In this document: piece after piece, positions 1 to 64,000 of the stretch
Position numbering within the stretch: position 1 is the stretch's first letter
Layout: each line of letters opens with the position of its first letter
IMG/VR virus record: IMGVR_UViG_3300013121_000018
Span: 43,582 to 107,581 of that record
Origin: a virus
Taxonomy: Duplodnaviria > Caudoviricetes
Length of the DNA: 64,000 nucleotides
Reading direction: 5' to 3' (one strand)
Notes under the pieces: generated by a model
The model's database searches: none
What the model was told of the DNA's origin: nothing
What the model saw: only the letters and a program-made list of their open reading frames with translations
Made by a program: the position numbers and the translations under genes

Positions 1-102
1 GATAATTTTGAAGATTATGGTATTGATTATACATATTATATATACAATGCCAAGAAACAAATATCACAAATTCAAGATAAACAACAATTAAGCTTATTTT
101 AA
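1..102 (+). CDS. 3' end of a probable family B DNA polymerase (partial)
   Basis: Frame 1 reads DNFEDYGIDYTYYIYNAKKQISQIQDKQQLSLF*. The IDYxYY..A signature is typical of PolB C-termini, and the protein ends in a QLSLF clamp-binding motif. Confidence 0.65.
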   Translation, partial: DNFEDYGIDYTYYIYNAKKQISQIQDKQQLSLF

Positions 103-103
103 T

Positions 104-268
104 ATGGATTGCTACAAAATAATTTATGATGAAGAAACTTTGATTAATTTTATTAATTGGCTTCCTGATTTAAAAGACAATGAGATATTTTATTTAAGTT
201 TATTTTGTAGAAAAAAATATGCACCAACACATGTACCAAAGAAGTTTAACTTTAATTTTTCAATTTAG
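104..268 (+). pseudogene. Truncated remnant (54 aa) of a conserved phage hypothetical protein
   Basis: MDCYKIIYDEETLINFINWLPDLKDNEIFYLSLFCRKKYAP resembles the N-terminus of a longer phage family recalled from memory, then runs into low-complexity sequence and TAG. Confidence 0.45.
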
Positions 269-272
269 AATT

Positions 273-650
273 ATGAAGACTTTTGTTCAAGTAATTGGTA
301 AGAAGACAGCAACAACTAAAGCACAAGAAGTTGCATTGGGTTACATCATGGATTTGCAAACAGAAATTGCTGCAATTGAAGCTGCAAAGCCGTCTCTGGT
401 AAAACAACAAGAGATGTATGTTAGGAAAATGAAAATTGAAGCTGAACGTTGTTTTGAAGAATCTCTTGGTAATACAGAGAGGCCGAATTTGGATAAAATA
501 ATTGAAACTTATGCTACTTTGAAAGCAATTGAAGTTTCTGATAATCCATACACACAAAAAATTAAAGACGCTGAAGAACGGCTCGCAATATTGAAGGAAA
601 TACTTGCACTGTTTCCTGAAAATGTTGATAGTATCGTTGTAAGCGAATAA
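273..650 (+). CDS. Hypothetical coiled-coil protein
   Basis: ORF-track 219..650; ATG at 273 is the more plausible start. Confidence 0.7.
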   Translation: MKTFVQVIGKKTATTKAQEVALGYIMDLQTEIAAIEAAKPSLVKQQEMYVRKMKIEAERCFEESLGNTERPNLDKIIETYATLKAIEVSDNPYTQKIKDAEERLAILKEILALFPENVDSIVVSE

Positions 651-652
651 CA

Positions 653-733
653 GTCATTTTAAGACACTTTAATTGTTTTCTGGTATAATCTACTTGGAAA
701 TGATTAGAGTGTCTTAAAACCTCTTAAAAATGG
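653..733 (+). repeat. Long imperfect hairpin element, copy 1
   Basis: TTTTAAGACACT (657-668) and AGTGTCTTAAAA (708-719) form a perfect inverted repeat, extended inward by 12 more pairs including G-U. Confidence 0.7.
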
Positions 734-1083
734 GAAGTAGAAGAAGAAAAAAAGAAAAATGGAGTAAAAGAAAAGCAGCACTTCCAAAGATTATTGTAAA
801 AAAAACATTTAAGTCTATTTCAGACGGTTCTCTTTTTTTGAATATAGAAATTTTAAGTAGAGGTGCTATTCTAGAAAATGGTAAAAAACAAAAAATTGGT
901 ATACTACATGCTATGACGACTGCACCTGGTAGGTATATAATATCTGCAGTTAAAAGTGACCGTGATTTTTCTGCTGAAGAAGGAGAAGAATTGAGGTTTT
1001 TATACATCGATAAAAAGCTTGTAGAACAAGGCTATCCTACTAAGGAAAAAGACGAGTTTGAAAACAATCATCACTGTTGCTAA
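730..1083 (+). CDS. Hypothetical basic protein
   Basis: ORF in operon orientation. Confidence 0.6.
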   Translation: MGSRRRKKEKWSKRKAALPKIIVKKTFKSISDGSLFLNIEILSRGAILENGKKQKIGILHAMTTAPGRYIISAVKSDRDFSAEEGEELRFLYIDKKLVEQGYPTKEKDEFENNHHCC

Positions 1084-1095
1084 AAAAGAATAAAT

Positions 1096-2070
1096 ATGGA
1101 GAATATGTTAATTCAAGGAGTTGCGTCTGATGACCACTTTTTTGATTTCGGGAAATATTTTTCTTTGAATCATAATTGTGTTGCCAGACATATAGCAACA
1201 AAAGATATGTACCATGTTGAGGATATGTTTGAAGAAATGAAATGTTGTTTAGAGGAATACAATCTCTATATTATAAGTGTTCAACATACAATACATAAAC
1301 CAGAATGGTTTAAAGTAGATGAAAAAAATATTTTTGTTTATAAAACCGCAGAAACTATGAGTTTCTTCTATGAACCAAAAAAAGAATATAGAGATTTCCT
1401 TTTTGATATTCTTTGCAGACATAGAAGAAAACCTGCTGAAGAAGAAGCTTCGGTGAATTTATTAATGCCTTCTGCTGATGGAATGCAACTTCATAAGACT
1501 TTCTTTAAAGCAACCCCTTTAGAGCTTGATAAACACTATAATGATGATTTTGTTGAGGAATATGATAAGATTAGAAATCTTATCATTGAAAATGAATCTG
1601 GATTGGTGTTATGGCATGGTATGCCGGGTACTGGTAAAACTACAGCTTTAAAACATTTAATGTCTTTGAATCTTGGTAGAGAATTTATCTTTATTCCATC
1701 GGGATATGCTAAGACTTTAGGAGAACCTGGATTTAACAGTCTTTTAGCAAGAAATGAAGGAACTGTATTAATTATTGAAGATGCCGAAGCTTTATTGAAA
1801 CAACAGGGTGACAGAAGCGCAGCAATGTCAAATCTTCTCAATATTACCGATGGTATTTTAAGAGAAGTGTTTAAATCATTGATAATCTGTACATTTAATA
1901 CTGATTTGAAGAATATTGATGAAGCTTTGTTGCGTGGCGGTCGTCTTCGCAGTCGGTATGAGTTTAAGAAACTTACTGCTGAAAAGACAGGTACAGAACC
2001 TCTTACATTATCCGAATTGATATTTGGTAAAGAAGAGAAGAAAAATAAGGTTATTGGTTTTAAATCATAG
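1096..2070 (+). CDS. AAA+ ATPase (BCS1-like)
   Basis: Walker A GMPGTGKT, Walker B LIIEDAE, SRH IDEALLRGGR. Confidence 0.9.
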   Translation: MENMLIQGVASDDHFFDFGKYFSLNHNCVARHIATKDMYHVEDMFEEMKCCLEEYNLYIISVQHTIHKPEWFKVDEKNIFVYKTAETMSFFYEPKKEYRDFLFDILCRHRRKPAEEEASVNLLMPSADGMQLHKTFFKATPLELDKHYNDDFVEEYDKIRNLIIENESGLVLWHGMPGTGKTTALKHLMSLNLGREFIFIPSGYAKTLGEPGFNSLLARNEGTVLIIEDAEALLKQQGDRSAAMSNLLNITDGILREVFKSLIICTFNTDLKNIDEALLRGGRLRSRYEFKKLTAEKTGTEPLTLSELIFGKEEKKNKVIGFKS

Positions 2071-2075
2071 AAAAA

Positions 2076-2225
2076 ATGAAAACGGAACTGTGTAAACATT
2101 GCGGTAAAATTAGAACAGAAAATGATTACTGTAGTAAATGCGATCATAAAATTCCAGTGCTGCCGTTTATATTGTTTGCTATTGGATTTGTGATACTGTT
2201 TATGAAGGTATTAATCCTTAAATAA
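2076..2225 (+). CDS. Small zinc-ribbon membrane protein (49 aa, missed by the ORF track)
   Basis: MKTELCKHCGKIRTENDYCSKCDHKIPVLPFILFAIGFVILFMKVLILK: two CxxC pairs and a hydrophobic tail, with a TAATG overlap into the next gene. Confidence 0.7.
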   Translation: MKTELCKHCGKIRTENDYCSKCDHKIPVLPFILFAIGFVILFMKVLILK

Positions 2226-2509
2226 TGAAAGTTCAACTTATTGAAACTTTAGCAGGAAAAGCAATTCTTGTTGATAACAGAGTTATAGTATTGTCTGAAT
2301 TAGTAGAACTTACAAAGCCTAATCTTACAATTTCTACTACAAATTCCAACTGGTATGGAATTTATTATAAGCTGAAAGGCTCAAGTTATTATAGTTATTT
2401 ATTCGACAAGCAATTTTATAACAATGCCCAAAGTCAGGTTGAAGTCGATAAATACTTAAAAGACTTACTTAAGGTTTATGATGAAATAATTCAAAATTGG
2501 AAATTATGA
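2225..2509 (+). CDS. Hypothetical protein
   Basis: Translationally coupled ORF. Confidence 0.65.
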   Translation: MKVQLIETLAGKAILVDNRVIVLSELVELTKPNLTISTTNSNWYGIYYKLKGSSYYSYLFDKQFYNNAQSQVEVDKYLKDLLKVYDEIIQNWKL

Positions 2510-2679
2510 CTTGGAAAAAACTAATACAAGAAATACGGAGTAAATATCAAGAGGCACAAACTTTAACTGATATTGAAATTGTAGAAAAAACTCTTCCTAT
2601 AGATTTTTCTAAAGTTACTTTAAAAGATAAAGCAATTGCTAATTTTGAAAAAAATATTATGAAAGATGAAACAACTTGA
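2497..2679 (+). CDS. Hypothetical protein
   Basis: Small ORF filling the operon. Confidence 0.55.
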   Translation: MEIMTWKKLIQEIRSKYQEAQTLTDIEIVEKTLPIDFSKVTLKDKAIANFEKNIMKDETT

Positions 2680-3091
2680 TTTGATTATTTTACATGGACC
2701 ACCAGCATCAGGAAAATCTACATATGCTAAAGAATGGCAACAAGAAGACCTTAATAATAGGGTTATTGTTTGCAGAGAAGACATCTGCAATATGTTAGGA
2801 GTACATCCTGGTGGTAAAAATGAATTTGTAGATGACCTCGAAAAGACTATTGTAGAGCAATGTTTAATGTACAATAAGAATGTAATTATTGATTCTACAA
2901 GAAAGCTGTATTGGGAGGGTAATCTTGGAAGTCAAGAATTTGATCTTTGGCACTGGGAACAAAATGTAAAAATTAATTTCATCTACAAAGAATTTGGTGC
3001 AGATTTAAGTGTTGAAGAACTTATTGAACGTGATAGAGCAAGAGGTTCTAAAACAGGAGAAGATGTTATTAAAAACTGGAGAAGAAAATGA
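2666..3091 (+). CDS. AAA_33 / polynucleotide kinase-like P-loop kinase
   Basis: GPPASGKST, RED, IIDST, RDRAR motifs. Confidence 0.85.
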   Translation: MKQLDLIILHGPPASGKSTYAKEWQQEDLNNRVIVCREDICNMLGVHPGGKNEFVDDLEKTIVEQCLMYNKNVIIDSTRKLYWEGNLGSQEFDLWHWEQNVKINFIYKEFGADLSVEELIERDRARGSKTGEDVIKNWRRK

Positions 3092-3702
3092 ATATAGAAC
3101 AGCTTATTCAAAAAGCAGAATTGGATATTAGATTTTATGCTGAAAGAGCAGAGCATCATACAAGATACAAGGGAGTTGTAAAAACTCGTTTGATGCAGCC
3201 AAACGGTTCTAGACCAGATTATACATATGCTTTTTTATTCTCAAGCAGTGATAGTAACTGTGGTTTGATTTATTTAGACCATGTTACAAGTTTTGAAAGA
3301 GTGCTTCCTTACACATACGGGTCTTCTGTAGGAAAAGCGTTATATGCTATAGTATCAAAAATAAGTCCCGATGATAAAAGGAGAATGGAGCTTTCGCATA
3401 AATTCTTTTATTATTATCTTTATAACACATTGAAAGAGTTGAGAAAAGATTCTGAATATTTTAGAAAAAATTTATTATTTTGTCATGTTTCTATAGGCCG
3501 GAGGAAGCATGATTATGAAATGACAGACTCTTATAAATTTTTTAGTCCTTTATTTGATTCATCGATGATTTCACCCATGAATAAGAATAGTGAAAACTAT
3601 CAACTTCATGGTATTATTGATTTTGAAAAAGTTGGCTTTATCCTAAGTCAACCTTTTAGTAAAGAACTAGAAGATTTGATAAATGCATATACTGATGCCT
3701 AA
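3088..3702 (+). CDS. Hypothetical protein
   Basis: ATGA overlap; 204-aa ORF. Confidence 0.75.
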   Translation: MNIEQLIQKAELDIRFYAERAEHHTRYKGVVKTRLMQPNGSRPDYTYAFLFSSSDSNCGLIYLDHVTSFERVLPYTYGSSVGKALYAIVSKISPDDKRRMELSHKFFYYYLYNTLKELRKDSEYFRKNLLFCHVSIGRRKHDYEMTDSYKFFSPLFDSSMISPMNKNSENYQLHGIIDFEKVGFILSQPFSKELEDLINAYTDA

Positions 3703-4183
3703 GAAAAAGCTTAAAAATCCTGACAATTGTCAGGTACTTTTATACATTGTTGAAAATAATCTGTCTACACCGATACCAGAAATAGATCCTGAAGACTTGG
3801 ATATGTTAATATTCATGAAAAAGATTGCTGTTGATTACAGTACAGGAACTTTGTATATACCTGAAAATAAAGAATTGAAAAGCTTTATTGAAGAGTATAG
3901 ACAAATGTTTAATCAGAAAAATATTAACTATCCGGGAAAAATGGATAGCGCTAAGTCACATGTGGATAAATTTAAAAAATTCTTTAAGGAGAATGATACC
4001 ACATATGACGAAGTATTACAGGTTACAAGAGATTATATTGTGGAAAATATAAACAAACCACAGTATATCATGAAATCTAGTAATTTTGTATCTAAGTATG
4101 AAAATAAAATGTTTAAGTCGGAGTTGCAAGGAAGGCTTGAAAACAAAAAACAAACTACAGTAAACAACTTGTTTTTAGAATGA
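3695..4183 (+). CDS. Helicase-adjacent replication protein (function uncertain)
   Basis: Lies immediately upstream of DnaB; FKKFF..TYDEVL..T..Y..YIMKSSNF pattern. Confidence 0.55.
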   Translation: MPKKKLKNPDNCQVLLYIVENNLSTPIPEIDPEDLDMLIFMKKIAVDYSTGTLYIPENKELKSFIEEYRQMFNQKNINYPGKMDSAKSHVDKFKKFFKENDTTYDEVLQVTRDYIVENINKPQYIMKSSNFVSKYENKMFKSELQGRLENKKQTTVNNLFLE

Positions 4184-4189
4184 TTGTAA

Positions 4190-4354
4190 ATGGATAAATT
4201 TAAAACGTTTTATGAATCTCTCGAAAGTCGTCAAAGACGCTTAAAAGAAGGGATTCCTACTTTAATCCCAATAAAGTTTCCAACACTGTCAAAGTATATT
4301 CCTGGTGTAATTCAGGATGACCAGGTTATTGTTACAGCAGGACAAGGTGTGGGT
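4190..4354 (+). CDS. dnaB: DnaB-like replicative helicase, exon 1; join(4190..4354,4634..5551), 360 aa
   Basis: MDKFKTFYESL...IPGVIQDDQVIVTAGQGVG joins exon 2 KSRF to rebuild the Walker A motif GQGVGKS. Confidence 0.85.
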
Positions 4355-4633
4355 GGATACAAAATGTAAGGTTTATAATATAAATTAATTTTTGCCCACA
4401 ATAAATCGGATGAATTGCTGGAAAATCCTGAAGAGGACAATCAGCAGCCAAGTTAAAGTTTAAATGACTTTAAAAGGTTCAACGACTAGGTATTGAAACT
4501 AATTTACTTAGAATATAATATACCCAAGAGCGTCCGACATTCTAATGGAATGATGATATAGTCTGAACTGCATGTATAACTTGAAAAGAAGATGCAGAAT
4601 TCAAGGATAAAGAACCTTGAAGATAACAAATTG
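4355..4633 (+). ncRNA. Group I intron (ORF-less, 279 nt) in dnaB
   Basis: Exon ends in U. IGS GCCCACA (4394-4400) pairs with exon UGUGGGU. Core elements AATTGCTGGAAA, AATCAGCAGCCAAG, GTTCAACGACTAG and GATATAGTCTGAAC are present; terminal G at 4633. Confidence 0.92.
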
Positions 4634-5551
4634 AAAAGCCGTTTTGTACGAAAAGTTTTTGTGAAGGATATTATCGATTATGCAAATCAATCTGGATTAG
4701 AAGTACACATTATTCTCAATTCTTTAGAAGAATCTGAAAATAAGGTTATTTCTACATTGGTTGCAAGTGACATTTATCGTAGATATGGTGTTCAGGTTAA
4801 TTATTATGACCTGAATAATTATTCTACAAAACCGATGTCATCTGAACAAATGAAAATGATTGCGGAATCGGAAGGTGCAATTGAAGACTACATGAAGTAT
4901 GTTGATATTGTACACATATCAAATCCTACTGGATTCTACAAGTATGTAATGGACTATTTGTATTCTACAGGTACATTTCTTTTGAAAGGACAACCTTTAA
5001 AGGAAAAGAAATATTACTCAACTGAATGGGATACTTATATTCCAGACAATCCAGCAAGAATTGTAGTTGCGATTTCAGATACAATGAATAAGTATCAACC
5101 GGAGAATGGTGACTTTTATCGTACATTAAGGACATTTTCAGAGTTTTACAGCCGAAATCTTTTAGGATTAAGATGTGGAGTCATCTCCATAATAATCCAA
5201 CAGCAGAAGGGCTCTAAAGAAGCCATAGATACTAATTTCAGAGGAGCAACTATCATTGAGAAGCTTAAACCAAGTATTGATGCTTTAGCAGACATAACCG
5301 GTAGTGCTCAAGATGCAACTTTGATTTTAGGATTATTTTCTCCTCTAAAGTTTGGAGAATGTAACTATAATGGTTATCCTGATTTAACAAAGCTTAACGG
5401 TAAATTTCGAGTACTTTCTGTATTAAAAACTAGAGAAGGTGAATTGGAACAAAACAATGAAATTCCTTTATTTTGTCAATTAGCAATTGATGAATTTGAA
5501 GAATTACCATTACCAAAAGAAAGTGAACTTTTAAAAGCTTACTACAAATGA
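4634..5551 (+). CDS. dnaB: DnaB-like replicative helicase, exon 2
   Basis: SLEES, ISD, IIIQQQ, P...L.D..GSAQDATLILGLFSP and LKTREG SF4-helicase motifs. Confidence 0.85.
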   Translation, partial: KSRFVRKVFVKDIIDYANQSGLEVHIILNSLEESENKVISTLVASDIYRRYGVQVNYYDLNNYSTKPMSSEQMKMIAESEGAIEDYMKYVDIVHISNPTGFYKYVMDYLYSTGTFLLKGQPLKEKKYYSTEWDTYIPDNPARIVVAISDTMNKYQPENGDFYRTLRTFSEFYSRNLLGLRCGVISIIIQQQKGSKEAIDTNFRGATIIEKLKPSIDALADITGSAQDATLILGLFSPLKFGECNYNGYPDLTKLNGKFRVLSVLKTREGELEQNNEIPLFCQLAIDEFEELPLPKESELLKAYYK

Positions 5552-6048
5552 TTTATGTTGATGCAAATAAGTATCCAGAAGTAAAACAAATTAAAACTGT
5601 TGAAGAATTTGTATACTGGTATTATGACAATCATAATCCAGCGACTTATCACAATGAAACTTGCAGATTTAATCAGCTACAATGTATGGCAGGATGCAAT
5701 CGAAGTTTTGGAGATATGTTGGAGCTATGTGCTACATATTTTCCAGGAACAACTGAAGAAGATTTAGCATATATTTGGAAAGATTTGTGTATTAAAGGTA
5801 GGTTAAATACATTTTGCTGTCCTGATATTAACAGAATTGTGTCATATTTTGAATTCTTAGAAGAAGACGAATATACTCCAGAAGAAATTAAGAATTTTGA
5901 TTGGCAAAGTGCTAATTGGAATTCTAGTATATTTGATTGTTATGGCTATGACAATTATTATGAGGATGATTACAGTATTGAAGCAATTAAAGAATTTGCA
6001 GAAATAAAACAAAAAAAGAAACAAAAAGAATTAGAAAAACAAAATTAA
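5548..6048 (+). CDS. Hypothetical protein, paralog family A (RSFxD..CxxYF)
   Basis: Shares motifs with 6849..7301 and 20962..21378. Confidence 0.75.
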   Translation: MIYVDANKYPEVKQIKTVEEFVYWYYDNHNPATYHNETCRFNQLQCMAGCNRSFGDMLELCATYFPGTTEEDLAYIWKDLCIKGRLNTFCCPDINRIVSYFEFLEEDEYTPEEIKNFDWQSANWNSSIFDCYGYDNYYEDDYSIEAIKEFAEIKQKKKQKELEKQN

Positions 6049-6052
6049 GTTT

Positions 6053-6844
6053 ATGATTAAGTTACCAGTAGCGCCAAGCGCACCCAAAACCAAAAACGCA
6101 AAAAGAATGTTGATTGCATCTCAACCTAAAGTTGGGAAAACGAGTGCTGTAATGGCATTACCAAATTGTTTAGTAATAGACCTAGAATCTGGAGCAGACC
6201 AATATCCAGGAATGTCAATTGATGTTAATGAAATTGCAAAGAAGATTTCTGCTGAAAATGATATTCCTTATTTGGAAGCTAAACTAGAAGCATATTTTAG
6301 TGTAGTAAATGAAATTAAAAATATGGATCATAAATATGACTATATTGCAATTGATAATACTACACGATTGGAAGATATGGCTTCTTATTATGCAACAATG
6401 TTGTATAAGAAAAGTACTATCGGAAAGAATTTTAAAGGAGAAGACGTTGTAAGTGAATTACCTAGTGGTGGTGGTTATCTCTGGTTAAGAGAAGCTTTTG
6501 ATAGGCTTGTTGATGCTGTTGATGGCTTGCCTAGAATTTGTAATATTTACATCGGTCACTTGAAGAAATCTTCTATTACTAAAAACGACCAAAGTATTAC
6601 TGCTTTGGATTTGGAACTGTCCGGAAAAGGTAAAACTATTCTGACATCGTTAATGGATGCTAATGGTTTCCTTAGAAGGGAGAAGTCAACCAACAAGAAT
6701 ATTTTAAGCTTTAAAACAAGTGAAACGGACTTGCTTACTGGAGCAAGAACTATGCACTTAAGAGGTAATGAATTTCTACTTTCAGAATTAACAGATGATG
6801 GAAAATTCATTACTTATTGGGATAAAATTTTCTTAAAACAATAA
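6053..6844 (+). CDS. AAA_24 / Sak4-like recombination ATPase
   Basis: SQPKVGKT, IDLESG, IAIDN, GGGY.WLR, IGH motifs. Confidence 0.85.
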   Translation: MIKLPVAPSAPKTKNAKRMLIASQPKVGKTSAVMALPNCLVIDLESGADQYPGMSIDVNEIAKKISAENDIPYLEAKLEAYFSVVNEIKNMDHKYDYIAIDNTTRLEDMASYYATMLYKKSTIGKNFKGEDVVSELPSGGGYLWLREAFDRLVDAVDGLPRICNIYIGHLKKSSITKNDQSITALDLELSGKGKTILTSLMDANGFLRREKSTNKNILSFKTSETDLLTGARTMHLRGNEFLLSELTDDGKFITYWDKIFLKQ

Positions 6845-6848
6845 CAAA

Positions 6849-7301
6849 ATGCAGAGATTAAAATTAAATAAAAAAGATGAAGCTGATGCTAATATAGGTT
6901 CTCTAGAAGATTTTTTATCATGGTATTTTAAAAACAGTCAGCCGGAAACATATAACTATAATGGAGATTTGCAAACTTCTAGAGGAAAATATAGATCGTT
7001 TTCTGATATACTCAGCTTATGTTGTAATTATTTTCCAGACTGTACAGAAAAAGATTTGGCTAAGGTTTTAATTTCTTTTTGGGAAAAAAGAAACATTCAT
7101 GCATTATTTTGTAGTAACATTGGAAAAGTAGTATTTTGTGAAAGGCATAATAATGACCCTAATATAGATTTGCCCAGTTTAATTTCTCCAAAATATTTTA
7201 ATCCAAATAATCCAGATGCTTATGCTCAATCCCATAATCAACCAACTAAAGTAGGAGTAGATGGACACTCCTTCATTGAAATTTACAACTTAACAATTTA
7301 A
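6849..7301 (+). CDS. Hypothetical protein, paralog family A
   Basis: PETY..LQ...RSFSDIL.LC.NYFP..TEKDLA...C.NIGKVVF. Confidence 0.75.
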   Translation: MQRLKLNKKDEADANIGSLEDFLSWYFKNSQPETYNYNGDLQTSRGKYRSFSDILSLCCNYFPDCTEKDLAKVLISFWEKRNIHALFCSNIGKVVFCERHNNDPNIDLPSLISPKYFNPNNPDAYAQSHNQPTKVGVDGHSFIEIYNLTI

Positions 7302-7306
7302 TAATT

Positions 7307-8128
7307 ATGTTCGACAACAATCAAGAACAACTCCAAAAAGGCTCTGGCCAACAACAACTTTTCACCGGTCTGTATCCATTAAGGATTGTAGGAATTAACC
7401 CTACTGTAGAACAGCTTACCAATATTATTGGTGAAGGTGCTTCTAAATTTAAGGTTGACTACAGTGTAGGACAGTATGGAAAACCTGTTACGTTTTGGTT
7501 TTCATCACCTGACAATAAAGTGAAACCTTTTAGCAAGACAATATTTCTTAAAGAAGAAACTATTGTCGTTCAAGATTCTGGAAAAACAATGCTGTTGAAT
7601 GACAGTACAGGACAATACGGAACTGTTCAGTCAGCCTGGGCAGTATCTCCAGAGGATGTTCCACTATGGTTCTCTAAAGACGGTATTCGTCCTGCAAATA
7701 AGGGAGAATATGAATATTATGACCTACTGGTTAAATTTCTTCGTTTCCGTGACAAGGAAGGTGGAAAGACTTATGTAGAATTTCTTTCTGAAGAGAAAGT
7801 AGATTTTGCATCAGTTATTAATGGTGATGACAGTGCGTTGCATAATCTAGCCGATTATTTTATGGATAATGCAAGTACTTGTGTAATTTTGCTGACAGTT
7901 CGTAGTGGTGAAAAGAATTACCAAGATTGTGAACTTGGTAATTGTGTTTTTGGTCAGAATTCTGTTACCGATAAAGTAATTGAAAGGGCACAAAAACTCA
8001 ATTCAAATGCTGATTATCCTATCAGCAAAAACGAATTCAGCTTTGAATTTGCAGAGTATACCGGAGCATCTGCTCCACCCACACCTAAAAAGGTAGACGC
8101 TCCTGCAAAGAAGCAAAGTTGGATTTAA
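7307..8128 (+). CDS. Probable single-stranded DNA-binding protein
   Basis: Located between the Sak4-like ATPase and primase; FTG..P.RIVGINPT N-terminus as in crAss-like SSBs; flexible Pro/Ala tail. Confidence 0.55.
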   Translation: MFDNNQEQLQKGSGQQQLFTGLYPLRIVGINPTVEQLTNIIGEGASKFKVDYSVGQYGKPVTFWFSSPDNKVKPFSKTIFLKEETIVVQDSGKTMLLNDSTGQYGTVQSAWAVSPEDVPLWFSKDGIRPANKGEYEYYDLLVKFLRFRDKEGGKTYVEFLSEEKVDFASVINGDDSALHNLADYFMDNASTCVILLTVRSGEKNYQDCELGNCVFGQNSVTDKVIERAQKLNSNADYPISKNEFSFEFAEYTGASAPPTPKKVDAPAKKQSWI

Positions 8129-8141
8129 AAAATCCATAAAT

Positions 8142-9137
8142 GTGTTTAAAAATAAAACACAACTTCTAACAAAAGTAACGCCGGACATGATTGCTAGTAA
8201 TAGTGATTATGTCTGGCTTATTTTTTTTGGTGAATTGCCGTCTTATGGTAAAAGATTTTATTCTCCTTTCAGGTCTGATAGAAAGGCTGGTTGTAGATGG
8301 TCGTACAATAATAATCAATGGTGGTTGGTAGATAATGCTGGTCACAATGGTAAACTTGCTTGGAGCATCTATGATTTTGTATCATGGTTGTATCCAACAT
8401 ATACGGCTAAAGAAGTGTATCATTTAATTGCCAGTCGATTGGTTGAAACTGTTCCAAATATTCAAACCATTAGAAGACCTAATGTAGCATCTGTTAAAGA
8501 TAACAATATCATTATTAAGTTTGAATATACAGATTGGACAGAAGATGATTATTTTTCTAGAATGTTTGACATTGACCTAAATTATTTGAATCAACAACCA
8601 TATTATAAAGTTGTTAATTATTGGGCAAATTCTAGAAAAGACAACACTTTAAGAAAAAATCCTTTTCATTCACCAAAAAGTGTAGAAACGATTGCTTATT
8701 ATTTTGAAGACACAGACCATACTAAGCTGTATTTCCCTGCAAAAAATGATTTTAAATGGTATAGCAATTGTAATGCTGATGATATATTTGGAGAACACAG
8801 ATTGAAGGAATATGACAACTCTCATATTGTAATTACTAAGTCTGCAAAAGACGAAATGATACTAAACTATCATTGTAATCTTCAAACATTAGCAGTACAA
8901 TCAGAGGCAATTACTTCCAATAAAAAATTAAATGATTTATGCAATCAATTTTCTCAAAAAATTATTTACTTCGACAACGATGACCCAGGAAGAAGAAATT
9001 CAAAGACTTTGGGAGAAAGCGTCGGAGCGTTATGCATCTTTAATGGAGACACAGAAGGAAAAGACGCTGCCGAGTTTTATGCACTCCAAAACAACAAGGA
9101 GAAATTCAAAGAAGGAATTAACAACAAATTCAAATGA
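8142..9137 (+). CDS. DNA primase (TOPRIM)
   Basis: SPFRSD..AGC N-terminus, ITKSAKD, QSE, FDNDDPG, KDAAE. Confidence 0.85.
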   Translation: MFKNKTQLLTKVTPDMIASNSDYVWLIFFGELPSYGKRFYSPFRSDRKAGCRWSYNNNQWWLVDNAGHNGKLAWSIYDFVSWLYPTYTAKEVYHLIASRLVETVPNIQTIRRPNVASVKDNNIIIKFEYTDWTEDDYFSRMFDIDLNYLNQQPYYKVVNYWANSRKDNTLRKNPFHSPKSVETIAYYFEDTDHTKLYFPAKNDFKWYSNCNADDIFGEHRLKEYDNSHIVITKSAKDEMILNYHCNLQTLAVQSEAITSNKKLNDLCNQFSQKIIYFDNDDPGRRNSKTLGESVGALCIFNGDTEGKDAAEFYALQNNKEKFKEGINNKFK

Positions 9138-9138
9138 T

Positions 9139-9933
9139 ATGAAAGAAAAAAGTATTAAATCGACAATGTTTCCCCCAGATTTGCATAGGGGGCAACTGTT
9201 GAAAAACGTAGGTAAAACGGGTGAACGCTACTTTGGTAGCATGGATTATGTTATTGTAAATGATGTTGGACGAGATAGAATGCTTGTTACAGGTTTTAAT
9301 AAAGCTGCTCAACCTATGAGTATGGTGACCGTTAGTATTTCTGAGTATGAATCATTAACATCCTTAACTGGAGTATTAACGCCTTATGAGACAGAAAATA
9401 GTGTTAAATTTGATATTCGGCCTATTAAAGAAAGATTATTGGAACTTCCAGCAATTGAGAGAATTCTTCCATCAAATCTTAGGATTGATGAAGAACTATT
9501 TAATCTTGTAAAAGATGGGACGATTCCAAGTCAAGATGAACTAAGGATTTTGGTACTTAGGTATCATAAAGCCTTGTGTACTGCAGAAGAAATTGTTACT
9601 TTGTATGATAGTGTTATATTTGGTGATGAAAAAGAAAAAATGACTGCAAATACACCAAACATTCCTGACGGACAAATTGGTGTACATGAAGACAAATTCT
9701 CTTGGTCATTAGGAGGAACGACTACTTTCGCTGAAGATCCTCTTCCTTATTTTATAGATCCTACTATAACATTAAAAAGACCAACAGGAGCTACAATAAA
9801 ATCTTCAGCAGATACACCTCCAACTGGATTTTGGACTTATGAAGGTACTGATAAATTTCAAAAAGTTGAAGAAAACACTGAAGAAGAACATGATGAGGAT
9901 TCTGAATTTATGGAAGGAGATAGTCCATTTTAA
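9139..9933 (+). CDS. Hypothetical protein with acidic SSB-like tail (..GDSPF)
   Basis: In frame with ORF 8932..9933; ATG at 9139 follows the primase stop. Confidence 0.7.
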   Translation: MKEKSIKSTMFPPDLHRGQLLKNVGKTGERYFGSMDYVIVNDVGRDRMLVTGFNKAAQPMSMVTVSISEYESLTSLTGVLTPYETENSVKFDIRPIKERLLELPAIERILPSNLRIDEELFNLVKDGTIPSQDELRILVLRYHKALCTAEEIVTLYDSVIFGDEKEKMTANTPNIPDGQIGVHEDKFSWSLGGTTTFAEDPLPYFIDPTITLKRPTGATIKSSADTPPTGFWTYEGTDKFQKVEENTEEEHDEDSEFMEGDSPF

Positions 9934-9941
9934 TAACAATT

Positions 9942-10649
9942 ATGCTAAGTAAATTAAATATACATGAAAGTTGGAATGATATTTTCGTTCCTCTTTTAAG
10001 TAGTGATACAGGACAAGAATTGTTGCTACAGTTAGGTGATAAGTATCATCCTACAAAAGAAAGTATTTTCAGAGCATTCAGTATTCCTAAAGAGGACGTA
10101 TGTCTTATTATAATAGGTCAAGATGTTTATCCTGATAAAAGACTTGCAACTGGATTAGCTTTTGGAGTACCTCCAGGAAAAGACTCTGTTTCTTTGAAAA
10201 ATATAAGAACAGAAATTTATCGAGATTTCCACGATGATCCTACAAGTGATATTTTCCTTATGAAAGAGGACGAATTTAACTTCTTATTCGATAACAGTTT
10301 AGAATATTGGCAAGAACAAGGTGTTCTTTTATTAAATTCTGCATTAACTTGTGGAGGAACTCCTGGTGATCATTGGGATATATGGCAACCGTTCATGTCA
10401 TTATTAGTTACACAGCTTCCAGATGTACCTACAGTATTATTTGGAACTAAAGCAGCAACGTTGAAAGCTTTTATTAAAAATCCTATAATTGCTCCGCATC
10501 CAGCTTCAGATTCCTATGGAGGAGTCCGTAAGTTTTATGGATGTGGTGTATTTAGAGAAATACAAGAAAAAATACCAGACTTCAAATGGATAGAATACTT
10601 AAGTATTTCCTCACTTATGGAGGATACGACGGGGGATTTGCCTTTTTAG
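9942..10649 (+). CDS. ung: Uracil-DNA glycosylase (family 1)
   Basis: GQDVYP, ATGLAF, SLKNI, QGVLLLNSALT, H...W, HPA motifs. Confidence 0.92.
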   Translation: MLSKLNIHESWNDIFVPLLSSDTGQELLLQLGDKYHPTKESIFRAFSIPKEDVCLIIIGQDVYPDKRLATGLAFGVPPGKDSVSLKNIRTEIYRDFHDDPTSDIFLMKEDEFNFLFDNSLEYWQEQGVLLLNSALTCGGTPGDHWDIWQPFMSLLVTQLPDVPTVLFGTKAATLKAFIKNPIIAPHPASDSYGGVRKFYGCGVFREIQEKIPDFKWIEYLSISSLMEDTTGDLPF

Positions 10650-11164
10650 GTAAATCTGTTAAGAATATTAACGATGCGGATTTGATTATTTTTACTGGTG
10701 GAGAAGATATTTCACCAGAATTATATAATCAAAAAGCAAATACACATACAAGAGGTGTTAATATCAAACGTGATAGGCATGAAGTTGCTATATTCAACCT
10801 CTATAAAGATATTCCTAAACTTGGTGTCTGTAGAGGACACCAACTAATTTCTGTGTTAGAGGGTGCTTCTTTGATTCAGCACGTTGATGGTCATCATACT
10901 AACCATAATATGAAAACGTTTGATGATCATACTATTGGAGTTACATCATGTCATCATCAAATGGTTATCTTCGACAAAGACATGGAAGAAGGTAAAGACT
11001 ACTATCACTTAGGATGGTCTTCACCAGCAAAAGCTACTATGTATGTTGGAGAAAAAGGTATAGATATATATAGGGACGGTGTTAAACTTGCTAACAGATA
11101 CTTTGAAGAATCCGAAATGGCTTTTTTTCCAAAATCAAATAGCTTGACTGTACAATTTCACCCT
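10586..11164 (+). CDS. Class I glutamine amidotransferase (PuuD/peptidase C26-like), exon 1; join(10586..11164,12201..12338), 238 aa
   Basis: TGGEDI, GVCRGHQ, SCHHQ, QFHP; the catalytic Glu is supplied by exon 2. Confidence 0.88.
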
Positions 11165-11335
11165 AAACATTTGGGGCTTGCATAAGTGATTGTGCATGAA
11201 ACATCGCTTAAATTCGGTGAACTCCTTCAATATTTTGGAGAATACCGAGCCAAGCTATTCTTAGGTTAATAGAGAATAGAAGGTGTAACGACTACAGAGG
11301 TGAGCCTAACAATAATCCTCTGCACGAAAAAGCGA

Positions 11336-11983
11336 TTACTTACTTTTATCAAAAACATCTTTATACTGCCACTTATATCCACCACAGGTAACATCTCTAC
11401 CATTACAAACGTGTCTTATATTTTGTCTCCAAACATTATTTTTAATAGCAGCGTTTTGTAATGAGTAATATTCTTCAACAATATTTTCTTCAAAATCTAA
11501 TTTATATACTGGTCGGCCAAGTTTTCTTTTTAAAGATTCTGGTCTATTTTTTCCTAATAAGCCTTGTCTTATTTTTTCACAAGTTTCTTTTCTTACTTTT
11601 CTTTTAAAGGTAATAGGATGCTTCATGTTGGTGGAAATATTAAAACCTTTTTTTACTGAATTATATTTATTTATGTAATAAAGTTCTCGTTCCCATAAAA
11701 ATTCATATGAGTTTTCATTAGGAATAAGTTCTAAAATATCAAATATAAAATTATTGACTCCGTATTTATTATACGCTCGTTGCAATTTTATATTATAATG
11801 CGCATTTTTTTCAAGTTTTAATAAATGGTTTTTCCATCTTTTATGAAAATTAGATTTGTTTCCTTTTGTGGAACCTATATAAGCTTTGTTATTTTTAACA
11901 CAAAGTATTATATAAATACCTGTAGATTTAATGTTTACCACAGATTCTGCAGTAGTAATGATGTTTGTATAAATTTTTACCAT
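11336..11983 (-). CDS. GIY-YIG homing endonuclease (intron-encoded, NUMOD1-like C-terminus)
   Basis: GIYII..NNKAYIGS, RW..H, ERE.YYI, GFN, YYSLQNAA..GGYKWQY. Confidence 0.92.
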   Translation of the reverse strand: MVKIYTNIITTAESVVNIKSTGIYIILCVKNNKAYIGSTKGNKSNFHKRWKNHLLKLEKNAHYNIKLQRAYNKYGVNNFIFDILELIPNENSYEFLWERELYYINKYNSVKKGFNISTNMKHPITFKRKVRKETCEKIRQGLLGKNRPESLKRKLGRPVYKLDFEENIVEEYYSLQNAAIKNNVWRQNIRHVCNGRDVTCGGYKWQYKDVFDKSK

Positions 11984-11996
11984 ACTTGTTTTTTTA

Positions 11997-12024
11997 CAAA
12001 GATAACTCTGTTTAAAAGTACAAA
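11997..12024 (-). promoter_or_regulatory. Bacteroidota-type sigma70 promoter for the antisense HEG
   Basis: Minus strand TATCTTTG (12004-11997) matches TAnnTTTG, 13 nt before the ATG. A TTTG lies 16 nt upstream, a slightly short spacer. Confidence 0.65.
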
Positions 12025-12200
12025 ATAGTTTTATGTAAAAAAATTAACAATTTTTGGTAATAACTAAGTTATAATGATAAAACAATTCTATATGAATGTA
12101 AATTCAATCATATGGAATGTAAGTAAATGATATAGTCTGAACTTACAGGATGATAAACTGTAAGAAGTATAGGATAAAGAGCCTATACGATAACATAATG

Positions 12201-12338
12201 GAATGGATGGACAATATGCTTGGACAAAAATATGTTAAAGAATTAGTTTTCAAGTTAGTTTCTAATAAACTTGAAGAACACATAATTCAATCAAAATTGA
12301 ACATTGAATATGCACAAGAGCTCGATGCCCGTTTTTAA
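12201..12338 (+). CDS. Class I glutamine amidotransferase, exon 2
   Basis: EWMDNMLGQKYVKELV... completes QFHPEWM. Confidence 0.85.
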   Translation, partial: EWMDNMLGQKYVKELVFKLVSNKLEEHIIQSKLNIEYAQELDARF

Positions 12339-13008
12339 TATTGTTAACTACAGTATAGGTAAATACTGTGAGGCTACAGATTACTTAGATCCACATCTAA
12401 CATTATTGGAAGAAAATGGAAAAGATTTACATTGTTTATTTAAAGCATGTAGATGTAAGGACTTCTTCAACGAAGTTTTTAATAAAATATATACAGGTAA
12501 CGACAGTACAATTTATGACTTTTCCACGAACAATATTGATGTATCTAAGGTTAAAGATTCTGAATACTTTTATCTCCTTATGGTATCAAGAGAAGCCAAT
12601 GATGCAAAAATATTTGATGCTGAAAACATTCAAAATTTCTTAGATTTATTTAATCCGAAATCTCAAGTAGTAAAAACAAACATGGAAAAAGGTATTGTCA
12701 TTCGGTTTCATAGAAACTGGACAGACAGACCTTATCTGTTGTCAATGTTTTTAAATTTATGTAGAATAGGTTCCTTGTATAACAACGAAGGTTGGGAATC
12801 GTTTAAACAATTGTTGAGCAGCAAAGGCTTGTTTTGGAAACAAGGTTATGCAAGTTCACCTTGTTTAAATCAAGTAGCAAACAGTTTAAGAGTAATTGAA
12901 GATTATCTGAATGGAATTGTTCATGAACAAGCTTATTCAGATTATTCAAATACAAATGATTTACACAACCGTAGTGGAGCAGTAAGCTTCACTGCTAAAT
13001 TAAAGTAA
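12304..13008 (+). CDS. Hypothetical protein within the amidoligase cluster
   Basis: 234-aa ORF with a CRCKDFF motif. Confidence 0.75.
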   Translation: MNMHKSSMPVFNIVNYSIGKYCEATDYLDPHLTLLEENGKDLHCLFKACRCKDFFNEVFNKIYTGNDSTIYDFSTNNIDVSKVKDSEYFYLLMVSREANDAKIFDAENIQNFLDLFNPKSQVVKTNMEKGIVIRFHRNWTDRPYLLSMFLNLCRIGSLYNNEGWESFKQLLSSKGLFWKQGYASSPCLNQVANSLRVIEDYLNGIVHEQAYSDYSNTNDLHNRSGAVSFTAKLK

Positions 13009-13010
13009 TA

Positions 13011-13682
13011 ATGAAACAAATAGGTCTTCTTTTGAAGGTAGATACCGGAAACGTCACAATTAATGACAGGTATATGCATTGGGTATCACAATTTGGAAAC
13101 GTGCAATTCATCAACCCTCTTGATGAAAATGTATATGATTTAGATTTACTAATACTTCCTGGTGGAAGTGATGTGGATCCAGCAAGGTATGGTGAAAAAC
13201 CAAAACCATATTGTCAGAAACCCAATATCTTTGACGAATGGTTCGATAAGTTTATGTTGCCGAAATATATTGCAAAACAAATTCCTATTTTTGGAATTTG
13301 TAGAGGTTTTCAAACTTTGGCTGTACACTTTGGTGTTAAACTAACACAACATTTATATGCTCCGTATAGTGACCCAAGAGGAAAACTTGTAGAGAATTTG
13401 GAATTTAATCTTGAGGTACAACCGTCTGATAGGGCATATAACATTGCTAAAATGGTTAAAAAAGGAAGTCCTGTTAAAGTAAACAGCTTACACCATCAAG
13501 GATTTTATCAATGGGATTGTGAAAAAAATCCTATGATACAAATTTTAGCAACTGCAAAAGAAGCATTGAATGTTGAAGTATTTAAAGTAAAGGATATGCC
13601 AATTTGTGCTGTACAATACCATCCAGAAGAGATTGCATGTAACTATGCAGAAGCTCTTGTAAAAAGTTTATTAACAAAGTAA
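13011..13682 (+). CDS. Class I glutamine amidotransferase / gamma-glutamyl hydrolase (peptidase C26)
   Basis: PGGSDV, GICRGFQ, VNSLHHQ, VQYHPE. Confidence 0.92.
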   Translation: MKQIGLLLKVDTGNVTINDRYMHWVSQFGNVQFINPLDENVYDLDLLILPGGSDVDPARYGEKPKPYCQKPNIFDEWFDKFMLPKYIAKQIPIFGICRGFQTLAVHFGVKLTQHLYAPYSDPRGKLVENLEFNLEVQPSDRAYNIAKMVKKGSPVKVNSLHHQGFYQWDCEKNPMIQILATAKEALNVEVFKVKDMPICAVQYHPEEIACNYAEALVKSLLTK

Positions 13683-13690
13683 TAACTTAA

Positions 13691-14545
13691 ATGACAAATA
13701 AAATTCAAAATATAACGTTGGGTTCAGACCCAGAGTATTTTGTAAAACACATTCCTACTAACACCATCGTTAGTGGGATTGGTTTTGTAGGTGGTACAAA
13801 AAATGAACCGCTTATTTTAGATAATGAAACTGGTATCACTCGTACAGAGGATTGTACCTTAGCAGAATTTCAGTTTCCACCAGTTACTTCTAAAGAGGAT
13901 TGGTTGTATATGTTTAAGAAACTTGTTCAAAAAGGTAATGAACACCTTGGACAATATGATATGTGTCTAGTAACAGGTTCCTCACATATTTATGACGATG
14001 CTGAACTTCTTCATCCAATGGCAAGAACATTTGGATGCTCTCCAAGTACTAATGCTTGGACAAAAGAAACACAGTATTCTTGTGGGCCAGAAGAAGCTGG
14101 TAATTTGCGTTCAGCAGGTGCACATATTCATATTGGAACTACTTCTGACATTTCTGAAGATGATGCATATAATCTTATTCGTGTTTTGGATGTATTTCTG
14201 GGAGTACCTTCTGTTTTGATTGATACAGATACTCAAAGGAGGAAACTTTACGGAAAAGCCGGAGAATGCCGTTTTAGGGTTATCAAAGGTGTTATCGTAA
14301 TGGAATATCGCACTTTAGGTGGCAATATGCTGGAATCGGAAGAGTTGATTGGTTGGATTTATGACCAAACTATGAAAGCAATTGAGTATTACAACACCGA
14401 GGGTGTAGAAAAAGTGAATGCTTTCCGTGAAGAGATTATTGATTGTATTGATAATGTTAAAGAAAATCTTGCAAAAGATTTGATGTCAATCTTTAATCTA
14501 ACAATTCCTTATTTGGAGTATGTTAAAATCCATAACCATGCATAA
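13691..14545 (+). CDS. phiEco32-like COOH-NH2 ligase type 2
   Basis: LGSDPE, GGTK.EP, ED..LAEF, FGC.P, RSAGAHIHIG, RR.LYGKAG..R, EYRTL. Confidence 0.9.
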   Translation: MTNKIQNITLGSDPEYFVKHIPTNTIVSGIGFVGGTKNEPLILDNETGITRTEDCTLAEFQFPPVTSKEDWLYMFKKLVQKGNEHLGQYDMCLVTGSSHIYDDAELLHPMARTFGCSPSTNAWTKETQYSCGPEEAGNLRSAGAHIHIGTTSDISEDDAYNLIRVLDVFLGVPSVLIDTDTQRRKLYGKAGECRFRVIKGVIVMEYRTLGGNMLESEELIGWIYDQTMKAIEYYNTEGVEKVNAFREEIIDCIDNVKENLAKDLMSIFNLTIPYLEYVKIHNHA

Positions 14546-14885
14546 AATAGCAGTATACGGAAGTTTAAGACAAGGTGAATATAATTTTGAGCGAATGTCT
14601 TATATAGGGGATATTCAATACGAAACAACAACAACCATTCAAGGATGGGACTTGTATAGTCTTGGTATGTATCCTGCAATAAAAAAGGGTACTGGTACAA
14701 TTGTTGTAGATATTTTAAACGTTGGTGATGAAGTATTGGATTTTATTCGTGGAATGGAATTTGGTGCAGGGTATCATGAAGAAACAGTCAATGTTGATGG
14801 ACAAGATTGTTTCATTTATGTATACAATTATGAACTATCTAGAAACCAGGTACTGTCTGGTGACTGGAAAAAACAAAACGATTAA
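14538..14885 (+). CDS. Gamma-glutamylcyclotransferase (AIG2/GGACT-like)
   Basis: IAVYGSLRQG, LY.LG.YPA, E...Y motifs. Confidence 0.9.
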   Translation: MHKIAVYGSLRQGEYNFERMSYIGDIQYETTTTIQGWDLYSLGMYPAIKKGTGTIVVDILNVGDEVLDFIRGMEFGAGYHEETVNVDGQDCFIYVYNYELSRNQVLSGDWKKQND

Positions 14886-14886
14886 T

Positions 14887-16341
14887 ATGTGTAATATAAG
14901 TGGAGCATTAAAACTACCGAATAAGAAATACCACAATAGTGATAAATTGAAACTTCTAGCACTATATGGTGCTGAAAGAGGTAAGGATTCTTTTGGTATT
15001 TGGTATGATGATAAAGTACTTTATCATGTAAGGAGTACTTATGCAGTAACAGATGGCAACAGTTGTAGTGTATTTTTGAAATATCCGTTTCCAGAAAATA
15101 TTCAGTCTAATATTGTACTTATGCACAATAGGCAGGCTACTGTAGGTGTTGTTAACGAAAATGCAGCACACCCATATATCATTGATAATGAAATGGTGGG
15201 AATGAAGAATGGTACTATTCACAATTATGAATATCTTGCCGATAAATATAAAATTAGTGAAAAAGAGTATGAGACTGATAGTGAACTCATACTGAAAATT
15301 ATTCACAGGCATGGTTTGGAAGTCTTAAAAGAATATGTAGGTGGATGTGCAATTGCTTGGTTCAACTTGTCAGAACCCGACACTCTGTATCTCTGGAAAG
15401 GTGCTTCAATGGAATACAATAGGTATGAAGAAGAACGTCCTCTATTCTACACATTCGATACAAACGGTACATTGTATTTCAACTCTTTGGAACCACCTCT
15501 AAAGTATGTTAATAATACAAGGACACCTATCCATAGTTTAAAAGAAAACACGGTATTTGCCTTTAAAAACGGTAAAATATCGGTTGTTGCTGAATTTGAT
15601 CGTTCAAAAATGTCTCAGTCAAAACCATACAACAATACTGTATGGAACGGTTATTATGAAAAAGCAACCAATTCTTCAAAAGTAAAACATCTGCCGTCAC
15701 CTAAACTTATTGAACCTTGTCCTCAAATAAGGGCTGCTGGAAACATTTACTATTACAAAGGTAAATACTGGAAAAACGGTCATATTGTTGAAGGTGTGCT
15801 TAATATCGATACTGATAGTGGAGAAATTTTATACGATAATAGTGGGACAAACTTGTTTTTTTACAAAGGTTGGTGGGTAAAGGATGCATTTACTTATAAT
15901 AGGTTGAATTTTCCAGGAAATGAAGATGCTCCTGATATTTTTGACATGCACCATGATGCTGTCACTGAATGTATTGACGGTTTCTTTTACAGAAATGGAA
16001 GTAAGTTGAATTATACATTCAAACCTAAGTTTGGTTATAACAATTACACCTTTTTAAACGGTTCCTTAACAGCAATTGCTGCAAATTTTGGGCCAGAGAA
16101 AACTGATAACACTAGAGATGCTCTTCTTGATGCTGTTAATTACTATGTGTTTGGTAACTATACACAATGTTATTATAGCAGCAGAGAAGTTGCAGAAGCA
16201 GGTATTAAAGAGATTGATCCGACTATTAAGTTGAAGTGGACTACTGTTAATCAGATTCTGGAAGCATTGAAAAATTCAAAAAAAGCTAAAAACGAAGAAG
16301 AAATTGAAGAACAGCTTCTTCTTCAAAATTGGACAAGTTAA
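14887..16341 (+). CDS. Class II (Ntn) glutamine amidotransferase with C-terminal extension
   Basis: True start MCNISG (Cys2 nucleophile); RG.DSFG, HNRQATVG, AHPY, NGTI.N, TDSE, ERPL. Confidence 0.88.
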   Translation: MCNISGALKLPNKKYHNSDKLKLLALYGAERGKDSFGIWYDDKVLYHVRSTYAVTDGNSCSVFLKYPFPENIQSNIVLMHNRQATVGVVNENAAHPYIIDNEMVGMKNGTIHNYEYLADKYKISEKEYETDSELILKIIHRHGLEVLKEYVGGCAIAWFNLSEPDTLYLWKGASMEYNRYEEERPLFYTFDTNGTLYFNSLEPPLKYVNNTRTPIHSLKENTVFAFKNGKISVVAEFDRSKMSQSKPYNNTVWNGYYEKATNSSKVKHLPSPKLIEPCPQIRAAGNIYYYKGKYWKNGHIVEGVLNIDTDSGEILYDNSGTNLFFYKGWWVKDAFTYNRLNFPGNEDAPDIFDMHHDAVTECIDGFFYRNGSKLNYTFKPKFGYNNYTFLNGSLTAIAANFGPEKTDNTRDALLDAVNYYVFGNYTQCYYSSREVAEAGIKEIDPTIKLKWTTVNQILEALKNSKKAKNEEEIEEQLLLQNWTS

Positions 16342-16343
16342 AA

Positions 16344-17939
16344 ATGAGTACAAAAAAAAGTAAAAATAAGTTTGCTGCTCCTACATTAGCTGCTGTAAGT
16401 GAACCCAGTGTTGTAACATACACTGGGGATACTTATCCCAAAAGTGCCTGTAGGCGTATTGATAATGACTATTATCTTATCGGTGATAAAAATATCAAAG
16501 ATTCTGGTCAAGTATTTCTTATCAATGATGTCTGGTATCGTCTGTCAACTAATAAGATTACATGGGACTATCGTAAAGAAGAATATGTAATTATTAGTAG
16601 TAGCACTTTGATTTACGGCTTGGTGGATGTCACAAAAGACAAAGAACCGGTTATGGGATATTTTACACCAGATGACCTGAAAGATATTATGGTCTATGAT
16701 TACGGTGCGTCTGAATTTATGGCTATGGATGAAAATATGGCATTAAAACTCCCAAATGCGGTACGATGTGTTTCAGATGGTGCTATAGTATTTTCCAAAC
16801 TTAAAAACGTAAATTCTCTTAGTAGATTTGAAAAACATGCTAAAAGAAATTATCCCTCGTTTGATTTGAATAATTATGGATTTGCAAATAATCCTGGCGT
16901 TTCTCTTGTAAAAGAAAGGAATGCTAAATATATTAAAAGTAAAGAATTTACAGTAAATCCTACTATTGCAGAAATTGCAAAATTTCTTAAAGGCTATACA
17001 TTTGGAGCAGAATTTGAAACTGCATGTGGTACATTACCAACAAAAGAACTTCTTAAAACAGGATTAATTCCTGTTAAAGATGGTAGTATTTCTGGACATG
17101 AGTATGTTACTCTGGTTCATCAAGGTGAACTAGGATTACAGCTTTTGATGGATGCAGCAAATGCATTAAGTACATGGACAACTCCAGATCAGTATTGTTC
17201 CTTACATATCCATATCGGAAATGTTCCTAGAACAAAAGAGTTTATCATCGCTATGTATATGTTGTCATACATGTTACAGCATGAATTACATGAAATCGTA
17301 GCTCCATACAAAAAAGATGTCGGTTATCTTGCATCTAAGAATCATGGCGCTAAAGACCACTGTAAATACTTGCAATCACTGAATCTATTTGGAAATCGCA
17401 TTTATGATGTTCCTAAAGAACAAAAACAAAGAGAAATCGATGTTGTCTTCAAAAATGTATTCGCATGGTTGAATGATGGACAGGGAGAAAATGTTAGAAA
17501 TAATTTCGGAACAGGAGTACATGTTAGACAAGACCGTCCTAAATGGGAATGGCAGTCTAGGTATTACTGGATGAATTTTTGCAATTTAGTATTTTCACCA
17601 CATCATACAGTTGAGAACAGGTTGCATAGTGGAACAGTGAATCCAACTAAGACGTTGAATTGGTTATTGATTACTGTGGCAATGATAGATTTTGCCATTA
17701 ATAATCAAGAAGAGATTATTCGTGGCAAAACGAAGTATGCACTTGAGGATATTGTAAACAGATACTATAGAGTATCTGATAGTGGCAACATTATTGCCGA
17801 TTATTTATTGGCATATATTCGTGACAGGAAAAACAATTTCTTTAATTTGTCTATGATGGGAGATATGTATGGCAATGAATTTGTAAATAAAAATACTTCC
17901 TTTGAACCTTGGGAAGTTTTGATTAAAAGACTCAAGTAA
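16344..17939 (+). CDS. Putative amidoligase (COOH-NH2 ligase fold)
   Basis: FGAEFET, DGSI.G.EYVT, CSLHIHIG, RY..MN, TVE.RLHSGT. Confidence 0.85.
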   Translation: MSTKKSKNKFAAPTLAAVSEPSVVTYTGDTYPKSACRRIDNDYYLIGDKNIKDSGQVFLINDVWYRLSTNKITWDYRKEEYVIISSSTLIYGLVDVTKDKEPVMGYFTPDDLKDIMVYDYGASEFMAMDENMALKLPNAVRCVSDGAIVFSKLKNVNSLSRFEKHAKRNYPSFDLNNYGFANNPGVSLVKERNAKYIKSKEFTVNPTIAEIAKFLKGYTFGAEFETACGTLPTKELLKTGLIPVKDGSISGHEYVTLVHQGELGLQLLMDAANALSTWTTPDQYCSLHIHIGNVPRTKEFIIAMYMLSYMLQHELHEIVAPYKKDVGYLASKNHGAKDHCKYLQSLNLFGNRIYDVPKEQKQREIDVVFKNVFAWLNDGQGENVRNNFGTGVHVRQDRPKWEWQSRYYWMNFCNLVFSPHHTVENRLHSGTVNPTKTLNWLLITVAMIDFAINNQEEIIRGKTKYALEDIVNRYYRVSDSGNIIADYLLAYIRDRKNNFFNLSMMGDMYGNEFVNKNTSFEPWEVLIKRLK

Positions 17940-17945
17940 AAGAGA

Positions 17946-18527
17946 ATGAACGGAAAAAGAAACAGAACTAAGGGGCATGATCTCGAAAGAGATTGTGCTT
18001 CCCTTTTTAGAAATTTGGGATTTAGTTTTGCTAAAACTACTAGAGCAGAGTCTAAAACTTTAGATGATGCCGGAGTTGATATAGCGAACATACCCTTTCT
18101 GGTACAGTGTAAAGCAGGATACGATGACAGATACCCAAGATTTCCTGAAATTTATAAAGGAATCAGGGAAAACATTAAAAAAGCATATCCTAAAGACAGT
18201 CCTTTACAGGAACTTCCTGTAATTCTGATACATAAGCCAAATAGAAATGCCCCATATTGGAGCATTGACCAAGCTTTTGCTTTGGAATTATTTAAGAAAG
18301 CAACTGTTAATGCAGATATTATTGCAACTGCAATTGATGTTTTGACAAAAGCAAAACAAGAAATTCTTGCTTTAGAAGAAGCTTTACAACAATCTAATGA
18401 GAAAGTAGAAGAATACACAATTTATGATGATGTAGAGGATGATGATAATATAATTCATAGTACACCAATTTTTAATGAAACTTATGATCAGATTGTGGCA
18501 TTACTAGACACACTAAAAATAATATAA
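17946..18527 (+). CDS. Holliday junction resolvase (PD-(D/E)XK, Hjc-like)
   Basis: KGH.LER, DDAGVDI, VQCK motifs. Confidence 0.8.
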   Translation: MNGKRNRTKGHDLERDCASLFRNLGFSFAKTTRAESKTLDDAGVDIANIPFLVQCKAGYDDRYPRFPEIYKGIRENIKKAYPKDSPLQELPVILIHKPNRNAPYWSIDQAFALELFKKATVNADIIATAIDVLTKAKQEILALEEALQQSNEKVEEYTIYDDVEDDDNIIHSTPIFNETYDQIVALLDTLKII

Positions 18528-18531
18528 CTGT

Positions 18532-19140
18532 ATGCCAAGAGCCGCAAGTAGTGGTGCAAAAATACACTCTTTCACGCCAAACAGAACCTCAAAATACCTA
18601 CTGGTCGCATTAAAAGATTGGGGAACAGCGTTTAACCAAGAATTTGAAACAGTTATAGAAAACATTTTAAAATTTGGAATACATGATGCTAAATACTATG
18701 AGGAAATAACAAATAATATGTTTATTCTTTTCAAGGTAAATTCAAACTTGCAAAAATTTCTAGACTTTGTCAAAGAACATCCTGCTTATGTTCACGATTA
18801 CAAATGCGGAAATAATCATATGTTAGTAGTATCTTTTCCTAATAAACATAGTCATTTAGTACCATTGTTTTTAGAAGGAAAATACTCAGAACTTTATTCT
18901 ACAGAAGATGTTGATAGATTGTTTCCTAAAAAAGTATTGATTGGAAATAAAGAAGAAATATATTCTTATTATAGAATATTAACTAAAGATAGTACATATA
19001 TTCCGATATTTCAGTCAATAATAAAAAAAGAATTTAATGTTGGTGATAAATTTGTTCCAAAAGCTAATGAAATTGTTGAACTCGATTTTCCTCCAAAATT
19101 GGAAGAAGAAATTTTTAATTATGGGTTTAATGATTCATAG
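18532..19140 (+). CDS. Conserved phage hypothetical protein
   Basis: FLEGKYS and ELDFPP..EEE motifs. Confidence 0.75.
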   Translation: MPRAASSGAKIHSFTPNRTSKYLLVALKDWGTAFNQEFETVIENILKFGIHDAKYYEEITNNMFILFKVNSNLQKFLDFVKEHPAYVHDYKCGNNHMLVVSFPNKHSHLVPLFLEGKYSELYSTEDVDRLFPKKVLIGNKEEIYSYYRILTKDSTYIPIFQSIIKKEFNVGDKFVPKANEIVELDFPPKLEEEIFNYGFNDS

Positions 19141-19534
19141 TATTGCTCTTGAGAATAAAATAAATATTATACCTCAAGATTCGGAGTGGAAACTGCTTAC
19201 AAAGGCAGTTTCCCTCGAATCTAAGGGAGAACCATTCATAGGACAACTATTCGTAGCACAAACAATTATAAACCGTAAAAACGGCTGTAATTGCCCTGTA
19301 AGAGAAGTACTTACTAAAAAGTTTCATAGTAATCCTAATTATATCAAATGGATTGAAGCAGAACCATTGGATACTGCTTTAATGAGAAAATTAAGAATAC
19401 TAGAAAATGTAAAGATACATAGCTTCTGGTATTTTTATAATCTAAAAACTGCTACAGATACAAAATTCCTAAGAGCTATGAAAAAGAAAAAACATAAACT
19501 TCAAATCTATAACCATATATTTGTTGAAAAATGA
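19121..19534 (+). CDS. SleB-like cell-wall hydrolase (Hydrolase_2)
   Basis: LL.KAV.LESKGEP..GQ..VAQ.IINR, YFYN, I.NHIF. Confidence 0.8.
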   Translation: MGLMIHSIALENKINIIPQDSEWKLLTKAVSLESKGEPFIGQLFVAQTIINRKNGCNCPVREVLTKKFHSNPNYIKWIEAEPLDTALMRKLRILENVKIHSFWYFYNLKTATDTKFLRAMKKKKHKLQIYNHIFVEK

Positions 19535-19761
19535 CAACAATAACATACTTTGGAGTTACTACCGAAACAGGTGGTGGAAAAAGACCTATCAGAAAAAGAC
19601 ATAACCAAAATTATAAATTATATTCTTCTTATTATACAGAAGAAAAATTTCTTAGTTTAGGTAGAACATATGCGCTCGAATATCTTAAATTTAGAACAGA
19701 TGGTAAAGTGATAGGAAATGCACTTACAAGAATTAAAATTAATGATAAATATTTAACATGA
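19531..19761 (+). CDS. Hypothetical protein
   Basis: ATGA-coupled ORF. Confidence 0.6.
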   Translation: MTTITYFGVTTETGGGKRPIRKRHNQNYKLYSSYYTEEKFLSLGRTYALEYLKFRTDGKVIGNALTRIKINDKYLT

Positions 19762-19991
19762 AACCATTAACCGACAAACAAAAAATAACCTTGGAAAGAG
19801 GCAGAGTATTATACAGATTAAAAGGAATAAAAGATTTAGTTTCTTATACAGAAAGTAATAAATTTACAGAAGATGAAAAAGATGCTTTATTTTCTATAAT
19901 GACAGAAATACATTCTTTAGAAACAAGATGGTCATTTAATAATAGTAAAATACTTGAACAACATGATAAGACAAAACAAAATACAATGTAA
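19758..19991 (+). CDS. Hypothetical protein
   Basis: ATGA-coupled ORF. Confidence 0.6.
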   Translation: MKPLTDKQKITLERGRVLYRLKGIKDLVSYTESNKFTEDEKDALFSIMTEIHSLETRWSFNNSKILEQHDKTKQNTM

Positions 19992-20298
19992 TAATTGTGG
20001 TGATATTATTGAATCTGTACACGTTCATGATTTTAAATGGTGTAGTTGTGGTAATTGTGCAGTTGATGGTGGAAGAGAATATCTTAAACGTAACGGCATT
20101 AATTACAAAGATTTATCAACTGTAGATATAGAACTTGAAAAGTTAACACAGTTATATAAACTTTTAAATATGTCCTTAGAAGCATTTAATAACATTCAGA
20201 ATCAAAAAGTTTTAATAAGCGAGGGTTATGCTGTAACAGATACTTATCAGATTGCAGCAGCAATTAATAAATTTCTAAAAGATGAAACAAATACCTAG
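19963..20298 (+). CDS. Zinc-binding phage protein (DUF7695-like)
   Basis: NKIQCNNCGDIIES.HVHDF..CSCG..AVDGG..YLKR. Confidence 0.8.
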   Translation: MIRQNKIQCNNCGDIIESVHVHDFKWCSCGNCAVDGGREYLKRNGINYKDLSTVDIELEKLTQLYKLLNMSLEAFNNIQNQKVLISEGYAVTDTYQIAAAINKFLKDETNT

Positions 20299-20545
20299 TG
20301 CAGAAGAATTTTTAGAAAAAGAAAATTTACCAGATTCTTTAAGTGGAGGAACTCTAAAATATGCAATGATTGAATTTGCTAAAATGCATGTAGAAGCAGC
20401 ATTAGAAGCTGCTGCCGAAAATGTTGGTATGAAAAAAGAATGTGGTTGTAAAACAGAATCAGAATGCTATGCTGTAATTTGCTGTGATACAGTAATTGAT
20501 AAGGAATCAATACTAGACGCTTATCCTGAAAATTTAATACAATGA
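20282..20545 (+). CDS. Hypothetical protein
   Basis: AMIEFAK.HVEAAL..IDKESIL.AYP pattern typical of Bacteroidota phages. Confidence 0.7.
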   Translation: MKQIPSAEEFLEKENLPDSLSGGTLKYAMIEFAKMHVEAALEAAAENVGMKKECGCKTESECYAVICCDTVIDKESILDAYPENLIQ

Positions 20546-20907
20546 CAGAACACTTTTGCAATTATGAGAATAGCTTGATGTTAAAAGAATTGGGATTTGA
20601 TGAAGAAAGTATAGCTATTCATATAGGAGGAAGCGTTTTTATGGGAGTATACGGTAGAAAAAATTCTATACAGGATGATAATTATCCTATAGCTCCACTT
20701 CTTTCTCAGGTAATACAGTGGATTTATCTGGAAGAAAATTATATCATCATAATCAATTGGGATTCAGACTTATTAGGTTGGAGATACCAAATTTTAGATA
20801 ATGTTTTAGGGCGTATTAAAAGCAGTAATCAAGCTTATGAAACCTGGAATCAATGTGCGCAAGATGCTATTACTACAACTTTAAAAATAATTAAAGAAGA
20901 TGTTTAA
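20542..20907 (+). CDS. Hypothetical protein
   Basis: LKELGFDE..APL..QV..W pattern. Confidence 0.7.
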   Translation: MTEHFCNYENSLMLKELGFDEESIAIHIGGSVFMGVYGRKNSIQDDNYPIAPLLSQVIQWIYLEENYIIIINWDSDLLGWRYQILDNVLGRIKSSNQAYETWNQCAQDAITTTLKIIKEDV

Positions 20908-20961
20908 AAAATCAGAACAATTAGATTCTGGAGAAGTTGATTTAGAAACCGCAGAAACAGT

Positions 20962-21378
20962 ATGAAGAAAAAAGAATTAAAAACACTAGAAGAAATTGAA
21001 GAATACTTTGCTAAACAGCCTAAGATATATATTAAAAAAGAATATTCTAATTATAAAGACTTAGCTAAAGATATGGCTTGTGGTAAAGTTCCTACTTTTT
21101 ATAAGAGGGGGAGACAACAAGCATATCCTTCTTCATATAGAAGTCTTACGGATATAATCAGAACATGTAAAACATATTTTAACGTGTCTGCTAAAGAAGT
21201 GTTATTGTATTTAGATACCTTAAATAACACTAGAAATAGATGCCATGTCATACGAAAGTATGTTTTTCATCATAATGAATATCCTTGGGGATTTCAAAAA
21301 ACTCCAGGTCAGCTTCAAGTAAAAACCGAAATAGGTGATATGCGCTATGGAGATTTAATTAAACTTTGCCAAGAATGA
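20962..21378 (+). CDS. Hypothetical protein, paralog family A
   Basis: PTFY...QQ....RSLTDII..CKTYF...C..IRKYVF. Confidence 0.7.
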   Translation: MKKKELKTLEEIEEYFAKQPKIYIKKEYSNYKDLAKDMACGKVPTFYKRGRQQAYPSSYRSLTDIIRTCKTYFNVSAKEVLLYLDTLNNTRNRCHVIRKYVFHHNEYPWGFQKTPGQLQVKTEIGDMRYGDLIKLCQE

Positions 21379-21893
21379 AAGTAATTTTTACGTATGGAAT
21401 TTCTGGTTCAGGTAAAAGTACTTGGACTAGAAATTTCATACAATCAAATCCCAATTATATCCGAATAAATCGAGATGCAATTAGGGAAACTTTAATACCA
21501 GACCATATAAACAACTGGTATAATAGACCAGACCGAGAACAACTTGAAAAGTTAGTATCTTCAATTGAGTACGATTTGACTGATATAGCTTACATACATG
21601 ATAAAGATATTGTTATTGACTCTACAAATCTTGATAAAAAGCGTTTAGAGGCATTTTTAGTCTATTTAAAGAAACATCATGATGAAGTAGATATATCTAT
21701 CAAGATTTTTGAATGTCGTCTTAGAATAGCTCAAAATAGGGTATATCGAAGAGATTATGCTGGAGAAACCTTTGATGATGATGAATACTTTGATTTAGCA
21801 AACAAACCTCAAGTAGCATATATTGAAAAACAGTACAATAAATTTCAAGGTAATTTACCTTGGATAAAATCTTTACCTTATAATATAATATAA
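21375..21893 (+). CDS. AAA_33 / polynucleotide kinase-like
   Basis: GISGSGKSTW, INRDAIR, VIDSTNL, R..RRD. Confidence 0.88.
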   Translation: MKVIFTYGISGSGKSTWTRNFIQSNPNYIRINRDAIRETLIPDHINNWYNRPDREQLEKLVSSIEYDLTDIAYIHDKDIVIDSTNLDKKRLEAFLVYLKKHHDEVDISIKIFECRLRIAQNRVYRRDYAGETFDDDEYFDLANKPQVAYIEKQYNKFQGNLPWIKSLPYNII

Positions 21894-21899
21894 AAGAAA

Positions 21900-22127
21900 A
21901 TGACAATAGAAGAATTAGAAAAATTAGGATTTGGTCATTTACAATCTAAACTTTACCCAAGAAGATTTTTTATGCCCATACTTGGAGAAAAAGATATTCC
22001 TGAATACTATAAACTTGAAAACATTTTTGAAATGTATTATGATAAAGGTGTTACTGATGGAATTGAGAAAGGGAAACGAGAAAAAATAAATCAGTTTAGA
22101 AAGTTTTTAGAACTTAATGAATTATGA
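21900..22127 (+). CDS. Hypothetical protein
   Basis: ORF in operon. Confidence 0.6.
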   Translation: MTIEELEKLGFGHLQSKLYPRRFFMPILGEKDIPEYYKLENIFEMYYDKGVTDGIEKGKREKINQFRKFLELNEL

Positions 22128-22354
22128 CAACACTAGAAATATTAACTAAACTACTCGAACAAGATAAACATAAACTAATAGATACTCCTTTAAATAATGA
22201 ATTAGATTTTATTCAAGAAGCAATGAAATTATATGCTCAACAATTTATTGATGTTGCTAATAAAATAATTGGGCCGGCCTCAGATATATTGGGTGAAGAA
22301 TATGATGAAGAATATGAAAATTGGCATAAAATTCAAAAAATAAATGAAGATTAA
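22124..22354 (+). CDS. Hypothetical protein
   Basis: Coupled ORF. Confidence 0.6.
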   Translation: MTTLEILTKLLEQDKHKLIDTPLNNELDFIQEAMKLYAQQFIDVANKIIGPASDILGEEYDEEYENWHKIQKINED

Positions 22355-22610
22355 AACAACAGAAGAAATATTAAATGATCTTTCACTAGGAGAGTATAAT
22401 GATAAATTTGAACATGTTCTTCTTCATATGATGTATGACGAAGATAAATATTCGGATTCAGATTCTTTTTATAAATTTATCAGAGATTCGATGATTACTT
22501 ATGCAAAAGAAATCCTGAAAAAATTGTTTGAGGACGGTCTGGGAAACATTGATACAAATCAAAGCATTGATGATATTATCAAAAACTACAAAAGTTTAAA
22601 GTTAATATGA
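22344..22610 (+). CDS. Hypothetical protein
   Basis: Coupled ORF. Confidence 0.6.
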   Translation: MKIKTTEEILNDLSLGEYNDKFEHVLLHMMYDEDKYSDSDSFYKFIRDSMITYAKEILKKLFEDGLGNIDTNQSIDDIIKNYKSLKLI

Positions 22611-23227
22611 TAAAATTTGAAAAACTAGAATTTTCTCCAGAAGATATATGGTTTACATCAGACTTACATTATAATCATAAAAACATATCAAAAGATTCTG
22701 TATGGGACAGAACTGCTGCTGATGAAGACATTCGTCCTTGGGGTGTTGAAGAAATGAATCAAATTATTATCGATGAAATTAATTCTAAAGTACCTTATAA
22801 TGGATTATTAATTCATCTTGGTGATTGGTCATTTGGTGGTTATCAAAAAGCTGTAGAGCTTAGAAGCAACGTATTCTGTGAAAACATTATAGGTTGTTAT
22901 GGTAATCATGATCATAACATACTGAATAAGAATGACTTAAGAAGTATGTTTTCTTATATAGACCATATTCTTTATTTGAATGTTGATAATCAAAATATAA
23001 TGTGCAGTCATTATCCAATGATTTCTTGGCATCAACAAAATAAAGGAACGTGGATGTTACACGGTCATTGTCATGGAAATCTTCTAGATAATCCTAATTT
23101 GAAATCTTTAGATGTAGGTTTTGATACTAAATTGTACAACCACAAACAATATACTCTGTATTCATTTGCTGAATTAAAAGCAATTATGGAACAGAAGGTA
23201 TTTAAACCAGTAGACCATCATGGATGA
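22607..23227 (+). CDS. Calcineurin-like metallophosphoesterase
   Basis: SDLH, HLGD, GNHD, HYP, HGHCH, DVG.D. Confidence 0.92.
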   Translation: MIKFEKLEFSPEDIWFTSDLHYNHKNISKDSVWDRTAADEDIRPWGVEEMNQIIIDEINSKVPYNGLLIHLGDWSFGGYQKAVELRSNVFCENIIGCYGNHDHNILNKNDLRSMFSYIDHILYLNVDNQNIMCSHYPMISWHQQNKGTWMLHGHCHGNLLDNPNLKSLDVGFDTKLYNHKQYTLYSFAELKAIMEQKVFKPVDHHG

Positions 23228-23534
23228 TTTATTAATTGCTATAAGTGATATTGCACAAACTCGTAATCCATATGAATATGGACTTCCGACACATGATGAA
23301 GAATTATTAGCATTAATGTGTGAACAAATAAAACAATTTGTTAGTAAAAAATGTGCTGAACAAAGACAATTGTGTGTCGATAATGCTAAAATAAATGTTG
23401 AAGCTAAATTTAAAGGAGAAGTAAGAAATACACAAGCGAATTCTTATTTTTATGATTTTAAAGAACAAGGTGGGAAACGTGAAATTACTGTATACATAGA
23501 ATCAATCATTAATGCACCAGAACCAATACTATGA
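23220..23534 (+). CDS. Hypothetical protein
   Basis: Coupled ORF. Confidence 0.65.
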   Translation: MDDLLIAISDIAQTRNPYEYGLPTHDEELLALMCEQIKQFVSKKCAEQRQLCVDNAKINVEAKFKGEVRNTQANSYFYDFKEQGGKREITVYIESIINAPEPIL

Positions 23535-23722
23535 AAAGTGATAAATACGAGAAGGAAACTCTAGTAATTTACAGAAAAGATGGAAGTATTCTTAAAGAAA
23601 TTGATGTAACCAATTGGTCTTATATTCGTAAACTGGAAAAAAGAAATTCTTGTATGACAAAATTATTATCAGCAGATCATTGGGACATCATCCAAATAAG
23701 AAAAAAAGATGACGAAGACTGA
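23531..23722 (+). CDS. Hypothetical protein
   Basis: Coupled ORF. Confidence 0.55.
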   Translation: MKSDKYEKETLVIYRKDGSILKEIDVTNWSYIRKLEKRNSCMTKLLSADHWDIIQIRKKDDED

Positions 23723-23879
23723 AGCAATCTATCAGGCATTTTGTGAGATTGTGCCGTTTACAAAAAAAGAAGTAACGGTGAGAGTTGAGGATGATACTGA
23801 TGAATATGGTAATTTTGTTAGAGTGTATTTTGAAAAATCTGTTTCATCAAAAGTAAGATATGACAATAACATACGATGA
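23709..23879 (+). CDS. Hypothetical protein (56 aa, below track cutoff)
   Basis: MTKTEAIYQAFCEIVPF...; fills the gap and overlaps both neighbours. Confidence 0.55.
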   Translation: MTKTEAIYQAFCEIVPFTKKEVTVRVEDDTDEYGNFVRVYFEKSVSSKVRYDNNIR

Positions 23880-24198
23880 AAGAATAATCGGAAATAAACT
23901 TATTGCTAACTTCATGGGTGGTAAGTATAAGATTTCTCAGGAGTATTTACCTATGGATTCTATGTGGCTTCCTACTCATGGTATATGTAAACATGATACT
24001 ATAGAATTGGGAAAAGGTAAGATTTTTCAATATCATGCATCTTGGGATTGGTTAATACCAGTTGCAGCTAAAATTGCTATTATTTCTGAAGAACCTGAAG
24101 AATTAGATTCTTTAAAATCTGCAATATTATTTAATGATATTAACACTGCTTGGAAAGATTGTGTAAATTGGCTTAAAGAGCATACAATAAAACTATGA
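23860..24198 (+). CDS. Hypothetical protein
   Basis: NKLIA.FMG..YH.SWDWLIPV pattern common in Bacteroidota phages. Confidence 0.7.
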   Translation: MTITYDERIIGNKLIANFMGGKYKISQEYLPMDSMWLPTHGICKHDTIELGKGKIFQYHASWDWLIPVAAKIAIISEEPEELDSLKSAILFNDINTAWKDCVNWLKEHTIKL

Positions 24199-24371
24199 AC
24201 AACAGGAGAGTAATCAACACTGTACAGTAGGTTTACTACTGAGGTGTACAAACATACTTTGAAACACTATGTTTGACTTGTTGTTTATCATTGGAATTAC
24301 CGATGTTGTTGTTGGTTTTGTCGATTATTTAGCAATAATTGGCATTACTGATATAGAAGTCGGTTAATTCC
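24195..24371 (+). ncRNA. Candidate structured RNA/leader (three-way junction plus long G-U-rich hairpin)
   Basis: Stems ATGAACAACAGG/CTTGTTGTTTAT, CAGTAG/CTACTG, CAAACATA/TATGTTTG and GGAATTACCGA/TCGGTTAATTCC. Confidence 0.55.
24269..24367 (+). CDS. 32-aa peptide made of two 16-aa repeats
   Basis: As read: MFDLLFIIGITDVVVG-FVDYLAIIGITDIEVG*. The IIGITD repeat is kept with synonymous changes (ATCATTGGAATTACCGAT vs ATAATTGGCATTACTGAT). Confidence 0.6.
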   Translation: MFDLLFIIGITDVVVGFVDYLAIIGITDIEVG

Positions 24372-24372
24372 T

Positions 24373-24403
24373 GAAGCGTCTGAAATATGACGCTTCTTTT
24401 TTT
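24373..24403 (+). terminator. Intrinsic terminator
   Basis: GAAGCGTC-8nt-GACGCTTC followed by T7. Confidence 0.85.
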
Positions 24404-24411
24404 AAAATTAT

Positions 24412-24924
24412 ATGACAAAAATAAAAATAGGATTAGACCTTGACGGCTGTATTGTCGATTTTACTGGTGGATTCTTTAAATGGTTTGATGAACCATTGCC
24501 TAAAATTACACAGTGGGAAGTTGATTTTATAAATGAGAATTTTGAACATATTGCTAACGATAAAGATTTTTGGCTTAGTTTAGATCCACTTATAGATCCA
24601 AAAGAACTGGAAGGAATTCCAGTTTACTGTTACATTACTGCTAGACCTGTAGATCCACATATAAGCTTTAAATGGCTTGAAATGCATGGATTTCCACTTG
24701 CACCAGTATTCGGTGTAGGTTCTGATGGTGCAAAGCATGACACTAAAACAGAAATTATTAGAGAACTTGGTATCAATTACTTTGTTGATGATAAGCGTCA
24801 ACACTTTGATGAAATTAATTCATGTACAGATTGTACATGTTTTCTAATGAATACACCTTGGACTGAATGGGAAACTGTTCAGCCTAAAATACACACGTTT
24901 CAAGAATTAAAAGAAGTACTTTAA
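24412..24924 (+). CDS. HAD-family 5'(3')-deoxyribonucleotidase
   Basis: DLDGCIVD, ITAR, K, FVDD motifs. Confidence 0.85.
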   Translation: MTKIKIGLDLDGCIVDFTGGFFKWFDEPLPKITQWEVDFINENFEHIANDKDFWLSLDPLIDPKELEGIPVYCYITARPVDPHISFKWLEMHGFPLAPVFGVGSDGAKHDTKTEIIRELGINYFVDDKRQHFDEINSCTDCTCFLMNTPWTEWETVQPKIHTFQELKEVL

Positions 24925-25250
24925 TGGAACTTGGTGATAGATATAATGAAGGAAAACCGATGATGTCTTTAGTACCGCCAATTGCAATGACAGAAGTTGC
25001 TAAGGTGTTAACATATGGTGCTCAGAAATATGCAAAGAACAATTGGTTGAAGGGAAGACCTCACATGGAGTTTATTGACAGCATGGAAAGACATGTTGCT
25101 GAATGGAAGAAATGTATTGATATTGACCCTGAAAGTGGGTTACATCATATTTCACATGCAGCATGTAATCTTATGATGCTGTTAGAATTAATAGCCTTAC
25201 GTCCAGATTTGGATGATAGGCCATTAGAGTTTTACAATGAAAAAAAGTAA
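24924..25250 (+). CDS. dATP/dGTP diphosphohydrolase (DUF5664-like)
   Basis: GK..MSLVP, VLTYGA.KY..NNW.KG, RH, DPESGL.H..HAACN. Confidence 0.88.
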   Translation: MELGDRYNEGKPMMSLVPPIAMTEVAKVLTYGAQKYAKNNWLKGRPHMEFIDSMERHVAEWKKCIDIDPESGLHHISHAACNLMMLLELIALRPDLDDRPLEFYNEKK

Positions 25251-25515
25251 ATATATGTACACATTGTTTTTTAAAAGTAAAGGTGGAGATTCTACAACAG
25301 GACAAGATACTGAATATCATGCAGAAGTTGCTACTATTGAAGCAAATAATTTTGTCGAACTAGGAACTCAGGCTGATAAAATTATTTCAAATTTAGGACA
25401 GAATGTTGATGATTTTGCTATCGATGTTTTAAATAGAGGTTCTGAATATGAAAACGCAAACGGAACAGGAAAAGAAATCATGAAAAATTATAATTCAAAC
25501 TCAACATTAAAATGA
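25237..25515 (+). CDS. Hypothetical protein
   Basis: Coupled ORF. Confidence 0.6.
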   Translation: MKKSKYMYTLFFKSKGGDSTTGQDTEYHAEVATIEANNFVELGTQADKIISNLGQNVDDFAIDVLNRGSEYENANGTGKEIMKNYNSNSTLK

Positions 25516-25712
25516 GAGACAAAATTACAGATGTATTAATTGGAATGTCGGCTGCTTATGAAGCCGCATTTAGGGAATTAACAGAAAAGTTCAAAGAAGT
25601 AAAAGAGCATATGGTTGAATATCAAGAAACAACTTTACCAAATGGTAAAAAATCTGTACGTGCATATGCCGCAAACTTTGGTTATTCTTCATCATATGAG
25701 TTTCCGGCATAA
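25512..25712 (+). CDS. Hypothetical protein
   Basis: Coupled ORF. Confidence 0.6.
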   Translation: MRDKITDVLIGMSAAYEAAFRELTEKFKEVKEHMVEYQETTLPNGKKSVRAYAANFGYSSSYEFPA

Positions 25713-25950
25713 ATCTTTAAAAGAAGCATTGGAAAATACCACAGTTGAAGATTTAACAAGTGAATGGTATTCATTATCAGATTCTGAAATGAAACGACCT
25801 AAGATTGAAATTGCAGGTCGTTTATTTTCTTCAATTAAAGAAGCGGCACAACAAAGTGGTTTTGGTATTGGACAACTAAGAGGTTGGCTTAGAAGTAAAA
25901 ACCCAACTAAAAGAATTCAACATAAAATAAGAAGAGTCTATGAAGACTAA
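25696..25950 (+). CDS. Small NUMOD1/HTH-like DNA-binding protein
   Basis: IEIAGRLFSSIKEAAQQSG...LRGWL. Confidence 0.6.
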   Translation: MSFRHKSLKEALENTTVEDLTSEWYSLSDSEMKRPKIEIAGRLFSSIKEAAQQSGFGIGQLRGWLRSKNPTKRIQHKIRRVYED

Positions 25951-26761
25951 ATTCAAAAAAAGATTTGCAAGAATCAGAAGCAAGCATCCTTCACATGCTC
26001 CACTTCGGGCAGCCATTCCTATAGATACCAAAGCTGTTGTAAGATTTGGTAGTACTACAGAAATGCCATCAGAATTCATTGAAATTAATCATAAAGATGT
26101 TGCTAGAATATCAGGTAATAAACTGAAGATGAAACAAGCTTTTGATGAAGCTGGTGCTCAAACAGCCGTATGGATTAATCCAAGGTTATGTACAGGCACA
26201 TCAGGTACAACTGTAGCAAATGAATGTGCTAAATTAGGATTTCCAATTGTGGCAAAACATATATTTGGTTCTCAAGGTAAAGGCAACACTCTAATTAAAT
26301 CAGAAGAAGAACTTTCAGAATATTTGCAGGGTAAAACAGTAAACAATTATATCTTTGAAAAGTTTTATAACTACAGCAGAGAATATCGTTTACATGTTGA
26401 TGCAGAAGGTTGTTTCTATGCTTGTAGAAAGATGCTTAAATCAGATACTCCAGCAGAAGAAAGGTGGCACAGACATTCTGATACATCTGTATGGATTGTA
26501 GAAGAAAACGAAATGTTTCAAAGACCTAATACATGGGATGATATTGTAGAAGATTGTGTTGCTATTCTTAATGAAATCGGTGCTGATTTTCTTGCATTTG
26601 ATGTTAAAGTCCAAAGTGATGTAGACTCTAAAGGTTATCCTCGTGACAGACAAGAATATATCATCATTGAAGCAAATTCAGCTCCTTCATTGGGGGATAA
26701 AGGAATTGAAATCTACAAGAAAAGAATACCGCAAATGATTAAAAGAAAGACCGCCGTATGA
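25940..26761 (+). CDS. ATP-grasp ligase (RimK-like, phiEco32-type)
   Basis: VRFGS, NKL.MK, FPIVAK..GSQGKG, EYRLHV, DF.AFDV, IIEANSAPSL. Confidence 0.88.
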   Translation: MKTKFKKRFARIRSKHPSHAPLRAAIPIDTKAVVRFGSTTEMPSEFIEINHKDVARISGNKLKMKQAFDEAGAQTAVWINPRLCTGTSGTTVANECAKLGFPIVAKHIFGSQGKGNTLIKSEEELSEYLQGKTVNNYIFEKFYNYSREYRLHVDAEGCFYACRKMLKSDTPAEERWHRHSDTSVWIVEENEMFQRPNTWDDIVEDCVAILNEIGADFLAFDVKVQSDVDSKGYPRDRQEYIIIEANSAPSLGDKGIEIYKKRIPQMIKRKTAV

Positions 26762-27189
26762 ACGTAAAATGCAAACTTATTAATCCAGAAATCAATACTA
26801 AAATACCCATTTATAGCAAGCCTGGTGATGCCGGGCTTGACTTTTGGGCTACAAGTGAAAGTTTGACTAAGAATGTAGAATATGGTTATATTGAATACGG
26901 AACCAATATTGCTGTAGAAATTCCTGAAGGATTTGTAGGATTGTTATTTCCAAGAAGTTCTATTTCAGAAACAGGTTTAATTCTTGCAAATTCTGTAGGA
27001 GTTGTTGATTCTGGTTACAGAGGTGAGATTAAATTTAGATTCAAGTATATTCCTGAAACAAAAAAATATAAAGTGGGGGAAAGGGTGGGACAAATGGTGA
27101 TAATGCCATATCCACAAGTAGAATTTGAATTAGTGGAGGAACTATCTTCTACTGATAGAGGTGAGGGTGGATTTGGTAGTACAAATTAA
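26758..27189 (+). CDS. dut: dUTPase (trimeric)
   Basis: AGLD, PRSS, GVVDSGYRGE, RVGQ, RGEGGFGST. Confidence 0.97.
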   Translation: MNVKCKLINPEINTKIPIYSKPGDAGLDFWATSESLTKNVEYGYIEYGTNIAVEIPEGFVGLLFPRSSISETGLILANSVGVVDSGYRGEIKFRFKYIPETKKYKVGERVGQMVIMPYPQVEFELVEELSSTDRGEGGFGSTN

Positions 27190-27195
27190 TTATAA

Positions 27196-27227
27196 GGGTT
27201 ATGGCGCTTCGCTGTAACCCCCTTTTT
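27196..27227 (+). terminator. Intrinsic terminator ending the left arm
   Basis: GGGTTATGGCG-CTT-CGCTGTAACCC followed by CCTTTTT. Confidence 0.8.
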
Positions 27228-27240
27228 GACATAGCGGAAT

Positions 27241-27274
27241 AAAAAAAGGGAAGTACTCCTAAGAATACTCCCCC
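27241..27274 (-). terminator. Intrinsic terminator ending the right arm
   Basis: Minus strand GGGGAGTATTC-TTAG-GAGTACTTCCC followed by T7. Confidence 0.8.
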
Positions 27275-27294
27275 TATGAAAAGATTGATGACTA

Positions 27295-30200
27295 TTACTC
27301 GTCTTCAAATGCTTCGCTTATTAAAGGTTCATCTAGAACCCGTGTTTTTTGCCAATCCGGAATTAATTGTAATGAGAACAATGTTGGTACAAATTTAGCA
27401 ATTTTATGTTTAAATCTAGATTCTCCTGAATATGGGCCGGCTTCGTATTCGTCTTCACCAATTACAAGTTTACCTGTAGCATTAAATAGATTTGCTGTAT
27501 CATCTAGCAACTTTAACATTGGTACAGCATTCTGTGCAAAATTTGACATCTGAAAAGGATTAGAAAATAGCTCCAAGTCTGCACTTTGACGTAATAGATT
27601 ATTTACAATTACATTATGTGCAATTCTTCTCATACTGTCTTTTTCATCATCATCATCAAACAAGAATAATTTTGCAAGAATATATGATGTAAATAACATT
27701 AAAAGTATTTGAAGTTCTTGCATGTTTTGTCTTAACATAGCAGCATCTACTTCAGAAAACTTTTCATCAAAATTAGTCTTCTGAAACATTAATTTTCTTA
27801 CAAGTTGTTTAGCATTAAATACTAAATCTTGCCCGAAAGACATATCTGTTTCATTCTTACCAAGATACTTACCTAAAGCGAATCCAATACCACTACCAAT
27901 ACCAGGCATAATAATTGTGCCTATAGCAGCACCAAATATAGCTGCCCCACCAGAAGAATAAGAACGATACCTACCTTTAGTTGTTACTCCTGTTAACAAA
28001 GAAGTTCTTTCATTACCAAATCTAGAATTAATAGCTTCTGGAAGCCATGTCTTAAATTGTGTAGCTGCTCTACCAAGAGCATACTTCTTTACACGCATTC
28101 TTGATAGATTGGAATAATCACCATGAGTTTGACGAATAATATCCTCCATAGCAAGTTTAAACTGTGTAATATCGTCTCCGATACCAGTTTCCCATTGCAT
28201 GTTTTCATCTGTTTTAAAATCTTCTAAAAGATTACCAGATTCATCTAGTGCATTCCATACAGATGATTTATTTCCGTTTTTATCAGTAATAAATGTATTT
28301 CTTAGTCTTGCAATAACTAAAGGAGATTGGTTGAAGTATTCTGTTCTTTGTACAATATGATATGGAGTCAGTTTCTGAAACTTACCCGATACGTTACCAA
28401 CAGAAGCTTTAAACAATTCTGATGTAGGTACTTGCAGAATATCCAATCTGTCCATAATAGACTTAGTTTTATCTGCAGTTCCAGCAACTACTTTATTAAA
28501 AGTAAGAAACTTCAATGAACTGAAAAACATTTGTCTAAGACCATACATATAGTCTGACATAGAAAAATATCTTCCGTCAGATGCCGTAATAAGATTAGAC
28601 CATAAACCTGCTAAAAGGTTTCCCATCTGGGCAGGAACGTTCCATCCCATAGACTTTAACTGAATCCATCGTAATCCGGCATCAGTAACACCGCTTCCTG
28701 TGATATACCCACCAAGTTTTTCTTCTTCTAGTCTTAATACTGATGCGTTTGTCAATAACAAAAGTAATTTCTTCAGTTCATTGATTTCATCAACATCTGT
28801 TGTTGACCGCATTGCAATATCAACTTCTACAACTTCTGCAGCTAAAGCAGTACTGTCCATTTTCTTATACTTCTCAGGTATATTCATCTTCTGAATAACA
28901 GAATCTATTTCAGATTTTTCCTGTTTATCTGTAGCATTTAATACCGCCTTTTTAGATAACGGCATTTCTATAAGATTTGTAGGTCTGTTTAAGAAGAAAT
29001 CTAATTGGTGTGCCATTTGTTTATTGGCATTTTCCCTTTCTCCAAACTTTTCAGCTTCTCCAAAATCATTTTTCTTAATTATCCCAAATATGTTTGTTGT
29101 TTCCGCAGCTTTTACTTTAGAGTATTCTTTTTGTAATACAGATAAAGTAGGTATAACCCTTTCTTTATGTTCTGCCATTACAACGTATGCTGTAAACAAT
29201 TTTAGAATCTTTCCTAAATCATGCGAAGACTTCTTTGCAACATCATCTTTAGCTTGTTCTAACAGGTCAGAAAATTCTTGTGCTGTGGGTTCCCTTTCAT
29301 TTTTTGCAACAAAATCTGCATATAAAAGTTTTTCCCTTTTTCCTACAAGTTTATTTCTTTCATTCAATCCTAAACCAGAATAATTGTATTTCAAATCAGT
29401 TTTTCCGGTTACAGGGTCTTTCATATCTACAGATGTAGCAAGATTTTCTTTATCCGATAAAACGTCAATAATGCTATTCCACATATCAGTGGTCATTGCA
29501 GATAAGTTCTTATCTAAAAGAAGTTCAGAAAATTCCTGTTTAAACAAGGGTAATTGCATCGGCCCTTGTTTAACATCTGGTGGTAACATTGCATTCAGTG
29601 TTTGAAGCAACGTAAACACATTTTCATAGAATTTATTTAACGTAGAATTTGCAGAAATCCTTCTGTAGTTTTCATCATAATATTCATTTTTATCTTTAGG
29701 AACAAATAGCAAATAATTTTGTCCTTGAGAACCAAATATTTGATTGTTGCCGTCCATAATAGGAGTGGCATCAATTCTTTCTTTAATTCCATGAAAAGGG
29801 TTATTCCTAAATACATAGTAATTCTTTACTTCATCAACATTTTGAATATTAGGATTGTTCTCAATATTTGCAAAACTTGTTTCTTCAGCAGCAATATATT
29901 CTTCTAATTGTTCAATTTGCTGTTTTAACATTTGCCTGTACATCTTCTCACCTACAAGAGATATAATCTCCTGTTTATGATTTTCATCATTAGGTTGTCT
30001 AAATTTGGCAAACTTATTTTGCATTTCAGGATCCATTAAATCCCACAAATCATCAAGTTTTCTTATATCAAATGTAACAGCATTTTCTCTATACCAAGCA
30101 TCAATACCTTTTTGCGCTTCAGTTATATCAGATAAGACTTGTTTTCTTACAGTCTTGTCCTTATTGGTATAGTAAGTCTTCCACATAGACTTTATTGCTC

Positions 30201-31185
30201 TCCAATGTCTTTTGGTAACAGCATTTCTATCAGAATAAAACTTATTAGAAACCTGTGAAATAAGATTTCCAGTTTCTTTTCCATTAACTTTTTCAAAGAA
30301 AATATCAAAAGTTTTAGAACCAGTATATCCTAAAGAATTTAATTCTTTTATAGCTTCTTGTGTCAGAGCATCTAATTTAGATGTTTTATCTTTTATTTCA
30401 GAGGTAGCTTCTTCATTTGTTTTGGCCATATGGTAAAACATAAGTTCTGCTAGAATACTTTGTTCTCCTGATACTATACCTGTTTTAGATACGTTTAAGA
30501 AATCTCTAGTAAATTTATCTATATCTGGAATAGCTTCTACAAGTTCAGCATAAGTAAATTTCTTTCCAAGCTTTTGTTGAATATCTTTATTGCTATTAAT
30601 GTGATTAACAAGTCGTTCTTGCAACAAGGTTTCCAAATCTAAAGAATACTTTGATACACCGGCAGCCATACTTGTAAGTATATTGATATTCTCTGGACTT
30701 AGTTTTACCAAAGCATCTCTTTCAAATATAGGATTGTTTTCATCAATACTTCCAATTGCTCTATAAAACTTTATGATATTTTCTGCTTCTTGAATTTCAG
30801 TAAATGCTTTAGGATTCTTTCTAATCATTGATATGTATGTATTTAATGTTTCAATATCAGATTTATACATTACATTGAATACATAATCAATAGTCTTAGA
30901 ATTATTAAATCCATGAAGTTGCTCTTCTATTTTCTTAATAGCATCTTCTTTCTGTTTTGCAAATATTTGAAGTTCTTTTCTTTTAGCAGTATTTTTTTCA
31001 TTAGAAATTTGAAAACGAATATCATTAAGTTCCTTTTGTCTCCTACCAAGTGTTTGTTTCTTAGAAGAAACTATATTTTCCCATTTTGTATTTATTACTG
31101 TTGGAGAACTCATGTAATCTGAATAAAGTTCTTTCAATTCAGATTCAGTATATTCTTTTCCATTATGAATAAATTTACAATTCAT
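27295..31185 (-). CDS. Large internal virion (cargo/ejection) protein with predicted membrane segments
   Basis: 1296 aa, downstream of the vRNAP; glycine-zipper GAAIFGAAIG..GIGSGIG and hydrophobic helix followed by DDDDE. Confidence 0.7.
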   Translation of the reverse strand: MNCKFIHNGKEYTESELKELYSDYMSSPTVINTKWENIVSSKKQTLGRRQKELNDIRFQISNEKNTAKRKELQIFAKQKEDAIKKIEEQLHGFNNSKTIDYVFNVMYKSDIETLNTYISMIRKNPKAFTEIQEAENIIKFYRAIGSIDENNPIFERDALVKLSPENINILTSMAAGVSKYSLDLETLLQERLVNHINSNKDIQQKLGKKFTYAELVEAIPDIDKFTRDFLNVSKTGIVSGEQSILAELMFYHMAKTNEEATSEIKDKTSKLDALTQEAIKELNSLGYTGSKTFDIFFEKVNGKETGNLISQVSNKFYSDRNAVTKRHWRAIKSMWKTYYTNKDKTVRKQVLSDITEAQKGIDAWYRENAVTFDIRKLDDLWDLMDPEMQNKFAKFRQPNDENHKQEIISLVGEKMYRQMLKQQIEQLEEYIAAEETSFANIENNPNIQNVDEVKNYYVFRNNPFHGIKERIDATPIMDGNNQIFGSQGQNYLLFVPKDKNEYYDENYRRISANSTLNKFYENVFTLLQTLNAMLPPDVKQGPMQLPLFKQEFSELLLDKNLSAMTTDMWNSIIDVLSDKENLATSVDMKDPVTGKTDLKYNYSGLGLNERNKLVGKREKLLYADFVAKNEREPTAQEFSDLLEQAKDDVAKKSSHDLGKILKLFTAYVVMAEHKERVIPTLSVLQKEYSKVKAAETTNIFGIIKKNDFGEAEKFGERENANKQMAHQLDFFLNRPTNLIEMPLSKKAVLNATDKQEKSEIDSVIQKMNIPEKYKKMDSTALAAEVVEVDIAMRSTTDVDEINELKKLLLLLTNASVLRLEEEKLGGYITGSGVTDAGLRWIQLKSMGWNVPAQMGNLLAGLWSNLITASDGRYFSMSDYMYGLRQMFFSSLKFLTFNKVVAGTADKTKSIMDRLDILQVPTSELFKASVGNVSGKFQKLTPYHIVQRTEYFNQSPLVIARLRNTFITDKNGNKSSVWNALDESGNLLEDFKTDENMQWETGIGDDITQFKLAMEDIIRQTHGDYSNLSRMRVKKYALGRAATQFKTWLPEAINSRFGNERTSLLTGVTTKGRYRSYSSGGAAIFGAAIGTIIMPGIGSGIGFALGKYLGKNETDMSFGQDLVFNAKQLVRKLMFQKTNFDEKFSEVDAAMLRQNMQELQILLMLFTSYILAKLFLFDDDDEKDSMRRIAHNVIVNNLLRQSADLELFSNPFQMSNFAQNAVPMLKLLDDTANLFNATGKLVIGEDEYEAGPYSGESRFKHKIAKFVPTLFSLQLIPDWQKTRVLDEPLISEAFEDE

Positions 31186-31200
31186 TATTTTCTATTTAGG

Positions 31201-31282
31201 GCCATTTTAAGACGTTTTGCAGACAGAAAAGGTCTTGAGCAGTACTTACTACTACTCAAGACCAAGAATGTCTTAAATCGGC
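31201..31282 (+). repeat. Long imperfect hairpin element, copy 2
   Basis: GCCATTTTAAGACG...TGTCTTAAATCGGC outer stem and GGTCTTGAG/CTCAAGACC inner stem; outer arms resemble those at 653-733. Confidence 0.65.
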
Positions 31283-31291
31283 TTATATAGG

Positions 31292-31705
31292 CTAATGTAA
31301 GTTTTTAAGCTTATATAAAGTTGTATATAACAATTCTAGAATATTATCTATTAATTGTTGTAGATAACCTTCAGTCAGTGTTGATCTGAAGGAGTTTACT
31401 TTAGGAACACATTGTTCCAAGTAAGAAGTAAAATCTGAACCTTCTGCAATCATACCGCAGTTGTATCCAGTAATTATTCCATATTGCCCTTGATAAGCCT
31501 CTGCAAACGCATCTGCTGCATCAACAATTCCATCATACAATTCATTTAGTGCCTTATGTGCAGCAAACGATTGTGTCTGTAAATGTGCAATATGAGCATT
31601 GGTTCTTATTTCAAATAGTAATGAAATAAAACCACCAGCAGAGGATGATGGAGCAGATTGCTTTGTCATCATCCCCTGCAGTTGTGTTTTTGTAAGTAAT
31701 GCCAT
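31292..31705 (-). CDS. Ferritin/Dps-like four-helix protein (DUF5856-like)
   Basis: H..HLQT.SFA.HKAL..LYD....D.F.E.YQG.YG...LYKL..L. Confidence 0.8.
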   Translation of the reverse strand: MALLTKTQLQGMMTKQSAPSSSAGGFISLLFEIRTNAHIAHLQTQSFAAHKALNELYDGIVDAADAFAEAYQGQYGIITGYNCGMIAEGSDFTSYLEQCVPKVNSFRSTLTEGYLQQLIDNILELLYTTLYKLKNLH

Positions 31706-34700
31706 TATTTACATTTTTTTTGTAGTGAATCTCTAAAATCTTCAAATGTTGTAGTGGAGGGTGATTTATTCATCCATTTTTCAAAATCTTTATCTGTATA
31801 TCCACCACCGTCTTCATCAAATCTTAATTGTCCTGTTTCATCATTATCAGATTTAGTCTTTTTTCCTAATCCTGCTAGAAAACCAGCAGAAGGTGCTGTT
31901 TCTACATTTACTGATTGCTTTTTAGATTCTTCCGCTAATTTATTTAAACCTACAAGAAACTTTATATCATAACCAGGATCTTTTTTAGAAATTTCAACAA
32001 TCTTTTGAGATACTTTTGGAATACTCAACATTTGTCCTTTAGCTGGAGTTTCTATAATTAATCCATCTGGAAAAGTAAATTTATAAAATTTATCATTAAC
32101 TGTTTCAGTATAATCTATTTTAGGTTTTCCTAATGCATCTAATACAATATTTTTATAAGTTTCTCTTAACTGCTCCGATACATTTGTAGGATTATAATTG
32201 TAAACAGAGATTTGTGGCTTCAATCCACTTAAAAACACATCTGAAACTTCTGTTTTAGTTTGTAAAACTTCGCCTTCAATAAGATTAAGTACTTGATTTA
32301 CGGCTTGAGCAGTTACACTTTCTGGAAGAATACCTGTTCTTGTTAACAATCTTTTAATTAGATTGAAGAATCTTTCAAGAATTGATAAATCAAATCCTTC
32401 AGCTTTAGTCTGACCTAATTCTTTCTGAAATTCCGGTTCTGTCATAATTTGAGTTACAAATTCTTCAACACCAGAAATATCATTGTCATGTGTTAATACA
32501 CCATAGAATCTTTGTCTGTTAACTTCAGATAAAGTTTTGTTCTTCTTGAAATCTTCAGCTACCTTAGCAATATTTTCTGCACCATATTTATCTGCTAGAA
32601 CCTTTCTTGCTTGAGTTTTAAGCTTTAGAAGATTCTTTTTAATATCTGTATTACCAGGTTCACGAAGTTTCTTTATTGTAAGCTTATGCAAAAACTCATG
32701 TAAAATTGCTCTTTCAAATTCTTCTGTTGAAGAAAACTTATTACTCAATTCAATTTTATTAGCATTGAAAAAATATCTAGCTTCATTTAACCCTAAAGAT
32801 TTATTAACTACAATTTCTATTTTGTTATCAGCAGCAAATTTATCAAAATATTCAGCTAAATTCTTGAAGTTTTCATTTGCAGATTTTAATGCAATTGATT
32901 TTAATATACTACTAATAGAATCTCCATTATCGTAATGATATGAAATTATATCAGCTTTTTTATCAGGAACTACTTGTTGAGAAGATTTGACTTTAGATTC
33001 TGGTTCGATGTATGTTTGATTATACATTTCATTAAGAATCTCAGATAAAGCCCTTGCTTGATTAATTTCTGTATTTGCAAAAGTATCTGTTAAAGTTCTT
33101 CCATAGGCTCTTTCAGACAATTCCTTCATTAACTCAGGATTTTGGTCAGCCCAAGCTTTCCATAATCCTTTATAATATTTCCAAGAATCTTCTCTAGATA
33201 TATTGTACTTAGGTGGTTTTCCTTTTCCTTCACGAATAGTATCATACCCTTTTATACCAACTTGATATAATTCTTCAATAGAACTTTCTTTATTTGTCAA
33301 TACATGTCCTCTCTGCGTAAGAATACTTGTTTTAGGTTTTAATTTCGCATTAAAAGCACTAAATCTAGTATCTCCCTTAGAAGATACTTCATAATTTTTA
33401 TCTGCTCTTCTTGCCCAAGTATACGTCATATCTTTTTTCTGCAAAGATACAACATTTTCCTTATTTACCGAAACATTATTTACAATACTTTTAACAAAAT
33501 TCTGACCAAGTTGATATTCATTCATTCCAAATACACCAAGAATAGGTATTCTATGATATGTACCATCTTGTAACAATTCAAAAAGTCTCCAACGATTCTT
33601 TTTATTAACTGTATTAAGATTATCTATGTAATATGAAACATACTTAACTTCACCGTATTTTTCAACAAACGATTGTGTTGCTGTAAAAGATTCTGCTTTA
33701 ACAATATCCGGCCCTTTAATACCTGTCATTTCACTTAACATTTCCATAGGGATTTGTGTAGTCTTTCCAGGGTTATGTTGGAAGTATTGTCTTTCAAAAC
33801 CTACATACAGTTCTTCATCATTCGCCATTATACGCTTGTTAATATCTCTAGAATATTGATTTGTACCAGAAATTTCTAGAACTTCATTAGGAATGAACTT
33901 AACAAACTGTGTTGCTTGTTGAATAGGATCACCAGCATAAGCATACAATGTAAGATACTGCATAAGTTTTCTGGTAGTCATTTCTTCACCATTAAAATCA
34001 GGCAACGTTTTATTATCAGAAAATAAACTAAATGCAGCATCGTAGATAATATTTTCATCAATATCATCTGCAGCAGCATTATTATAGCTTATTCTTGATG
34101 GAAGACCTGTATTAACAACATGTGTTTCCAACCTATTGATAAAACTATTATTCATCAAAGGTTTAATATCATTAATATAAGACGCTAAAGATTGATTTTC
34201 ATCTGTATCAAAGAACAATTTCTTTCTTACATCTTCAACTTCTTCTGTTGATAACCCTGAACCACGAACATCTGAGTATATTGCACGTTTAAATTCTGTT
34301 AAAACATGTGATTGTAAATCAGCAAGCTTTGTAATAGAAGCGTCGTTATCAATCCTAGAATGTTCAAGAATAGAATTAACTACTCCCATAAAACCAGACT
34401 GTTGATACGGAAATAAATGTTTCCACATATTAAATGCAGAACCTAATCCATATGCTAATGCAGAACCAGAAATATGTGAAGGCTTAATTCTAAATTTACC
34501 GAAGGCAACAAAATCTTTTGCCCTTGGAGTATCTTTGATAGCATTCCATTCAGGACTGTTATCTTCTAGTACAACACCAATAAGTTCAGAAACATTAGAA
34601 ATACTTCCACCATTAATAGTTTTACCTGCTTTAACAACAGCTTGAATTACTTCAGGAATAGATTTACCAAAGCCTCTAGAATCAATATTCATGATTTGCT

Positions 34701-36171
34701 GAACTTTAGCAATTTCTTTACCATAGAAATCAGCAACTAAAAATAAATCTAAAGCTCTTCCTTGTAAATTATGAAAGGCATTAACTCTTGCTTCATAAGT
34801 AGCATCACTTTCACCTTCTTCTTTTACAGGAAAATTAAGAGATTGTGTTAATCTTTCAGATGTAATACTTGCAGTTGCATCAAAGAAGTCTTTACCTAAA
34901 TCGTTCTTAAAACCTAAATCCACATTGGAATGTGTATTATACTTGGTTAAAAGTTTATCAATAAGTTTTGCTTCAAAATCAGGATCATACTCGGATAAAG
35001 CAGACATCTGTTTCTTCATCATCTGAACATAGTCTTTAACTATTGGTTGAGACAATAACATATATCTAATATTATTTCCGTCTTTTCCTTTATCAAAACC
35101 TAAAAGTCTTAATGTTCTTTCAGCAGCAAATGTTAAATCGTTTATATTCAATTTACCAAAGGCTTGAACAGAAGCGTTGTCAACTGCAGCGTTTTGCATT
35201 TCAGAGTTTGCAACAGAAATATATTCTTTTTTATCCAGAGTTTGTTCTAAACCAAGTTTACCAACAGATTTTACATTGTCGATTTTAAGAGATAATGGCT
35301 TGCCTTCTTTGGTCATCAATGTAAGTGGTGAACCAGTTGTATTTGCAATTTGTGCAATACTATGAAAGGTTACATCCAAAGATGTTGTACCTACACCAAT
35401 CTTACCAGAAGCAAGTTGTATAAGTTTATCCCTTTGCCATGTATCATTCAATAAGGTTCTATACTTACGTTTAGACGTTTTAGAATCTACAAGTTCTGCT
35501 TGTTTCTCAATATGGTCTGTAGTTAATGGTCGTAGTATCTGCTCCTGAACAACTTTGTTATTGTTAGACATAACACTATGATGAATGTCAATAATATCAT
35601 TTTTTAATTGTTTAGTTTCGTCAGAATTATCTACAACTATTTTAGTCGATTCATACAGAGATTCTTTTAATGCTATTACCTCTTTTAATATTCCTGAAAA
35701 TTCTCTACCTGCAGATTTAATAGTTTTTATTCTAGTAAGGACTTCATCAATACTTGAAAACTTATCTTTCAGTAAAACATTGTATTCTTGTAATACTTTT
35801 TTAACTTCAGAATAAAATTCAAAATCATCTGGATATTTACTTCTTAAAGAATTATCACCTTTTATAAAACGTGAACTATTAATGTCAGATAACAATTCTG
35901 TCGATGCTGTGAGAATAAAACTCTTTACATCTTCTTTAGATGTAAGTTCAGCAATATTTTCTCTGTTCGCTTCATGAAATTTATTTTCCTGAATATTAAA
36001 GAAATTATCTGCATATTCTACAAGTTCATCCCATTGTTTGGCATCTTCTGAATTAAGATATTGTTTAAGTTCCGGTAATTGCTTTGAAAGCTCTTTTAAA
36101 GTTTTCTTAGTTTCTGCAGTGAATTCTACAGTATGATATTTCATATAAGTGTATAACTTATCAATATCGAA
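31705..36171 (-). CDS. Virion RNA polymerase polyprotein, exon 2
   Basis: Begins FDIDKLYTY, in frame with ORF 36144. Contains NAAVDNA, a NADAR-like domain and an HEFLH zincin. Confidence 0.88.
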   Translation of the reverse strand, partial: FDIDKLYTYMKYHTVEFTAETKKTLKELSKQLPELKQYLNSEDAKQWDELVEYADNFFNIQENKFHEANRENIAELTSKEDVKSFILTASTELLSDINSSRFIKGDNSLRSKYPDDFEFYSEVKKVLQEYNVLLKDKFSSIDEVLTRIKTIKSAGREFSGILKEVIALKESLYESTKIVVDNSDETKQLKNDIIDIHHSVMSNNNKVVQEQILRPLTTDHIEKQAELVDSKTSKRKYRTLLNDTWQRDKLIQLASGKIGVGTTSLDVTFHSIAQIANTTGSPLTLMTKEGKPLSLKIDNVKSVGKLGLEQTLDKKEYISVANSEMQNAAVDNASVQAFGKLNINDLTFAAERTLRLLGFDKGKDGNNIRYMLLSQPIVKDYVQMMKKQMSALSEYDPDFEAKLIDKLLTKYNTHSNVDLGFKNDLGKDFFDATASITSERLTQSLNFPVKEEGESDATYEARVNAFHNLQGRALDLFLVADFYGKEIAKVQQIMNIDSRGFGKSIPEVIQAVVKAGKTINGGSISNVSELIGVVLEDNSPEWNAIKDTPRAKDFVAFGKFRIKPSHISGSALAYGLGSAFNMWKHLFPYQQSGFMGVVNSILEHSRIDNDASITKLADLQSHVLTEFKRAIYSDVRGSGLSTEEVEDVRKKLFFDTDENQSLASYINDIKPLMNNSFINRLETHVVNTGLPSRISYNNAAADDIDENIIYDAAFSLFSDNKTLPDFNGEEMTTRKLMQYLTLYAYAGDPIQQATQFVKFIPNEVLEISGTNQYSRDINKRIMANDEELYVGFERQYFQHNPGKTTQIPMEMLSEMTGIKGPDIVKAESFTATQSFVEKYGEVKYVSYYIDNLNTVNKKNRWRLFELLQDGTYHRIPILGVFGMNEYQLGQNFVKSIVNNVSVNKENVVSLQKKDMTYTWARRADKNYEVSSKGDTRFSAFNAKLKPKTSILTQRGHVLTNKESSIEELYQVGIKGYDTIREGKGKPPKYNISREDSWKYYKGLWKAWADQNPELMKELSERAYGRTLTDTFANTEINQARALSEILNEMYNQTYIEPESKVKSSQQVVPDKKADIISYHYDNGDSISSILKSIALKSANENFKNLAEYFDKFAADNKIEIVVNKSLGLNEARYFFNANKIELSNKFSSTEEFERAILHEFLHKLTIKKLREPGNTDIKKNLLKLKTQARKVLADKYGAENIAKVAEDFKKNKTLSEVNRQRFYGVLTHDNDISGVEEFVTQIMTEPEFQKELGQTKAEGFDLSILERFFNLIKRLLTRTGILPESVTAQAVNQVLNLIEGEVLQTKTEVSDVFLSGLKPQISVYNYNPTNVSEQLRETYKNIVLDALGKPKIDYTETVNDKFYKFTFPDGLIIETPAKGQMLSIPKVSQKIVEISKKDPGYDIKFLVGLNKLAEESKKQSVNVETAPSAGFLAGLGKKTKSDNDETGQLRFDEDGGGYTDKDFEKWMNKSPSTTTFEDFRDSLQKKCK

Positions 36172-36934
36172 CCTTATGTTCCCGATGATTCGTTATGTCA
36201 TCGGCGGAATTAAATCCAGCTACACATTTCTGTGCAGAGCAGACTATATCATTACCTTCATCTACTTGATTATCAAGTTCTGGTAAGGTACTCCCCATTT
36301 CCATCCACTTGGATGTACTATGTTGTTTATCAAAATGAATTTTGTATTTCATACAATCAGGAATATAATCTTTTATAATTTCAATAAATTTCTTCCCCTC
36401 CTGCGTTCCGCAACATAAAGAATAAAATTTACCTTTTTCCATAAAAGTATAAAAGTTAATATCCCAATAATCTTTAAAGTAATTAATAACAATTTCTGCT
36501 TCTTCTTTAGTTCTAAAGCAGGTGGATATTTTAATATAAAACCCTATAATACGTTGCTTATCTTTAGTATATCGCATATTTAGATGTCCATCATCCATAT
36601 ACCATATAGCCAATCCTTGAGCATCCAATCTTTTAAGAAGTTTTATATTTACAAATCTTTTTTGAGGTATGTATAATATTCTTCTTAAAAGTTTAATAAA
36701 AGGTTTTATAGAAAGTTGTGTATAATACACAGTTGTTCCTACAGCATAACCTTTAGACTGTATATAAGTTTTTATTCCACTGTTTTTAATATGGTATTTG
36801 TTTAGTAAATCAACTTTATATTTTAAATAATCTAGTTGATTTTGGCCATGTGCCATTTTAAAAACATAATTGTTGGAGATTGTACCATCTCCTATAGCCA
36901 TTGCTATTAATAAATTACGTTGTGATTTATTCAT
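36161..36934 (-). CDS. LAGLIDADG homing endonuclease (two-motif)
   Basis: LIAMAIGDGTI and LAIWYMDDGHL motifs. Confidence 0.92.
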   Translation of the reverse strand: MNKSQRNLLIAMAIGDGTISNNYVFKMAHGQNQLDYLKYKVDLLNKYHIKNSGIKTYIQSKGYAVGTTVYYTQLSIKPFIKLLRRILYIPQKRFVNIKLLKRLDAQGLAIWYMDDGHLNMRYTKDKQRIIGFYIKISTCFRTKEEAEIVINYFKDYWDINFYTFMEKGKFYSLCCGTQEGKKFIEIIKDYIPDCMKYKIHFDKQHSTSKWMEMGSTLPELDNQVDEGNDIVCSAQKCVAGFNSADDITNHREHKVRY

Positions 36935-37110
36935 TTTTGAATTAGTTTTCTATTAAAGAAACTTTTTATTATTATTTAGTCGTTACACTTTATTTCATTT
37001 TTCAATGAAATCTTAGCTCGGTATTATCTTCAGCATTATCTGGTCAGACTTTCACCGAATTAAAGGAGTTTTTCATTACTTATTTCTAAGTAAGCGGACA
37101 ATTACGGGTT
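36172..37110 (-). mobile_element. Group I intron (939 nt) with LAGLIDADG endonuclease, in the RNAP catalytic motif
   Basis: Exon CGGAU pairs with IGS GUCCG. Core AATTCGGTGAAA, AATACCGAGCTAAG, GTGTAACGACTA, GATATAGTCTG. Terminal G at 36172. Splicing gives GSD|FDIDK. Confidence 0.92.
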
Positions 37111-40100
37111 ATCCGAACCCATTTGCTTTGTAAAATCTCTAGGAGCAATTACTAAGTCACCAGATTCTTCTGGAAGAAAACCTACAATTTCAATTCCAGA
37201 CATAGACATTAAGCCTGATGTTGGAATACGGAAACCAAATATCTTTAAAAGCGATGGGTCTAATTTATCATTATCTAGGATATATTTTCCATCAACCTTC
37301 TTGGCAAATTTCCTCATATCAATCAAACGACCATTTTGTTTAAATCTAGATGGAACAAGTACCTGTGCAAAACCACCATTTTGTATAGCAGGTTTTAAGT
37401 ATCCTTCCCATTTATCTGTATAAACAATACTGTCATCTTCCGGTATAGTTTCAGAAACTTTAGTTTTAAATCCTTCTTCACTTCCAAGAACAAATGGAGA
37501 ACCTGGCATAGCAATTTTAAGTACTCTATTCCTTACAATTGCAGTAAGCAAATTCTCATATCTATGATGTGATGCAGATAACCACAAAGGAAGTGCAAGT
37601 TCACCATCATCTGTGACAGATAATGCTAAAACATCCTTCTTTGGATAATCTCTGGAATCAGCTTCTTCTCTTAAAATATCAACAATCTTTTGTAACAGTT
37701 CTTTTTTCTTAGTAATATCTGTATTATCAGGACTTAATGTTTTTGCAATTTCATCATAAGATTCTTGACCAAGTTCTTCTAAAAGATTTTGAGATTGAAT
37801 ATCAAACAGTTTAGACATTCTGGTTTCATATTCTCTATAAAGAGCAAAACCTTTTACCTTTTTACCATTCCATTTAAAACCATCTACATTCAATAAGTTT
37901 GTAAATATAGTTTTAGATTCTTGTGTACCTCTGTTTATTTCTTCCTTTTCACCTTTAAAGGGAACTTCTTGTTGTATCTTAAAATTCCTTCTATCAAGAG
38001 TTAATGCATGTGCATCTAAAATATCAACATCATATTCCATGAAGTTACCTTCATTATTCATTACCGGAAGATTTACTTCAGGTGCTCCAACCTTATTAGC
38101 ACTCTTAAAAGAAGCCCTTACGGTTCCACCTACAATACTACCATCTTTGAATAACAACTTGCGAGATTCAAGCTTTTCCATTGCAATGCGTATCTTATCA
38201 ATCTCCTTTCCTGCTGTTAAATTTGGATTTAACGCAAAAGATGAAGATTTAATATACATATCACGCATTACAGGGTGATCACCATTCTGAAAATAATCTC
38301 CAGTGTATACTGGTTTTCTAGGTTGTAAAACCCAGTCATCAAATTCTTCAGCAACAGCAGTATCCTTAACAGCTTGTTTTAATTCAGGCATATAATAATG
38401 ATTTCCTTTCTTTATTTCATCTGAAATAGTTTTAGAAATCAAATCATAAAATCCTTTAGAAACCTCACCGTTCTTATAAGCAACATAAAGTTCTTCTAGA
38501 ACAGTTGTGTATTCTTGACCATCTGTACCTTCAATAGCACCATAAACATCAGCATCTCCTGCAAATAGTTCTTTTAATTCAGCTAAAGCTTTAGAAGACA
38601 TTTTAGTGTCATCTAAAAACACTTGAGTAAATGTTTCAGAATCAGAATCTGCTAATTTTGTTCCTGGTGCAATATTTGCTGCTAAACGTTTTGTTATGTT
38701 CGTATCTGTACCGAAGTAATTCTTTTTCCAGTATTGTGCAGGATCACCTACAAATACTTTAAAGCTTTCTGCATTTGAAATTAAGTAGTTTACTACATAA
38801 TCTTGAGCAGCAGTTTTAATTTTTTCGCCTACAAGTTTTGAAGTGTATTGTGAATCAAGTTTTTCATCGATACCAAGTTCTTTCCAATCTTCAACTTTAT
38901 CTCTTACAATGAAGTTTACAATTGATTTTAATCTTGTAGTCAATGCAGCTTCAACTTCTTCAAATATTTTTGCAGGAGTTTCTTCACCACTTGTATCAAG
39001 AAGTTCTGTTACCTTAGTTCCATTTATTTCAATTTCATTGAATTCAGGGAACATGATAAACTTATTAGCACCATCTTTGTAACCAGCAATATTGATTTGT
39101 TTACCAAATTGATTGAATTGAAAAATTCTATCAACTTCAGGTTTTACCAATAGACTGTAAAGATGTTTCCAACCATCATCATTAATATTACCTTCTTCAT
39201 CAATATACTTAGAATCGTTTGTACCAAAATCTTCAGCAATTGTCTGAATAAGAATCATTTGCGATTTATCAGACAATGTAGGAAAGAATGTTTTAATAGT
39301 TCTTCCATATTTAGAAACACCCTGCTTTGTATCCTGAAACAATGCAACTTTTACAAGTTCATGTTCAGAATCATCAAGACTTTGAATTTTTCTGTCATCT
39401 GAGTATTTCTTACCAAGTTCTTTTAATGCAGACAAAGATAAGTGGTCTATATCAAATACACTACGAAAATGTTTACCAGCTTCAGTATCAGCAGTTAATG
39501 CTTTCAGCCAAGAACTTCCTTTTGAAAATTCAGTTGCTAACAATTGTTGTAAAACAAAGTATTCCGGGTCTTTCTTATTTAAAAGATTTTCAGCATCTTG
39601 TTTTAACCAATTCAACCTATCCGTAGTTTTTTGTTCTAGGATATAAGTATACAATTGTTTTTCACCTTCTCTAAAAGAATTAGGACGCACTTCTGTACTC
39701 GTAGCAGCTTCAATCTTTGCAAGAGTTTTACTAATTACAGAATCCGTTATAGGTGTATCTTTATTAGTTACATCATCGGTTTCATCATTTATGATATTCT
39801 CTGCAGAAGCTCTATTAAGACCGTTTGCTATTTGTACAAGAAATGAAGGGCTATTTGCTTGAAGCTTCTTATTATCGCCTAAGTCTTTCCAAGAAACCTT
39901 TTGCTTATTATGTCTGTATCCGTTCTTTACAAGATTACTCCAAGCCACATCATTAAAAGTAATACCAACGTTTTCCAACCAGGTTCTTACTGTTTGTGGA
40001 TCAAGTTCTCCCCAAGATTTAAATTCTTCTATAAGTCCTTGAGCTTTATCTTTATCAAAAAGATATTCACCAGTAGTATTATCAACAGTATACAGACTAT

Positions 40101-43100
40101 TGTACATTTGACGAGTCCAATTATTAAATACAGCATCTTTAGCAGACGATGTATTTGTTTTCATTACTCGTAGTACAGTACCTTTTTTACTGTCACTATA
40201 GCCAGCATAAACCATTTTTAAAGCATGTCCAGGCATTCTGGAAACAAACTGTATAATAGTTTTAGGGTCTGCGGTTTTAAGCTTATTTACAACTTCTTGT
40301 ACCCAAGGTCTATTTTGAACTTCAGCTTCAAGTATTTCAGAAATCTTCTTCAAGTCATGAGGAGCATCTACAAGAATATCTTTCAACATGTTGTAAGCAC
40401 TTTCCCAATGGATGTATTTATCTTGACTTAAAAAGTTATACCTCTTAGAACCATCTGTATTTAAATCCAATATACCTGATAAGAACAATCTTAATTCAGT
40501 ACCAATTCTAATTTTATCATCTTTTTCAAAAGAGGCTTTATCCCAAATTTCATCAACAATATCATCGTCGTTTTCATAAGCATCTTTATCATCTCTAAAT
40601 TTAGAAAGTTTTTCAAACCTCTTTTTAGAAATTTTACCAATCTTACTCCAATTTTCAGATACTATTTTTAGATTATTAAGGTGTTGCTCAATTCTGTCAA
40701 GTTCATCTGCATATTCAGGATCATTTTTTAAATCCTCAAATGTATCAATTTCATCACGAATATCATTATGAATAGAATCTAGTATTTGTAAAGGAGTTCC
40801 TTTTCCTGATTCTAAACCTTGAGCAAATTTATTTATAATAAAATAAACAGTGTCATTGACTTTATCAGCAGTTAATCCTTCAATATAATCTGGATCATTT
40901 GCTTCACGTTGAGCAGTCTGAATTTGTACATCTTCTTCTGGTAATACTTTAGGAGACAACCTTGTACCGTCATTTAAAAAATAACTATACTTAACTTGAC
41001 CTGCACTAGAATACTTTGAAGTTTCTCTTGGAGTATATATTTGTTTTGCTAATCTGTCATATTTTATAAACTTTAATTCATTAGCGTTATTTACAGGAAT
41101 AATCGGAACCTGTAAAAAGTTTGCCAAGTTTATTAACTTTTGTATATCAAACTTTTTCTTAGACGATGTATTTAAATAAATAGCTTTTATAGAACCTGGA
41201 TAAGCTGTAATAAAAACCTCTTCATACTTTGCATTAAGGTTTTGCTCATATTTATCATCTATAACTCTATTTTTAAATTTACCTACTATTCGATTTTTTT
41301 CAGAATCTAAAGTTGAACCGACATCTTGGTTAAATGCAACATCTATTCTATGCTGTTCATGGAAAGATAACCAAAATGTTCCATCTAACATATTTTTACT
41401 TCTGCCAGTAAAAGCAGCTAATTGTAAAGTATTTCCTCTTTTAAAGAGTTCTATAAAATTATCAATAGCTTTATCAACAGTAGAAATGTTAGCATTATTC
41501 ATGTAAGCACCTACACCATGAAATACTCCATCAAAATCTTTAACACTAAAAGATTTTGCTTTTGTAAAAACATCTTTTCTTTTATAATTTGTATTTACAA
41601 TTCCACCATAAACCAAAATATTAGCAACATCCTGTAAAGTTAAAGATTTTGGTAATTTTAAATAATCTAATGCAAGTTGATTGTGATAAACAAGTTTTTC
41701 TTTAAAAGAGTTATTTTCTTTTATTAAAACCGTTTCTATCAAACCTAGCATCTTTTTTATAAATCTTATTAAAGAATTTATAAAACTAGGAGTAGCCGTA
41801 TTTAATTTTCCAGAAGAATATCTAGCTATAGTTTCAACAATAGCTTCTTCCATCTGTTCTTCCGCAGAAAGATTTTTATATTTTTCTTTTACATCTTTTA
41901 ATATTTCACGTCCTTCTTTTGTACCATTTATTTGAGATTTTAAATCTGAATACGCAGATGAATTATTGTTTTTTAATGTTTCTATTAAAGGATGTGCAAA
42001 TTCATGGAAGACTGATGTAGAATTTAAATATCTCTTATTTAAATATACAACACCATTTTCAAACTTACCTGACCATTTTCCGCTATCAAATACAAATTCA
42101 ACATGAATAGAAAATCTATCACTTAACCCTTTTGCTAGTTTTTCAATATTCCAAGTATCTGTTTGATTTTCTAAAAACAAAGACAGTCTCGTATCAGCCT
42201 GTTTAAGACGATTTAAGGCAGCCTTTTTCTTAGTGACATCTTGTACCTTAGTTTCTGTTTTAAATGTTTCTACAGGCTTAAGCTCATCTTTAAATATTAC
42301 CTTACTGCCATCACTGGGATTTTCTAAACTTTTTACAATAGAAATATTAGCTTCGCTTCCAGATAACAAACCAAAATTACCCTGATCATCTATAATATTC
42401 GCAACAGGAGATAAGGTATCTGTAGTACCATCTATAAAAGTTACAATAGTAAATTGATTTTTTCTAAACTTTTTAAATTTACTAATTGCTTCTTTTAAAT
42501 CAGTAGGAGCAGCCCCCTTATTTACCTCCAGACTGCTCTCTGAAACTGATACATCTTTCATAGAAATATTGATATAAGGCTGAACAGTATAAGCATACTT
42601 TCCATTTCCTACATCAATACCTTCAATATTAGTATGAACTAATTCTTTTACAAAGTCTTTATATTTCCAAGTATCATCGCCAAGTTTAATATCCTTATTG
42701 GATTCCATATGCTTTGCAGAAGTTGCTGTATAAGATTCAGCAAGAACTTCATTCAATATACCTAAGATAAGTTTTTTAGCATCTTCACCAACTTGCATAT
42801 CATTTGATAAACGAATATAGTTTACTTTACTTGCAACAGGTTTTCCATCTGTTCTGGATATAATTAAAGCACCTTCTTTTGGAATAATATTATACTGATA
42901 ACTAACTTTAGTGTACTTGTTTTTATTTCCACCATCGCCTCTCCAATTAATAAATTGACGAATATGGTCTGTCAATACATTTATATTTCTATCCTTTTCA
43001 GGAAGAGAAATAAATCTTTCTACAGTACGAGTAATATTATCAACAATTCTTTGTCCAACGGGAGTTTCACTTAATTTCTTATGCCATACTGGTACAGCTA

Positions 43101-46100
43101 CATGTTCGTTACCACGTACTTGAAGAATAGAATATGTTTGACCAATGTGATTCTCAGAAGCTATTTTAGGTGCATTTATTACTTTTCCATCTTTAAACAA
43201 TGGATGTAATTCATTACCATCAAATAGTCTACCTTCAGAACCTACATAAGCAATTGATGCTGTTGGTTGATACTTTGCAACACTTGCTTGTGGCTTCTTA
43301 CCACGAGAAGTATTAAATTGACCATAACCTTTAAACTCAATAGTAGTTTCAACTTTACCGGTTTCAAATACTTGTTGTCTAAAGTTATTAAGAATATCAA
43401 GTTGTTCCTGTGCTTCAGCAGGACTGATAGGAACTTCTCTACTCCAAGTTTTATTGGAATTAGTATACTTTACTTTATCAGATACTTCATAATGACTTTC
43501 ATTAGTCAATCCACCAATGAGAACATCACCATCAACAGTTCTAACTTCCATATACTTAGTTTGATATGGACGTTTTTCATCATCGATTCTAGAAGCTTCA
43601 TCTGGATGTGGTGCAAGTTGTACATAAATTTTTGTTCCAGGTAAAAGATTATCTGGATTGATATTATATGTATAATCTACTTTATCAGTACCATCAGTAA
43701 TTTCATCTGCAGTCCTTGTATAAGGAATATTTAAGAACATCAACCTTGATGCATCCTGAAACGGATTCTTAGAAGAATCATCATCTGCAGATTGTTCTGT
43801 AATAGACTTCTCTGTAAATTCATCAGTTGCATCTGGATTAATTACTTTTGCAATTTCAGCTTGCTTTGCAGCAGCTTCTTGCATTTGTTGTTCTACAGGG
43901 ATAGGTTCCCCAAAAACATCATCGAGATTCGTTACTTCTCCGGATTCTTTTGCCTGTTTCTTTAGACCGGCCATGAAATCACTTTCATCAAATCCAAACA
44001 ATTCATTAACAGCTACAGGTTTTTCAATTTCCTGTTCTGCAACTTCAGCTTTACTTTGTACTTGAGTTTGCTTTACAGCTTGTTGTGCATTCTGCTTTAC
44101 AGGCTGTGTAACTTCTTCAGGAAGGTCTGCTTCTTGAATAGCATTTTCAATTTCTTCTTTGTACTTAGAATCTTTCTTAGGATTCTTATTTTCAATTTCA
44201 TTGACCTTTTCGGCAAACTCTGTTTGTTTAGAAAGCTTTTGTTGAAATTCATCAGATGTGATTTCATCATACTCATTCTTTAAGTCTTCAATACTTTGTG
44301 CTAAAGAATCTGTTTTATCTTTGATGTCTTTAGCATCACGATATTCTTTTGTATTTCTTAAATAATTTGCTGTCTTGTTATAAGTAGCCGCAGCTTTTCC
44401 TTCATTTGGATTATTTCCAGAAAGAATATCTTCTGCATTATAAGAAAGAATCTTTTCTCTAGTAAGAGTATTATTTGTACCAGCTTCTTGAATAGTTTCT
44501 GATGCACCTGACCTAGTTGTATACTTTCCTGCTTTTATACCAGATTCAATTCTACTAGACAACTTAGAAGTTGCACCATTTAATTTATCTTGGTATTCGT
44601 TTAAAAGCTTTTCTTGTAAAAGAATATTTGCCGCAGTAGTATAAACTTGAGAAGAATTTTGATAATTACTTGCTTCAATAAATTGACTTTCAAGTTCTTT
44701 AATTGTACTTACAGCTTCTGCTGCTTTCTGCTTTGCAAATTGCGGATCAAGACCTTGAGCTTCATATTGTTCATCTGTAAAGCTTCCAAGCTTCTGATAA
44801 ACATCTAATAGGTTTTCGGTTGTACCAGATTCAAATGCTCTTTGTGCTTGGTATATTAACAGATTATCTGTGGCCTTTTGAAAAGCTTCTTTATTACCAG
44901 TAGCAGCTACAGCATTAACATTTGCTAAAAGATTTTGTTGTTCTTCTGCAGATGTAAATGCATCAGTCAATCCTTTAAAACCAGAAACATTTGCAATTGT
45001 ATTTTGTTGTGCAATTACTTTCTGTTGTTCATCGTACCTTTGATTATTCAGGAAATTTGATGAAACAAGTTTTCCTTCATCTGTACGATGTGCAGGAATG
45101 CTTTTTGAAAAATGTGTCAATGCTGTTTGACCAGCACCACCAACAAAACCAAGCAATGCATTTTCAGCACCTTGTTTTGTAAGTACATCTGACAAAGCTT
45201 CAGACCATCCATACTTTTTACCAGCAGCTTCAGCCCTTGCTTTATTTTCAGCAATCATGTTTACAGTCTCCTCACCCATTTCTTGAAAACCTTCCTTACC
45301 CATTTCACCAAGGGCACGTTTACCCGTAGATTTTGTAAGAAGTTGTCTTGTAAGAGTTGGAGGACGAACAAATGCTTTAGCACTTGTAATATTCAATAGA
45401 ATATTAATTCTATTCAAATCTATAGATGTAGATGCTGCAGTTGCAGCAGCCATCTTAGCAGCTTCTGGAGAAAGTCCTTCTTGCAACTTTTCATTATAAA
45501 CATCGTTATAAACATTTGTTGCAATACCAATAGATTCTGCTTGATTAAGTGCTGCAGAGTTTGCCAACCATTTTGCACCTTCAACTGCTTTAGTAGTATT
45601 GTTAAGTGAATTAAGCCATTTAACACTATTTGCAGCCTTTCCAAGCATACCTATTCCAGCACCAGTCAAATAACCAGTAGCAACAAATGATGTTGCTGAT
45701 TCAACTAAGGAAGAACCATTATCCCACCACCAAGCAGGATCACCTATGTCTAAAGGTTTTCCTGGTTCCGCCCTATAAATTGGAGCAGATTCTTTGATGT
45801 CAGTCTTAATAGACTCCATAGCATTTGTCAACCAGTTTCCTACTTCATCATCTTGATTCATGTAATCCTCAAAATCAAGAGCACTGGCAACATTTCCTAT
45901 AATACTAAACGGAATTTGAAACAATCTTTTTGAAGCTTGGATACCCATATCCAATCCTGTCTGATTAGAGTTGCGTATCTTTTGCTGCAAATCAGCGGCA
46001 GACCGTCCCAGTCCTGTATCATAGGTGTTGACTTCTTCTCCACCCGGAGGCGTATAAAACCTATTACTTTGCATCAGGTAATCAGAAGGCACTACTGCTT

Positions 46101-46143
46101 GTTCTTTACCTTCAATAAGATCTATTATTCTCGATTTAGCCAT
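37111..46143 (-). CDS. Virion RNA polymerase polyprotein, exon 1; complement(join(31705..36171,37111..46143)), ~4499 aa
   Basis: PTLSDKS, KRLAA.IAPG, TDGQEY, K.SS, QQEVP, FRIPT and QMGSD motifs of crAss-like vRNAPs; ATG 46143 overlaps the upstream stop. Confidence 0.9.
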
Positions 46144-48191
46144 TATTTTATTTTTGTATTTCTTGTTACGTTGTCTACATCTTGTGCAGTCCAAACACGT
46201 TTAGTGCCGTCTGGATTGTAAAGAACATTACCATCATCATCCAATATATTAACAGGTTGATTTGTTAATGGATTAATAAGAGCAACATCTTTCATTACAA
46301 ATGAATTCTCGTAAGGATTCTTATTTAAATTACTCCACTGTTCCCAAGCAGCCAAAGCATCTTTTTGAGAAGCTTGTCCTTTTGTTACAGCATCTTGTAT
46401 TTTCCTATAATTTTCGTATGCTAGGTCTTTTGCATAAACATCTTTAGAAACTACCTTAATACCAGCAGGAAACTGTTCTCTTAAAACAGGATTGACTGGT
46501 TGAAATGTAACATCAGGTGTAGCATCATTAAGTTTTGCTTGATTGATTCTATATGAATCACTATTCAAAGTTTCTTCTTGTAAGCTTTTAGGGCCAACCA
46601 CAAAAGTCCAAGCTTTTCCGTTTTCATCAACATAAGATGCTTTTTGTCCAGAAGGCATTACACCATTAGGTACATCCATTTCTTCTGTAATAGAACCATT
46701 TTCAATAAGACGTTTAAGTTTTCCTTCGTTAAAAGTACCATCAGTATTTACTATTCCCATTTGTTTACCTAATTCTATACCAGTCATTGTTCCAACTTCT
46801 CCAGGCATTATAGTTGTAACTGTCATATCATTTGTAAACATTGAACCTGCTGTAGCACCTTCTTTACCTTTAGTTACACCGAACAATGCTGAAGTCCACA
46901 TATCTCTTTCTTTTTCATCATACAGTTTTACAATAGCATCTGTATTAGAAAGAGCCTGTCTTTTTTCATTATATTTTTGTTGCATGAAAGCGTATGCTTG
47001 TTCATTTGACATTTTAGATAAATTAGATGCAAATTCATCTGCAATACCTTTAATTTGTGGAGGAGCATTTTCCAACCAAGTTTTAAATGGAACATTTGTA
47101 TATTCCCTTACTTTTTTAGGAGTTCCTATAAATTCATTTCCACCAACAGTTCTTGCATCAGAATAGTCTACTCTTTCTACATAAGGTCTTCCTTGTTCAT
47201 CTAAACCAGAAGCTATATCGCTCCACTCAGGCATACCAGAATTTGAATTAAATATCTGTGTTCTTAGATAAACATCATTCATTGTAAGTTTATCTTTTTC
47301 TTCCTTAGTACGAAGTCTTGATTTAAGTTCCTCCATTTCGGCCTCATGAGTTACCTGATTATAGTCATAACTAGATTTAGAATATGCTTTACCAGTAGCT
47401 GCTGCATCAAGCATTTTATTTATTCCAGCAATGGCATCTGTACCAGTAGCTTCTCCATAAACAACAGCACTTGTTAGCATTTCAGGGGAAATTTGACCAA
47501 CTAAAGCATCAAGAACTTTTTTCTTGTCAATATGTTCTACTTTACCTGTTCTAAAAAAACTTTTTAATGATACACCAGAAGGAATAAGACCAGGTTGAAT
47601 TGAAAATTGGTCTGCTTCAATATTATCAAGAATAGTATCAATATGCTTAGTCCACTTTTCAGGACTGAAGTATTGATACATATTAGGTTGATTTACTGAA
47701 CCATAACCGGTATCTGTCTTATATGGTTGAATATCAATATTTTTCTTATAGTATTTATACAACTCTGGTGCATACTGATCTGATTTAGGATCGAGATATG
47801 TTTCTTGTAATCGTTTATCAATTTCAGTATACTTCTGCAACCGCTGTTGAAACATATCTGCTGCACCACCAGGTTGAAAATCCATTTTTCTTTTAGCAGT
47901 TACTTCACGTAAGAGTTGATTACCTTTAGTAATATCTCCAGAAGCAAAAGCATCTGTTACATTTTTAATATCAGCCTGAACTGTTTTATTATAAGTTTCA
48001 ACATCAGGTCTGTCTTGTTCCATGTGTTTAGGAATCAAAGCACTTAAAGCAGGAATTGTATCATAAGTTTCTTGTTGCTTATCAAGTGTCTTCAACCATT
48101 CATCATACTTTGGCTCCCAAATTTGTATATTCGGATTAACCCATGAATAATCTTTATTCACAGGTTTCATAAATCTATTTATTGCTGCCAT
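46143..48191 (-). CDS. Internal virion (cargo) protein
   Basis: Synteny upstream of the vRNAP; 682 aa. Confidence 0.6.
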   Translation of the reverse strand: MAAINRFMKPVNKDYSWVNPNIQIWEPKYDEWLKTLDKQQETYDTIPALSALIPKHMEQDRPDVETYNKTVQADIKNVTDAFASGDITKGNQLLREVTAKRKMDFQPGGAADMFQQRLQKYTEIDKRLQETYLDPKSDQYAPELYKYYKKNIDIQPYKTDTGYGSVNQPNMYQYFSPEKWTKHIDTILDNIEADQFSIQPGLIPSGVSLKSFFRTGKVEHIDKKKVLDALVGQISPEMLTSAVVYGEATGTDAIAGINKMLDAAATGKAYSKSSYDYNQVTHEAEMEELKSRLRTKEEKDKLTMNDVYLRTQIFNSNSGMPEWSDIASGLDEQGRPYVERVDYSDARTVGGNEFIGTPKKVREYTNVPFKTWLENAPPQIKGIADEFASNLSKMSNEQAYAFMQQKYNEKRQALSNTDAIVKLYDEKERDMWTSALFGVTKGKEGATAGSMFTNDMTVTTIMPGEVGTMTGIELGKQMGIVNTDGTFNEGKLKRLIENGSITEEMDVPNGVMPSGQKASYVDENGKAWTFVVGPKSLQEETLNSDSYRINQAKLNDATPDVTFQPVNPVLREQFPAGIKVVSKDVYAKDLAYENYRKIQDAVTKGQASQKDALAAWEQWSNLNKNPYENSFVMKDVALINPLTNQPVNILDDDGNVLYNPDGTKRVWTAQDVDNVTRNTKIK

Positions 48192-48192
48192 A

Positions 48193-49140
48193 TTACTTTG
48201 TATTATTTAATGTATTAATTACAAGGTCAACATCATCGATAACACATTCATGGCGACCTTCAAACTCTTTTAACGGCATGTATTTGTATGGTTTTAATAT
48301 TTTTAGTAATTTGTGTTCTAAGTCCCAAATATATTTAGGTGAACCTATTGTTACATCAATAATTTCCAAAGTGTATCCTTGTTTTGAACTAAACCTTTGC
48401 ATAACATTTTTCTTTGAAGTAATTCCTATTTTAATAAAAGATTCTATTGAATCTTTAAATCTTATAATATATAATTTTGGAATTTTATTTTCACATCTTT
48501 TTTCCCAATTTGAATATGTCCAACCTACATTATACTTTCCACATTCAGGACATCCTTTTCCCGCTAAATGAGCACCTGGTGTTTGGTTAAACATGCCATG
48601 TTCGGGGCATGTTATAATTACTTTAGTTTTATTATTAATATAATTTACAATATCGTAATTATATCGATTAGTATGTATCTTTTTAGCAGCATCTATAAAA
48701 TAATTTGTATCTTTTCTATGATTTAAACCATTTACTATACTTCCACAAATGGCACAGCCACTACCCGCCAAATGACTTGCTGCAGTAATAGAGAATTGTC
48801 CATGTTGAGGACAAATAACATTAATAAAATTAACACAACCTGTATATTCAACTAAAGAATAATCATATTTGTTTTCATGTTTTAACACCAATTCTTGAAT
48901 AAATTCTTCAGTAGTTCTTTTTAATCTTCCTTTTAATAAATTTGCTGTGTTTAAGGTAGAACATAGAGGACACCCTGCTCCATTTAAATGGTTATAATAT
49001 CTTTGCTTAAATATACCGTGCTCTTTACAAATAATATTTATATCATTAGTAGAACCTGTATAAGTTACTAAAGAATAATCATATTTATTTCCGTGAATTT
49101 CTATAGCAGAATCAATAATGTTTTCTGTAGTTCTCTTCAT
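48193..49140 (-). CDS. Free-standing putative homing endonuclease (CxxHG/DUF723-like repeats plus GIY-YIG-like C-terminus)
   Basis: Three C.xHG..HL.G.GC..C repeats; LYII...FIKIGIT...R...E...EC. Confidence 0.8.
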   Translation of the reverse strand: MKRTTENIIDSAIEIHGNKYDYSLVTYTGSTNDINIICKEHGIFKQRYYNHLNGAGCPLCSTLNTANLLKGRLKRTTEEFIQELVLKHENKYDYSLVEYTGCVNFINVICPQHGQFSITAASHLAGSGCAICGSIVNGLNHRKDTNYFIDAAKKIHTNRYNYDIVNYINNKTKVIITCPEHGMFNQTPGAHLAGKGCPECGKYNVGWTYSNWEKRCENKIPKLYIIRFKDSIESFIKIGITSKKNVMQRFSSKQGYTLEIIDVTIGSPKYIWDLEHKLLKILKPYKYMPLKEFEGRHECVIDDVDLVINTLNNTK

Positions 49141-50687
49141 TTTCTGAAAGATATAGGACTCTTTCCTTCTTTAATGGACTGTAAGAATTCTTCTGCTTCA
49201 CCTACTGTGAAGTTCAAACCTCTGGCTTTAGCCAAAGCAGAAAACTCTTTCATATTCATATCGGCAATGTCCTTTCTATTTGCAAGTTCTTCTCTAAAAC
49301 CTTGATACTGATTAAATGAACTTCCTATTTGTGTAAGTTCAGAAAACATTTGATCATTGAATTGTTGTTTAGCAGCTTCATTTTGAAGATTATCAACTTG
49401 ATTTTGATAAGTTCTATTTGCAATATCTTGAGCTTTTCCTGCACGATATTGTCCTCTTGTAACATCTAATTGAGAATTAGTATTTCTTTCTGCCATATTA
49501 ATTCCAGAAAGTTTATCTTGCAAATCTGCAATCCTTGCTTGTTCTCTATTACGGAATTGTTGAAATCCAGAAGATGTTCCACGATTCATATTTGACAAAT
49601 AATTTGATACACCTAAAGCATCTTGTTCTGCAGAAGTATAATCAATAGAGGCTCTATTAAATGAATTATCTGCATCTTGGTAATCTGGAAGAATTAATCT
49701 TTCTTTCTGAGCCGGTTTAAGGGCATTTGCGACACTTCCTGCAAAACCTAAACCCTTAGCAACCAAAGCTGGTATATTGTAGTTAAAAGGCTTCTTTTCA
49801 GGTGTAGCACCACCTGTGATACCAGACTTGTCATCAAAAACAGGGCTTACATCTGTAGGATTCCCTCTAGGTGTAGTTTCAGCATTATCAAAAGAATATG
49901 GAGTATCGTCGTAAGTTTTATTTGGGCTTTTAGTCAAAGTTGCTTTTACAAATTCAGCTATACTTTTAGGTCTAGTACCATAAGAAACTTCTTCTCGTTT
50001 TAAAGATTCTTGTGGAGTTATTCCAAACCAAGGATCAGGTACTGTTGGTACTGAAATATCATAAGCGCCGTCTCCAAACGAAAAAGGATCGCTTATGTGT
50101 GGTAAGTTTTCATTACCCGCTTGTCCAACCATTCCTGGAGTTACTTTATAAGGTAACTGTGGAAGAGGTTCTAAATCAATTCCATTTGGTGCTTGTGGCA
50201 TTGCTGAATCAATTGCTTCAGAAACACTTCTAACAACATCATTTGTTTTAGAAAGATTTTCTGCTTCAACATTTAAACCAGCCTTCTTAATCATATCCAT
50301 GTCAGAACCTTTGTATTTCTTTACAAGTTTCTGCATATCAATATTAAATTTATTTCCTGTTTTCGGATTTGTAAGTTCGTCTGAGTACACGTAATTCTTA
50401 AATGTGTTTTCGTTATTTTGTATTTCCGCTACAGGTTTAGTTGTAGAAGGATTACCATTTGCATCAACTGTTTGCCCACCTTGAGCATGGTCTGGTGCAG
50501 AATACTGTGTAAATTCATTTGGAAGAATTCCTCCTTTTTTCATCTTACCGTAAGGACTAGCATTATACGTCATGTCAGGAACAACCGGAGCAGCAGTAAT
50601 CTGCTCCAGCTTTTCCTGAAGAATGGGTTCTATTAATTGAGCAGCAGTTAATAAACCGCCCAAAGGATATTTTTTATTTTTTCTCAT
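49137..50687 (-). CDS. Internal virion (cargo 1-like) protein
   Basis: Follows the muzzle gene; YPLGG/MKKGG motifs, H.QGG, E..E...VYS..L. Confidence 0.65.
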   Translation of the reverse strand: MRKNKKYPLGGLLTAAQLIEPILQEKLEQITAAPVVPDMTYNASPYGKMKKGGILPNEFTQYSAPDHAQGGQTVDANGNPSTTKPVAEIQNNENTFKNYVYSDELTNPKTGNKFNIDMQKLVKKYKGSDMDMIKKAGLNVEAENLSKTNDVVRSVSEAIDSAMPQAPNGIDLEPLPQLPYKVTPGMVGQAGNENLPHISDPFSFGDGAYDISVPTVPDPWFGITPQESLKREEVSYGTRPKSIAEFVKATLTKSPNKTYDDTPYSFDNAETTPRGNPTDVSPVFDDKSGITGGATPEKKPFNYNIPALVAKGLGFAGSVANALKPAQKERLILPDYQDADNSFNRASIDYTSAEQDALGVSNYLSNMNRGTSSGFQQFRNREQARIADLQDKLSGINMAERNTNSQLDVTRGQYRAGKAQDIANRTYQNQVDNLQNEAAKQQFNDQMFSELTQIGSSFNQYQGFREELANRKDIADMNMKEFSALAKARGLNFTVGEAEEFLQSIKEGKSPISFRK

Positions 50688-50688
50688 T

Positions 50689-53600
50689 TTATCTTATACT
50701 ATTATTTGTAGAAGTATTTGTAAAATAAATAAGTTTTTTAACTGTTTCTTCTGGTTTGAAATACAGTCTGGTTTTAAACCATTTGTCTTTTAAAGGTCTT
50801 AAATTCCTCTGTGCTCTGGTGTAATCAATATTATCATCATTTGATACAATATCAATATAACCTTGACCATCTTCATATTCAGATTGAATTAAATTCCAAT
50901 CAGAAGAAACAACTGGTTGTTGTACAGACATATCCCATATTTGACCAATCTTATAATTCTTATCGGTTCTTGTTACATTTTTTGCTGTAGCAGAATATGT
51001 AAGATTACCATAAGGATTTTTATCTTGAAGTATTAAATTCAAATCTTGAATACCTGTGGATTGATATTGATTATATACAAGCATTCTATTAAAGGTTACA
51101 TCACGATTTTCAATCCATTGGTCAGAATCAGAATCTAAACTTAAAGTTTGTCCATAATAATGTACATTTCTTAAATCTTGTGTTGCAGGATTGTTTGAAA
51201 CATACTCGATAATAAAATCATATTTTCTATCATAGAATGTCTGATAATTACCATCGTGTAAATGTTTCCAACATTCATTGTCTACACATGAGTAAAAGCT
51301 GTGTGTATCATACATCATGAATTGTGGTTGATATGAATGCCAACTTACCCAAGATTGGGTTTCATAGCTGTATGATAATGTCCAAGACTTATTTATAAAT
51401 AAATCTTTATTAGTAATATCAACAAAATAAGAACTTCCAAATCCAGTTACTTTCCATTTACCATTATTAATATTAACTTGTAAACCGAATGTAAAATCAT
51501 CATCAGATTCTACAACTCCTGTAAATAAGAGTTTAGCATCCTTTGTTAAATCATAATCTGATTTATGTACAAGTAATCTATCATATAATGGATCATATGA
51601 TAACTGCATTCCTACACCAGCAATTGTGGATTTAAATGCAAGCTTTTCACTATAAGCATTGTAAATGGTTTCATTAATGGCAAAACCCATATTGTCTATA
51701 AACCAGTATTCTAGTTCACCACTAAGACTTTTAATACCATCACCAAATTCATGCAATTGTCCATTTAGAACATCGGCCCAGACATAACCGTATTTTGTAT
51801 TTATAGTTGCAAGTTTGTCTTGCAGTCCACCATAACCAATATCAGATTGTACAATTTCTTGTGGTGGTATTGCTAAGAAATCACCAGTAGTAATATATGC
51901 AAGATTCTGGTCTGTTGCTATTTGTTGTGGATTAGGTTGTAGTATAAAAGAACCTTCTTCACAGTTAACAACTAATTGATTACGCTTGTATTTAAGACCG
52001 AGTATCTGTCCTTTATTCGCAGATACATCTTTATAGTCTTCAGATAAAGTTACTCTATATGTATCTGTAAGTTCCTCGTCAAATGATTGAGGACTGTATA
52101 TAATTCTTGTAGTTCTGTAATTCTTACATTGTCCACAGTAATTATATGTTTGAGGAATTGGTACATAAGTATAATCAAAGTTCAACCTTGAATAATCTTT
52201 ATTGTAACCATAAAACTCTTTACATGGAGTTGTTCTTTGTTCAAAAGCACCACTTACAAGAGTGGTAATCTGTGAATAAGCATAATCATTGATATTATCA
52301 AAATCATTATTTTCGGGAATAAAATATTTACTACATTCATCAGTTCCAGAATGTCTTAGTGCAGAATTGATTTCTGATTCAAACCATAAGTCTGAAGCAT
52401 AGTTTACTTCAGCATCTCTTAAATCAACAGGGTATCTTACCAAATCATAGTATCCTAAATTAGATACATATGTATCACCTATATACAAATCATCAGAAGT
52501 AGTTTCCTCTTGTATAGGGCTTCCATGATAATAGATTAAGTTTTCAAGAGAACTGTAACAGTTATTATTTACTTTCTTATTAAGAACATAATAAAAATAC
52601 CAAGTATCTTCAGACGGAACTTCTATATCGTGTGTTGTTTTATAGAAGTTGTAATTGTTACTGTGTGAAGTATTTACAACCGGTTCTGTAAACAATGTAC
52701 TTGTTGGCTGTATACTGTAACTATTTACATATATACTTCCAACGTATTCCCTATTATTTATATCTACAGTAGTATAATTCTTTTCAGAAAGGCTTTGTGA
52801 TGTTACATCATAATCATCTGGATACGAAGTTATTTGTTCACCTAAATAATCAAAGTTTGTATTATTAATAAACTTAAAATAACTGCCATTCAGGTAATCC
52901 TGATTGAATTGTGTTCTTGGTGAAAAGAATATCCAGTTTTTAGAATCAGGTTGGGCAACACTTGAATAAGAGTTTCTACCTGTAGCATAAGACTTGTTGA
53001 TAAGACCTATACCATTAAACCATCTTCTGTTACCAATAAATCCATCTTCAACATCTCTTGCAGGATAAAGTACACCTGAATCGAGAACTGTTTTGTTGAA
53101 GTCATCTCTTTTTACATTTACAATGTAGTATCCAATAATGTCATCATCGGGAAATTGAACATTGAAAAACTTCAATCCTAAAATTGTAAAATCATTTTCA
53201 TCATCAAGTTCGATTATTTTCCTATCAGGAAATCTATGATGACGAATAGGAGTTCCTGCTAAATCACCATAAACAGCAACACCAGTACAATCTACAGTAT
53301 CAGGATAAACCTCTTCTGTTTCATAGTATGCCATGTGGTATTGATTACCAGAGATAATATTTCCTGTATTAAATACTTTCCATCTTTCAACAGTATCACC
53401 TACCATTAATCCTAGATGTGCAGTATCTCTATAATCAACTTCTGTTGCAGAGTCTGTTACAAGACCAATATCAACTACAGTTAATAGTTGATCATCAACG
53501 CTTGTTTTTTGTCTTCCAGGAACATGAAATGCAGGAGAAACTGTACCGTCATTGTATGCAAATACAATTCCTTTAGCATAAACTTCATCTTCCATGTGGG

Positions 53601-54741
53601 ATACATTCTCCCATAATACAGTAGAATTCTTTGGATTACCTGAATCTAGAATATCTTTTTTATCAATACTTTTAACAACGCAAGCTGTTAAAATTTCATT
53701 TACGATTCTTTGGTATCCTGTGTAATCTCTTTCTTTAAGTTTTACATTAGCTCTTACAAGTCTGTTTTGAACTTGTGTAATTACTTGAGAACTATTATAA
53801 GAGAATACAGGAATTAACAGACTGGAGTAGTCTATTGGTGTGTCACCAGCATTGGGATTATAACCCTGATATGTAAAATTGATTGTATCAGAACCAATTG
53901 GAATTAATTGTCCAACTGAATGTGCATCAACAGTAAAACCATCTCCGGTAATTGCACGTATAATATTTACACGAATGTACTTGAAAGATGTATCAATATT
54001 TGTAAACTGATAACTAATTGATTTATTAGTTACAGGTTGTCCACCAAATTCAGGTACAAACTTATCTATATTTAGACCGCCATCAATTTGATTGTAGGCT
54101 AAAGTTGTAGAATCGTCGTAAATTATTGTTTCAGGAGAAATGTAGCTCTTATACACAACGTTAAGACCTTCGTCAAGAATTTCTATTTGTGCATAGTATC
54201 CACCTAAAGGTAAGAATCCACCAGAATCGTTTACAGACACAATGTTAATTTGTGGTGTAATTACATCTGGTGTAAGTTTGAATTTGTTTAAATCCCAGTT
54301 ACCAAGTTCATCTTGGAATAATTCAGGTCTATCAACGTTGAAGAATCTGTCTTCATTGTTTCCATCAACCCAATAAATTATTCTTTCACATCCATTCTTA
54401 ATTCTAAATGTAACAAGAATAGGATGTAGTTTACTAAAACCAAAATTGGCATTTACAAGTTCTGTATATTGACAATTCTTTAGTAAACCTATTTCAGATG
54501 AATCTTCATCTGTTGAGAATACAAACAATTCATTATCGGTTCCGTAACCAGAACCAATTACTTTATAATCTTCTTTTAATGTAAGACACAACTCATTTCC
54601 AGGTTCTGATTGATAATGGAAAATATCCCCCTTGTGGGAAGACCGTATTCCATTTAAAGTAAAAGTAATAGATTCTTCTGGCTGTGCTACAGGAGAAAAA
54701 TTCTTACTTAAACCTTTTGAGAATTGAGAAACTTTGTTCAT
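50689..54741 (-). CDS. Tail muzzle/stabilisation protein
   Basis: 1350 aa; crAss-like IRHHRFP, GDTYV, ES.IN..LRH, SWTLSYS...W.SWHSY.P. Confidence 0.85.
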   Translation of the reverse strand: MNKVSQFSKGLSKNFSPVAQPEESITFTLNGIRSSHKGDIFHYQSEPGNELCLTLKEDYKVIGSGYGTDNELFVFSTDEDSSEIGLLKNCQYTELVNANFGFSKLHPILVTFRIKNGCERIIYWVDGNNEDRFFNVDRPELFQDELGNWDLNKFKLTPDVITPQINIVSVNDSGGFLPLGGYYAQIEILDEGLNVVYKSYISPETIIYDDSTTLAYNQIDGGLNIDKFVPEFGGQPVTNKSISYQFTNIDTSFKYIRVNIIRAITGDGFTVDAHSVGQLIPIGSDTINFTYQGYNPNAGDTPIDYSSLLIPVFSYNSSQVITQVQNRLVRANVKLKERDYTGYQRIVNEILTACVVKSIDKKDILDSGNPKNSTVLWENVSHMEDEVYAKGIVFAYNDGTVSPAFHVPGRQKTSVDDQLLTVVDIGLVTDSATEVDYRDTAHLGLMVGDTVERWKVFNTGNIISGNQYHMAYYETEEVYPDTVDCTGVAVYGDLAGTPIRHHRFPDRKIIELDDENDFTILGLKFFNVQFPDDDIIGYYIVNVKRDDFNKTVLDSGVLYPARDVEDGFIGNRRWFNGIGLINKSYATGRNSYSSVAQPDSKNWIFFSPRTQFNQDYLNGSYFKFINNTNFDYLGEQITSYPDDYDVTSQSLSEKNYTTVDINNREYVGSIYVNSYSIQPTSTLFTEPVVNTSHSNNYNFYKTTHDIEVPSEDTWYFYYVLNKKVNNNCYSSLENLIYYHGSPIQEETTSDDLYIGDTYVSNLGYYDLVRYPVDLRDAEVNYASDLWFESEINSALRHSGTDECSKYFIPENNDFDNINDYAYSQITTLVSGAFEQRTTPCKEFYGYNKDYSRLNFDYTYVPIPQTYNYCGQCKNYRTTRIIYSPQSFDEELTDTYRVTLSEDYKDVSANKGQILGLKYKRNQLVVNCEEGSFILQPNPQQIATDQNLAYITTGDFLAIPPQEIVQSDIGYGGLQDKLATINTKYGYVWADVLNGQLHEFGDGIKSLSGELEYWFIDNMGFAINETIYNAYSEKLAFKSTIAGVGMQLSYDPLYDRLLVHKSDYDLTKDAKLLFTGVVESDDDFTFGLQVNINNGKWKVTGFGSSYFVDITNKDLFINKSWTLSYSYETQSWVSWHSYQPQFMMYDTHSFYSCVDNECWKHLHDGNYQTFYDRKYDFIIEYVSNNPATQDLRNVHYYGQTLSLDSDSDQWIENRDVTFNRMLVYNQYQSTGIQDLNLILQDKNPYGNLTYSATAKNVTRTDKNYKIGQIWDMSVQQPVVSSDWNLIQSEYEDGQGYIDIVSNDDNIDYTRAQRNLRPLKDKWFKTRLYFKPEETVKKLIYFTNTSTNNSIR

Positions 54742-54743
54742 AA

Positions 54744-55562
54744 TTAAATTCCAATTTTTCTGTATATTCTAGGGTTCCTTAAAAACCTTTGATGATAAGT
54801 TTGCGTGAATGCAATCTCAGAAATAAAGTTGTGGTCTAAACCTCTGAGTATTCTTGCACCTTTGGCAGAGGCTAAAGCAATTTCTGCTTGTCTTAGATAT
54901 TGTAAATACTTTGTATTACTTTCTTGCAAGTCTCTGTTTTCAAGAGTATTTGCAATTGCATATGTTCTAAGGAAACGTTTTACTCTAGGGTCATCAACAA
55001 TTAATATTCTGTCATTTTCTTCCATACGAGCAGTATACTCAATACAAAGAAAACCTTCTTGAATAGAAGTCCACAGAACTTTATTTTTATCTACAGAGAA
55101 TGTTTCATTACAATCGTGACAAAATCTATTTCTACATTTTCCACATATAACATCTTTTCCTACAGTTCCGACATACTTCAAAGGTTTGAAATTCTTTTGG
55201 TACATTGCAGAATCAAGAAAGATTTTATAGTTTATTGTGTAGTTACAAATTTCATTTGAACGAGTTTCAAATGGTAATGCTTCAGGAGCAGAAGAACAGG
55301 AACTAAGAAAACTATCACAGTCACATTGTTCTGGTTCAGTTGCCATGTATGTAACATAATCAATTTCTAAAACTTCATCTGGAAGCTCAACCTTGTTATT
55401 TTCAATTTCATAAAACGCTATCTTAGTTTCATGTTGTTCAGGTAATCCTAATAAGTCATACCCTTCCAGTGCCACAGAGATTAAAGCAGTATCTCCAACT
55501 TCATTCCTAATAGTTTCACTTATATTGTTTAATATGGATTCTATTGGTACATATCTTGTCAT
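54744..55562 (-). CDS. Tail ring/tubular protein
   Basis: Synteny; EIEN.K..LP..., S..EG.L.IEY. Confidence 0.7.
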   Translation of the reverse strand: MTRYVPIESILNNISETIRNEVGDTALISVALEGYDLLGLPEQHETKIAFYEIENNKVELPDEVLEIDYVTYMATEPEQCDCDSFLSSCSSAPEALPFETRSNEICNYTINYKIFLDSAMYQKNFKPLKYVGTVGKDVICGKCRNRFCHDCNETFSVDKNKVLWTSIQEGFLCIEYTARMEENDRILIVDDPRVKRFLRTYAIANTLENRDLQESNTKYLQYLRQAEIALASAKGARILRGLDHNFISEIAFTQTYHQRFLRNPRIYRKIGI

Positions 55563-56077
55563 GTTCTATTATATGTTTGATAGTTATTTATCCTTGTAGG
55601 ATCTTCATTTAAATGTTTTCCTATTTTTAACAATGCTTTCTTTGAAGGTAGAAAATTCCACCATCCAAGTTCAGGTAATTGTATACACACCTTTTTTCCT
55701 CGTTTCCATTTTAATGTTGGAGAATATCTATTAGTGTGAATATTCTTTTCATTAGAATGTCTTCCAGTTGTTTTATAGGAAGGCCAATTGATGTTATTCT
55801 TTACACTCCTTTTATATTTGTATATAATCAAATCTCCTATTCGTCCTGGCATTTTGTATCTGCCACCCCACATCAAATATTCAAGTAGTAGTTCAAAGAA
55901 GGTATGAAGTATAAGTTTGTAAGTTTTAAAATCTACTGCAAACTTATCGTCAGAAACATCTTCAGCTTTCACATAAGGTACAGGAATAGTTTTGGACATT
56001 CCTGGAACAAAATCATCTGGATTTTTCTTATGAGGATAGTGTTGATAAAAATCTACAAGTGTTGTTGTTTTTTTCAT
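55559..56077 (-). CDS. IHF/HU-like protein
   Basis: YKMPGRIG.L.I.K..INW, N.HT..Y, between ring genes as in crAss-like phages. Confidence 0.65.
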   Translation of the reverse strand: MKKTTTLVDFYQHYPHKKNPDDFVPGMSKTIPVPYVKAEDVSDDKFAVDFKTYKLILHTFFELLLEYLMWGGRYKMPGRIGDLIIYKYKRSVKNNINWPSYKTTGRHSNEKNIHTNRYSPTLKWKRGKKVCIQLPELGWWNFLPSKKALLKIGKHLNEDPTRINNYQTYNRT

Positions 56078-56742
56078 ACATTCAAGTTTTCTTCAACTGA
56101 TTGAAGATCTTGTTCTGTTAGTTTTAAAGGTATTCTAAGCAATTCTAAGGCTAGATTAAAAATAGTAAGGCGTAACCCTGTCGGCATTGGTAATTCAATC
56201 TCAGAGGCACTTATACAGCCTGTAGACGAATTACACAGTTGTATTCCGACCCATTGCATAGGATCATACCACAATCCTCTTAATTGAATAGCAGATTTAA
56301 TTTTTGTGTTCCAGAGAATAATATAATTATTGACAATTGAATAGAACGGTTTACGTTTTCTGTAATCGTCGTATTGAATTATTTCTACATCCTGTTCAGG
56401 AATGTAGTCTATAATTTTATTATCCATTGTCATTACATCCATGTAATCTCTGATTTTACCTGAGATTGCTTCTGGTACTTTATATGTAGTAATGTATGCC
56501 TTACAGGTTAAACCTTCTGGAATACAATCTCCACAGCTATGTATATCACCCTCAACAAGTTCCATACAGAACTTTTGCCAAGAGTATCTTCCTACGTTCT
56601 TAAATTCATCAAGTTTCTTTGACATTATTTGTGCTCTTGCATCAAGCAATACTGTGTATAGAAACTCTCTTTCAAAAATCAAATTGTTATCAAAATCTCG
56701 AAGAAGACTTTGTAACAAACTTATATTTTTACTTACTGTCAT
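56074..56742 (-). CDS. Tail ring/connector protein
   Basis: Synteny; RA.I..K, Q..C.EL, Y.I.NNYI, .RGL..DP. Confidence 0.7.
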   Translation of the reverse strand: MTVSKNISLLQSLLRDFDNNLIFEREFLYTVLLDARAQIMSKKLDEFKNVGRYSWQKFCMELVEGDIHSCGDCIPEGLTCKAYITTYKVPEAISGKIRDYMDVMTMDNKIIDYIPEQDVEIIQYDDYRKRKPFYSIVNNYIILWNTKIKSAIQLRGLWYDPMQWVGIQLCNSSTGCISASEIELPMPTGLRLTIFNLALELLRIPLKLTEQDLQSVEENLNV

Positions 56743-57449
56743 TAGTTTAAGTTTATATTATGATGTTTATATCCATTTATTCTTTTTAGTTGTATATTGG
56801 AAAGGTGTTTAATCTTTTCTAGTTTTTTAGAAACATCTTTATGTCTATAAACCCATAAAAATCCATATGCCTGAACAGATCTACCTGTAGCTGAATTACT
56901 AATAGAAGAATTTGAATAATTATATTGTTTACTTATTTCTTTCATTGAACACCATTCTTTAATAAAGAATCCTTCTAAAGAGTATTGGTATATTTTTTTA
57001 TAAGTATATTTTCTATTTTTTGTATTAGTACCTTTTTTGTGTTTTCTACCAATATTAGATTGTCTTAATTTTTCTAAATGTTCTGGTGTAATTTTTATTT
57101 TTTTACGGGCTTCACTAATACGTTTTTTTGTTTCATCCGAACGTTTCATCCCTATAACATAACACCCGTCACCTCCGATAGTTAAATTATATCCTATTTT
57201 TGGATTGTTAGAATTGTATAATCTGATGTAATGTTTTTCTAATTCGTTAGTTAAATTTAAAGAAAAATTCCCTTCTACAATTATCTCTTTAGCGAAGTTA
57301 GAAATTCCATATTTTTTAATAGCACGTTTTATAAAAACTCCTCCTCCCCAATATCTGTAAAAAGTATTTGTTTTTCTACGAAATTTTCCAATATATACTT
57401 TACCATTTAATAAATTAGTAATTTTATAAATAATTGCTTTATACTCCAT
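56742..57449 (-). CDS. Free-standing GIY-YIG homing endonuclease (NUMOD3/NUMOD1)
   Basis: IIYKITNLLNGKVYIG, Y.GGG, GYNLT.GGDG, SDETKKRISEA, AYGFLW. Confidence 0.9.
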   Translation of the reverse strand: MEYKAIIYKITNLLNGKVYIGKFRRKTNTFYRYWGGGVFIKRAIKKYGISNFAKEIIVEGNFSLNLTNELEKHYIRLYNSNNPKIGYNLTIGGDGCYVIGMKRSDETKKRISEARKKIKITPEHLEKLRQSNIGRKHKKGTNTKNRKYTYKKIYQYSLEGFFIKEWCSMKEISKQYNYSNSSISNSATGRSVQAYGFLWVYRHKDVSKKLEKIKHLSNIQLKRINGYKHHNINLN

Positions 57450-57450
57450 A

Positions 57451-57597
57451 TTAATTCAGGTGAATTAAGCCGATTAATTCATTAACTTCGTTTGCAGTTA
57501 TTCTAAACAAATATGTGCTACTTAGAACATAAACTGTTCCAAATAGCACATAAGGTTCTGTATGAACTACACGTTTATCTGAGAATGGTAACACCAT
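57451..57597 (-). CDS. Small hypothetical protein (48 aa)
   Basis: MVLPFSDKRVVHTEPY...; fills the gap exactly. Confidence 0.4.
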   Translation of the reverse strand: MVLPFSDKRVVHTEPYVLFGTVYVLSSTYLFRITANEVNELIGLIHLN

Positions 57598-57599
57598 AC

Positions 57600-58367
57600 T
57601 TAGTTTAATATTAGATTAACTTCATTTTCCAAATAGTTTATTGGAAATAATTCATAACCATCATTTTTGTGATTAAACCATACAATTATCATTTTATTAA
57701 TTTTAACATCTGTATTTTTTTCAATCAGATATTTATATATTGATAATTGAAGACTATATTTATTTATTTCACATTGACTAAGATGTGTCAATGGTTTTTT
57801 AAAGTTTTGATATTTATTATGAACAGATATTTTTTTGTCTGTTTTAAAATCCAAAAGAACAAATTCATTTTCAACCGGATCATAGAATAATGCATCACAT
57901 TGTCCCGCAACACCTAATTCCGAATCACCAAGAACTGCTTCTAATTTAACAGGAACCAAGTAACTAAAATCTTCTGCAAAGCTGTTACCAAATTCCTTTA
58001 ATCTTTCAAAGGATTTGTGGAATGTAATAAACTCATGACTCGGTAATGAATGAACAAACTTTGGATATTCTATTGGAAATTCTTTTCCTGACAAAAGATT
58101 CTCAAGATATTTATGTAACATAGAACCTCTAGTGGTTCCTATAACAGCATCTTTTGTCCATTGTTCATCTAATGTCTCTGGTTCTGTTCCGTATTCTTTT
58201 GCTTTCTTTTTCAGCCAGAAGTCTTTCTGAAACTGTTGTTGATATTTCTTTATCAATGTTGTACAACTAATAAGTTCTTGTCCAGTAGTTGTATCTATGT
58301 ATTTATGTTCATCATCAAAATATCGAATATGTTTGAAAGCATTATTTAATTGTACTAATTCTTGCAT
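57600..58367 (-). CDS. PD-(D/E)XK exonuclease (Cas4/lambda-exo-like)
   Basis: H.Y, SCTT, GS.LH..LE, E, AG.CD, DFKT, Y.LQL..Y. Confidence 0.85.
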   Translation of the reverse strand: MQELVQLNNAFKHIRYFDDEHKYIDTTTGQELISCTTLIKKYQQQFQKDFWLKKKAKEYGTEPETLDEQWTKDAVIGTTRGSMLHKYLENLLSGKEFPIEYPKFVHSLPSHEFITFHKSFERLKEFGNSFAEDFSYLVPVKLEAVLGDSELGVAGQCDALFYDPVENEFVLLDFKTDKKISVHNKYQNFKKPLTHLSQCEINKYSLQLSIYKYLIEKNTDVKINKMIIVWFNHKNDGYELFPINYLENEVNLILN

Positions 58368-58675
58368 CTTATTTTATTCTGTTCAAGTAATGTTTTTATA
58401 TTGCTTAAATAATCTATTTCAGTTCCGAATAAAGATGTCGTTAACCATGTCCATTCTTCTCCATCTGGATATTTTTCTGTATAAAATTTTTCTTTAAAAT
58501 TAGGAACAATTTTATTTGACCATATATAAAAATCTTCTAAGTGCGTTTCTAATAATTGACTAGGAGACTTTCCAAAATCTATTATAGAGTATCCTCCCGT
58601 ATGTTTTGTTTGAACTTGATATTCAAATCCGGCAATAAATTCATCTAAATTTGGTATTCTAAACTCTTCTTTCAT
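58355..58675 (-). CDS. Hypothetical protein
   Basis: P.LDEF..GFEY pattern. Confidence 0.65.
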   Translation of the reverse strand: MKEEFRIPNLDEFIAGFEYQVQTKHTGGYSIIDFGKSPSQLLETHLEDFYIWSNKIVPNFKEKFYTEKYPDGEEWTWLTTSLFGTEIDYLSNIKTLLEQNKIRCKN

Positions 58676-59613
58676 TACACCGGTATTGATCTTGTAAGAT
58701 TTGCTTTTCTGTTAATTGATAATTTTGAACGTCCGATTGAACCACAAGAGTTACATCTGAATGCACTATATGTACTGGCATAAGAAACATATTTTCCTTC
58801 AAAAGAAATATCTGTAGAAGTACAGCATGGACAACATTCGACATCATCTTCAATATATAATCCAAGATTTGGATGTGGTTGAATATAAGGACGCATTGCT
58901 AAATAAACATCTTCTAGAATCTTAACATCATTAATGTTATAAATCATCATTTCGTTCAATGCCGCATTGTTTCCATTTAAACATCTTACCCATAAATCAA
59001 AATCAGTTTCTATTTTTTGTCCTACACCTAAATATTGTGCAATATAATCTAATTTGTTTGAAGGAAGATTGAAGTGCTTTGAAGCTGCTGTTTTAGTATC
59101 AATGATTTTATATGGCATTGGTGGCTTAATATTCATCTTCAAAAATCTTCCATTTAAAATAGGAACATCAAATTGTCTGCCATTGTGAGCAATAACAATG
59201 TCTGCTTCATTCAAGAGATTCCACAGTTCATGTAAAAGTCTTGAATCATCTTCTTCTTGTACTTCTTTTGAAGTTAATTTACCTGCAATAACAGTATCGT
59301 CAAAAAGCCATTTTGCAGCATAGGTGAGAAGAAACCATTCTGATTGTAATTGTCCATTTAAAGGATGGACATTCTGTTTCCAAAGTCTCCAAACATATGC
59401 TCTAAGCGGTGCTGTTTCCAAATCGAAAACTAAAATCTTTGGTTTGTTTGATGGTAATGGTTTCGCTTGTAGATTCTTCTTTTGATAACGCCTCCATCTT
59501 TTTTTTGCAGCGTTACCTGTGATTCCGTAGAGTTGACCGACTTGTTCCCAAGTACCAAGGTCTTTGATGTTTGTAGCATTCCTGTCAAGGAAATGCTTAA
59601 CGATTACATCCAT
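58675..59613 (-). CDS. RNase H-fold 3'-5' exonuclease (DEDDy) with N-terminal HTH and C-terminal zinc ribbon
   Basis: FDLET, HNG..FD, IDT, NKLDY, YN..DV, CPCC..CNSC. Confidence 0.88.
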   Translation of the reverse strand: MDVIVKHFLDRNATNIKDLGTWEQVGQLYGITGNAAKKRWRRYQKKNLQAKPLPSNKPKILVFDLETAPLRAYVWRLWKQNVHPLNGQLQSEWFLLTYAAKWLFDDTVIAGKLTSKEVQEEDDSRLLHELWNLLNEADIVIAHNGRQFDVPILNGRFLKMNIKPPMPYKIIDTKTAASKHFNLPSNKLDYIAQYLGVGQKIETDFDLWVRCLNGNNAALNEMMIYNINDVKILEDVYLAMRPYIQPHPNLGLYIEDDVECCPCCTSTDISFEGKYVSYASTYSAFRCNSCGSIGRSKLSINRKANLTRSIPV

Positions 59614-59649
59614 TTTCTAATTTTTAGATTAATTAATTTATTTAAGGTG

Positions 59650-59657
59650 CAAATATA
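59650..59657 (-). promoter_or_regulatory. Bacteroidota-type -7 promoter element
   Basis: Minus strand TATATTTG(C) matches TAnnTTTG, 36 nt upstream of ATG 59613 and just after a terminator. Confidence 0.65.
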
Positions 59658-59708
59658 CAACAAAAAACCTATTTATCCTAACTTTATCCAAAATAAATCC
59701 GATTTATA

Positions 59709-59746
59709 CAAAAAAAGGGCAGTTGAATTTCTCCAACCACCCCTTT
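59709..59746 (-). terminator. Intrinsic terminator
   Basis: Minus strand GGGTGGTTG-GAGAAATT-CAACTGCCC followed by a T-run. Confidence 0.75.
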
Positions 59747-59766
59747 ATAATCCCATGAACATATCT

Positions 59767-61761
59767 TTAAACTGTAATCGATGCGTCAGTATCATTTGTT
59801 GTGTTTCCACAAACCGTTGTTCCCTGCACTATTACAGTATTCAAACCTGCAACATTGTATATTGTGAATGTACCTGTAGTACCATCTGTGTAAAGAGTAC
59901 TTTGATAACTTGGTACAGAACCATTTAAAGTAATATAAAAAGAAGAAGAAATACCAACGTAATCAAATTCATAGGTACTGGTTCCATTACCATTGTCTGT
60001 AGCACTTGTAAAACTTATTGATGGTGATTCGCCATTAATTACTGTCAGTGTTGCCACATCGTCATAATCTGGTGAACAGCCTCCTTGATTTAAACAAGTA
60101 AATTCAAATGTGTATGTACCGTAATTAATTCCTGTAAAGTCAACATCTCCACCACCACCGATAAGACCACCTTGAGTAGTATAATCTGGTGATATTGTAG
60201 AAGTTTCTGTAAAAGAATACCCGAAACAATTATCATCTGTAAATTGATCTGCAATATTAAATGTCTTTGTAGCATTACAAGTCAAATCTTTTACAGGTGT
60301 TCTATTAGAACCTACACACGCAGCCCTTACAAAAAAGTTTTGATCTGGAGCAAATGCTCCTTGTGTATTAGCAACTTTATAAGAACATAGATTATTAAAG
60401 GATGCTCCAGGTAAAGTTGTAAATGTAAAGTTATTATCTGTATCTTTTGTAATTAATATCTGTGGATCATTTAATACAATTGCAACAGTTGACCTATCAA
60501 TATCTCCCGTATCATTTGCCAATAAATCTTCAGGGCCAACGACTTGTCCACAAGATGAACAAATAACCTCTGTAACAGTACTAGGAACCGCTATAACGTC
60601 TCTTAATACAGTATCTGTAATATTAATCTGCCCGCCATCATAATCGTTCATAGACCATTTAATAACGTCTGGAACATCGGGTGTAGTTGCTAAATCAGTA
60701 ATTTCATATTGAATATCTCTGTTAGCATCCAAAGTAACATTACCAAAAGCAGGAGTGTTTGTAAAAGTAAATGTAGACCAATCAGGTGTTCCACTTACTC
60801 TTGTTTCAACAGGAATATATTTTATATCTGAAACACTATCATCTGCTGTTAGTTGAATTGTTGTTGGTACACCATCAAATACAGTTCTTGATTCAGAACA
60901 ATCTGGAATAGATACTGTAAGATAACCTACTGTAGATGTTATACCTGCTGTAGTTTTTACAGTATATGTAATTGTTTTTGTCTGTGCTGTTGATAAGCTG
61001 CTACTAATATAAGTAATTAATCCAAAGTTATTGTGTTTAACACATAAACCTGTGGGTACATTAAATGTTAATGTTGACCAATCAATTGTTTGATTTGTAC
61101 ACGGACGACTTTGATAAAATAGATTTAAATTTCTATATTGAGAAACAACATTGTTACACCCTGTAATCGGTGTCGCATCACACAATAATCCAATTCTTTC
61201 AGATGTAGACCAAGTAGGTTGACAAAAGTTATAAGAATAACTCTTTTGTAACATACAACCGTTACCGTCAGTAATTGTTACTTGTATTGTAGTTGATGAT
61301 GGTAATGGTTTTTTAGAATCTAATTCCAATGATAAATAATTATCATTAGGATCGGTATCTTCTATTTTCTTGGTAAAGAGAGTATCGTCGTAATTCCAGT
61401 CATATGTATATGAACCTGAACCACCGGTAGTAGTTGCTACAAATACAAGTTCACCATTTGTTGAAATCGTTGATTGTAAATCACATGGGTTGTCTACTAC
61501 AACAGGTGTAAGTACTGTAGAACAACCATTTGCGTCTACAAAAGCTACACTTACAATTGTTGTATCAATATCATTTTGATATAAGTATTCTACATCTGTT
61601 GAAGCAGAATATTCTCCATTACCTATAGAAGTTGCTGTGCCGGTTACATTACTGAATGTGACATTAGAATTATTACTTGAGTATGTAAATGTATATGGGG
61701 CAGTGCCACCAGACACACTTGCAGAAACGGATATAGTTATCATATTATTATGGGTCATCAA
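59767..61761 (-). CDS. Virion fibre/adhesin-like protein with Ig-like repeats
   Basis: Thr/Cys-rich; GGT.PY.F/Y..., TD.NGC, DLLAND repeats. Confidence 0.7.
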   Translation of the reverse strand: MMTHNNMITISVSASVSGGTAPYTFTYSSNNSNVTFSNVTGTATSIGNGEYSASTDVEYLYQNDIDTTIVSVAFVDANGCSTVLTPVVVDNPCDLQSTISTNGELVFVATTTGGSGSYTYDWNYDDTLFTKKIEDTDPNDNYLSLELDSKKPLPSSTTIQVTITDGNGCMLQKSYSYNFCQPTWSTSERIGLLCDATPITGCNNVVSQYRNLNLFYQSRPCTNQTIDWSTLTFNVPTGLCVKHNNFGLITYISSSLSTAQTKTITYTVKTTAGITSTVGYLTVSIPDCSESRTVFDGVPTTIQLTADDSVSDIKYIPVETRVSGTPDWSTFTFTNTPAFGNVTLDANRDIQYEITDLATTPDVPDVIKWSMNDYDGGQINITDTVLRDVIAVPSTVTEVICSSCGQVVGPEDLLANDTGDIDRSTVAIVLNDPQILITKDTDNNFTFTTLPGASFNNLCSYKVANTQGAFAPDQNFFVRAACVGSNRTPVKDLTCNATKTFNIADQFTDDNCFGYSFTETSTISPDYTTQGGLIGGGGDVDFTGINYGTYTFEFTCLNQGGCSPDYDDVATLTVINGESPSISFTSATDNGNGTSTYEFDYVGISSSFYITLNGSVPSYQSTLYTDGTTGTFTIYNVAGLNTVIVQGTTVCGNTTNDTDASITV

Positions 61762-62017
61762 AGAGTTGTGTTACCACAAGATCACATGATGTATTTATTA
61801 GTGTTTGAGAAGTTGTTAAAGAACAGGATACTGTTGTTTGTCCAATACAAGTTTCAGGTGTATAACAAAGTACTACACCTGTACATCCTAGTTCGTATCT
61901 CATTTGATTGAGAACCATTGATATTAAGGAATCTGTATTTGAAGTTATTCCATATTCTTCTTTCTTAATGTGTGTGTATAGTGCTTCTGTTATATTACAA
62001 TCTAGCATGATTGACAA
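61748..62017 (-). CDS. Small structural protein (possible tail hub subunit)
   Basis: Synteny only. Confidence 0.45.
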   Translation of the reverse strand: MSIMLDCNITEALYTHIKKEEYGITSNTDSLISMVLNQMRYELGCTGVVLCYTPETCIGQTTVSCSLTTSQTLINTSCDLVVTQLFDDP

Positions 62018-62508
62018 GAATTTTGTATATCTACAAGTGAATTATAAATTGTTATTTTTTTATCACATTTACATGCACAATCCTGTGCTGCCAATAATCT
62101 TTTATATTTTTCACCAGCAAGTACCCTTTCCAAAATAGGACGATTTTCATCAAGTAAATATTCGTCTAAATCACAACCAAGGTCTTCTTCTACAAAAATA
62201 CATCCTTCATCTGTTTGAATAGATGCTTCTGATGTTAAAGTAATAATGATATGATAAACTCCTTGAGCAAATTCTGTAGCATCAAAGAATGCAGGATTAA
62301 TACCGTTTGTTCCAGAGTTGTCAAATACATTTGTAACAGAAGTAATTAAATTATCTTCATCGTATGTTTCAGATGTACTATTTGTAGTAGAATTAAAGTA
62401 TATTTGAATTATAATATTGGTGTAATCTCCTTCATTCCCAACAAAGTCAGTAAGAAGTGTGCTTACGACTGTTATTATAGTCCTATCTTCGTTAACTGTT
62501 AAGGTCAT
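62002..62508 (-). CDS. Structural protein (possible tail hub subunit)
   Basis: Synteny; Cys-rich C-terminus. Confidence 0.45.
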   Translation of the reverse strand: MTLTVNEDRTIITVVSTLLTDFVGNEGDYTNIIIQIYFNSTTNSTSETYDEDNLITSVTNVFDNSGTNGINPAFFDATEFAQGVYHIIITLTSEASIQTDEGCIFVEEDLGCDLDEYLLDENRPILERVLAGEKYKRLLAAQDCACKCDKKITIYNSLVDIQNSCQSC

Positions 62509-63419
62509 TAGTTATAAATATTTAATGAAAAACACTCATACTCTCCGTCAAATGAAATCAACGGTTTATACTTATGGTGTTTATATGTTTTATGTAAACT
62601 TTTTTCTTTGGTAAAAACCACTTCTGGGACATCTTCTATTAGATAGATAACTTCATGATTATATGGAATATGATTCATTCGTACTTTAAAATTTGTACTA
62701 ATACCAATTTTAATAAAAGATTCTATTTCATTAAACAACCGTATAATATAACAATATGCTTTTTCAAATCCTTTATTTTTGCAAAAATTTATCCATCCTG
62801 TTTTACTAAATCCGGCATAGTCTTGTGAACATTTTTTACAGCCGTACCCTTTTAAAAAAGAATTTTTCCAAATAATAAAATCTCCGTGTTCTGGGCATGT
62901 AACATTTACTTTATTTCCTGTTGGGGTTTCAACAAAATAGGAATTGTCATAAATATATTTATGACTGTGTACTTCTATAGCTTTTGTTTTAAAGTCTTCA
63001 ATTGTAGTAATATGACTTTCCACACCACATTTATAACAACCTTCTCCTTGTAAATGACACCCTGCTTTTTGTTCAAAAAGCCCATGTTTGGGACATATTA
63101 TTTTTATTTTTGTTATAGAATTAATATAATTAGAATCAGAGTAATCATAAAAATTATTATGAATTATATTGGCTTTTTCTATAAATACATCTGTAGTATG
63201 TGTACGTGATTTGACAGATTTATTTTTTCCGCAGCTAGGACAACCTTGTCCTTTTAAATGCATTTCTGGAGATTGTAAAAACTTCCCGTGTTCTTTACAA
63301 ATTATTTCAACTTTTTCTCTTCCATTTTTACCATACTTAGTATTACAATAATCATACTTATCACCATGTTTAGTAACGGCTCTTTCAATAAACAATTCTG
63401 TAGTTAATTTTTTACTCAT
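62508..63419 (-). CDS. Free-standing putative homing endonuclease (CxxHG repeats plus GIY-YIG-like), paralog of 48193..49140
   Basis: CKEHG/CPKHG/CPEHG repeats; YIIR....ESFIKIGIS; F.G..ECF. Confidence 0.8.
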   Translation of the reverse strand: MSKKLTTELFIERAVTKHGDKYDYCNTKYGKNGREKVEIICKEHGKFLQSPEMHLKGQGCPSCGKNKSVKSRTHTTDVFIEKANIIHNNFYDYSDSNYINSITKIKIICPKHGLFEQKAGCHLQGEGCYKCGVESHITTIEDFKTKAIEVHSHKYIYDNSYFVETPTGNKVNVTCPEHGDFIIWKNSFLKGYGCKKCSQDYAGFSKTGWINFCKNKGFEKAYCYIIRLFNEIESFIKIGISTNFKVRMNHIPYNHEVIYLIEDVPEVVFTKEKSLHKTYKHHKYKPLISFDGEYECFSLNIYN

Positions 63420-63430
63420 TATTATTTTAT

Positions 63431-63652
63431 TTAAGGATTTTCCAAAGGTTTTTTAGTTACTCCAACTTTATCAGCCTCTTTAATCAAGTCCTTGTAGAAC
63501 TTGATGTGACCCTTGAGAGTTTCAAGGTTTGCCTCGCATTGGGCAAGGTTTTGTTCCAATTCTTCGTAGGTGTACTCCTGTACCGACTCCGTGGAGACTG
63601 TTTCCGAGACCCTTAGTTTTCCTTCTTGTGTTTTTGAATGTGTCTTCGGCAT
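63431..63652 (-). CDS. Hypothetical coiled-coil protein
   Basis: TAATG-coupled ORF. Confidence 0.6.
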   Translation of the reverse strand: MPKTHSKTQEGKLRVSETVSTESVQEYTYEELEQNLAQCEANLETLKGHIKFYKDLIKEADKVGVTKKPLENP

Positions 63653-64000
63653 TATGTATTTTTTATTAAGATTAAGTCATATCCAGCAATAACGTCCATG
63701 TTGTTCGCAGTACTGGAACTTATCCTGACCATCAAATCAGATTGTTGTGCAAATGACAATGCACCATAGGGTTCTTCCTCAAAGTGGTCTGCTGTCCCTG
63801 CTGAAAAAGGTCTTCTCAGTCTAGGAGATACAGTTCCCTCTCTGACCCATAGCGCACCGCCAACAATACCCGATGTGTTACCTATGACCCTACAGAACAA
63901 TCTTGTAAGGTAGGCTGTATATCCATAGGGTACTGTATAGGCTGCAACGTTTGTCTGTCCACGGCCTATTGGCATTACACAGAACACGTTTGCAGTCGTC
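63652..64000 (-). CDS. C-terminal part of a probable virion structural protein (5' end outside the window)
   Basis: Frame is open to the window edge; GQT..A.YTVP.G.TAYL beta-rich motif. Confidence 0.6.
   Translation of the reverse strand, partial: TTANVFCVMPIGRGQTNVAAYTVPYGYTAYLTRLFCRVIGNTSGIVGGALWVREGTVSPRLRRPFSAGTADHFEEEPYGALSFAQQSDLMVRISSSTANNMDVIAGYDLILIKNT

Follow-up and report, generated by a model that had tools for sequence, protein, structure and literature searches.

A cassette of ligases and amidotransferases is said to have been first predicted from phage genomes by Iyer, Abhiman, Burroughs and Aravind in 2009. Bacterial gamma-glutamylation pathways such as PuuA/PuuD and PauA/SpuA (polyamines), EgtA/EgtC (ergothioneine) and BtrJ/BtrG (butirosin) each combine a gamma-glutamyl-adding ligase of the GS/GCL or ATP-grasp fold with a C26, Ntn or GGCT remover. 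The phage locus described here shows the same pairing, with sequence likeness at superfamily level only and no evidence of a common substrate, and has no accompanying oxidase, dehydrogenase, methyltransferase or carrier protein. Closer at hand is the phiEco32/LUZ24/RIO-1-type cassette (Iyer et al. 2009; Hardies et al. 2013), with which the locus shares the PF14395 ligase, Amidoligase_2, Ntn glutamine amidotransferase (GATase), ATP-grasp, C26 GATase and GGCT/GGACT families, as well as co-directional close packing and a location among early replication-related genes.

Here, we analyse a 64,000-nt stretch (the window; positions 43,582 to 107,581 of IMG/VR record IMGVR_UViG_3300013121_000018) of a 107.6 kb phage genome. 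The TerL, portal and MCP of this phage are 21-26% identical to those of crAss-like phage cr108_1 (E 1e-8 to 1e-13), and on these matches the label 'crAss-like' given by a first-pass annotation holds in the broad sense, for what would be a distant member, and at such identity no further. The cassette is not new, having already been published and annotated in GenBank, crAss-like phages included: it is annotated in Cellulophaga phage phi14:2, cr108_1 and Leptolyngbya phage Lbo-JY46. Two of these, phi14:2 (g037-g041) and cr108_1 (gp028-gp034), both Steigviridae, share with our locus the core order ligase, Ntn GATase, amidoligase and the neighbours primase, UDG, RusA/endonuclease and exonuclease, and provide the best annotated amidoligase matches (tblastn E 1e-54 to phi14:2 g041 'amidoligase enzyme', and 3e-39). 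Identity to them is, however, only 28-30%, both have the UDG gene downstream of the cassette and not upstream as here, phi14:2 is without an annotated C26 gene and cr108_1 without an annotated GGCT, and neither record has an intron annotated in the cassette.

Layout of the locus

The cassette occupies window positions 10586-17939, with closely packed genes on a single strand, within the replication-gene block of the phage genome. The gene order is class-I GATase/peptidase C26, uncharacterised protein, second C26 GATase, phiEco32-type COOH-NH2 ligase, GGACT, Ntn class-II GATase and GS-like amidoligase. The first-pass annotation had named this enzyme set together with an ATP-grasp ligase at 25940, and Pfam and PHROGs located every named domain where it had been placed, the ATP-grasp ligase at 25940-26761 (Pfam E 2e-6). 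PHROGs support was stronger than that of Pfam for the COOH-NH2 ligase (1e-53), the amidoligase (5.5e-32) and the ATP-grasp family (2.8e-23). Compared with the phiEco32/LUZ24/RIO-1 type, two C26 copies here flank a Pfam-less gene, the ATP-grasp gene lies 8 kb away from the others and one gene contains a group I intron. All testable catalytic residues are present in the cassette enzymes, and this copy is complete and probably functional.

An intron in the first GATase gene

The gene for C26 number 1 (GATase 1) is split. Exon 1 (10586..11164, + strand, 193 aa; Pfam PF07722 E 2e-17, the Peptidase_C26/GATase match falling in ORF 10586-11185; PHROG 7218 E 4.6e-28) holds the catalytic Cys within GVCRGHQ and ends in ...QFHP. 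Exon 2 (12201..12338, + strand, 45 aa plus stop) was placed from its reading frame and by aligning it with the intronless homologue L005; the catalytic Glu is its first residue (EWMDN...), and it extends past the start of the following gene. Between them lies a predicted group I intron of 1036 nt (11165..12200, + strand) that interrupts the catalytic His-Pro-Glu motif after its Pro; L005 reads ...TVQFHPEW... across this site, and another relative, L004, has an intron at the same position. The intron matches Rfam RF00028 (group I) at 28.6 bits (E 6.5e-5, under the gathering score). It has a CCCU/GGGG P1 pairing whose U-G pair marks the 5' splice site, and it ends in a G at 12200. Sequences 75-85% identical to its 3' core (12121-12204) occur in 44 other phage records, many of these matches adjoining HNH/homing endonuclease genes. 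GATase 1 would need the predicted splicing to regain its catalytic Glu.

The first-pass annotation had correctly placed an intron in the GATase catalytic motif, as the Rfam match, P1 and terminal G, 3' core likeness and intronless homologue indicate. It had also read the intron as a sign that the gene is conserved and functional; the presence of an intron alone is no proof of function, but the catalytic triad is intact only once spliced, and it is intact in two relatives.

Within the intron, a GIY-YIG homing endonuclease gene (11336..11983, - strand, 215 aa; Pfam GIY-YIG E 1.2e-11; I-HmuI NUMOD-like E 8.6e-5) runs antisense to it. The arrangement resembles T4 td/I-TevI-type phage group I introns with GIY-YIG endonucleases in its group I core, U-G at the 5' splice site, terminal G, endonuclease ORF in a peripheral loop and insertion at a conserved catalytic motif. 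It differs in the antisense orientation of the endonuclease gene and in its host gene, an accessory enzyme rather than a core DNA-metabolism gene, and this residence in an accessory gene may be novel.

Enzymes of the cassette

The second C26 GATase (13011..13682, + strand, 223 aa; Pfam PF07722 E 2.8e-28) has its Cys in GICRGFQ and its HPE in QYHPEE, both of which align with its best solved relatives, PuuD 6vtv (E 1.4e-7) and 7d4r; PuuD is a gamma-glutamyl-GABA hydrolase. The adjoining COOH-NH2 ligase (13691..14545, + strand, 284 aa; Pfam PF14395 E 4e-12; PHROG 3815 E 1.2e-53) keeps all the family invariants D13, E15, D54, E59, H145, R183, R194, E205 and R207, a set related to the ExE...E...H...ExR pattern of the amidoligase. 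It is followed by a gamma-glutamylamine cyclotransferase-like protein of the GGACT/AIG2 fold (14520..14885, + strand, 121 aa; Pfam PF06094 E 5.7e-15), with YtfP 1xhs (E 6e-7) and PH0828 1v30 (E 2.6e-6) as PDB relatives and the YGSLR motif retained.

The Ntn (class-II) GATase (14887..16341, + strand, 484 aa; Pfam GATase_6/7 E 5e-15) is listed as an ORF from 14722, but its translation puts the true start at 14887, where it reads Met-Cys. A filter that placed the start at a Met-Cys retained 53 distinct ORFs for cassette Ntn GATases, all of which begin in this way. Its invariants are C2, R31, G32, H80, R82, N108, G109 and D131, and its AF2 model matches the GlmS glutaminase domain in Foldseek (E 7e-13) and PurF, GlmS and EgtC at VIA Z 23, 22 and 21, respectively, EgtC ranking high among the structures that the Ntn domain resembles. 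The C-terminal domain (about residues 275-400) is modelled as beta-rich, without a recognised fold. For the GS-like amidoligase (16344..17939, + strand, 531 aa; PHROG 2443 E 5.5e-32), the most likely start codon is an ATG at 16344, the listed ORF beginning at a TTG at 16329. The protein matches Pfam PF12224 (Amidoligase_2) at E 8e-4 and 19.8 bits, under the cut-off of 22. Its invariants E228, E230, D251, E258, H293, E429 and R431 make up the ExE...E...H...ExR pattern. An N-terminal region of variable sequence, about 220 aa long and absent from LUZ24-type amidoligases (307-385 aa), precedes the catalytic domain, and neither this region nor the Ntn GATase C-terminal domain has a place in the scheme that we favour below.

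The ATP-grasp ligase (25940..26761, + strand, 273 aa; Pfam ATP-grasp E 1.9e-6, RimK E 2e-4; PHROG 2599 E 2.8e-23) is encoded 8 kb downstream, flanked by the genes for a MazZ-like NTP diphosphohydrolase and a dUTPase, a distance that counts against the favoured scheme in this phage; its family sits within the cassette in other phages, and cassette-linked ATP-grasp genes were recovered with it in 69 of 89 loci. This flanking pair and the setting of the cassette in a replication and nucleotide block would suit hypermodification of DNA or nucleotides, in which the ligases and amidotransferases decorate a base or nucleotide precursor for restriction evasion, and amidoligase and amidotransferase genes without an assigned role adjoin thymidine-hypermodification genes in viral contigs (Lee et al., PMC8989533). 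The 97%-complete genome has, however, no ThyA- or ThyX-type dUMP hydroxymethylase, PurZ-type adenylosuccinate synthetase or TGT/DpdA, no DNA-binding or base-flipping domain was recognised by Pfam, PHROGs or NCBIfam in any cassette protein, and a Tet/JBP search gave no match, its control likewise matching in no genome. We regard this as the least probable of the readings weighed here.

The uncharacterised protein P0002 (12325..13008, + strand, 227 aa, most likely from the ATG at 12325) has no family match in Pfam, PHROG or NCBIfam, and no Pfam family is shared among 50 aligned members of its family, which comprises 86 cluster representatives at E <= 1e-3 with invariant C44, D46, S140, R147, H214 and G218. 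Relatives occur in 20 of the 89 loci, eight times directly beside the ATP-grasp gene. Its AF2 model (pLDDT 93.8) matches nothing in the PDB at E <= 1e-3 with Foldseek, and the top VIA-align rows are Dop, PafA, GshF, GS, YbdK-like and GCL at Z of only 5.5-4.0, the Dop/PafA value of 5.5 being under the tool's stated noise level. The family, Pfam-less and cassette-associated, may be new and, by this confident model, is only weakly like the GS/GCL/PafA ligase fold.

That likeness, slight as it is, would favour protein tagging, in which a GS/GCL-fold ligase would modify lysines on proteins of the host or phage with one amino acid or a peptide ending in glutamate, in PafA-Pup style, with GGACT and the C26/Ntn enzymes reversing or maturing the tag. 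The ligase fold is common to PafA and Dop, the ATP-grasp protein is RimK-like, and GGACT enzymes are known to cut epsilon-(gamma-glutamyl)-lysine. No small tag-like ORF is present in the tightly packed cluster of the window, though, and an incidental look across loci revealed no conserved candidate tag, leaving protein tagging improbable.

Distribution across phages

Matches to the COOH-NH2 ligase lie in 304 phage records, among them those of phiEco32, LUZ24-like phages and phi14:2. Loci were seeded in IMG/VR on this ligase alone, and in the 45 with at least 7 kb on either side of it, it co-occurs strongly with the amidoligase (45/45), Ntn GATase (45/45), ATP-grasp (43/45), C26 GATase (39/45) and GGACT (23/45). 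Amidoligase and Ntn GATase are adjacent (<300 bp apart) in 74 of 77 neighbouring pairs, C26 and ligase in 45 of 65, and ATP-grasp and GGACT in 17 of 28. The C26-type class-I GATases, GGACT and the Pfam-less protein are frequent cassette add-ons. The attribution to a phiEco32-type system made in the first-pass annotation is borne out by the ligase matches in phiEco32/LUZ24-like records, the gene set annotated in phi14:2 and cr108_1, and later papers citing Iyer et al. 2009 for such a reading.

One of these, PMC10945688 (eLife 2024), which cites Iyer et al. 2009 for the attribution, describes a Planctomycetes-associated phage with this gene set. It interprets the genes as auxiliary metabolic genes for nitrogen metabolism and reports that growth with nitrate and ammonium was affected, but presents neither an enzyme assay nor a product. 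On this reading, the enzymes would support replication of the phage by altering the pools of glutamine, glutamate or glutathione-type compounds. A set of three different ligases and up to four enzymes that cleave gamma-glutamyl groups, with fixed adjacency and phage-specific families (PF14395), is better suited to a dedicated pathway, and a single narrow pattern search, run on 185,579 species genomes, gave one match, on a MAG contig. We hold this role to be very unlikely.

Wall stem peptides hold a gamma-glutamyl bond and amidated carboxylates, and cells install wall amidations via class-I (MurT/GatD) and class-II (AsnB1/LtsA) amidotransferases. Duhaime et al. 2017 (PMC5498523) describe a 'peptidoglycan modification cassette' and PMC10580990 gives a peptidoglycan-modification reading, both with reference to Iyer et al. 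and Hardies et al., and the host names among the 304 carrier records are all Gram-negative bacteria. Stem-peptide-type linkages (gamma-D-Glu, amidated Glu or DAP) would then be altered on cytoplasmic wall precursors, or wall peptides recycled, to block superinfection or time lysis. The eight cassette proteins are, however, all soluble by prediction, with no signal peptide or membrane segment and no hydrophobic segment reaching a Kyte-Doolittle 19-residue mean of 1.6, which still allows for cytoplasmic precursors. No Mur-ligase, transpeptidase or flippase-type gene accompanies the cassette in the loci examined, and in distant lineages it lies among primase, UDG, RusA and nucleotide-metabolism genes. 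Envelope remodelling is thus unlikely, yet the best placed of the alternatives.

Proposed function

No demonstrated product, substrate or phenotype for any cassette member was found in the published literature. The first-pass annotation proposed a cassette that both forms and removes gamma-glutamyl/amide linkages, which is a reasonable reading of the domains. This gamma-glutamyl reading is one of family resemblance, and ligases of the GS/GCL and ATP-grasp folds act on other carboxylates as well. We favour, with a probability of roughly 60%, a complete and probably functional phiEco32/LUZ24-type amide-ligase cassette that builds and then trims amide bonds on a small acceptor.

In the cytoplasm during infection, three ATP-dependent carboxylate-amine ligases would form amide bonds, one or more of them of the gamma-glutamyl type, with an amine or peptide of low molecular weight as the acceptor. 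The Ntn GATase and amidoligase may act as one unit because they are almost always adjacent; since no fusion of the two was found among the longer homologues examined, adjacency is the basis of this proposed partnership. The Ntn GATase would either supply glutamine-derived ammonia to an acyl-phosphate made by the amidoligase or hydrolyse a gamma-glutamyl amide in an EgtC-like manner. The PuuD-like C26 enzymes and GGACT would then remove gamma-glutamyl groups, giving the phage an add-then-strip logic by analogy with the Puu/Pau polyamine pathways and BtrJ/BtrG butirosin synthesis.

Results

The first-pass annotation of this stretch had described a peptide/amide-ligase cassette, as known from phiEco32-like phages, at 10586-17939, and each of the enzyme domains that it named was recovered at its place with Pfam and PHROG. 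Based on the ORF map and three profile libraries, the cassette is a co-directional and densely packed block on the + strand, with a UDG gene (9942-10649) upstream, the primase gene further upstream and RusA downstream. The block opens with a class-I GATase of the peptidase C26 type (copy 1, 10586-11164 + 12201-12338; Pfam E 2e-17), followed by an uncharacterised protein of 227 aa that matches no family in any library (12325-13008), a second C26 GATase (copy 2, 13011-13682; Pfam E 3e-28), a phiEco32-type COOH-NH2 ligase (13691-14545; PF14395, 46.3 bits against a cut-off of 25; PHROG 3815, E 1.2e-53), a GGACT (14520-14885; Pfam E 6e-15), an Ntn class-II GATase (14887-16341; Pfam E 5e-15) and a GS-like amidoligase (16344-17939; PHROG 2443, E 5.5e-32), all on the + strand. 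An ATP-grasp ligase of a cassette-linked family lies 8 kb downstream of the rest (25940-26761). Three gene starts were corrected, namely those of the uncharacterised protein (most likely to 12325), of the Ntn GATase (to a Met-Cys) and of the amidoligase, which directly follows the Ntn GATase with its most likely ATG (16344) three bases past the GATase stop (16341). Two genes past RusA, in the early-gene block, a gene at 19037-19534 (+) has a weak match to Hydrolase_2, a cell-wall hydrolase family (E 0.004), and the related phage contig L004 shows the same weak match at the corresponding place.

The host genome is a 107,581-bp IMG/VR virus record, which is 97% complete. When the proteins of the crAss-like phage cr108_1 were compared with the whole genome using tblastn, its TerL (1.3e-8), portal (4.4e-13) and MCP (1.1e-12) gave weak but significant matches at 21-26% identity, and the primase is closest to Flavobacterium FpV4-like phages and IAS virus. 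The earlier assignment to crAss-like phages holds with a distant relationship, and a distant crAss-like phage is a fair description of the host.

Catalytic residues, the loss of which had been raised as a point against a working pathway, are retained as triads or invariant positions in the C26 enzymes, the Ntn GATase and both ligases. C26 copy 1 has the nucleophile Cys in GVCRGHQ and an HP|E motif that is complete only once an intron is removed, and copy 2, for which the gamma-glutamyl-GABA hydrolase PuuD is the best alignment, keeps the Cys-His-Glu triad in GICRG and YHPEE. The COOH-NH2 ligase has all 24 of the 24 invariant columns of a 40-sequence family alignment. The amidoligase scores 19.8 bits with Pfam Amidoligase_2, under the cut-off of 22, reaches 1e-54 in tblastn with the annotated amidoligase of the crAss-like phage phi14:2 and keeps the invariants E228, E230, D251, E258, H293, E429 and R431, a pattern that, in our reading, resembles the residues by which glutamine synthetase holds metal and phosphate. 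The COOH-NH2 ligase and amidoligase families gave a marginal hhalign match to each other at a shared E-[YF]-R strand (E 0.004, probability 9%). In the GGACT, the YGSLR motif is present and the Glu in GMEFG aligns in sequence with a Glu of PH0828 and may be the catalytic residue known from human GGACT. None of the cassette proteins has a stretch whose hydrophobicity would suit a transmembrane helix or a signal peptide.

For the Ntn GATase, a 37-sequence alignment gave Cys2, Arg31/Gly32, His80/Arg82, Asn108/Gly109 and Asp131 as invariant. By GlmS numbering, Cys2 is presumably the catalytic residue, and Arg82, Asn108/Gly109 and Asp131 presumably bind glutamine. The Met-Cys start is found in 53 of the 53 distinct cassette homologues retained by a filter that itself locates the start at a Met-Cys. 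In the AF2 model, pLDDT is above 90 across residues 1-245, and the model matches the glutaminase domains of PurF, GlmS, EgtC and AsnB at Z 20-23 (PurF: VIA Z 23.0, rmsd 2.5 over 215 residues; GlmS: Z 22.3), with Foldseek E-values down to 7e-13. The C-terminal half (15700-16341 (+), residues ~272-484), poorly conserved within the family, was modelled by AF2 as a beta-rich domain (pLDDT ~90 for 275-400) with repeated aromatic-x-x-Gly motifs, then a low-confidence helical tail; neither the whole-protein fold searches, in which Ntn-domain matches filled the lists, nor the Atlas returned a usable fold match for this domain. When longer proteins were examined for fusions of amidoligase and GATase, only amidoligases of 933-941 aa with an internal insert came up.

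The intron that had been noticed in the catalytic motif of a GATase gene is confirmed as a group I intron in the first of the two C26 genes, and its splicing is predicted, with precise excision restoring the conserved ORF. Unspliced, the ORF terminates in ...QFHPKHLGLA*, so that the His-Pro-Glu motif lacks its catalytic Glu. A relaxed Rfam search placed a group I core at 11155-11342 (28.6 bits, E 6.5e-5; the RF00028 gathering score of 50 is not reached), and the match stops at 11342, where an antisense GIY-YIG ORF (11336-11983) starts. The P1 helix CCCU/GGGG has its splice-site U-G pair after 11164, the terminal G is 12200, and excision of 11165-12200 gives ...QFHP|EWMDN... in a protein of 238 aa. 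The corresponding gene of the related phage contig L005 is uninterrupted and reads ...TVQFHPEWQDG..., and in L004 this HP|E site is likewise occupied by an intron (L004:8834-9808), with a different antisense ORF, of 164 aa and without a Pfam match. Stretches from 44 phage records share 75-85% identity with the 3' part of the window's intron (12121-12204); within polymerase or tape-measure genes, many of them adjoin a gene for an HNH or homing endonuclease.

Other intervening elements were also observed. The window contains a second group I intron without an ORF at 4364-4583 (+), which at 67.7 bits exceeds the Rfam gathering score and lies directly upstream of an ORF at 4592-5551. In L005, the COOH-NH2 ligase gene is in three pieces (L005:11888-15248), split by a 288-aa antisense ORF and a LAGLIDADG ORF, an arrangement that suggests two further intervening elements within the cassette.

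Co-occurrence of the genes elsewhere was assessed with a scan seeded with the COOH-NH2 ligase alone, which found relatives on 416 IMG/VR contigs; the best 80 of these loci were analysed using profiles made from the window proteins, and carriage was counted in those 45 whose ligase gene is flanked by 7 kb or more on either side. The amidoligase and the Ntn GATase were each present in 45/45 of these loci, the ATP-grasp ligase in 43, a C26 GATase in 39 and the GGACT in 23, so the possibility that the genes do not co-occur outside this genome clearly fails; they form a co-directional block in unrelated phages too. The family of the uncharacterised protein was carried by 7 of the 45. Among neighbouring pairs less than 300 bp apart, the amidoligase and Ntn GATase were adjacent, in either order, in 74/77 cases, C26 and ligase in 45/65, and ATP-grasp and GGACT in 17/28. 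This confirms a cassette consisting of a four-enzyme core, with a near-obligate amidoligase/Ntn-GATase pair, and optional modules for removing gamma-glutamyl groups. Extra conserved genes of 230-330 aa without a Pfam family are found on two of the contigs (L044:7400-9361; L053:9019-9978 and 10795-11490), where they separate ATP-grasp from C26 or the ligase from the amidoligase. A narrow alignment-based search of bacterial genomes for cassette relatives gave one match, on a MAG contig, and says little.

Among phages, the COOH-NH2 ligase matches 304 records, including Pseudomonas LUZ24-like, phiEco32-like, Vibrio, Aeromonas, Proteus and other phages. The best annotated matches of the amidoligase are in Leptolyngbya phage Lbo-JY46 and the crAss-like phages phi14:2 and cr108_1, where the same cassette genes are annotated between primase and UDG. 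In the phiEco32-type cassette, the ATP-grasp gene resides within the cluster, whereas in the window it is found 8 kb downstream.

The uncharacterised protein at 12325-13008 belongs to a family for which an exhaustive HMMER search gave 86 cluster representatives, mostly of 210-250 aa, with C44, D46, S140, R147, H214 and G218 invariant and no glutamate among these positions. No Pfam family was common to the 50 members scanned, one of which had a single weak match, and the ESM Atlas returned nothing for the protein. The gene adjoins the COOH-NH2 ligase and GGACT in contig L006, lies ~5 kb upstream of two Ntn GATase genes in L008 and, in one instance (L007), adjoins an RNA ligase and a kinase. The AF2 model is of high confidence (pLDDT 93.8) but gave no match in Foldseek against the PDB. 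In an exhaustive VIA-align comparison, 12 of the 15 top rows were from the GS/GCL/PafA superfamily, including Dop, PafA, GshF, several glutamine synthetases, a YbdK-like protein and GCL. Their Z-scores of 5.5-3.9, with an rmsd of 4.1-4.8 across 117-173 residues, are under the tool's meaningful level, and hhalign gave no significant match of the family to either the COOH-NH2 ligase or the amidoligase family. As a lead and not a result, this cassette-associated protein may be derived from the same ligase fold but without the usual glutamates. Additionally, a candidate identity as an amino-acid-binding protein (4eq9 and 4c0r, E ~0.01 in a single-sequence PDB search) vanished with the family profile and was rejected.

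Discussion

The enzyme families, the intact catalytic residues, the gene linkage and the cytoplasmic nature of the proteins form the basis for a proposed mechanism. From the known chemistry of their families, the three ATP-dependent carboxylate-amine ligases would join a small acceptor through amide bonds. The Ntn GATase would partner the amidoligase, either by delivering ammonia to its acyl-phosphate or by cleaving a gamma-glutamyl amide like EgtC, and the GGACT and the PuuD-like C26 enzymes would take gamma-glutamyl groups off again, following the logic of the Puu/Pau, Egt and BtrJ/BtrG pathways. The first-pass annotation, in which the cassette would make and remove gamma-glutamyl and amide linkages, is a reasonable reading and is supported by the intact residues and the linkage of the genes.

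The target of such chemistry can be read in several ways. Cell-wall modification is possible, and the genes have been called a 'peptidoglycan modification cassette' with a proposed role in blocking superinfection (PMC5498523; PMC10580990). Adjustment of the nitrogen pool is likewise possible, and an eLife study from 2024 interpreted the cassette as auxiliary genes of nitrogen metabolism on the basis of growth data only (PMC10945688). Protein tagging is a further possible role. DNA modification is counted against, as no ThyA/ThyX-type hydroxymethylases, PurZ or TGT/DpdA were found in the 97%-complete genome, and a Tet/JBP search was empty too, though its control matched nowhere. A 108-aa protein encoded at 24924-25250 (+), immediately upstream of the ATP-grasp and dUTPase genes, matches PF18909 (dATP/dGTP diphosphohydrolase N-terminal domain, MazZ-like; E 3.7e-31); since the genome has no PurZ-type adenylosuccinate synthetase, a Z-base pathway is not indicated despite this gene.

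As a kind, the cassette is already known. Its prediction dates from 2009, according to later papers that cite Iyer et al., it is listed in LUZ24-like genomes (PMC3890496), and our full-text literature search found no demonstrated cassette product. The function is no clearer from the copy in the window, which adds little on what the cassette makes. What the copy contributes to a known system is modest, namely an intron within an accessory gene and an accessory family without annotation. The copy does flag a cassette-linked protein family without annotation, and the intron shows that homing elements invade accessory genes of this phage lineage at their most conserved codons. The carriers of the ligase gene include therapy-relevant Pseudomonas and E. 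coli phages as well as gut crAss-like phages. More speculatively, the cassette could be a counter-measure against a host amine such as a polyamine, acting by gamma-glutamylation and trimming, and, separately, the Pfam-less protein at 12325-13008, in which a Cys, an Asp and a His are invariant, might be a novel enzyme that arose from the GS/GCL ligase fold and adds a chemical step to the cassette of this lineage; we consider this unlikely, at about one chance in ten. If either were true, a long-unexplained phage pathway would become a defined mechanism of host takeover or anti-defence.

Follow-up and report, generated by a model that had tools for sequence, protein, structure and literature searches.

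Sequence comparison confirmed a mobile group I intron of IA type at positions 11165-12200 (plus strand) of the window, by which we mean the whole 64,000-nucleotide stretch analysed, and placed it within a class-I GATase gene whose catalytic His-Pro|Glu motif it splits. The P8 loop of this intron carries, on the opposite strand, a gene for a predicted homing endonuclease. We consider it likely that intron and gene together form a mobile unit in which the endonuclease is made from a promoter of its own and directs homing into alleles that lack the intron at HP|E. Phages seldom have a homing endonuclease gene (HEG) that runs antisense to its intron, but this is not the sole case.

The phage is crAss-like, with a genome of 107.6 kb. 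A crass-type major capsid protein is encoded at C1:13019-14641 (PF23898 at 79.9 bits, which exceeds the cut-off). The minus strand carries giant virion RNAP-like ORFs of the Crassvirales type, 1296 to 3030 aa in length. The host presumably belongs to the Bacteroidota. A 20-kb megablast query had no match in the phages collection.

The intron and the gene that it splits

Exon 1 of the GATase gene (10586..11164, plus strand) matches the Pfam families Peptidase_C26 (E=2.8e-17) and GATase (E=7.3e-7), and its product ends ...VQFHP with the proline encoded by CCT at 11162-11164. Exon 2 (12201..12338, plus strand) resumes with the glutamate codon GAA at 12201-12203 and encodes EWMDNMLGQKY..., and both codons are in frame with the ORFs in which they lie, 10586..11185 and 12150..12338. 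Alignment with the 61 exon 1 homologues that were found ends at the invariant residues H192 and P193, and homologues have an unbroken HPEW. The catalytic HPE is contiguous in each of the 80 related GATase loci from viruses, many of which read HPEWM and one, L106, HPEWMD; these loci were recovered with an alignment as query, exon 1 alone having retrieved none. At the split gene the gene caller had given a truncated GATase of 167 aa (P0001). A paralogous GATase site lies at 13620.

An intron-less allele is present in a contig from run X1, which has about 99% exon identity (two differences from exon 1 in 288 nt), lacks exactly the 1036 nt from 11165 to 12200 and reads CAT CCA GAG (HPE) across the junction, joining 11160 to 12204 with seven letters in between. 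The form that carries intron and HEG was found in run X2 with 0 to 3 differences. Together with the reading frames and the homologues, the intact allele bears out the insertion point between Pro and the catalytic Glu that had been proposed in the initial annotation. Three differences at the junction distinguish the X1 allele from the intron-bearing one, whose codons there are CAC CCT GAA; all are synonymous, and each strengthens P1 or P10 in the intron-bearing allele.

The intron begins after U11164 and ends at omega-G12200, boundaries that agree with the X1 contig, Rfam and blastn matches and the MFE fold. Its internal guide sequence (11168..11176, plus strand) could be read directly: GGGG at 11173-11176 pairs with the exon sequence CCCU to form P1, which includes the U11164.G11173 pair at the splice site, and CAUUU at 11168-11172 pairs with GAAUG of exon 2 to form P10. 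The 5' part of the ribozyme core (11182..11336, plus strand) comprises P2/J2-3, P3, P4, P5, P6/P6a, J6/7, the P7 5' strand GACUA, P7.1 (CAGAGG/CCUCUG) and P3'. Rfam RF00028 (Intron_gpI) matches this half over model positions 41-158 with 25.2 bits (E=5.1e-4); this falls short of the gathering score, which is 50, since the model is split by a loop of 775 nt. That loop is closed by the P8 stem, with its 5' strand TTACTTAC at 11336..11343 and its 3' strand GTAAGTAA at 12119-12126. There follow, within 12119..12200 (plus strand), J8/7 (AAUGAUA), the P7 3' strand UAGUC, P9 (CUUACAG/CUGUAAG), P9.1 (UAUAGG/CCUAUA) and the tail GAUAACAUAAUG. When the loop is deleted, the MFE fold of the core contains the canonical helices from P2 to P9.1, with P7 as GACUA/UAGUC. 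Assignment to subgroup IA agrees with the single hairpin CAGAGG...CCUCUG (about 11289-11316) between GACUA and GCGAU.

The 3' part of the intron (J8/7-P7'-P9) matches 59 phage records by blastn at 76-83% identity, among them Listeria, Streptococcus, Enterococcus and Clostridium phages, and the annotated matches lie inside DNA polymerase, terminase or tail genes. With the Rfam match and the intron-less allele, these matches put the intron well outside what chance would give. A second intron in the window (4355-4633) interrupts the P-loop of a helicase; it carries no HEG, and its tail is homologous to that of the GATase intron, with compensated stems. No additional introns were detected in the remaining genome at E<=0.01.

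The P8 loop encodes a predicted endonuclease on the opposite strand

The initial annotation had also noted a GIY-YIG ORF running against the intron in the P8 loop, and the domain searches agree. The gene occupies 11336..11983 on the minus strand and encodes a protein of 215 aa that is predicted to be a GIY-YIG homing endonuclease of I-TevI type. It matches Pfam GIY-YIG (PF01541) with 45.1 bits (E=1.2e-11, cut-off 22.6), PHROG 314, a homing endonuclease family (E=7e-27), and the I-TevI catalytic domain 1MK0/1LN0 (E=4e-16), and the equivalents of GIY, YIG, R27, E75 and N90 are retained. Residues 170-204 resemble the I-HmuI_NUMOD-like C-terminus at 22.5 bits, below the Pfam cut-off of 27, and the C-terminus is conserved among homologues. 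The nearest homologue, P0063, shows 58% identity across 94% of the length, and P0064 is 56% identical. P0063 was not found among viral contigs, and a metagenome scan gave relatives of no more than 47% identity.

The stop codon of the gene lies inside the P8 stem, another feature that had been read from the sequence at the outset: on the minus strand, TAA at 11336-11338 lies opposite part of TTACTTAC, which pairs with GTAAGTAA in the MFE fold, and the last three codons are also in the stem. No minus-strand terminator was found 3' of the HEG. Within the plus block 1..27189 (about 27 kb) the HEG is the sole gene on the minus strand, and no second minus-strand gene lies within 15 kb of it. A promoter of its own would therefore be required for its expression.

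The leader resembles the region upstream of the capsid operon

Between the P8 3' strand and the ATG at 11983 lies an A+T-rich leader of 135 nt (11984..12118, minus strand), which is the candidate promoter and translation-start region. It is 74% identical over about 95 nt to C1:15690-15783 (E=1.8e-7), and the local score of 22, set against 16.0 +/- 1.0 for shuffled sequences, is beyond chance. The leader is a duplicate, since diverged, of the intergenic DNA that separates the portal gene from the operon for an acidic protein and the MCP (the capsid operon). The two regions have in common the block TATAACTTAGTTATTACCAAAAATT (12049..12073, minus strand), which contains the palindrome ATAAC-TTA-GTTAT and occurs in only two copies in the genome.

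The leader also contains TATCTTTG (11997..12004, minus strand), which matches TAnnTTTG, the -7 box of Bacteroidota. It is separated from the ATG by the 13 nt from 11996 to 11984, as the initial annotation had stated, and a putative -33 element TTTG stands upstream with a spacer of 16 nt, shorter than the optimal -33/-7 spacer of about 19 nt. The form TAnCTTTG occurs at only four intergenic sites in the genome, TATCTTTG among them, and all four face minus-strand genes. The TAnnTTTG match behind the proposed host-type promoter is genuine, but ORFs in general show no excess of the motif on their upstream side (11 of 123 have it within 120 nt, with about 12 expected); its excess in intergenic DNA is about two-fold (22 sites against 11.5 expected), with 14 sites in sense and 8 in antisense orientation, a strand bias that is not significant. 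A role as a -7 box is doubtful in the capsid-operon copy, because the box there ends 3 nt before the ATG. A scan for promoters of the sigma-70 type, whose consensus is ill-suited to Bacteroidota, gave 10 sites against 11.9 +/- 4.0 in shuffled sequences.

The duplication of the leader, together with the presence of TTATCTTTG upstream both of this gene and of the other minus-strand HEG in a plus block, provides better support for an own promoter than does the TAnnTTTG motif. We therefore regard it as plausible that the HEG is driven by its own host-type promoter, for which the leader is the candidate. A homing-site-like operator of the kind found in T4 was not detected in the leader, where the best local score against the 100-nt homing site was 11 and the shuffle mean 10.9.

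A model for intron splicing and homing

According to the model that we favour, the ribozyme would fold in the plus-strand pre-mRNA around the 775-nt P8 loop, and P1, P10 and omega-G12200 would then join CCU to GAA and restore HPEW, as the intron structure and the intron-less allele suggest. Transcription of the HEG would most likely start within the 135-nt leader, inside the P8 loop. The Bacteroidota-type -7 box and the likeness of the leader to that of the capsid operon suggest that expression of the enzyme is late and independent of splicing, which would parallel, in antisense, the use of internal late promoters by T4 intron endonucleases. The endonuclease would cut the intron-less GATase alleles of co-infecting relatives, and repair would copy in the intron along with a few flanking exon bases, steps to which both the enzyme family and the allele polymorphism point.

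It is unlikely that the HEG instead has no working promoter and is unexpressed, so that the intron would now be immobile, inherited and spliced out. The statistical weakness of the TAnnTTTG motif would fit such a history, as would the fact that the homologue P0064 is listed without the N-terminal GIY-YIG part, and a precedent exists in T4 segD, a free-standing gene of the GIY-YIG type that runs antisense to genes 23 and 24, for which no promoter could be identified and expression is presumably very low (PMC2988022). Such a history is less easily reconciled with an intact ORF of 215 aa that has kept all catalytic residues, with a full-length homologue at 58% identity, with a leader whose likeness to the capsid-operon region is beyond chance, or with the coexistence of intron-plus and intron-minus alleles in near-identical phages, which fits recent mobility. 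Like the HEG, segD is set against the surrounding phage transcription unit, but it is intergenic and lacks a recognisable promoter, whereas the HEG lies inside an intron and has a promoter-like leader.

We think it quite improbable that the cassette is an independent invader of a HEG-less intron, with its target in the empty P8 loops of sister introns or elsewhere and not in the GATase gene, so that the intron would be a safe harbour and would not home by means of this enzyme. HEG-less relatives of the ribozyme do occur in other exon contexts, namely in a contig from run X4 (whose P8 loop has room for about 120 nt at most), in L234 and at 4355-4633 of the window; separate acquisition of the cassette is suggested by its antisense orientation and its borrowed leader; and the genome contains three further HEG cassettes of the free-standing type. 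However, the HEG-less sister intron in the window has not been invaded, and the polymorphism seen is the presence or absence of the whole intron and not of the cassette. Since HEG invasion is the accepted origin of composite mobile introns, this alternative concerns history more than present function.

Two further alternatives give the minus-strand transcript a regulatory role. It is very unlikely that the leader is a captured late promoter of the capsid operon from which late minus-strand transcription both makes the enzyme and blocks GATase splicing or expression, through convergent transcription or an RNA complementary to P1-P8, such that the intron would act as a timing switch and the antisense layout in P8 would be recurrent and selected; the recurrence is suggested by an unrelated HNH gene placed in the same way in L166. 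The initial annotation had proposed that the antisense transcript could modulate splicing and the ligase operon. That the minus-strand transcript serves mainly as a regulator, lowering splicing and the expression of GATase and the ligase operon late in infection through convergent transcription or by pairing with exon 1 and the intron core, is scarcely credible. Such a transcript would run on for want of a terminator after the HEG and be complementary to P1-P8 and exon 1, but the leader contains neither an operator nor a homing-site mimic.

Antisense endonuclease genes in other introns

The mobile-unit model can be set beside several known systems. In the GATase intron the HEG is in the P8 loop, whereas in the td intron it is in the P6a loop. 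In other respects it resembles T4 td/I-TevI, and also nrdD/I-TevII and nrdB/I-TevIII (Edgell et al., 2010; PMC2988022): the intron belongs to subgroup IA and interrupts a phage enzyme gene at a conserved catalytic motif, and with td there is the further likeness of a GIY-YIG enzyme with an I-TevI-type catalytic domain, encoded in a peripheral loop. The T4 intron endonucleases use internal late or middle promoters rather than the promoter of the host gene (PMC2988022), and an own promoter is predicted from sequence for the GATase intron. Unlike in T4, however, the HEG is on the opposite strand, where plus-strand transcripts can never encode it, and the RBS-sequestering hairpin of T4 is therefore not needed; nor was a homing-site-like operator, such as T4 has, found upstream. 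The host gene also differs, being an accessory GATase of an amidoligase pathway and not a gene of nucleotide metabolism.

Co-orientation of intron and HEG had been taken to be usual in phages, and this view held in a survey of 89 intron sites in IMG/VR, all of which share one exact 14-mer: at least 21 carry sense nuclease ORFs, and one other antisense case was seen. An antisense HTH ORF of 226 aa beside the core 14-mer in L189 was excluded from the count, as it had no Rfam intron support, and in L034, where a minus-strand copy of the core 9-mer precedes a GIY-YIG gene by about 600 nt, there was no Rfam match at E<=0.01. An intron of the same family, with the tail ...GATAAAGA..GATAACAAAATTG, interrupts the HK97-type capsid gene of IMGVR_UViG_3300025087_000044 (L166:4927-5683), and here too an antisense endonuclease ORF (5114-5548) lies between P3' and J8/7, oriented so that its 5' end faces the P8 3' strand. 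This ORF differs in being HNH and not GIY-YIG, the phage is not crAss-like and the leader has no TAnnTTTG; a second copy of the leader was not found in the L166 genome. Three sister introns in the same capsid gene carry HNH genes in sense orientation.

Literature searches for antisense HEGs in bacterial or phage group I introns yielded eukaryotic rDNA cases only, and the words antisense, opposite and orientation are absent from a review of bacterial group I introns (PMC3984707). Antisense HEGs of the His-Cys box family have been described for nuclear rDNA introns, of which Dir.S956-2 of Didymium iridis, encoding I-DirII, is an example (PMC3073962, PMC9548176). These genes likewise lie within a group I intron and have a promoter independent of the host transcription unit, as is predicted for the HEG of the GATase intron, but they belong to eukaryotes, use a Pol II promoter, contain a spliceosomal intron, receive a poly(A) tail and lie in an rRNA gene, whereas the present case combines a protein-coding phage gene with a GIY-YIG enzyme.

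[quoted passage not shown] By comparison, the introns in the window are in the accessory GATase gene and in the P-loop of a helicase. For annotation this is a warning that introns can split accessory genes of crAss-like phages too, and not core genes alone.

The GATase intron provides a clean, well-bounded natural case in a phage of an intron endonuclease that is not expressible from the transcript of the host gene, at a locus for which alleles with and without the intron are both available. The expression and timing of such enzymes in phages of Bacteroidota can be tested on a candidate region of 135 nt that has a paralogue before the capsid operon. The HEG-less sister introns, which occur both within this genome and in further samples, make the assembly of intron and endonuclease into a mobile unit open to test, and the three synonymous changes located exactly at P1 and P10 do the same for exon co-conversion and co-adaptation.

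The GATase intron and its alleles

Positions 11165-12200 are confirmed as a bona fide, polymorphic IA-type intron carrying a reversed I-TevI-like endonuclease gene, and this GATase intron is very probably mobile. The virus record (107,581 nt, about 97% complete, the window being its final 64 kb) encodes a Crass-type major capsid protein (MCP) at C1:13019-14641 in whole-record coordinates (PF23898, 79.9 bits) and giant minus-strand ORFs of 1296 to 3030 aa, which make it a crAss-like phage. Window 1..27189 is an unbroken plus-strand block of replication and accessory genes whose sole credible minus-strand gene is ORF 11336..11983. The intron has as neighbours two class-I GATases (peptidase C26), a COOH-NH2 ligase, a class-II GATase and an amidoligase.

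The interrupted GATase ORF begins at 10586 and reads ...SLTVQFHP as far as CCT at 11162-11164, then runs through 21 nt of foreign sequence to TAA at 11183-11185. The frame 12150..12338 continues EWMDNMLGQKY..., starting with GAA at 12201. HPE(W) is continuous in 61 database homologues of about 220-230 aa, the best of which reads VQLHPEWQDG, and none of the 80 related viral loci retrieved with a GATase profile has a break in the HPE motif; one of them (L106) reads HPEWMD. Because the exon frames match this continuous motif, splicing out 11165-12200 would exactly rebuild the catalytic His-Pro-Glu motif. The publicly called protein of this gene (P0001, window 10586-11185) is a truncated GATase of 167 aa that ends at the in-intron stop, and exon 2 is absent from its annotation.

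Public metagenome contigs were aligned to window 9900-13700 to test the intron boundaries. A 349-nt contig from a bioreactor run (X1) differs at only 2 positions over 10873-11160, the 288 nt before the insertion site, and then skips ahead to 12204, the gap being filled by seven letters, TCCAGAG, where the window has CCCT+GAA; exactly 1036 nt are therefore absent from this allele, which reads CAT CCA GAG TGG (H P E W). The exon frames, the homologues and this intron-less allele together bear out the initial annotation, which had placed the insertion between Pro and the catalytic Glu (HP|E). The two alleles show three synonymous differences at exon positions -4, -1 and +3 (window 11161, 11164 and 12203), none of them more than 7 nt from where the intron is inserted: the X1 allele has CAT CCA GAG and the window CAC CCT|GAA. 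In the intron-bearing allele these give P1 a C-G rather than a U.G pair and the obligatory U.G rather than A/G, and give P10 an A-U rather than a G.U pair. Each change strengthens a ribozyme-exon pair, as expected if a functional intron was co-converted or co-adapted with its exons.

A run from another study (X2) contains the form with both intron and homing-endonuclease gene (HEG), with 0 differences over 11823-12092 and 3 over 12118-12335. In a further run (X4), a contig with about 86% identity to the core links 11342 with 12120; by the contig's own coordinates the loop could contain no more than about 120 nt. The 5' exon of this contig is unrelated, and the contig is a HEG-less relative of the ribozyme in another gene. 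L234 is a second relative of this kind. In the paralogous GATase at 13011..13682, HPE is coded CAT CCA GAA (13620-13628) without interruption, and its His and Pro codons match those of the intron-less X1 allele.

Structure of the intron core

The Rfam Intron_gpI model aligns to 11182-11336 (model positions 41-158, from P3 to P3') and scores 25.2 bits (E=5e-4), below the gathering score because a 775-nt insertion breaks the model. The segment 12121-12210 (P8', J8/7, P7' and P9) has blastn matches in 59 phage records, those annotated lying in genes for DNA polymerase (Listeria and Enterococcus phages), terminase (Streptococcus phages) and tail proteins (Clostridium phages). Reading the pairings from the sequence gives P1 (CCCU with GGGG at 11173-76, including U11164.G11173), P10 (GAAUG with CAUUU at 11168-72), P3 (AUCGC/GCGAU), P7 (GACUA/UAGUC), P8 (11336-43 with 12119-26), P9 (CUUACAG/CUGUAAG), P9.1 (UAUAGG/CCUAUA) and a 3' end at omega-G12200, together with the IA signature, a P7.1 hairpin (CAGAGG/CCUCUG) between P7 and P3'. 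Minimum-free-energy folding of the core, in which GAAA stood in for the loop, recovers P2, P3, P4, P5, P6a, P7.1, P8, P9 and P9.1.

The window holds a second intron, without a HEG, which scores 67.7 bits against Rfam at 4364-4583. By our own reading it spans about 4355-4633 and interrupts a helicase-like gene within its Walker A motif (GQGVG|KS); exon 1 starts with the ATG at 4193, and exon 2 is read in the frame of ORF 4592..5551. The 3' tail of this intron (...GGATAAAGA.CC...GATAACA.A.TG) and the tail of the GATase intron are homologous; the P9 and P9.1 stems differ but are compensated.

The endonuclease gene and its expression

The 215-aa product of ORF 11336..11983 (minus strand) matches Pfam GIY-YIG (E=1.2e-11, with a sub-threshold NUMOD-like C-terminus), PHROG 314 'homing endonuclease' (E=7e-27) and the I-TevI catalytic domain (1MK0/1LN0, E=4e-16), in the last case keeping GIY, YIG and the equivalents of R27, E75 and N90. 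Its best homologues are 58% (226 aa, on a 107-kb contig) and then 56% identical. The HEG stop codon and final three codons lie inside the 5' strand of P8, and the ATG faces the 3' strand across a 135-nt leader. These domain matches and coordinates uphold the proposal of an antisense GIY-YIG ORF in the P8 loop with its stop inside the P8 stem.

Plus-strand transcripts cannot encode the HEG protein, and the nearest other minus-strand genes start >15 kb away, past the point near 27.2 kb where the two strands' genes converge. If the HEG is expressed at all, it therefore needs a promoter within the leader or close to it. The initially annotated TATCTTTG (12004-11997, minus strand) is indeed present 13 nt before the HEG ATG; it matches the Bacteroidota -7 box TAnnTTTG, its spacer is A-rich, and a TTTG is found 16 nt further upstream. 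The motif is weak as a promoter statistic in this genome: 11 of 123 ORFs have it <=120 nt upstream (about 12 expected), and 7.5 kb of intergenic DNA contains 22 copies (11.5 expected; 14 sense, 8 antisense).

Leader positions 11993-12087 are 74% identical to C1:15690-15783 (E=1.8e-7), with a local score of 22 against 16.0 +/- 1.0 for dinucleotide shuffles. This relative is a 91-nt gap located before the window (C1:15691-15781, L002:1508-1592), leading from the portal gene to the acidic-protein/MCP operon, and both copies, the only two in the genome, have TATAACTTAGTTATnACCAAAnATT and GTTAnCTTTG in the same order. The gap precedes a 345-aa acidic-protein gene, itself before the MCP gene, contains the palindrome ATAACTTAGTTAT and GTTAACTTTG, and is a candidate capsid-operon control region. 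In this capsid copy only 3 nt separate the box from the ATG, an awkward spacing for a -7 element. Only four TAnCTTTG sites are intergenic in the genome, each of them facing a minus-strand gene. One of the four, TTATCTTTG at C1:35598-35606 on the minus strand and 7.98 kb ahead of the window, is 106 nt upstream of a minus-strand HNH gene (C1:35129-35491), the other antisense HEG inside the plus-strand block; it is preceded by a hairpin, AATATGCTTAG...CTAAGCATATT, and the 10-mer TTATCTTTGT is common to this region and the GIY-YIG leader. Because the leader duplicates the capsid-operon gap and the four sites face minus-strand genes, we infer that the cassette captured a phage promoter region, probably a late one.

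Neither a T4-like operator mimicking the homing site in the HEG leader nor a minus-strand terminator after the HEG was found. The suggestion that the HEG has a promoter of its own is the most likely reading, held with moderate confidence; the duplicated leader supports it better than the TAnnTTTG motif does. Regulation by antisense RNA is speculation.

Rarity of the antisense layout

The three intron endonucleases of T4 have the orientation of their host genes and are served by internal late or middle promoters, and segD is free-standing, antisense and apparently promoterless (PMC2988022). Antisense HEGs with their own promoter, such as I-DirII, occur in nuclear rDNA introns (PMC3073962, PMC9548176). 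We found no antisense HEG in a bacterial or phage intron in the literature, which does not prove absence.

Among 82 loci fetched with GIY-YIG queries and checked for a 9-mer core signature, about ten have it on the HEG's own strand. Rfam confirms co-oriented introns in two (L007 and L010), the HEG of L010 lying between model positions 158 and 219 (P8). On this metagenome contig (L010:4687-6373) the sense GIY-YIG gene is in the P8 region of an intron with its 5' half at 4687-4961 and 3' part at 5792-5824, and a second intron follows directly at 5915-6373. In two others (L034 and L060) the 9-mer is opposite to the HEG, about 600 nt and about 4 kb off, and has Rfam support in neither.

A survey of IMG/VR for the core 14-mer GATATAGTCTGAAC gave 89 occurrences in 80 loci, with at least 18 sense nuclease ORFs within about 1.5 kb (9 GIY-YIG, 5 HNH_3, 4 LAGLIDADG_2) and, additional to these, three sense HNH genes in the locus L166. 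Only one of 40 antisense ORFs at 14-mer sites has a nuclease domain, an HNH gene (L166:5114-5548) between P3' and J8/7 of a same-family intron in an HK97-type capsid gene. In L166:2900-7750 (IMGVR_UViG_3300025087_000044), Rfam group I intron matches, about eight or nine in 5 kb, break up this MCP gene; three of the introns have a sense HNH gene and one an antisense HNH gene, and their tails are of the same family as those of the window's introns.

Given one antisense nuclease ORF against these sense genes, the antisense layout is rare, roughly 1 in 20 in the 14-mer sample, but not unique. It has arisen with two unrelated nuclease families, GIY-YIG and HNH, in the same loop. The GATase intron represents a rare form of a familiar type of element, and both its host gene and its phage group are uncommon ones.

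Follow-up and report, generated by a model that had tools for sequence, protein, structure and literature searches.

A conserved candidate micro-protein gene on a structured, terminator-ended RNA of an uncultured phage

Introduction

Almost nothing is annotated of what uncultured phages encode in the way of small proteins and structured RNAs. Positions 24195-24403 of the DNA studied here raise the question of what such a stretch may encode: it lies between two genes, it is strongly folded and the gene track shows no frame for it. The initial annotation of this locus listed an upstream open reading frame (uORF) coupled to the preceding gene, a junction that buries a start codon, a reading frame made of two repeats, a G-U-rich hairpin over that frame and a terminator. 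It offered three alternatives, which were a translation-coupled attenuator or riboswitch gating nucleotide-catabolism genes downstream, a RiPP-like precursor for ATP-grasp or amidoligase enzymes, and a small peptide kept silent by RNA structure. All five features were present and non-random (Table 1).

The window, which is the whole stretch of DNA analyzed (64,000 nucleotides), corresponds to bases 43582-107581 of a 107,581-bp IMG/VR virus record that is estimated to be 97% complete. All positions given are those of the window.

Results

The Locus and Its Neighboring Genes

The G+C content of the window was ~31%. Its + strand genes span 1 to 27189, and giant ORFs are found on the - strand. The element sits between a 112-codon gene at 23860-24198, whose family was not recognized, and a HAD-like gene at 24412-24924, and the local gene order is g23220, g23531, g23709, g23860, module and HAD-like gene. 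The genes downstream of the module encode the HAD-like protein, a dNTP diphosphohydrolase, an ATP-grasp ligase and a dUTPase, none of which is for amino-acid biosynthesis. The names first given to the diphosphohydrolase (a dATP/dGTP diphosphohydrolase, PF18909, 4e-31), the ATP-grasp ligase and the dUTPase were upheld. The name "nucleotidase" for the gene at 24412 is inference only, because its product matched solely profiles of function-less PHROGs, in addition to possessing a HAD-type DxDG motif. The ATP-grasp gene is 1.5 kb and five genes away from the peptide ORF, and its product resembles purK/RimK-type models only weakly, far under their cut-offs. Amidoligase and amidotransferase genes are also encoded in the phage genome, beside that of the ATP-grasp ligase.

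Table 1. Features of the element and its downstream boundary (window positions)
Feature	Position	Strand	Description
11-codon uORF	24195..24230	+	ATGA-coupled to 23860-24198; uORF nt 1-12 form the 5' strand of P1
5' multi-branch RNA domain	24195..24288	+	in MFE and centroid; -28.9 kcal/mol, z -3.5
Candidate micro-protein gene	24269..24367	+	32 codons + TAA; two 16-residue halves, each with IIGITD
Long hairpin over codons 9-32 and stop codon	24293..24371	+	34 pairs, 7 of them G-U; -32.4 kcal/mol, z -7.0
Intrinsic terminator	24373..24403	+	8-bp G+C-rich stem 24373-24396, loop UGAAAUAU, then U7; z -5.2, 98% of ensemble
8-nt A/U spacer AAAAUUAU	24404..24411	+	precedes the start of the next gene
Next gene, HAD-like, DxDG motif	24412..24924	+	outside the module; marks its downstream boundary

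Evidence That the 32-Codon Frame Is Coding

The two 16-residue repeats described for the 32-residue ORF were confirmed: 10 of the 16 residues are identical, 6 of them via different codons. The halves differ at 19 of 48 bases, with 4, 3, and 12 differences on codon positions 1, 2, and 3, respectively (hypergeometric P = 5.8e-4). Third positions match at 4/16, which is the chance level, whereas first and second positions together match at 25/32; codon shuffles give an average of 11.8 for the latter versus the native 25 (P ~5e-6). Between the halves, pS was 0.85 and pN 0.26 (P = 0.002). This pattern of substitutions marks the two halves as an old internal duplication whose amino-acid sequence has been preserved.

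Divergence between phages points the same way. In 26 alignable codons shared with a distant homolog, L039 (see below), 16 residues are identical, 9 of them via different codons, and pS was 0.78 versus a pN of 0.31 (P = 2.6e-4). A second homolog, L042, retains IIGITDIxVG through 5 synonymous changes.

Strains 97-99% identical to the window were found on Logan contigs from freshwater, bioreactor and sludge metagenomes. One strain had 10 SNPs in 23865-24194 and 13 in 24412-24930, of which 16/23 were synonymous. In the same strain there were 0 SNPs in 24195-24370, compared with 23 in 849 flanking bases (Poisson P = 0.0085). The only two changes of this strain within the element were unpaired, one at 24372 in the linker between hairpin and terminator and the other at 24404, where it lengthens the U-run. 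Given that no SNP was found across 24195-24370, constraint on the 74 nt preceding the ATG equals that on the ORF, and purifying selection acts on the whole 176 nt.

Thus, three independent lines of evidence, from comparison of the two halves of the gene, of different phages and of near-identical strains, argue that the 99-nt frame missing from the gene track is a real, previously unannotated coding gene. Its predicted product contains five acidic and no basic residues, and 15 of the 32 residues are Ile, Val or Leu. The peptide is very hydrophobic, with a mean hydropathy of ~1.7 by hand count. A single-sequence AlphaFold2 model consisted of one helix with a pLDDT of 87, a result that carries little weight for a 32-mer.

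Homologs of the Module

Two distant homologs were found, L039:126-212 and L042:69-149(-). The L039 copy is on a Logan contig upstream of a HAD-like gene of 72% identity and has 28 codons with two IIGITD motifs 16 residues apart; a single-sequence covariance model scores it at 19.8 bits. The L042 copy was found in GTDB genomes by a pattern taken from the C-terminus and has 26 codons with one IIGITD. The 1-kb contig L042 was binned with a Saccharibacteria MAG and bears a NinG-like phage gene. The peptide family therefore counts three members, two of them on 1-kb contigs, and the IIGITD motif is internally duplicated in two of the three. IIGITDIxV is invariant at positions -10 to -2 from the stop codon in all three and is followed by G or S. 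The N-terminal half is variable among the members, so that conservation is concentrated at the C-terminus.

In all three copies, the peptide is followed by an intrinsic terminator and then by the next ATG within ~1-13 nt of the U-run. The distance from the stop codon to the terminator stem is 5 nt in the window, ~2-5 nt in L039, and ~12 nt in L042. The terminators of the window and L039 share the loop UGAAAUAU as well as the trailing U-run, A-run, and UAUA; their stem letters differ yet pair. The order of U-run, A-run, UAUA, and ATG after the terminator is similar in L039 and L042. The ORF hairpins, on the other hand, are in a different register in each of the three sequences, which accounts for the lack of base-pair covariation. 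Of the homology and covariation looked for in support of the initial annotation, the former was obtained at the level of the peptide (two homologs), and no covariation was seen at the level of pairs. The conserved trait is thus the combination of a terminator with a stable fold that covers the peptide gene, and not a specific aptamer-like architecture.

The surroundings of the module vary as well. In L039 the order is a homolog of g23220, the module, a small ORF, a homolog of g23709 and the HAD-like gene, and in L042 the module comes after the NinG-like gene and a small ORF. In view of these different neighborhoods, the module is no leader confined to nucleotide-metabolism genes; by gene order, it is conserved but mobile, a portable combination of peptide and terminator. 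The element was absent beside relatives of the HAD-like gene with 67-75% identity (L024-L032), where another ORF is directly upstream, near relatives of gene 23860 (best identity 44%; contigs L002-L004) and near relatives of gene 23220 on L040 and L041.

Other searches for relatives were largely negative. A blastn search with 23860-24930 against 50,697 phage records gave no match, and no relatives were found among IMG/VR loci for both flanking proteins and a 664-residue protein. Scans with peptide-motif patterns returned nothing from IMG/VR and only three chance matches from JGI metagenomes (one ORF of outer-membrane type and two low-complexity stretches); of the patterns used on GTDB genomes, one yielded L042 and another nothing. 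In the phage's own genome and in 10 related phage records, the single-sequence covariance model gave no matches. The peptide had 0 phmmer matches among 1.84 billion protein representatives and none in PHROGs, NCBIfam and PDB profiles. The ESM Atlas has the exact peptide sequence, and its best look-alike there, at 0.77, is below a meaningful score. No contigs with a called gene for this product were found, nor was a description of the element found in the literature.

The initial annotation had left room for a known Rfam family. Rfam cmscan with permissive filters over 23500-25000 gave best scores of 17-21 bits compared with thresholds of 40-90 (E >= 1), and no family reached its gathering threshold. 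Hammerhead and other small ribozymes, 6S-like RNA and the glutamine-II/Downstream-peptide motif were likewise rejected for lack of an Rfam match, and no tRNA or tmRNA was found in the element. A repeat RNA resembling a type III antitoxin was rejected too, given that the identity of the repeats is only 60% and that the gene behind them encodes a HAD-like protein rather than a ToxN-type nuclease.

Fold of the Element

The minimum free energy of 24190-24411 was -76.6 kcal/mol, compared with -42.4 +/- 4.1 in dinucleotide shuffles (z -8.3); without the terminator, z was -6.5, and each of the three domains, namely the 5' junction, the long hairpin and the terminator, is individually more stable than expected (Table 1). 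Among 180-nt windows sampled across the 64 kb (n=710), the mean was -31.2 +/- 7.5 and the lowest -55.9 kcal/mol; the exact element reached -62.6, so that the most stable 180-nt fold of the 64 kb lies in 24195-24403. The - strand reaches only -49.9 kcal/mol, 27 kcal/mol worse than the + strand, because 10 of the 73 pairs in the + strand fold are G-U. The strand-specific stability shows that the structure belongs to the + strand RNA and not to DNA, on which ground a DNA cruciform or origin was rejected. The ATTTTAAGAC...GTCTTAAA hairpin elements found at 653-733 and 31201-31282 bear no similarity to the element.

The G-U-rich hairpin noted over the ORF was recovered, with the boundaries, pairs and z listed in Table 1. 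The contribution of silent sites was evident from 400 synonymous recodings of the ORF drawn from the phage's own codon usage. The whole native element had -76.2 kcal/mol versus -53.9 +/- 3.4 in the recodings (z -6.5), and the hairpin alone had -33.6 versus -15.3 +/- 2.9 kcal/mol. Compared across the three members, native mRNA was more stable than its recodings each time, with z -6.1 for the copy in the window, -2.9 for L039 and -3.3 for L042. Since the native fold is far below the recodings, the silent sites serve to build structure. Thus, the wobble positions of the peptide gene are selected for RNA secondary structure in all three members.

The 5' Domain and the Start Codon

The uORF runs, as annotated, from ATG 24195 to TAG 24228-24230, its ATG forming an ATGA overlap with the TGA stop codon of gene 23860-24198. 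Such overlaps are frequent between genes of this phage, and the ATGA is therefore weak evidence by itself. The start context of the uORF ranked at the 12th percentile among real starts and at the 86th when set against every ATG. The uORF is not conserved in L039 and L042, which leaves its translation uncertain.

The burial of ATG 24269 and the early codons of the peptide gene by stems was also confirmed, in a multi-branch domain found in both the MFE and the centroid structure. In this domain, P1 pairs 24195-24206 with 24277-24288, P2 is formed by 24217-24247, and P3, formed by 24249-24275, pairs the ATG. P1 joins the stop codon of the upstream gene and the first uORF codons to codons 3-7 of the peptide gene. 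P3 alone is worth only -4.2 kcal/mol, which makes P1 the effective lock on the start. Opening the start region costs 16.1 kcal/mol compared with 8.7 +/- 2.2 in 150 synonymous recodings, 0/150 of which reached the native value. The start burial in the homologs was not significant (P = 0.26 for L039 and P = 0.45 for L042). Thus, exceptional burial of the start codon is confined to the window phage among the three members.

A weight matrix of start contexts was built from 97 long ORFs of the phage. Gene starts of the phage are A-rich and free of Shine-Dalgarno sequences and avoid T at +4; ATG 24269 has a T at +4 and falls in the 1st percentile of the 97 long-ORF starts. The A-rich contexts suggest a host without Shine-Dalgarno initiation, and the poor start context together with the lock suggests that translation of the peptide is low or conditional in this phage.

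The Terminator

The strong terminator reported after the TAA was found where it had been placed, with its stem starting 5 nt past the stop codon and followed by U7. The next ATG, 24412, is 8 nt past the U-run, which leaves no room for a promoter. Relief of termination by translation was simulated by constraint folding in which a 30-nt ribosome mask was set at every second codon of the ORF. No antiterminator helix was found under these constraints. The pair probabilities of the terminator stayed at or above 0.68 with the masked ribosome anywhere before the last two codons, and the terminator was lost in silico only with a ribosome on the last two codons or the stop codon.

The module is not the only place in this phage where a terminator-like hairpin leaves no space for a promoter behind it: another strong hairpin with a U-run, at 8180-8217, directly abuts the reading frame that follows or lies within it.

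Discussion

Proposed Function and Its Alternatives

We give a probability of about 0.5 to the reading that the element is a conserved micro-protein gene whose short, stable transcript ends at the terminator and is gated in its translation by the RNA fold. Of the three alternatives first offered, the small peptide silenced by RNA structure comes closest to the evidence: the conserved coding peptide and the buried start of the window phage both stand, and the burial does not extend to L039 and L042. The module would be transcribed as a short, very stable RNA that stops at the terminator, or else would form the 3' end of the message from upstream. The short transcript would provide much peptide mRNA, while only read-through transcripts would reach the downstream genes. 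In the window phage, translation would be locked by P1, which is predicted to pair the stop region of the upstream gene with peptide codons 3-7, and by the weak P3, which is predicted to pair the ATG; synthesis of the peptide would depend mainly on the melting of P1 by ribosomes that complete the upstream gene or translate the uORF. Once made, it may act in trans as a small membrane-associated protein. Judging from its composition and the single-sequence helix prediction, action in trans at the membrane would be the most likely role. The peptide is without the basic residues usual for small membrane proteins, which counts against such a role, and the conserved C-terminus beside the stop codon and terminator fits a cis-acting regulatory peptide equally well.

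The main rival, a cis-acting leader peptide of the arrest type, whose last ten residues would hold the ribosome at the stop codon so that it covers the 5' arm of the terminator and permits read-through, is possible but well short of even odds. The concentration of conservation in the C-terminal IIGITDIxV beside the stop, with an N-terminal half that varies, is what such a peptide would show; moreover, the terminator is lost in silico only with a ribosome on the last codons or the stop, and the next gene directly follows the terminator in all three copies with no promoter room. The spacing would let a ribosome held at the stop mask the stem in the window (5 nt from the stop) and in L039 (~2-5 nt) but not in L042, where the stem begins ~12 nt past the stop and is outside the footprint of a terminating ribosome. 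A tunnel-acting peptide would not need the motif duplication found in two of the three members, a ligand or signal is not evident, coupling of transcription and translation in the host is an assumption, and the hairpin at 8180-8217 shows the promoter-less terminator layout elsewhere in the phage. We consider unlikely a phage transcription switch of a new type, a portable "translation-checked" gate between gene blocks for hosts without Shine-Dalgarno-led initiation, in which IIGITDIxVG would stall the ribosome at the stop before the terminator, read-through into the following block would require translation of the micro-ORF, and the ORF would be unlocked only by translation of the upstream gene. 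A classical Ile/Val/Leu leader attenuator or a metabolite riboswitch for the nucleotide-metabolism genes is hardly credible, even though a 32-codon ORF with 15 Ile/Val/Leu residues precedes a terminator and a weak match to Phe_leader was obtained (18.6 bits compared with a gathering score of 55). The absence of an antiterminator leaves the classical Ile/Val attenuator without support, and because the terminator, at pair probabilities of at least 0.68 before the last two codons, is lost only at the last codons or stop, stalling at Ile/Val/Leu codons cannot relieve termination. In addition, the downstream genes are not for amino-acid biosynthesis, the peptide sequence itself is under selection, no Rfam family reaches threshold, the homologs precede other genes and the relatives of the HAD-like gene with 67-75% identity do not have the element directly upstream. 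In silico, this classical reading is for the most part refuted already, and the attenuator or riboswitch is not supported in the form given in the initial annotation. A looser variant, with ribosomes that reach the stop codon disturbing the terminator, is possible.

That the RNA itself is the product, as a small RNA, a 3'-UTR stabilizer or a decoy against host defense with a frame incidental to a G+U-rich hairpin, is improbable. The very strong, strand-specific fold with its 10 G-U pairs, the near-identical strains without SNPs in 24195-24370, the buried ATG in a poor start context and the tendency of U-rich sequence to give hydrophobic residues in any frame would all agree with a non-coding RNA. 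Such an RNA would not explain the period-3 divergence within the ORF and between homologs, where synonymous sites are saturated, or a frame that is open and ends at the same motif in all three sequences; furthermore, its base pairs are not kept between homologs, and an Rfam match is absent. Still less probable is a RiPP-like precursor modified by the ATP-grasp ligase or amidoligase of the phage, for which the terminator would set a high ratio of precursor to enzyme, as in microcin C. The order of peptide gene, terminator and downstream enzymes resembles mccA-terminator-mccB, the peptide has Thr and Asp/Glu residues, and genes for ATP-grasp ligase, amidoligase and amidotransferase enzymes are present in the genome. 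However, on 19 IMG/VR phage contigs with ATP-grasp genes of 41-50% identity the peptide was absent within 6 kb, and this lack among ATP-grasp relatives makes the role unlikely. The ATP-grasp gene of the window is itself five genes and 1.5 kb away, with purK/RimK matches far under cut-offs; the neighbors in L039 and L042 are unrelated small ORFs, a NinG-like gene and a HAD-like gene, with no ATP-grasp on these short contigs; and known graspetide leader or core features are absent. The earlier proposal of a precursor for the ATP-grasp enzyme accordingly found little support.

Should the module prove to gate read-through or translation, a further regulatory device would be known from phages whose hosts lack Shine-Dalgarno initiation. 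A peptide that acts in trans would instead be a candidate host-takeover or membrane effector.

Comparison With Known Systems

The peptides described here are a new small family, with the motif IIGITDIxVG, in a known layout of a micro-ORF and a terminator on a structured mRNA. In the microcin C operon, for which such a layout has been measured, mccA, an intrinsic terminator and mccB follow each other; the short transcript is abundant and stable, the downstream genes are reached only via read-through, ribosome occupancy of the micro-ORF interacts with termination, and MccA, of 7 residues, is the substrate of the adjacent MccB (Zukher et al. 2014, PMC4231749). Similar to mccA, the short ORF of the window, L039 and L042 is followed at once by an intrinsic terminator and by downstream genes on the same strand without promoter room. 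Different from MccA, the peptides have 26-32 residues, are unrelated in sequence and are known from sequence alone. The downstream genes also differ between the homologs, with no linked modifying enzyme, which argues against a fixed pair of enzyme and substrate.

The RNA and the peptide gene together recall RNAIII/hld, SR1/SR1P, and SgrS/SgrT, being a structured RNA of ~200 nt that ends in a terminator and encodes a peptide of ~30 residues. They differ in that no base-pairing target or own promoter was found and that the base pairs are not conserved. Similar to hok/mok/sok, a small hydrophobic peptide would be encoded on a compactly folded, translationally inert mRNA with a dependence on an upstream frame, which is predicted here; different from it, uORF and peptide ORF do not overlap, no antisense RNA was seen, the peptide is acidic with no basic residues, and there is no sequence similarity. 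As for the traits of a type I toxin, the window has a hydropathy of ~1.7 and an opening cost of 16.1 versus 8.7 kcal/mol, the occlusion is not significant in L039 and L042, and no promoter/terminator pair for an antisense RNA stands out at the element.

Arrest at the stop codon and Rho-dependent termination are features of TnaC and SpeFL, which sense tryptophan or ornithine. The peptide shares with them conserved residues just before the stop, directly upstream of a termination signal, but the terminator here is intrinsic and the motif unrelated. Hidden starts are known from other phages: MS2 has a long-range lock between coat and replicase, and in T4 the starts of genes e, soc, and 49 are hidden in hairpins on early transcripts. 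Similar to these locks, the start region of the peptide gene is paired, by energy calculation, with a distant upstream segment, and its translation would need ribosomes that melt P1 or a transcript without the 5' strand of P1. Different from them, burial of the start is exceptional in the window phage and not in the two homologs.

Terminators and hairpin elements

The module terminator of this phage (24373–24411, including the nucleotides that follow the terminator) was compared with that of L039 (L039:211–262), a contig that encodes a homolog of the micro-protein. The terminator loop, UGAAAUAU, was identical in both phages, and so were the trailing U-run, the AAAA, the Y and the UAUA. The stems had almost no letters in common. 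Termination does not require a conserved loop.

Further terminators and stable hairpins of the window, together with one small upstream gene, are listed in the table. The convergent terminators are found where the + strand and − strand gene blocks meet, and the cumulative GC skew peaks at this point. The two hairpin elements with common arms were both among the most stable 180-nt windows, and neither had any sequence kinship to the module (24195–24403). A further very stable + strand element was found at 8129–8240. This element is directly 3′ of the gene 7307–8128, and its hairpin contains the ATG (8187) that belongs to the long frame 8142/8187–9137. The element is either a terminator that abuts the next gene or a hairpin that hides the start of that gene.

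Features of the window
Feature	Position	Strand	Details
Hairpin element sharing arms	653–733		common arms ATTTTAAGAC...GTCTTAAA
17-bp hairpin followed by a U-run	8180–8217	+	−37.1 kcal/mol, z −7.3
Small AAA_33/zeta-toxin-like P-loop kinase	21366–21893		PF13671 9e-15, PF06414 8e-6
Intrinsic terminator, convergent pair	27196–27220	+	
Intrinsic terminator, convergent pair	27275–27246	−	
Hairpin element sharing arms	31201–31282		common arms ATTTTAAGAC...GTCTTAAA

Neighboring genes and related contigs

The gene for the AAA_33/zeta-toxin-like kinase is one of several small genes that lie upstream of the module. In three contigs with relatives of the HAD-like gene (L026, L027, and L029), that gene is preceded by an intact DUF7020 gene of 122 codons. 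At the corresponding place of a fourth contig (L024:2638–3001), the gene calls show no more than an ORF of 43 codons and a gap of 232 nt, which suggests a frameshifted copy or an assembly error. The 1014-bp contig L042, which is filed in a MAG of Candidatus Saccharibacteria, carries the phage peptide-terminator module as well as a NinG-like recombination gene. This contig probably represents a misbinned piece of phage DNA or else a phage from the community of that bin.

Gene starts and host

At the gene starts of 97 long ORFs from the whole genome, the upstream regions and the second codons were A-rich, T was strongly avoided at +4 and no Shine-Dalgarno signal was found. A-rich starts that lack a Shine-Dalgarno sequence and avoid T at +4 are the pattern described for Bacteroidota. 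This start context fits a host from Bacteroidota.
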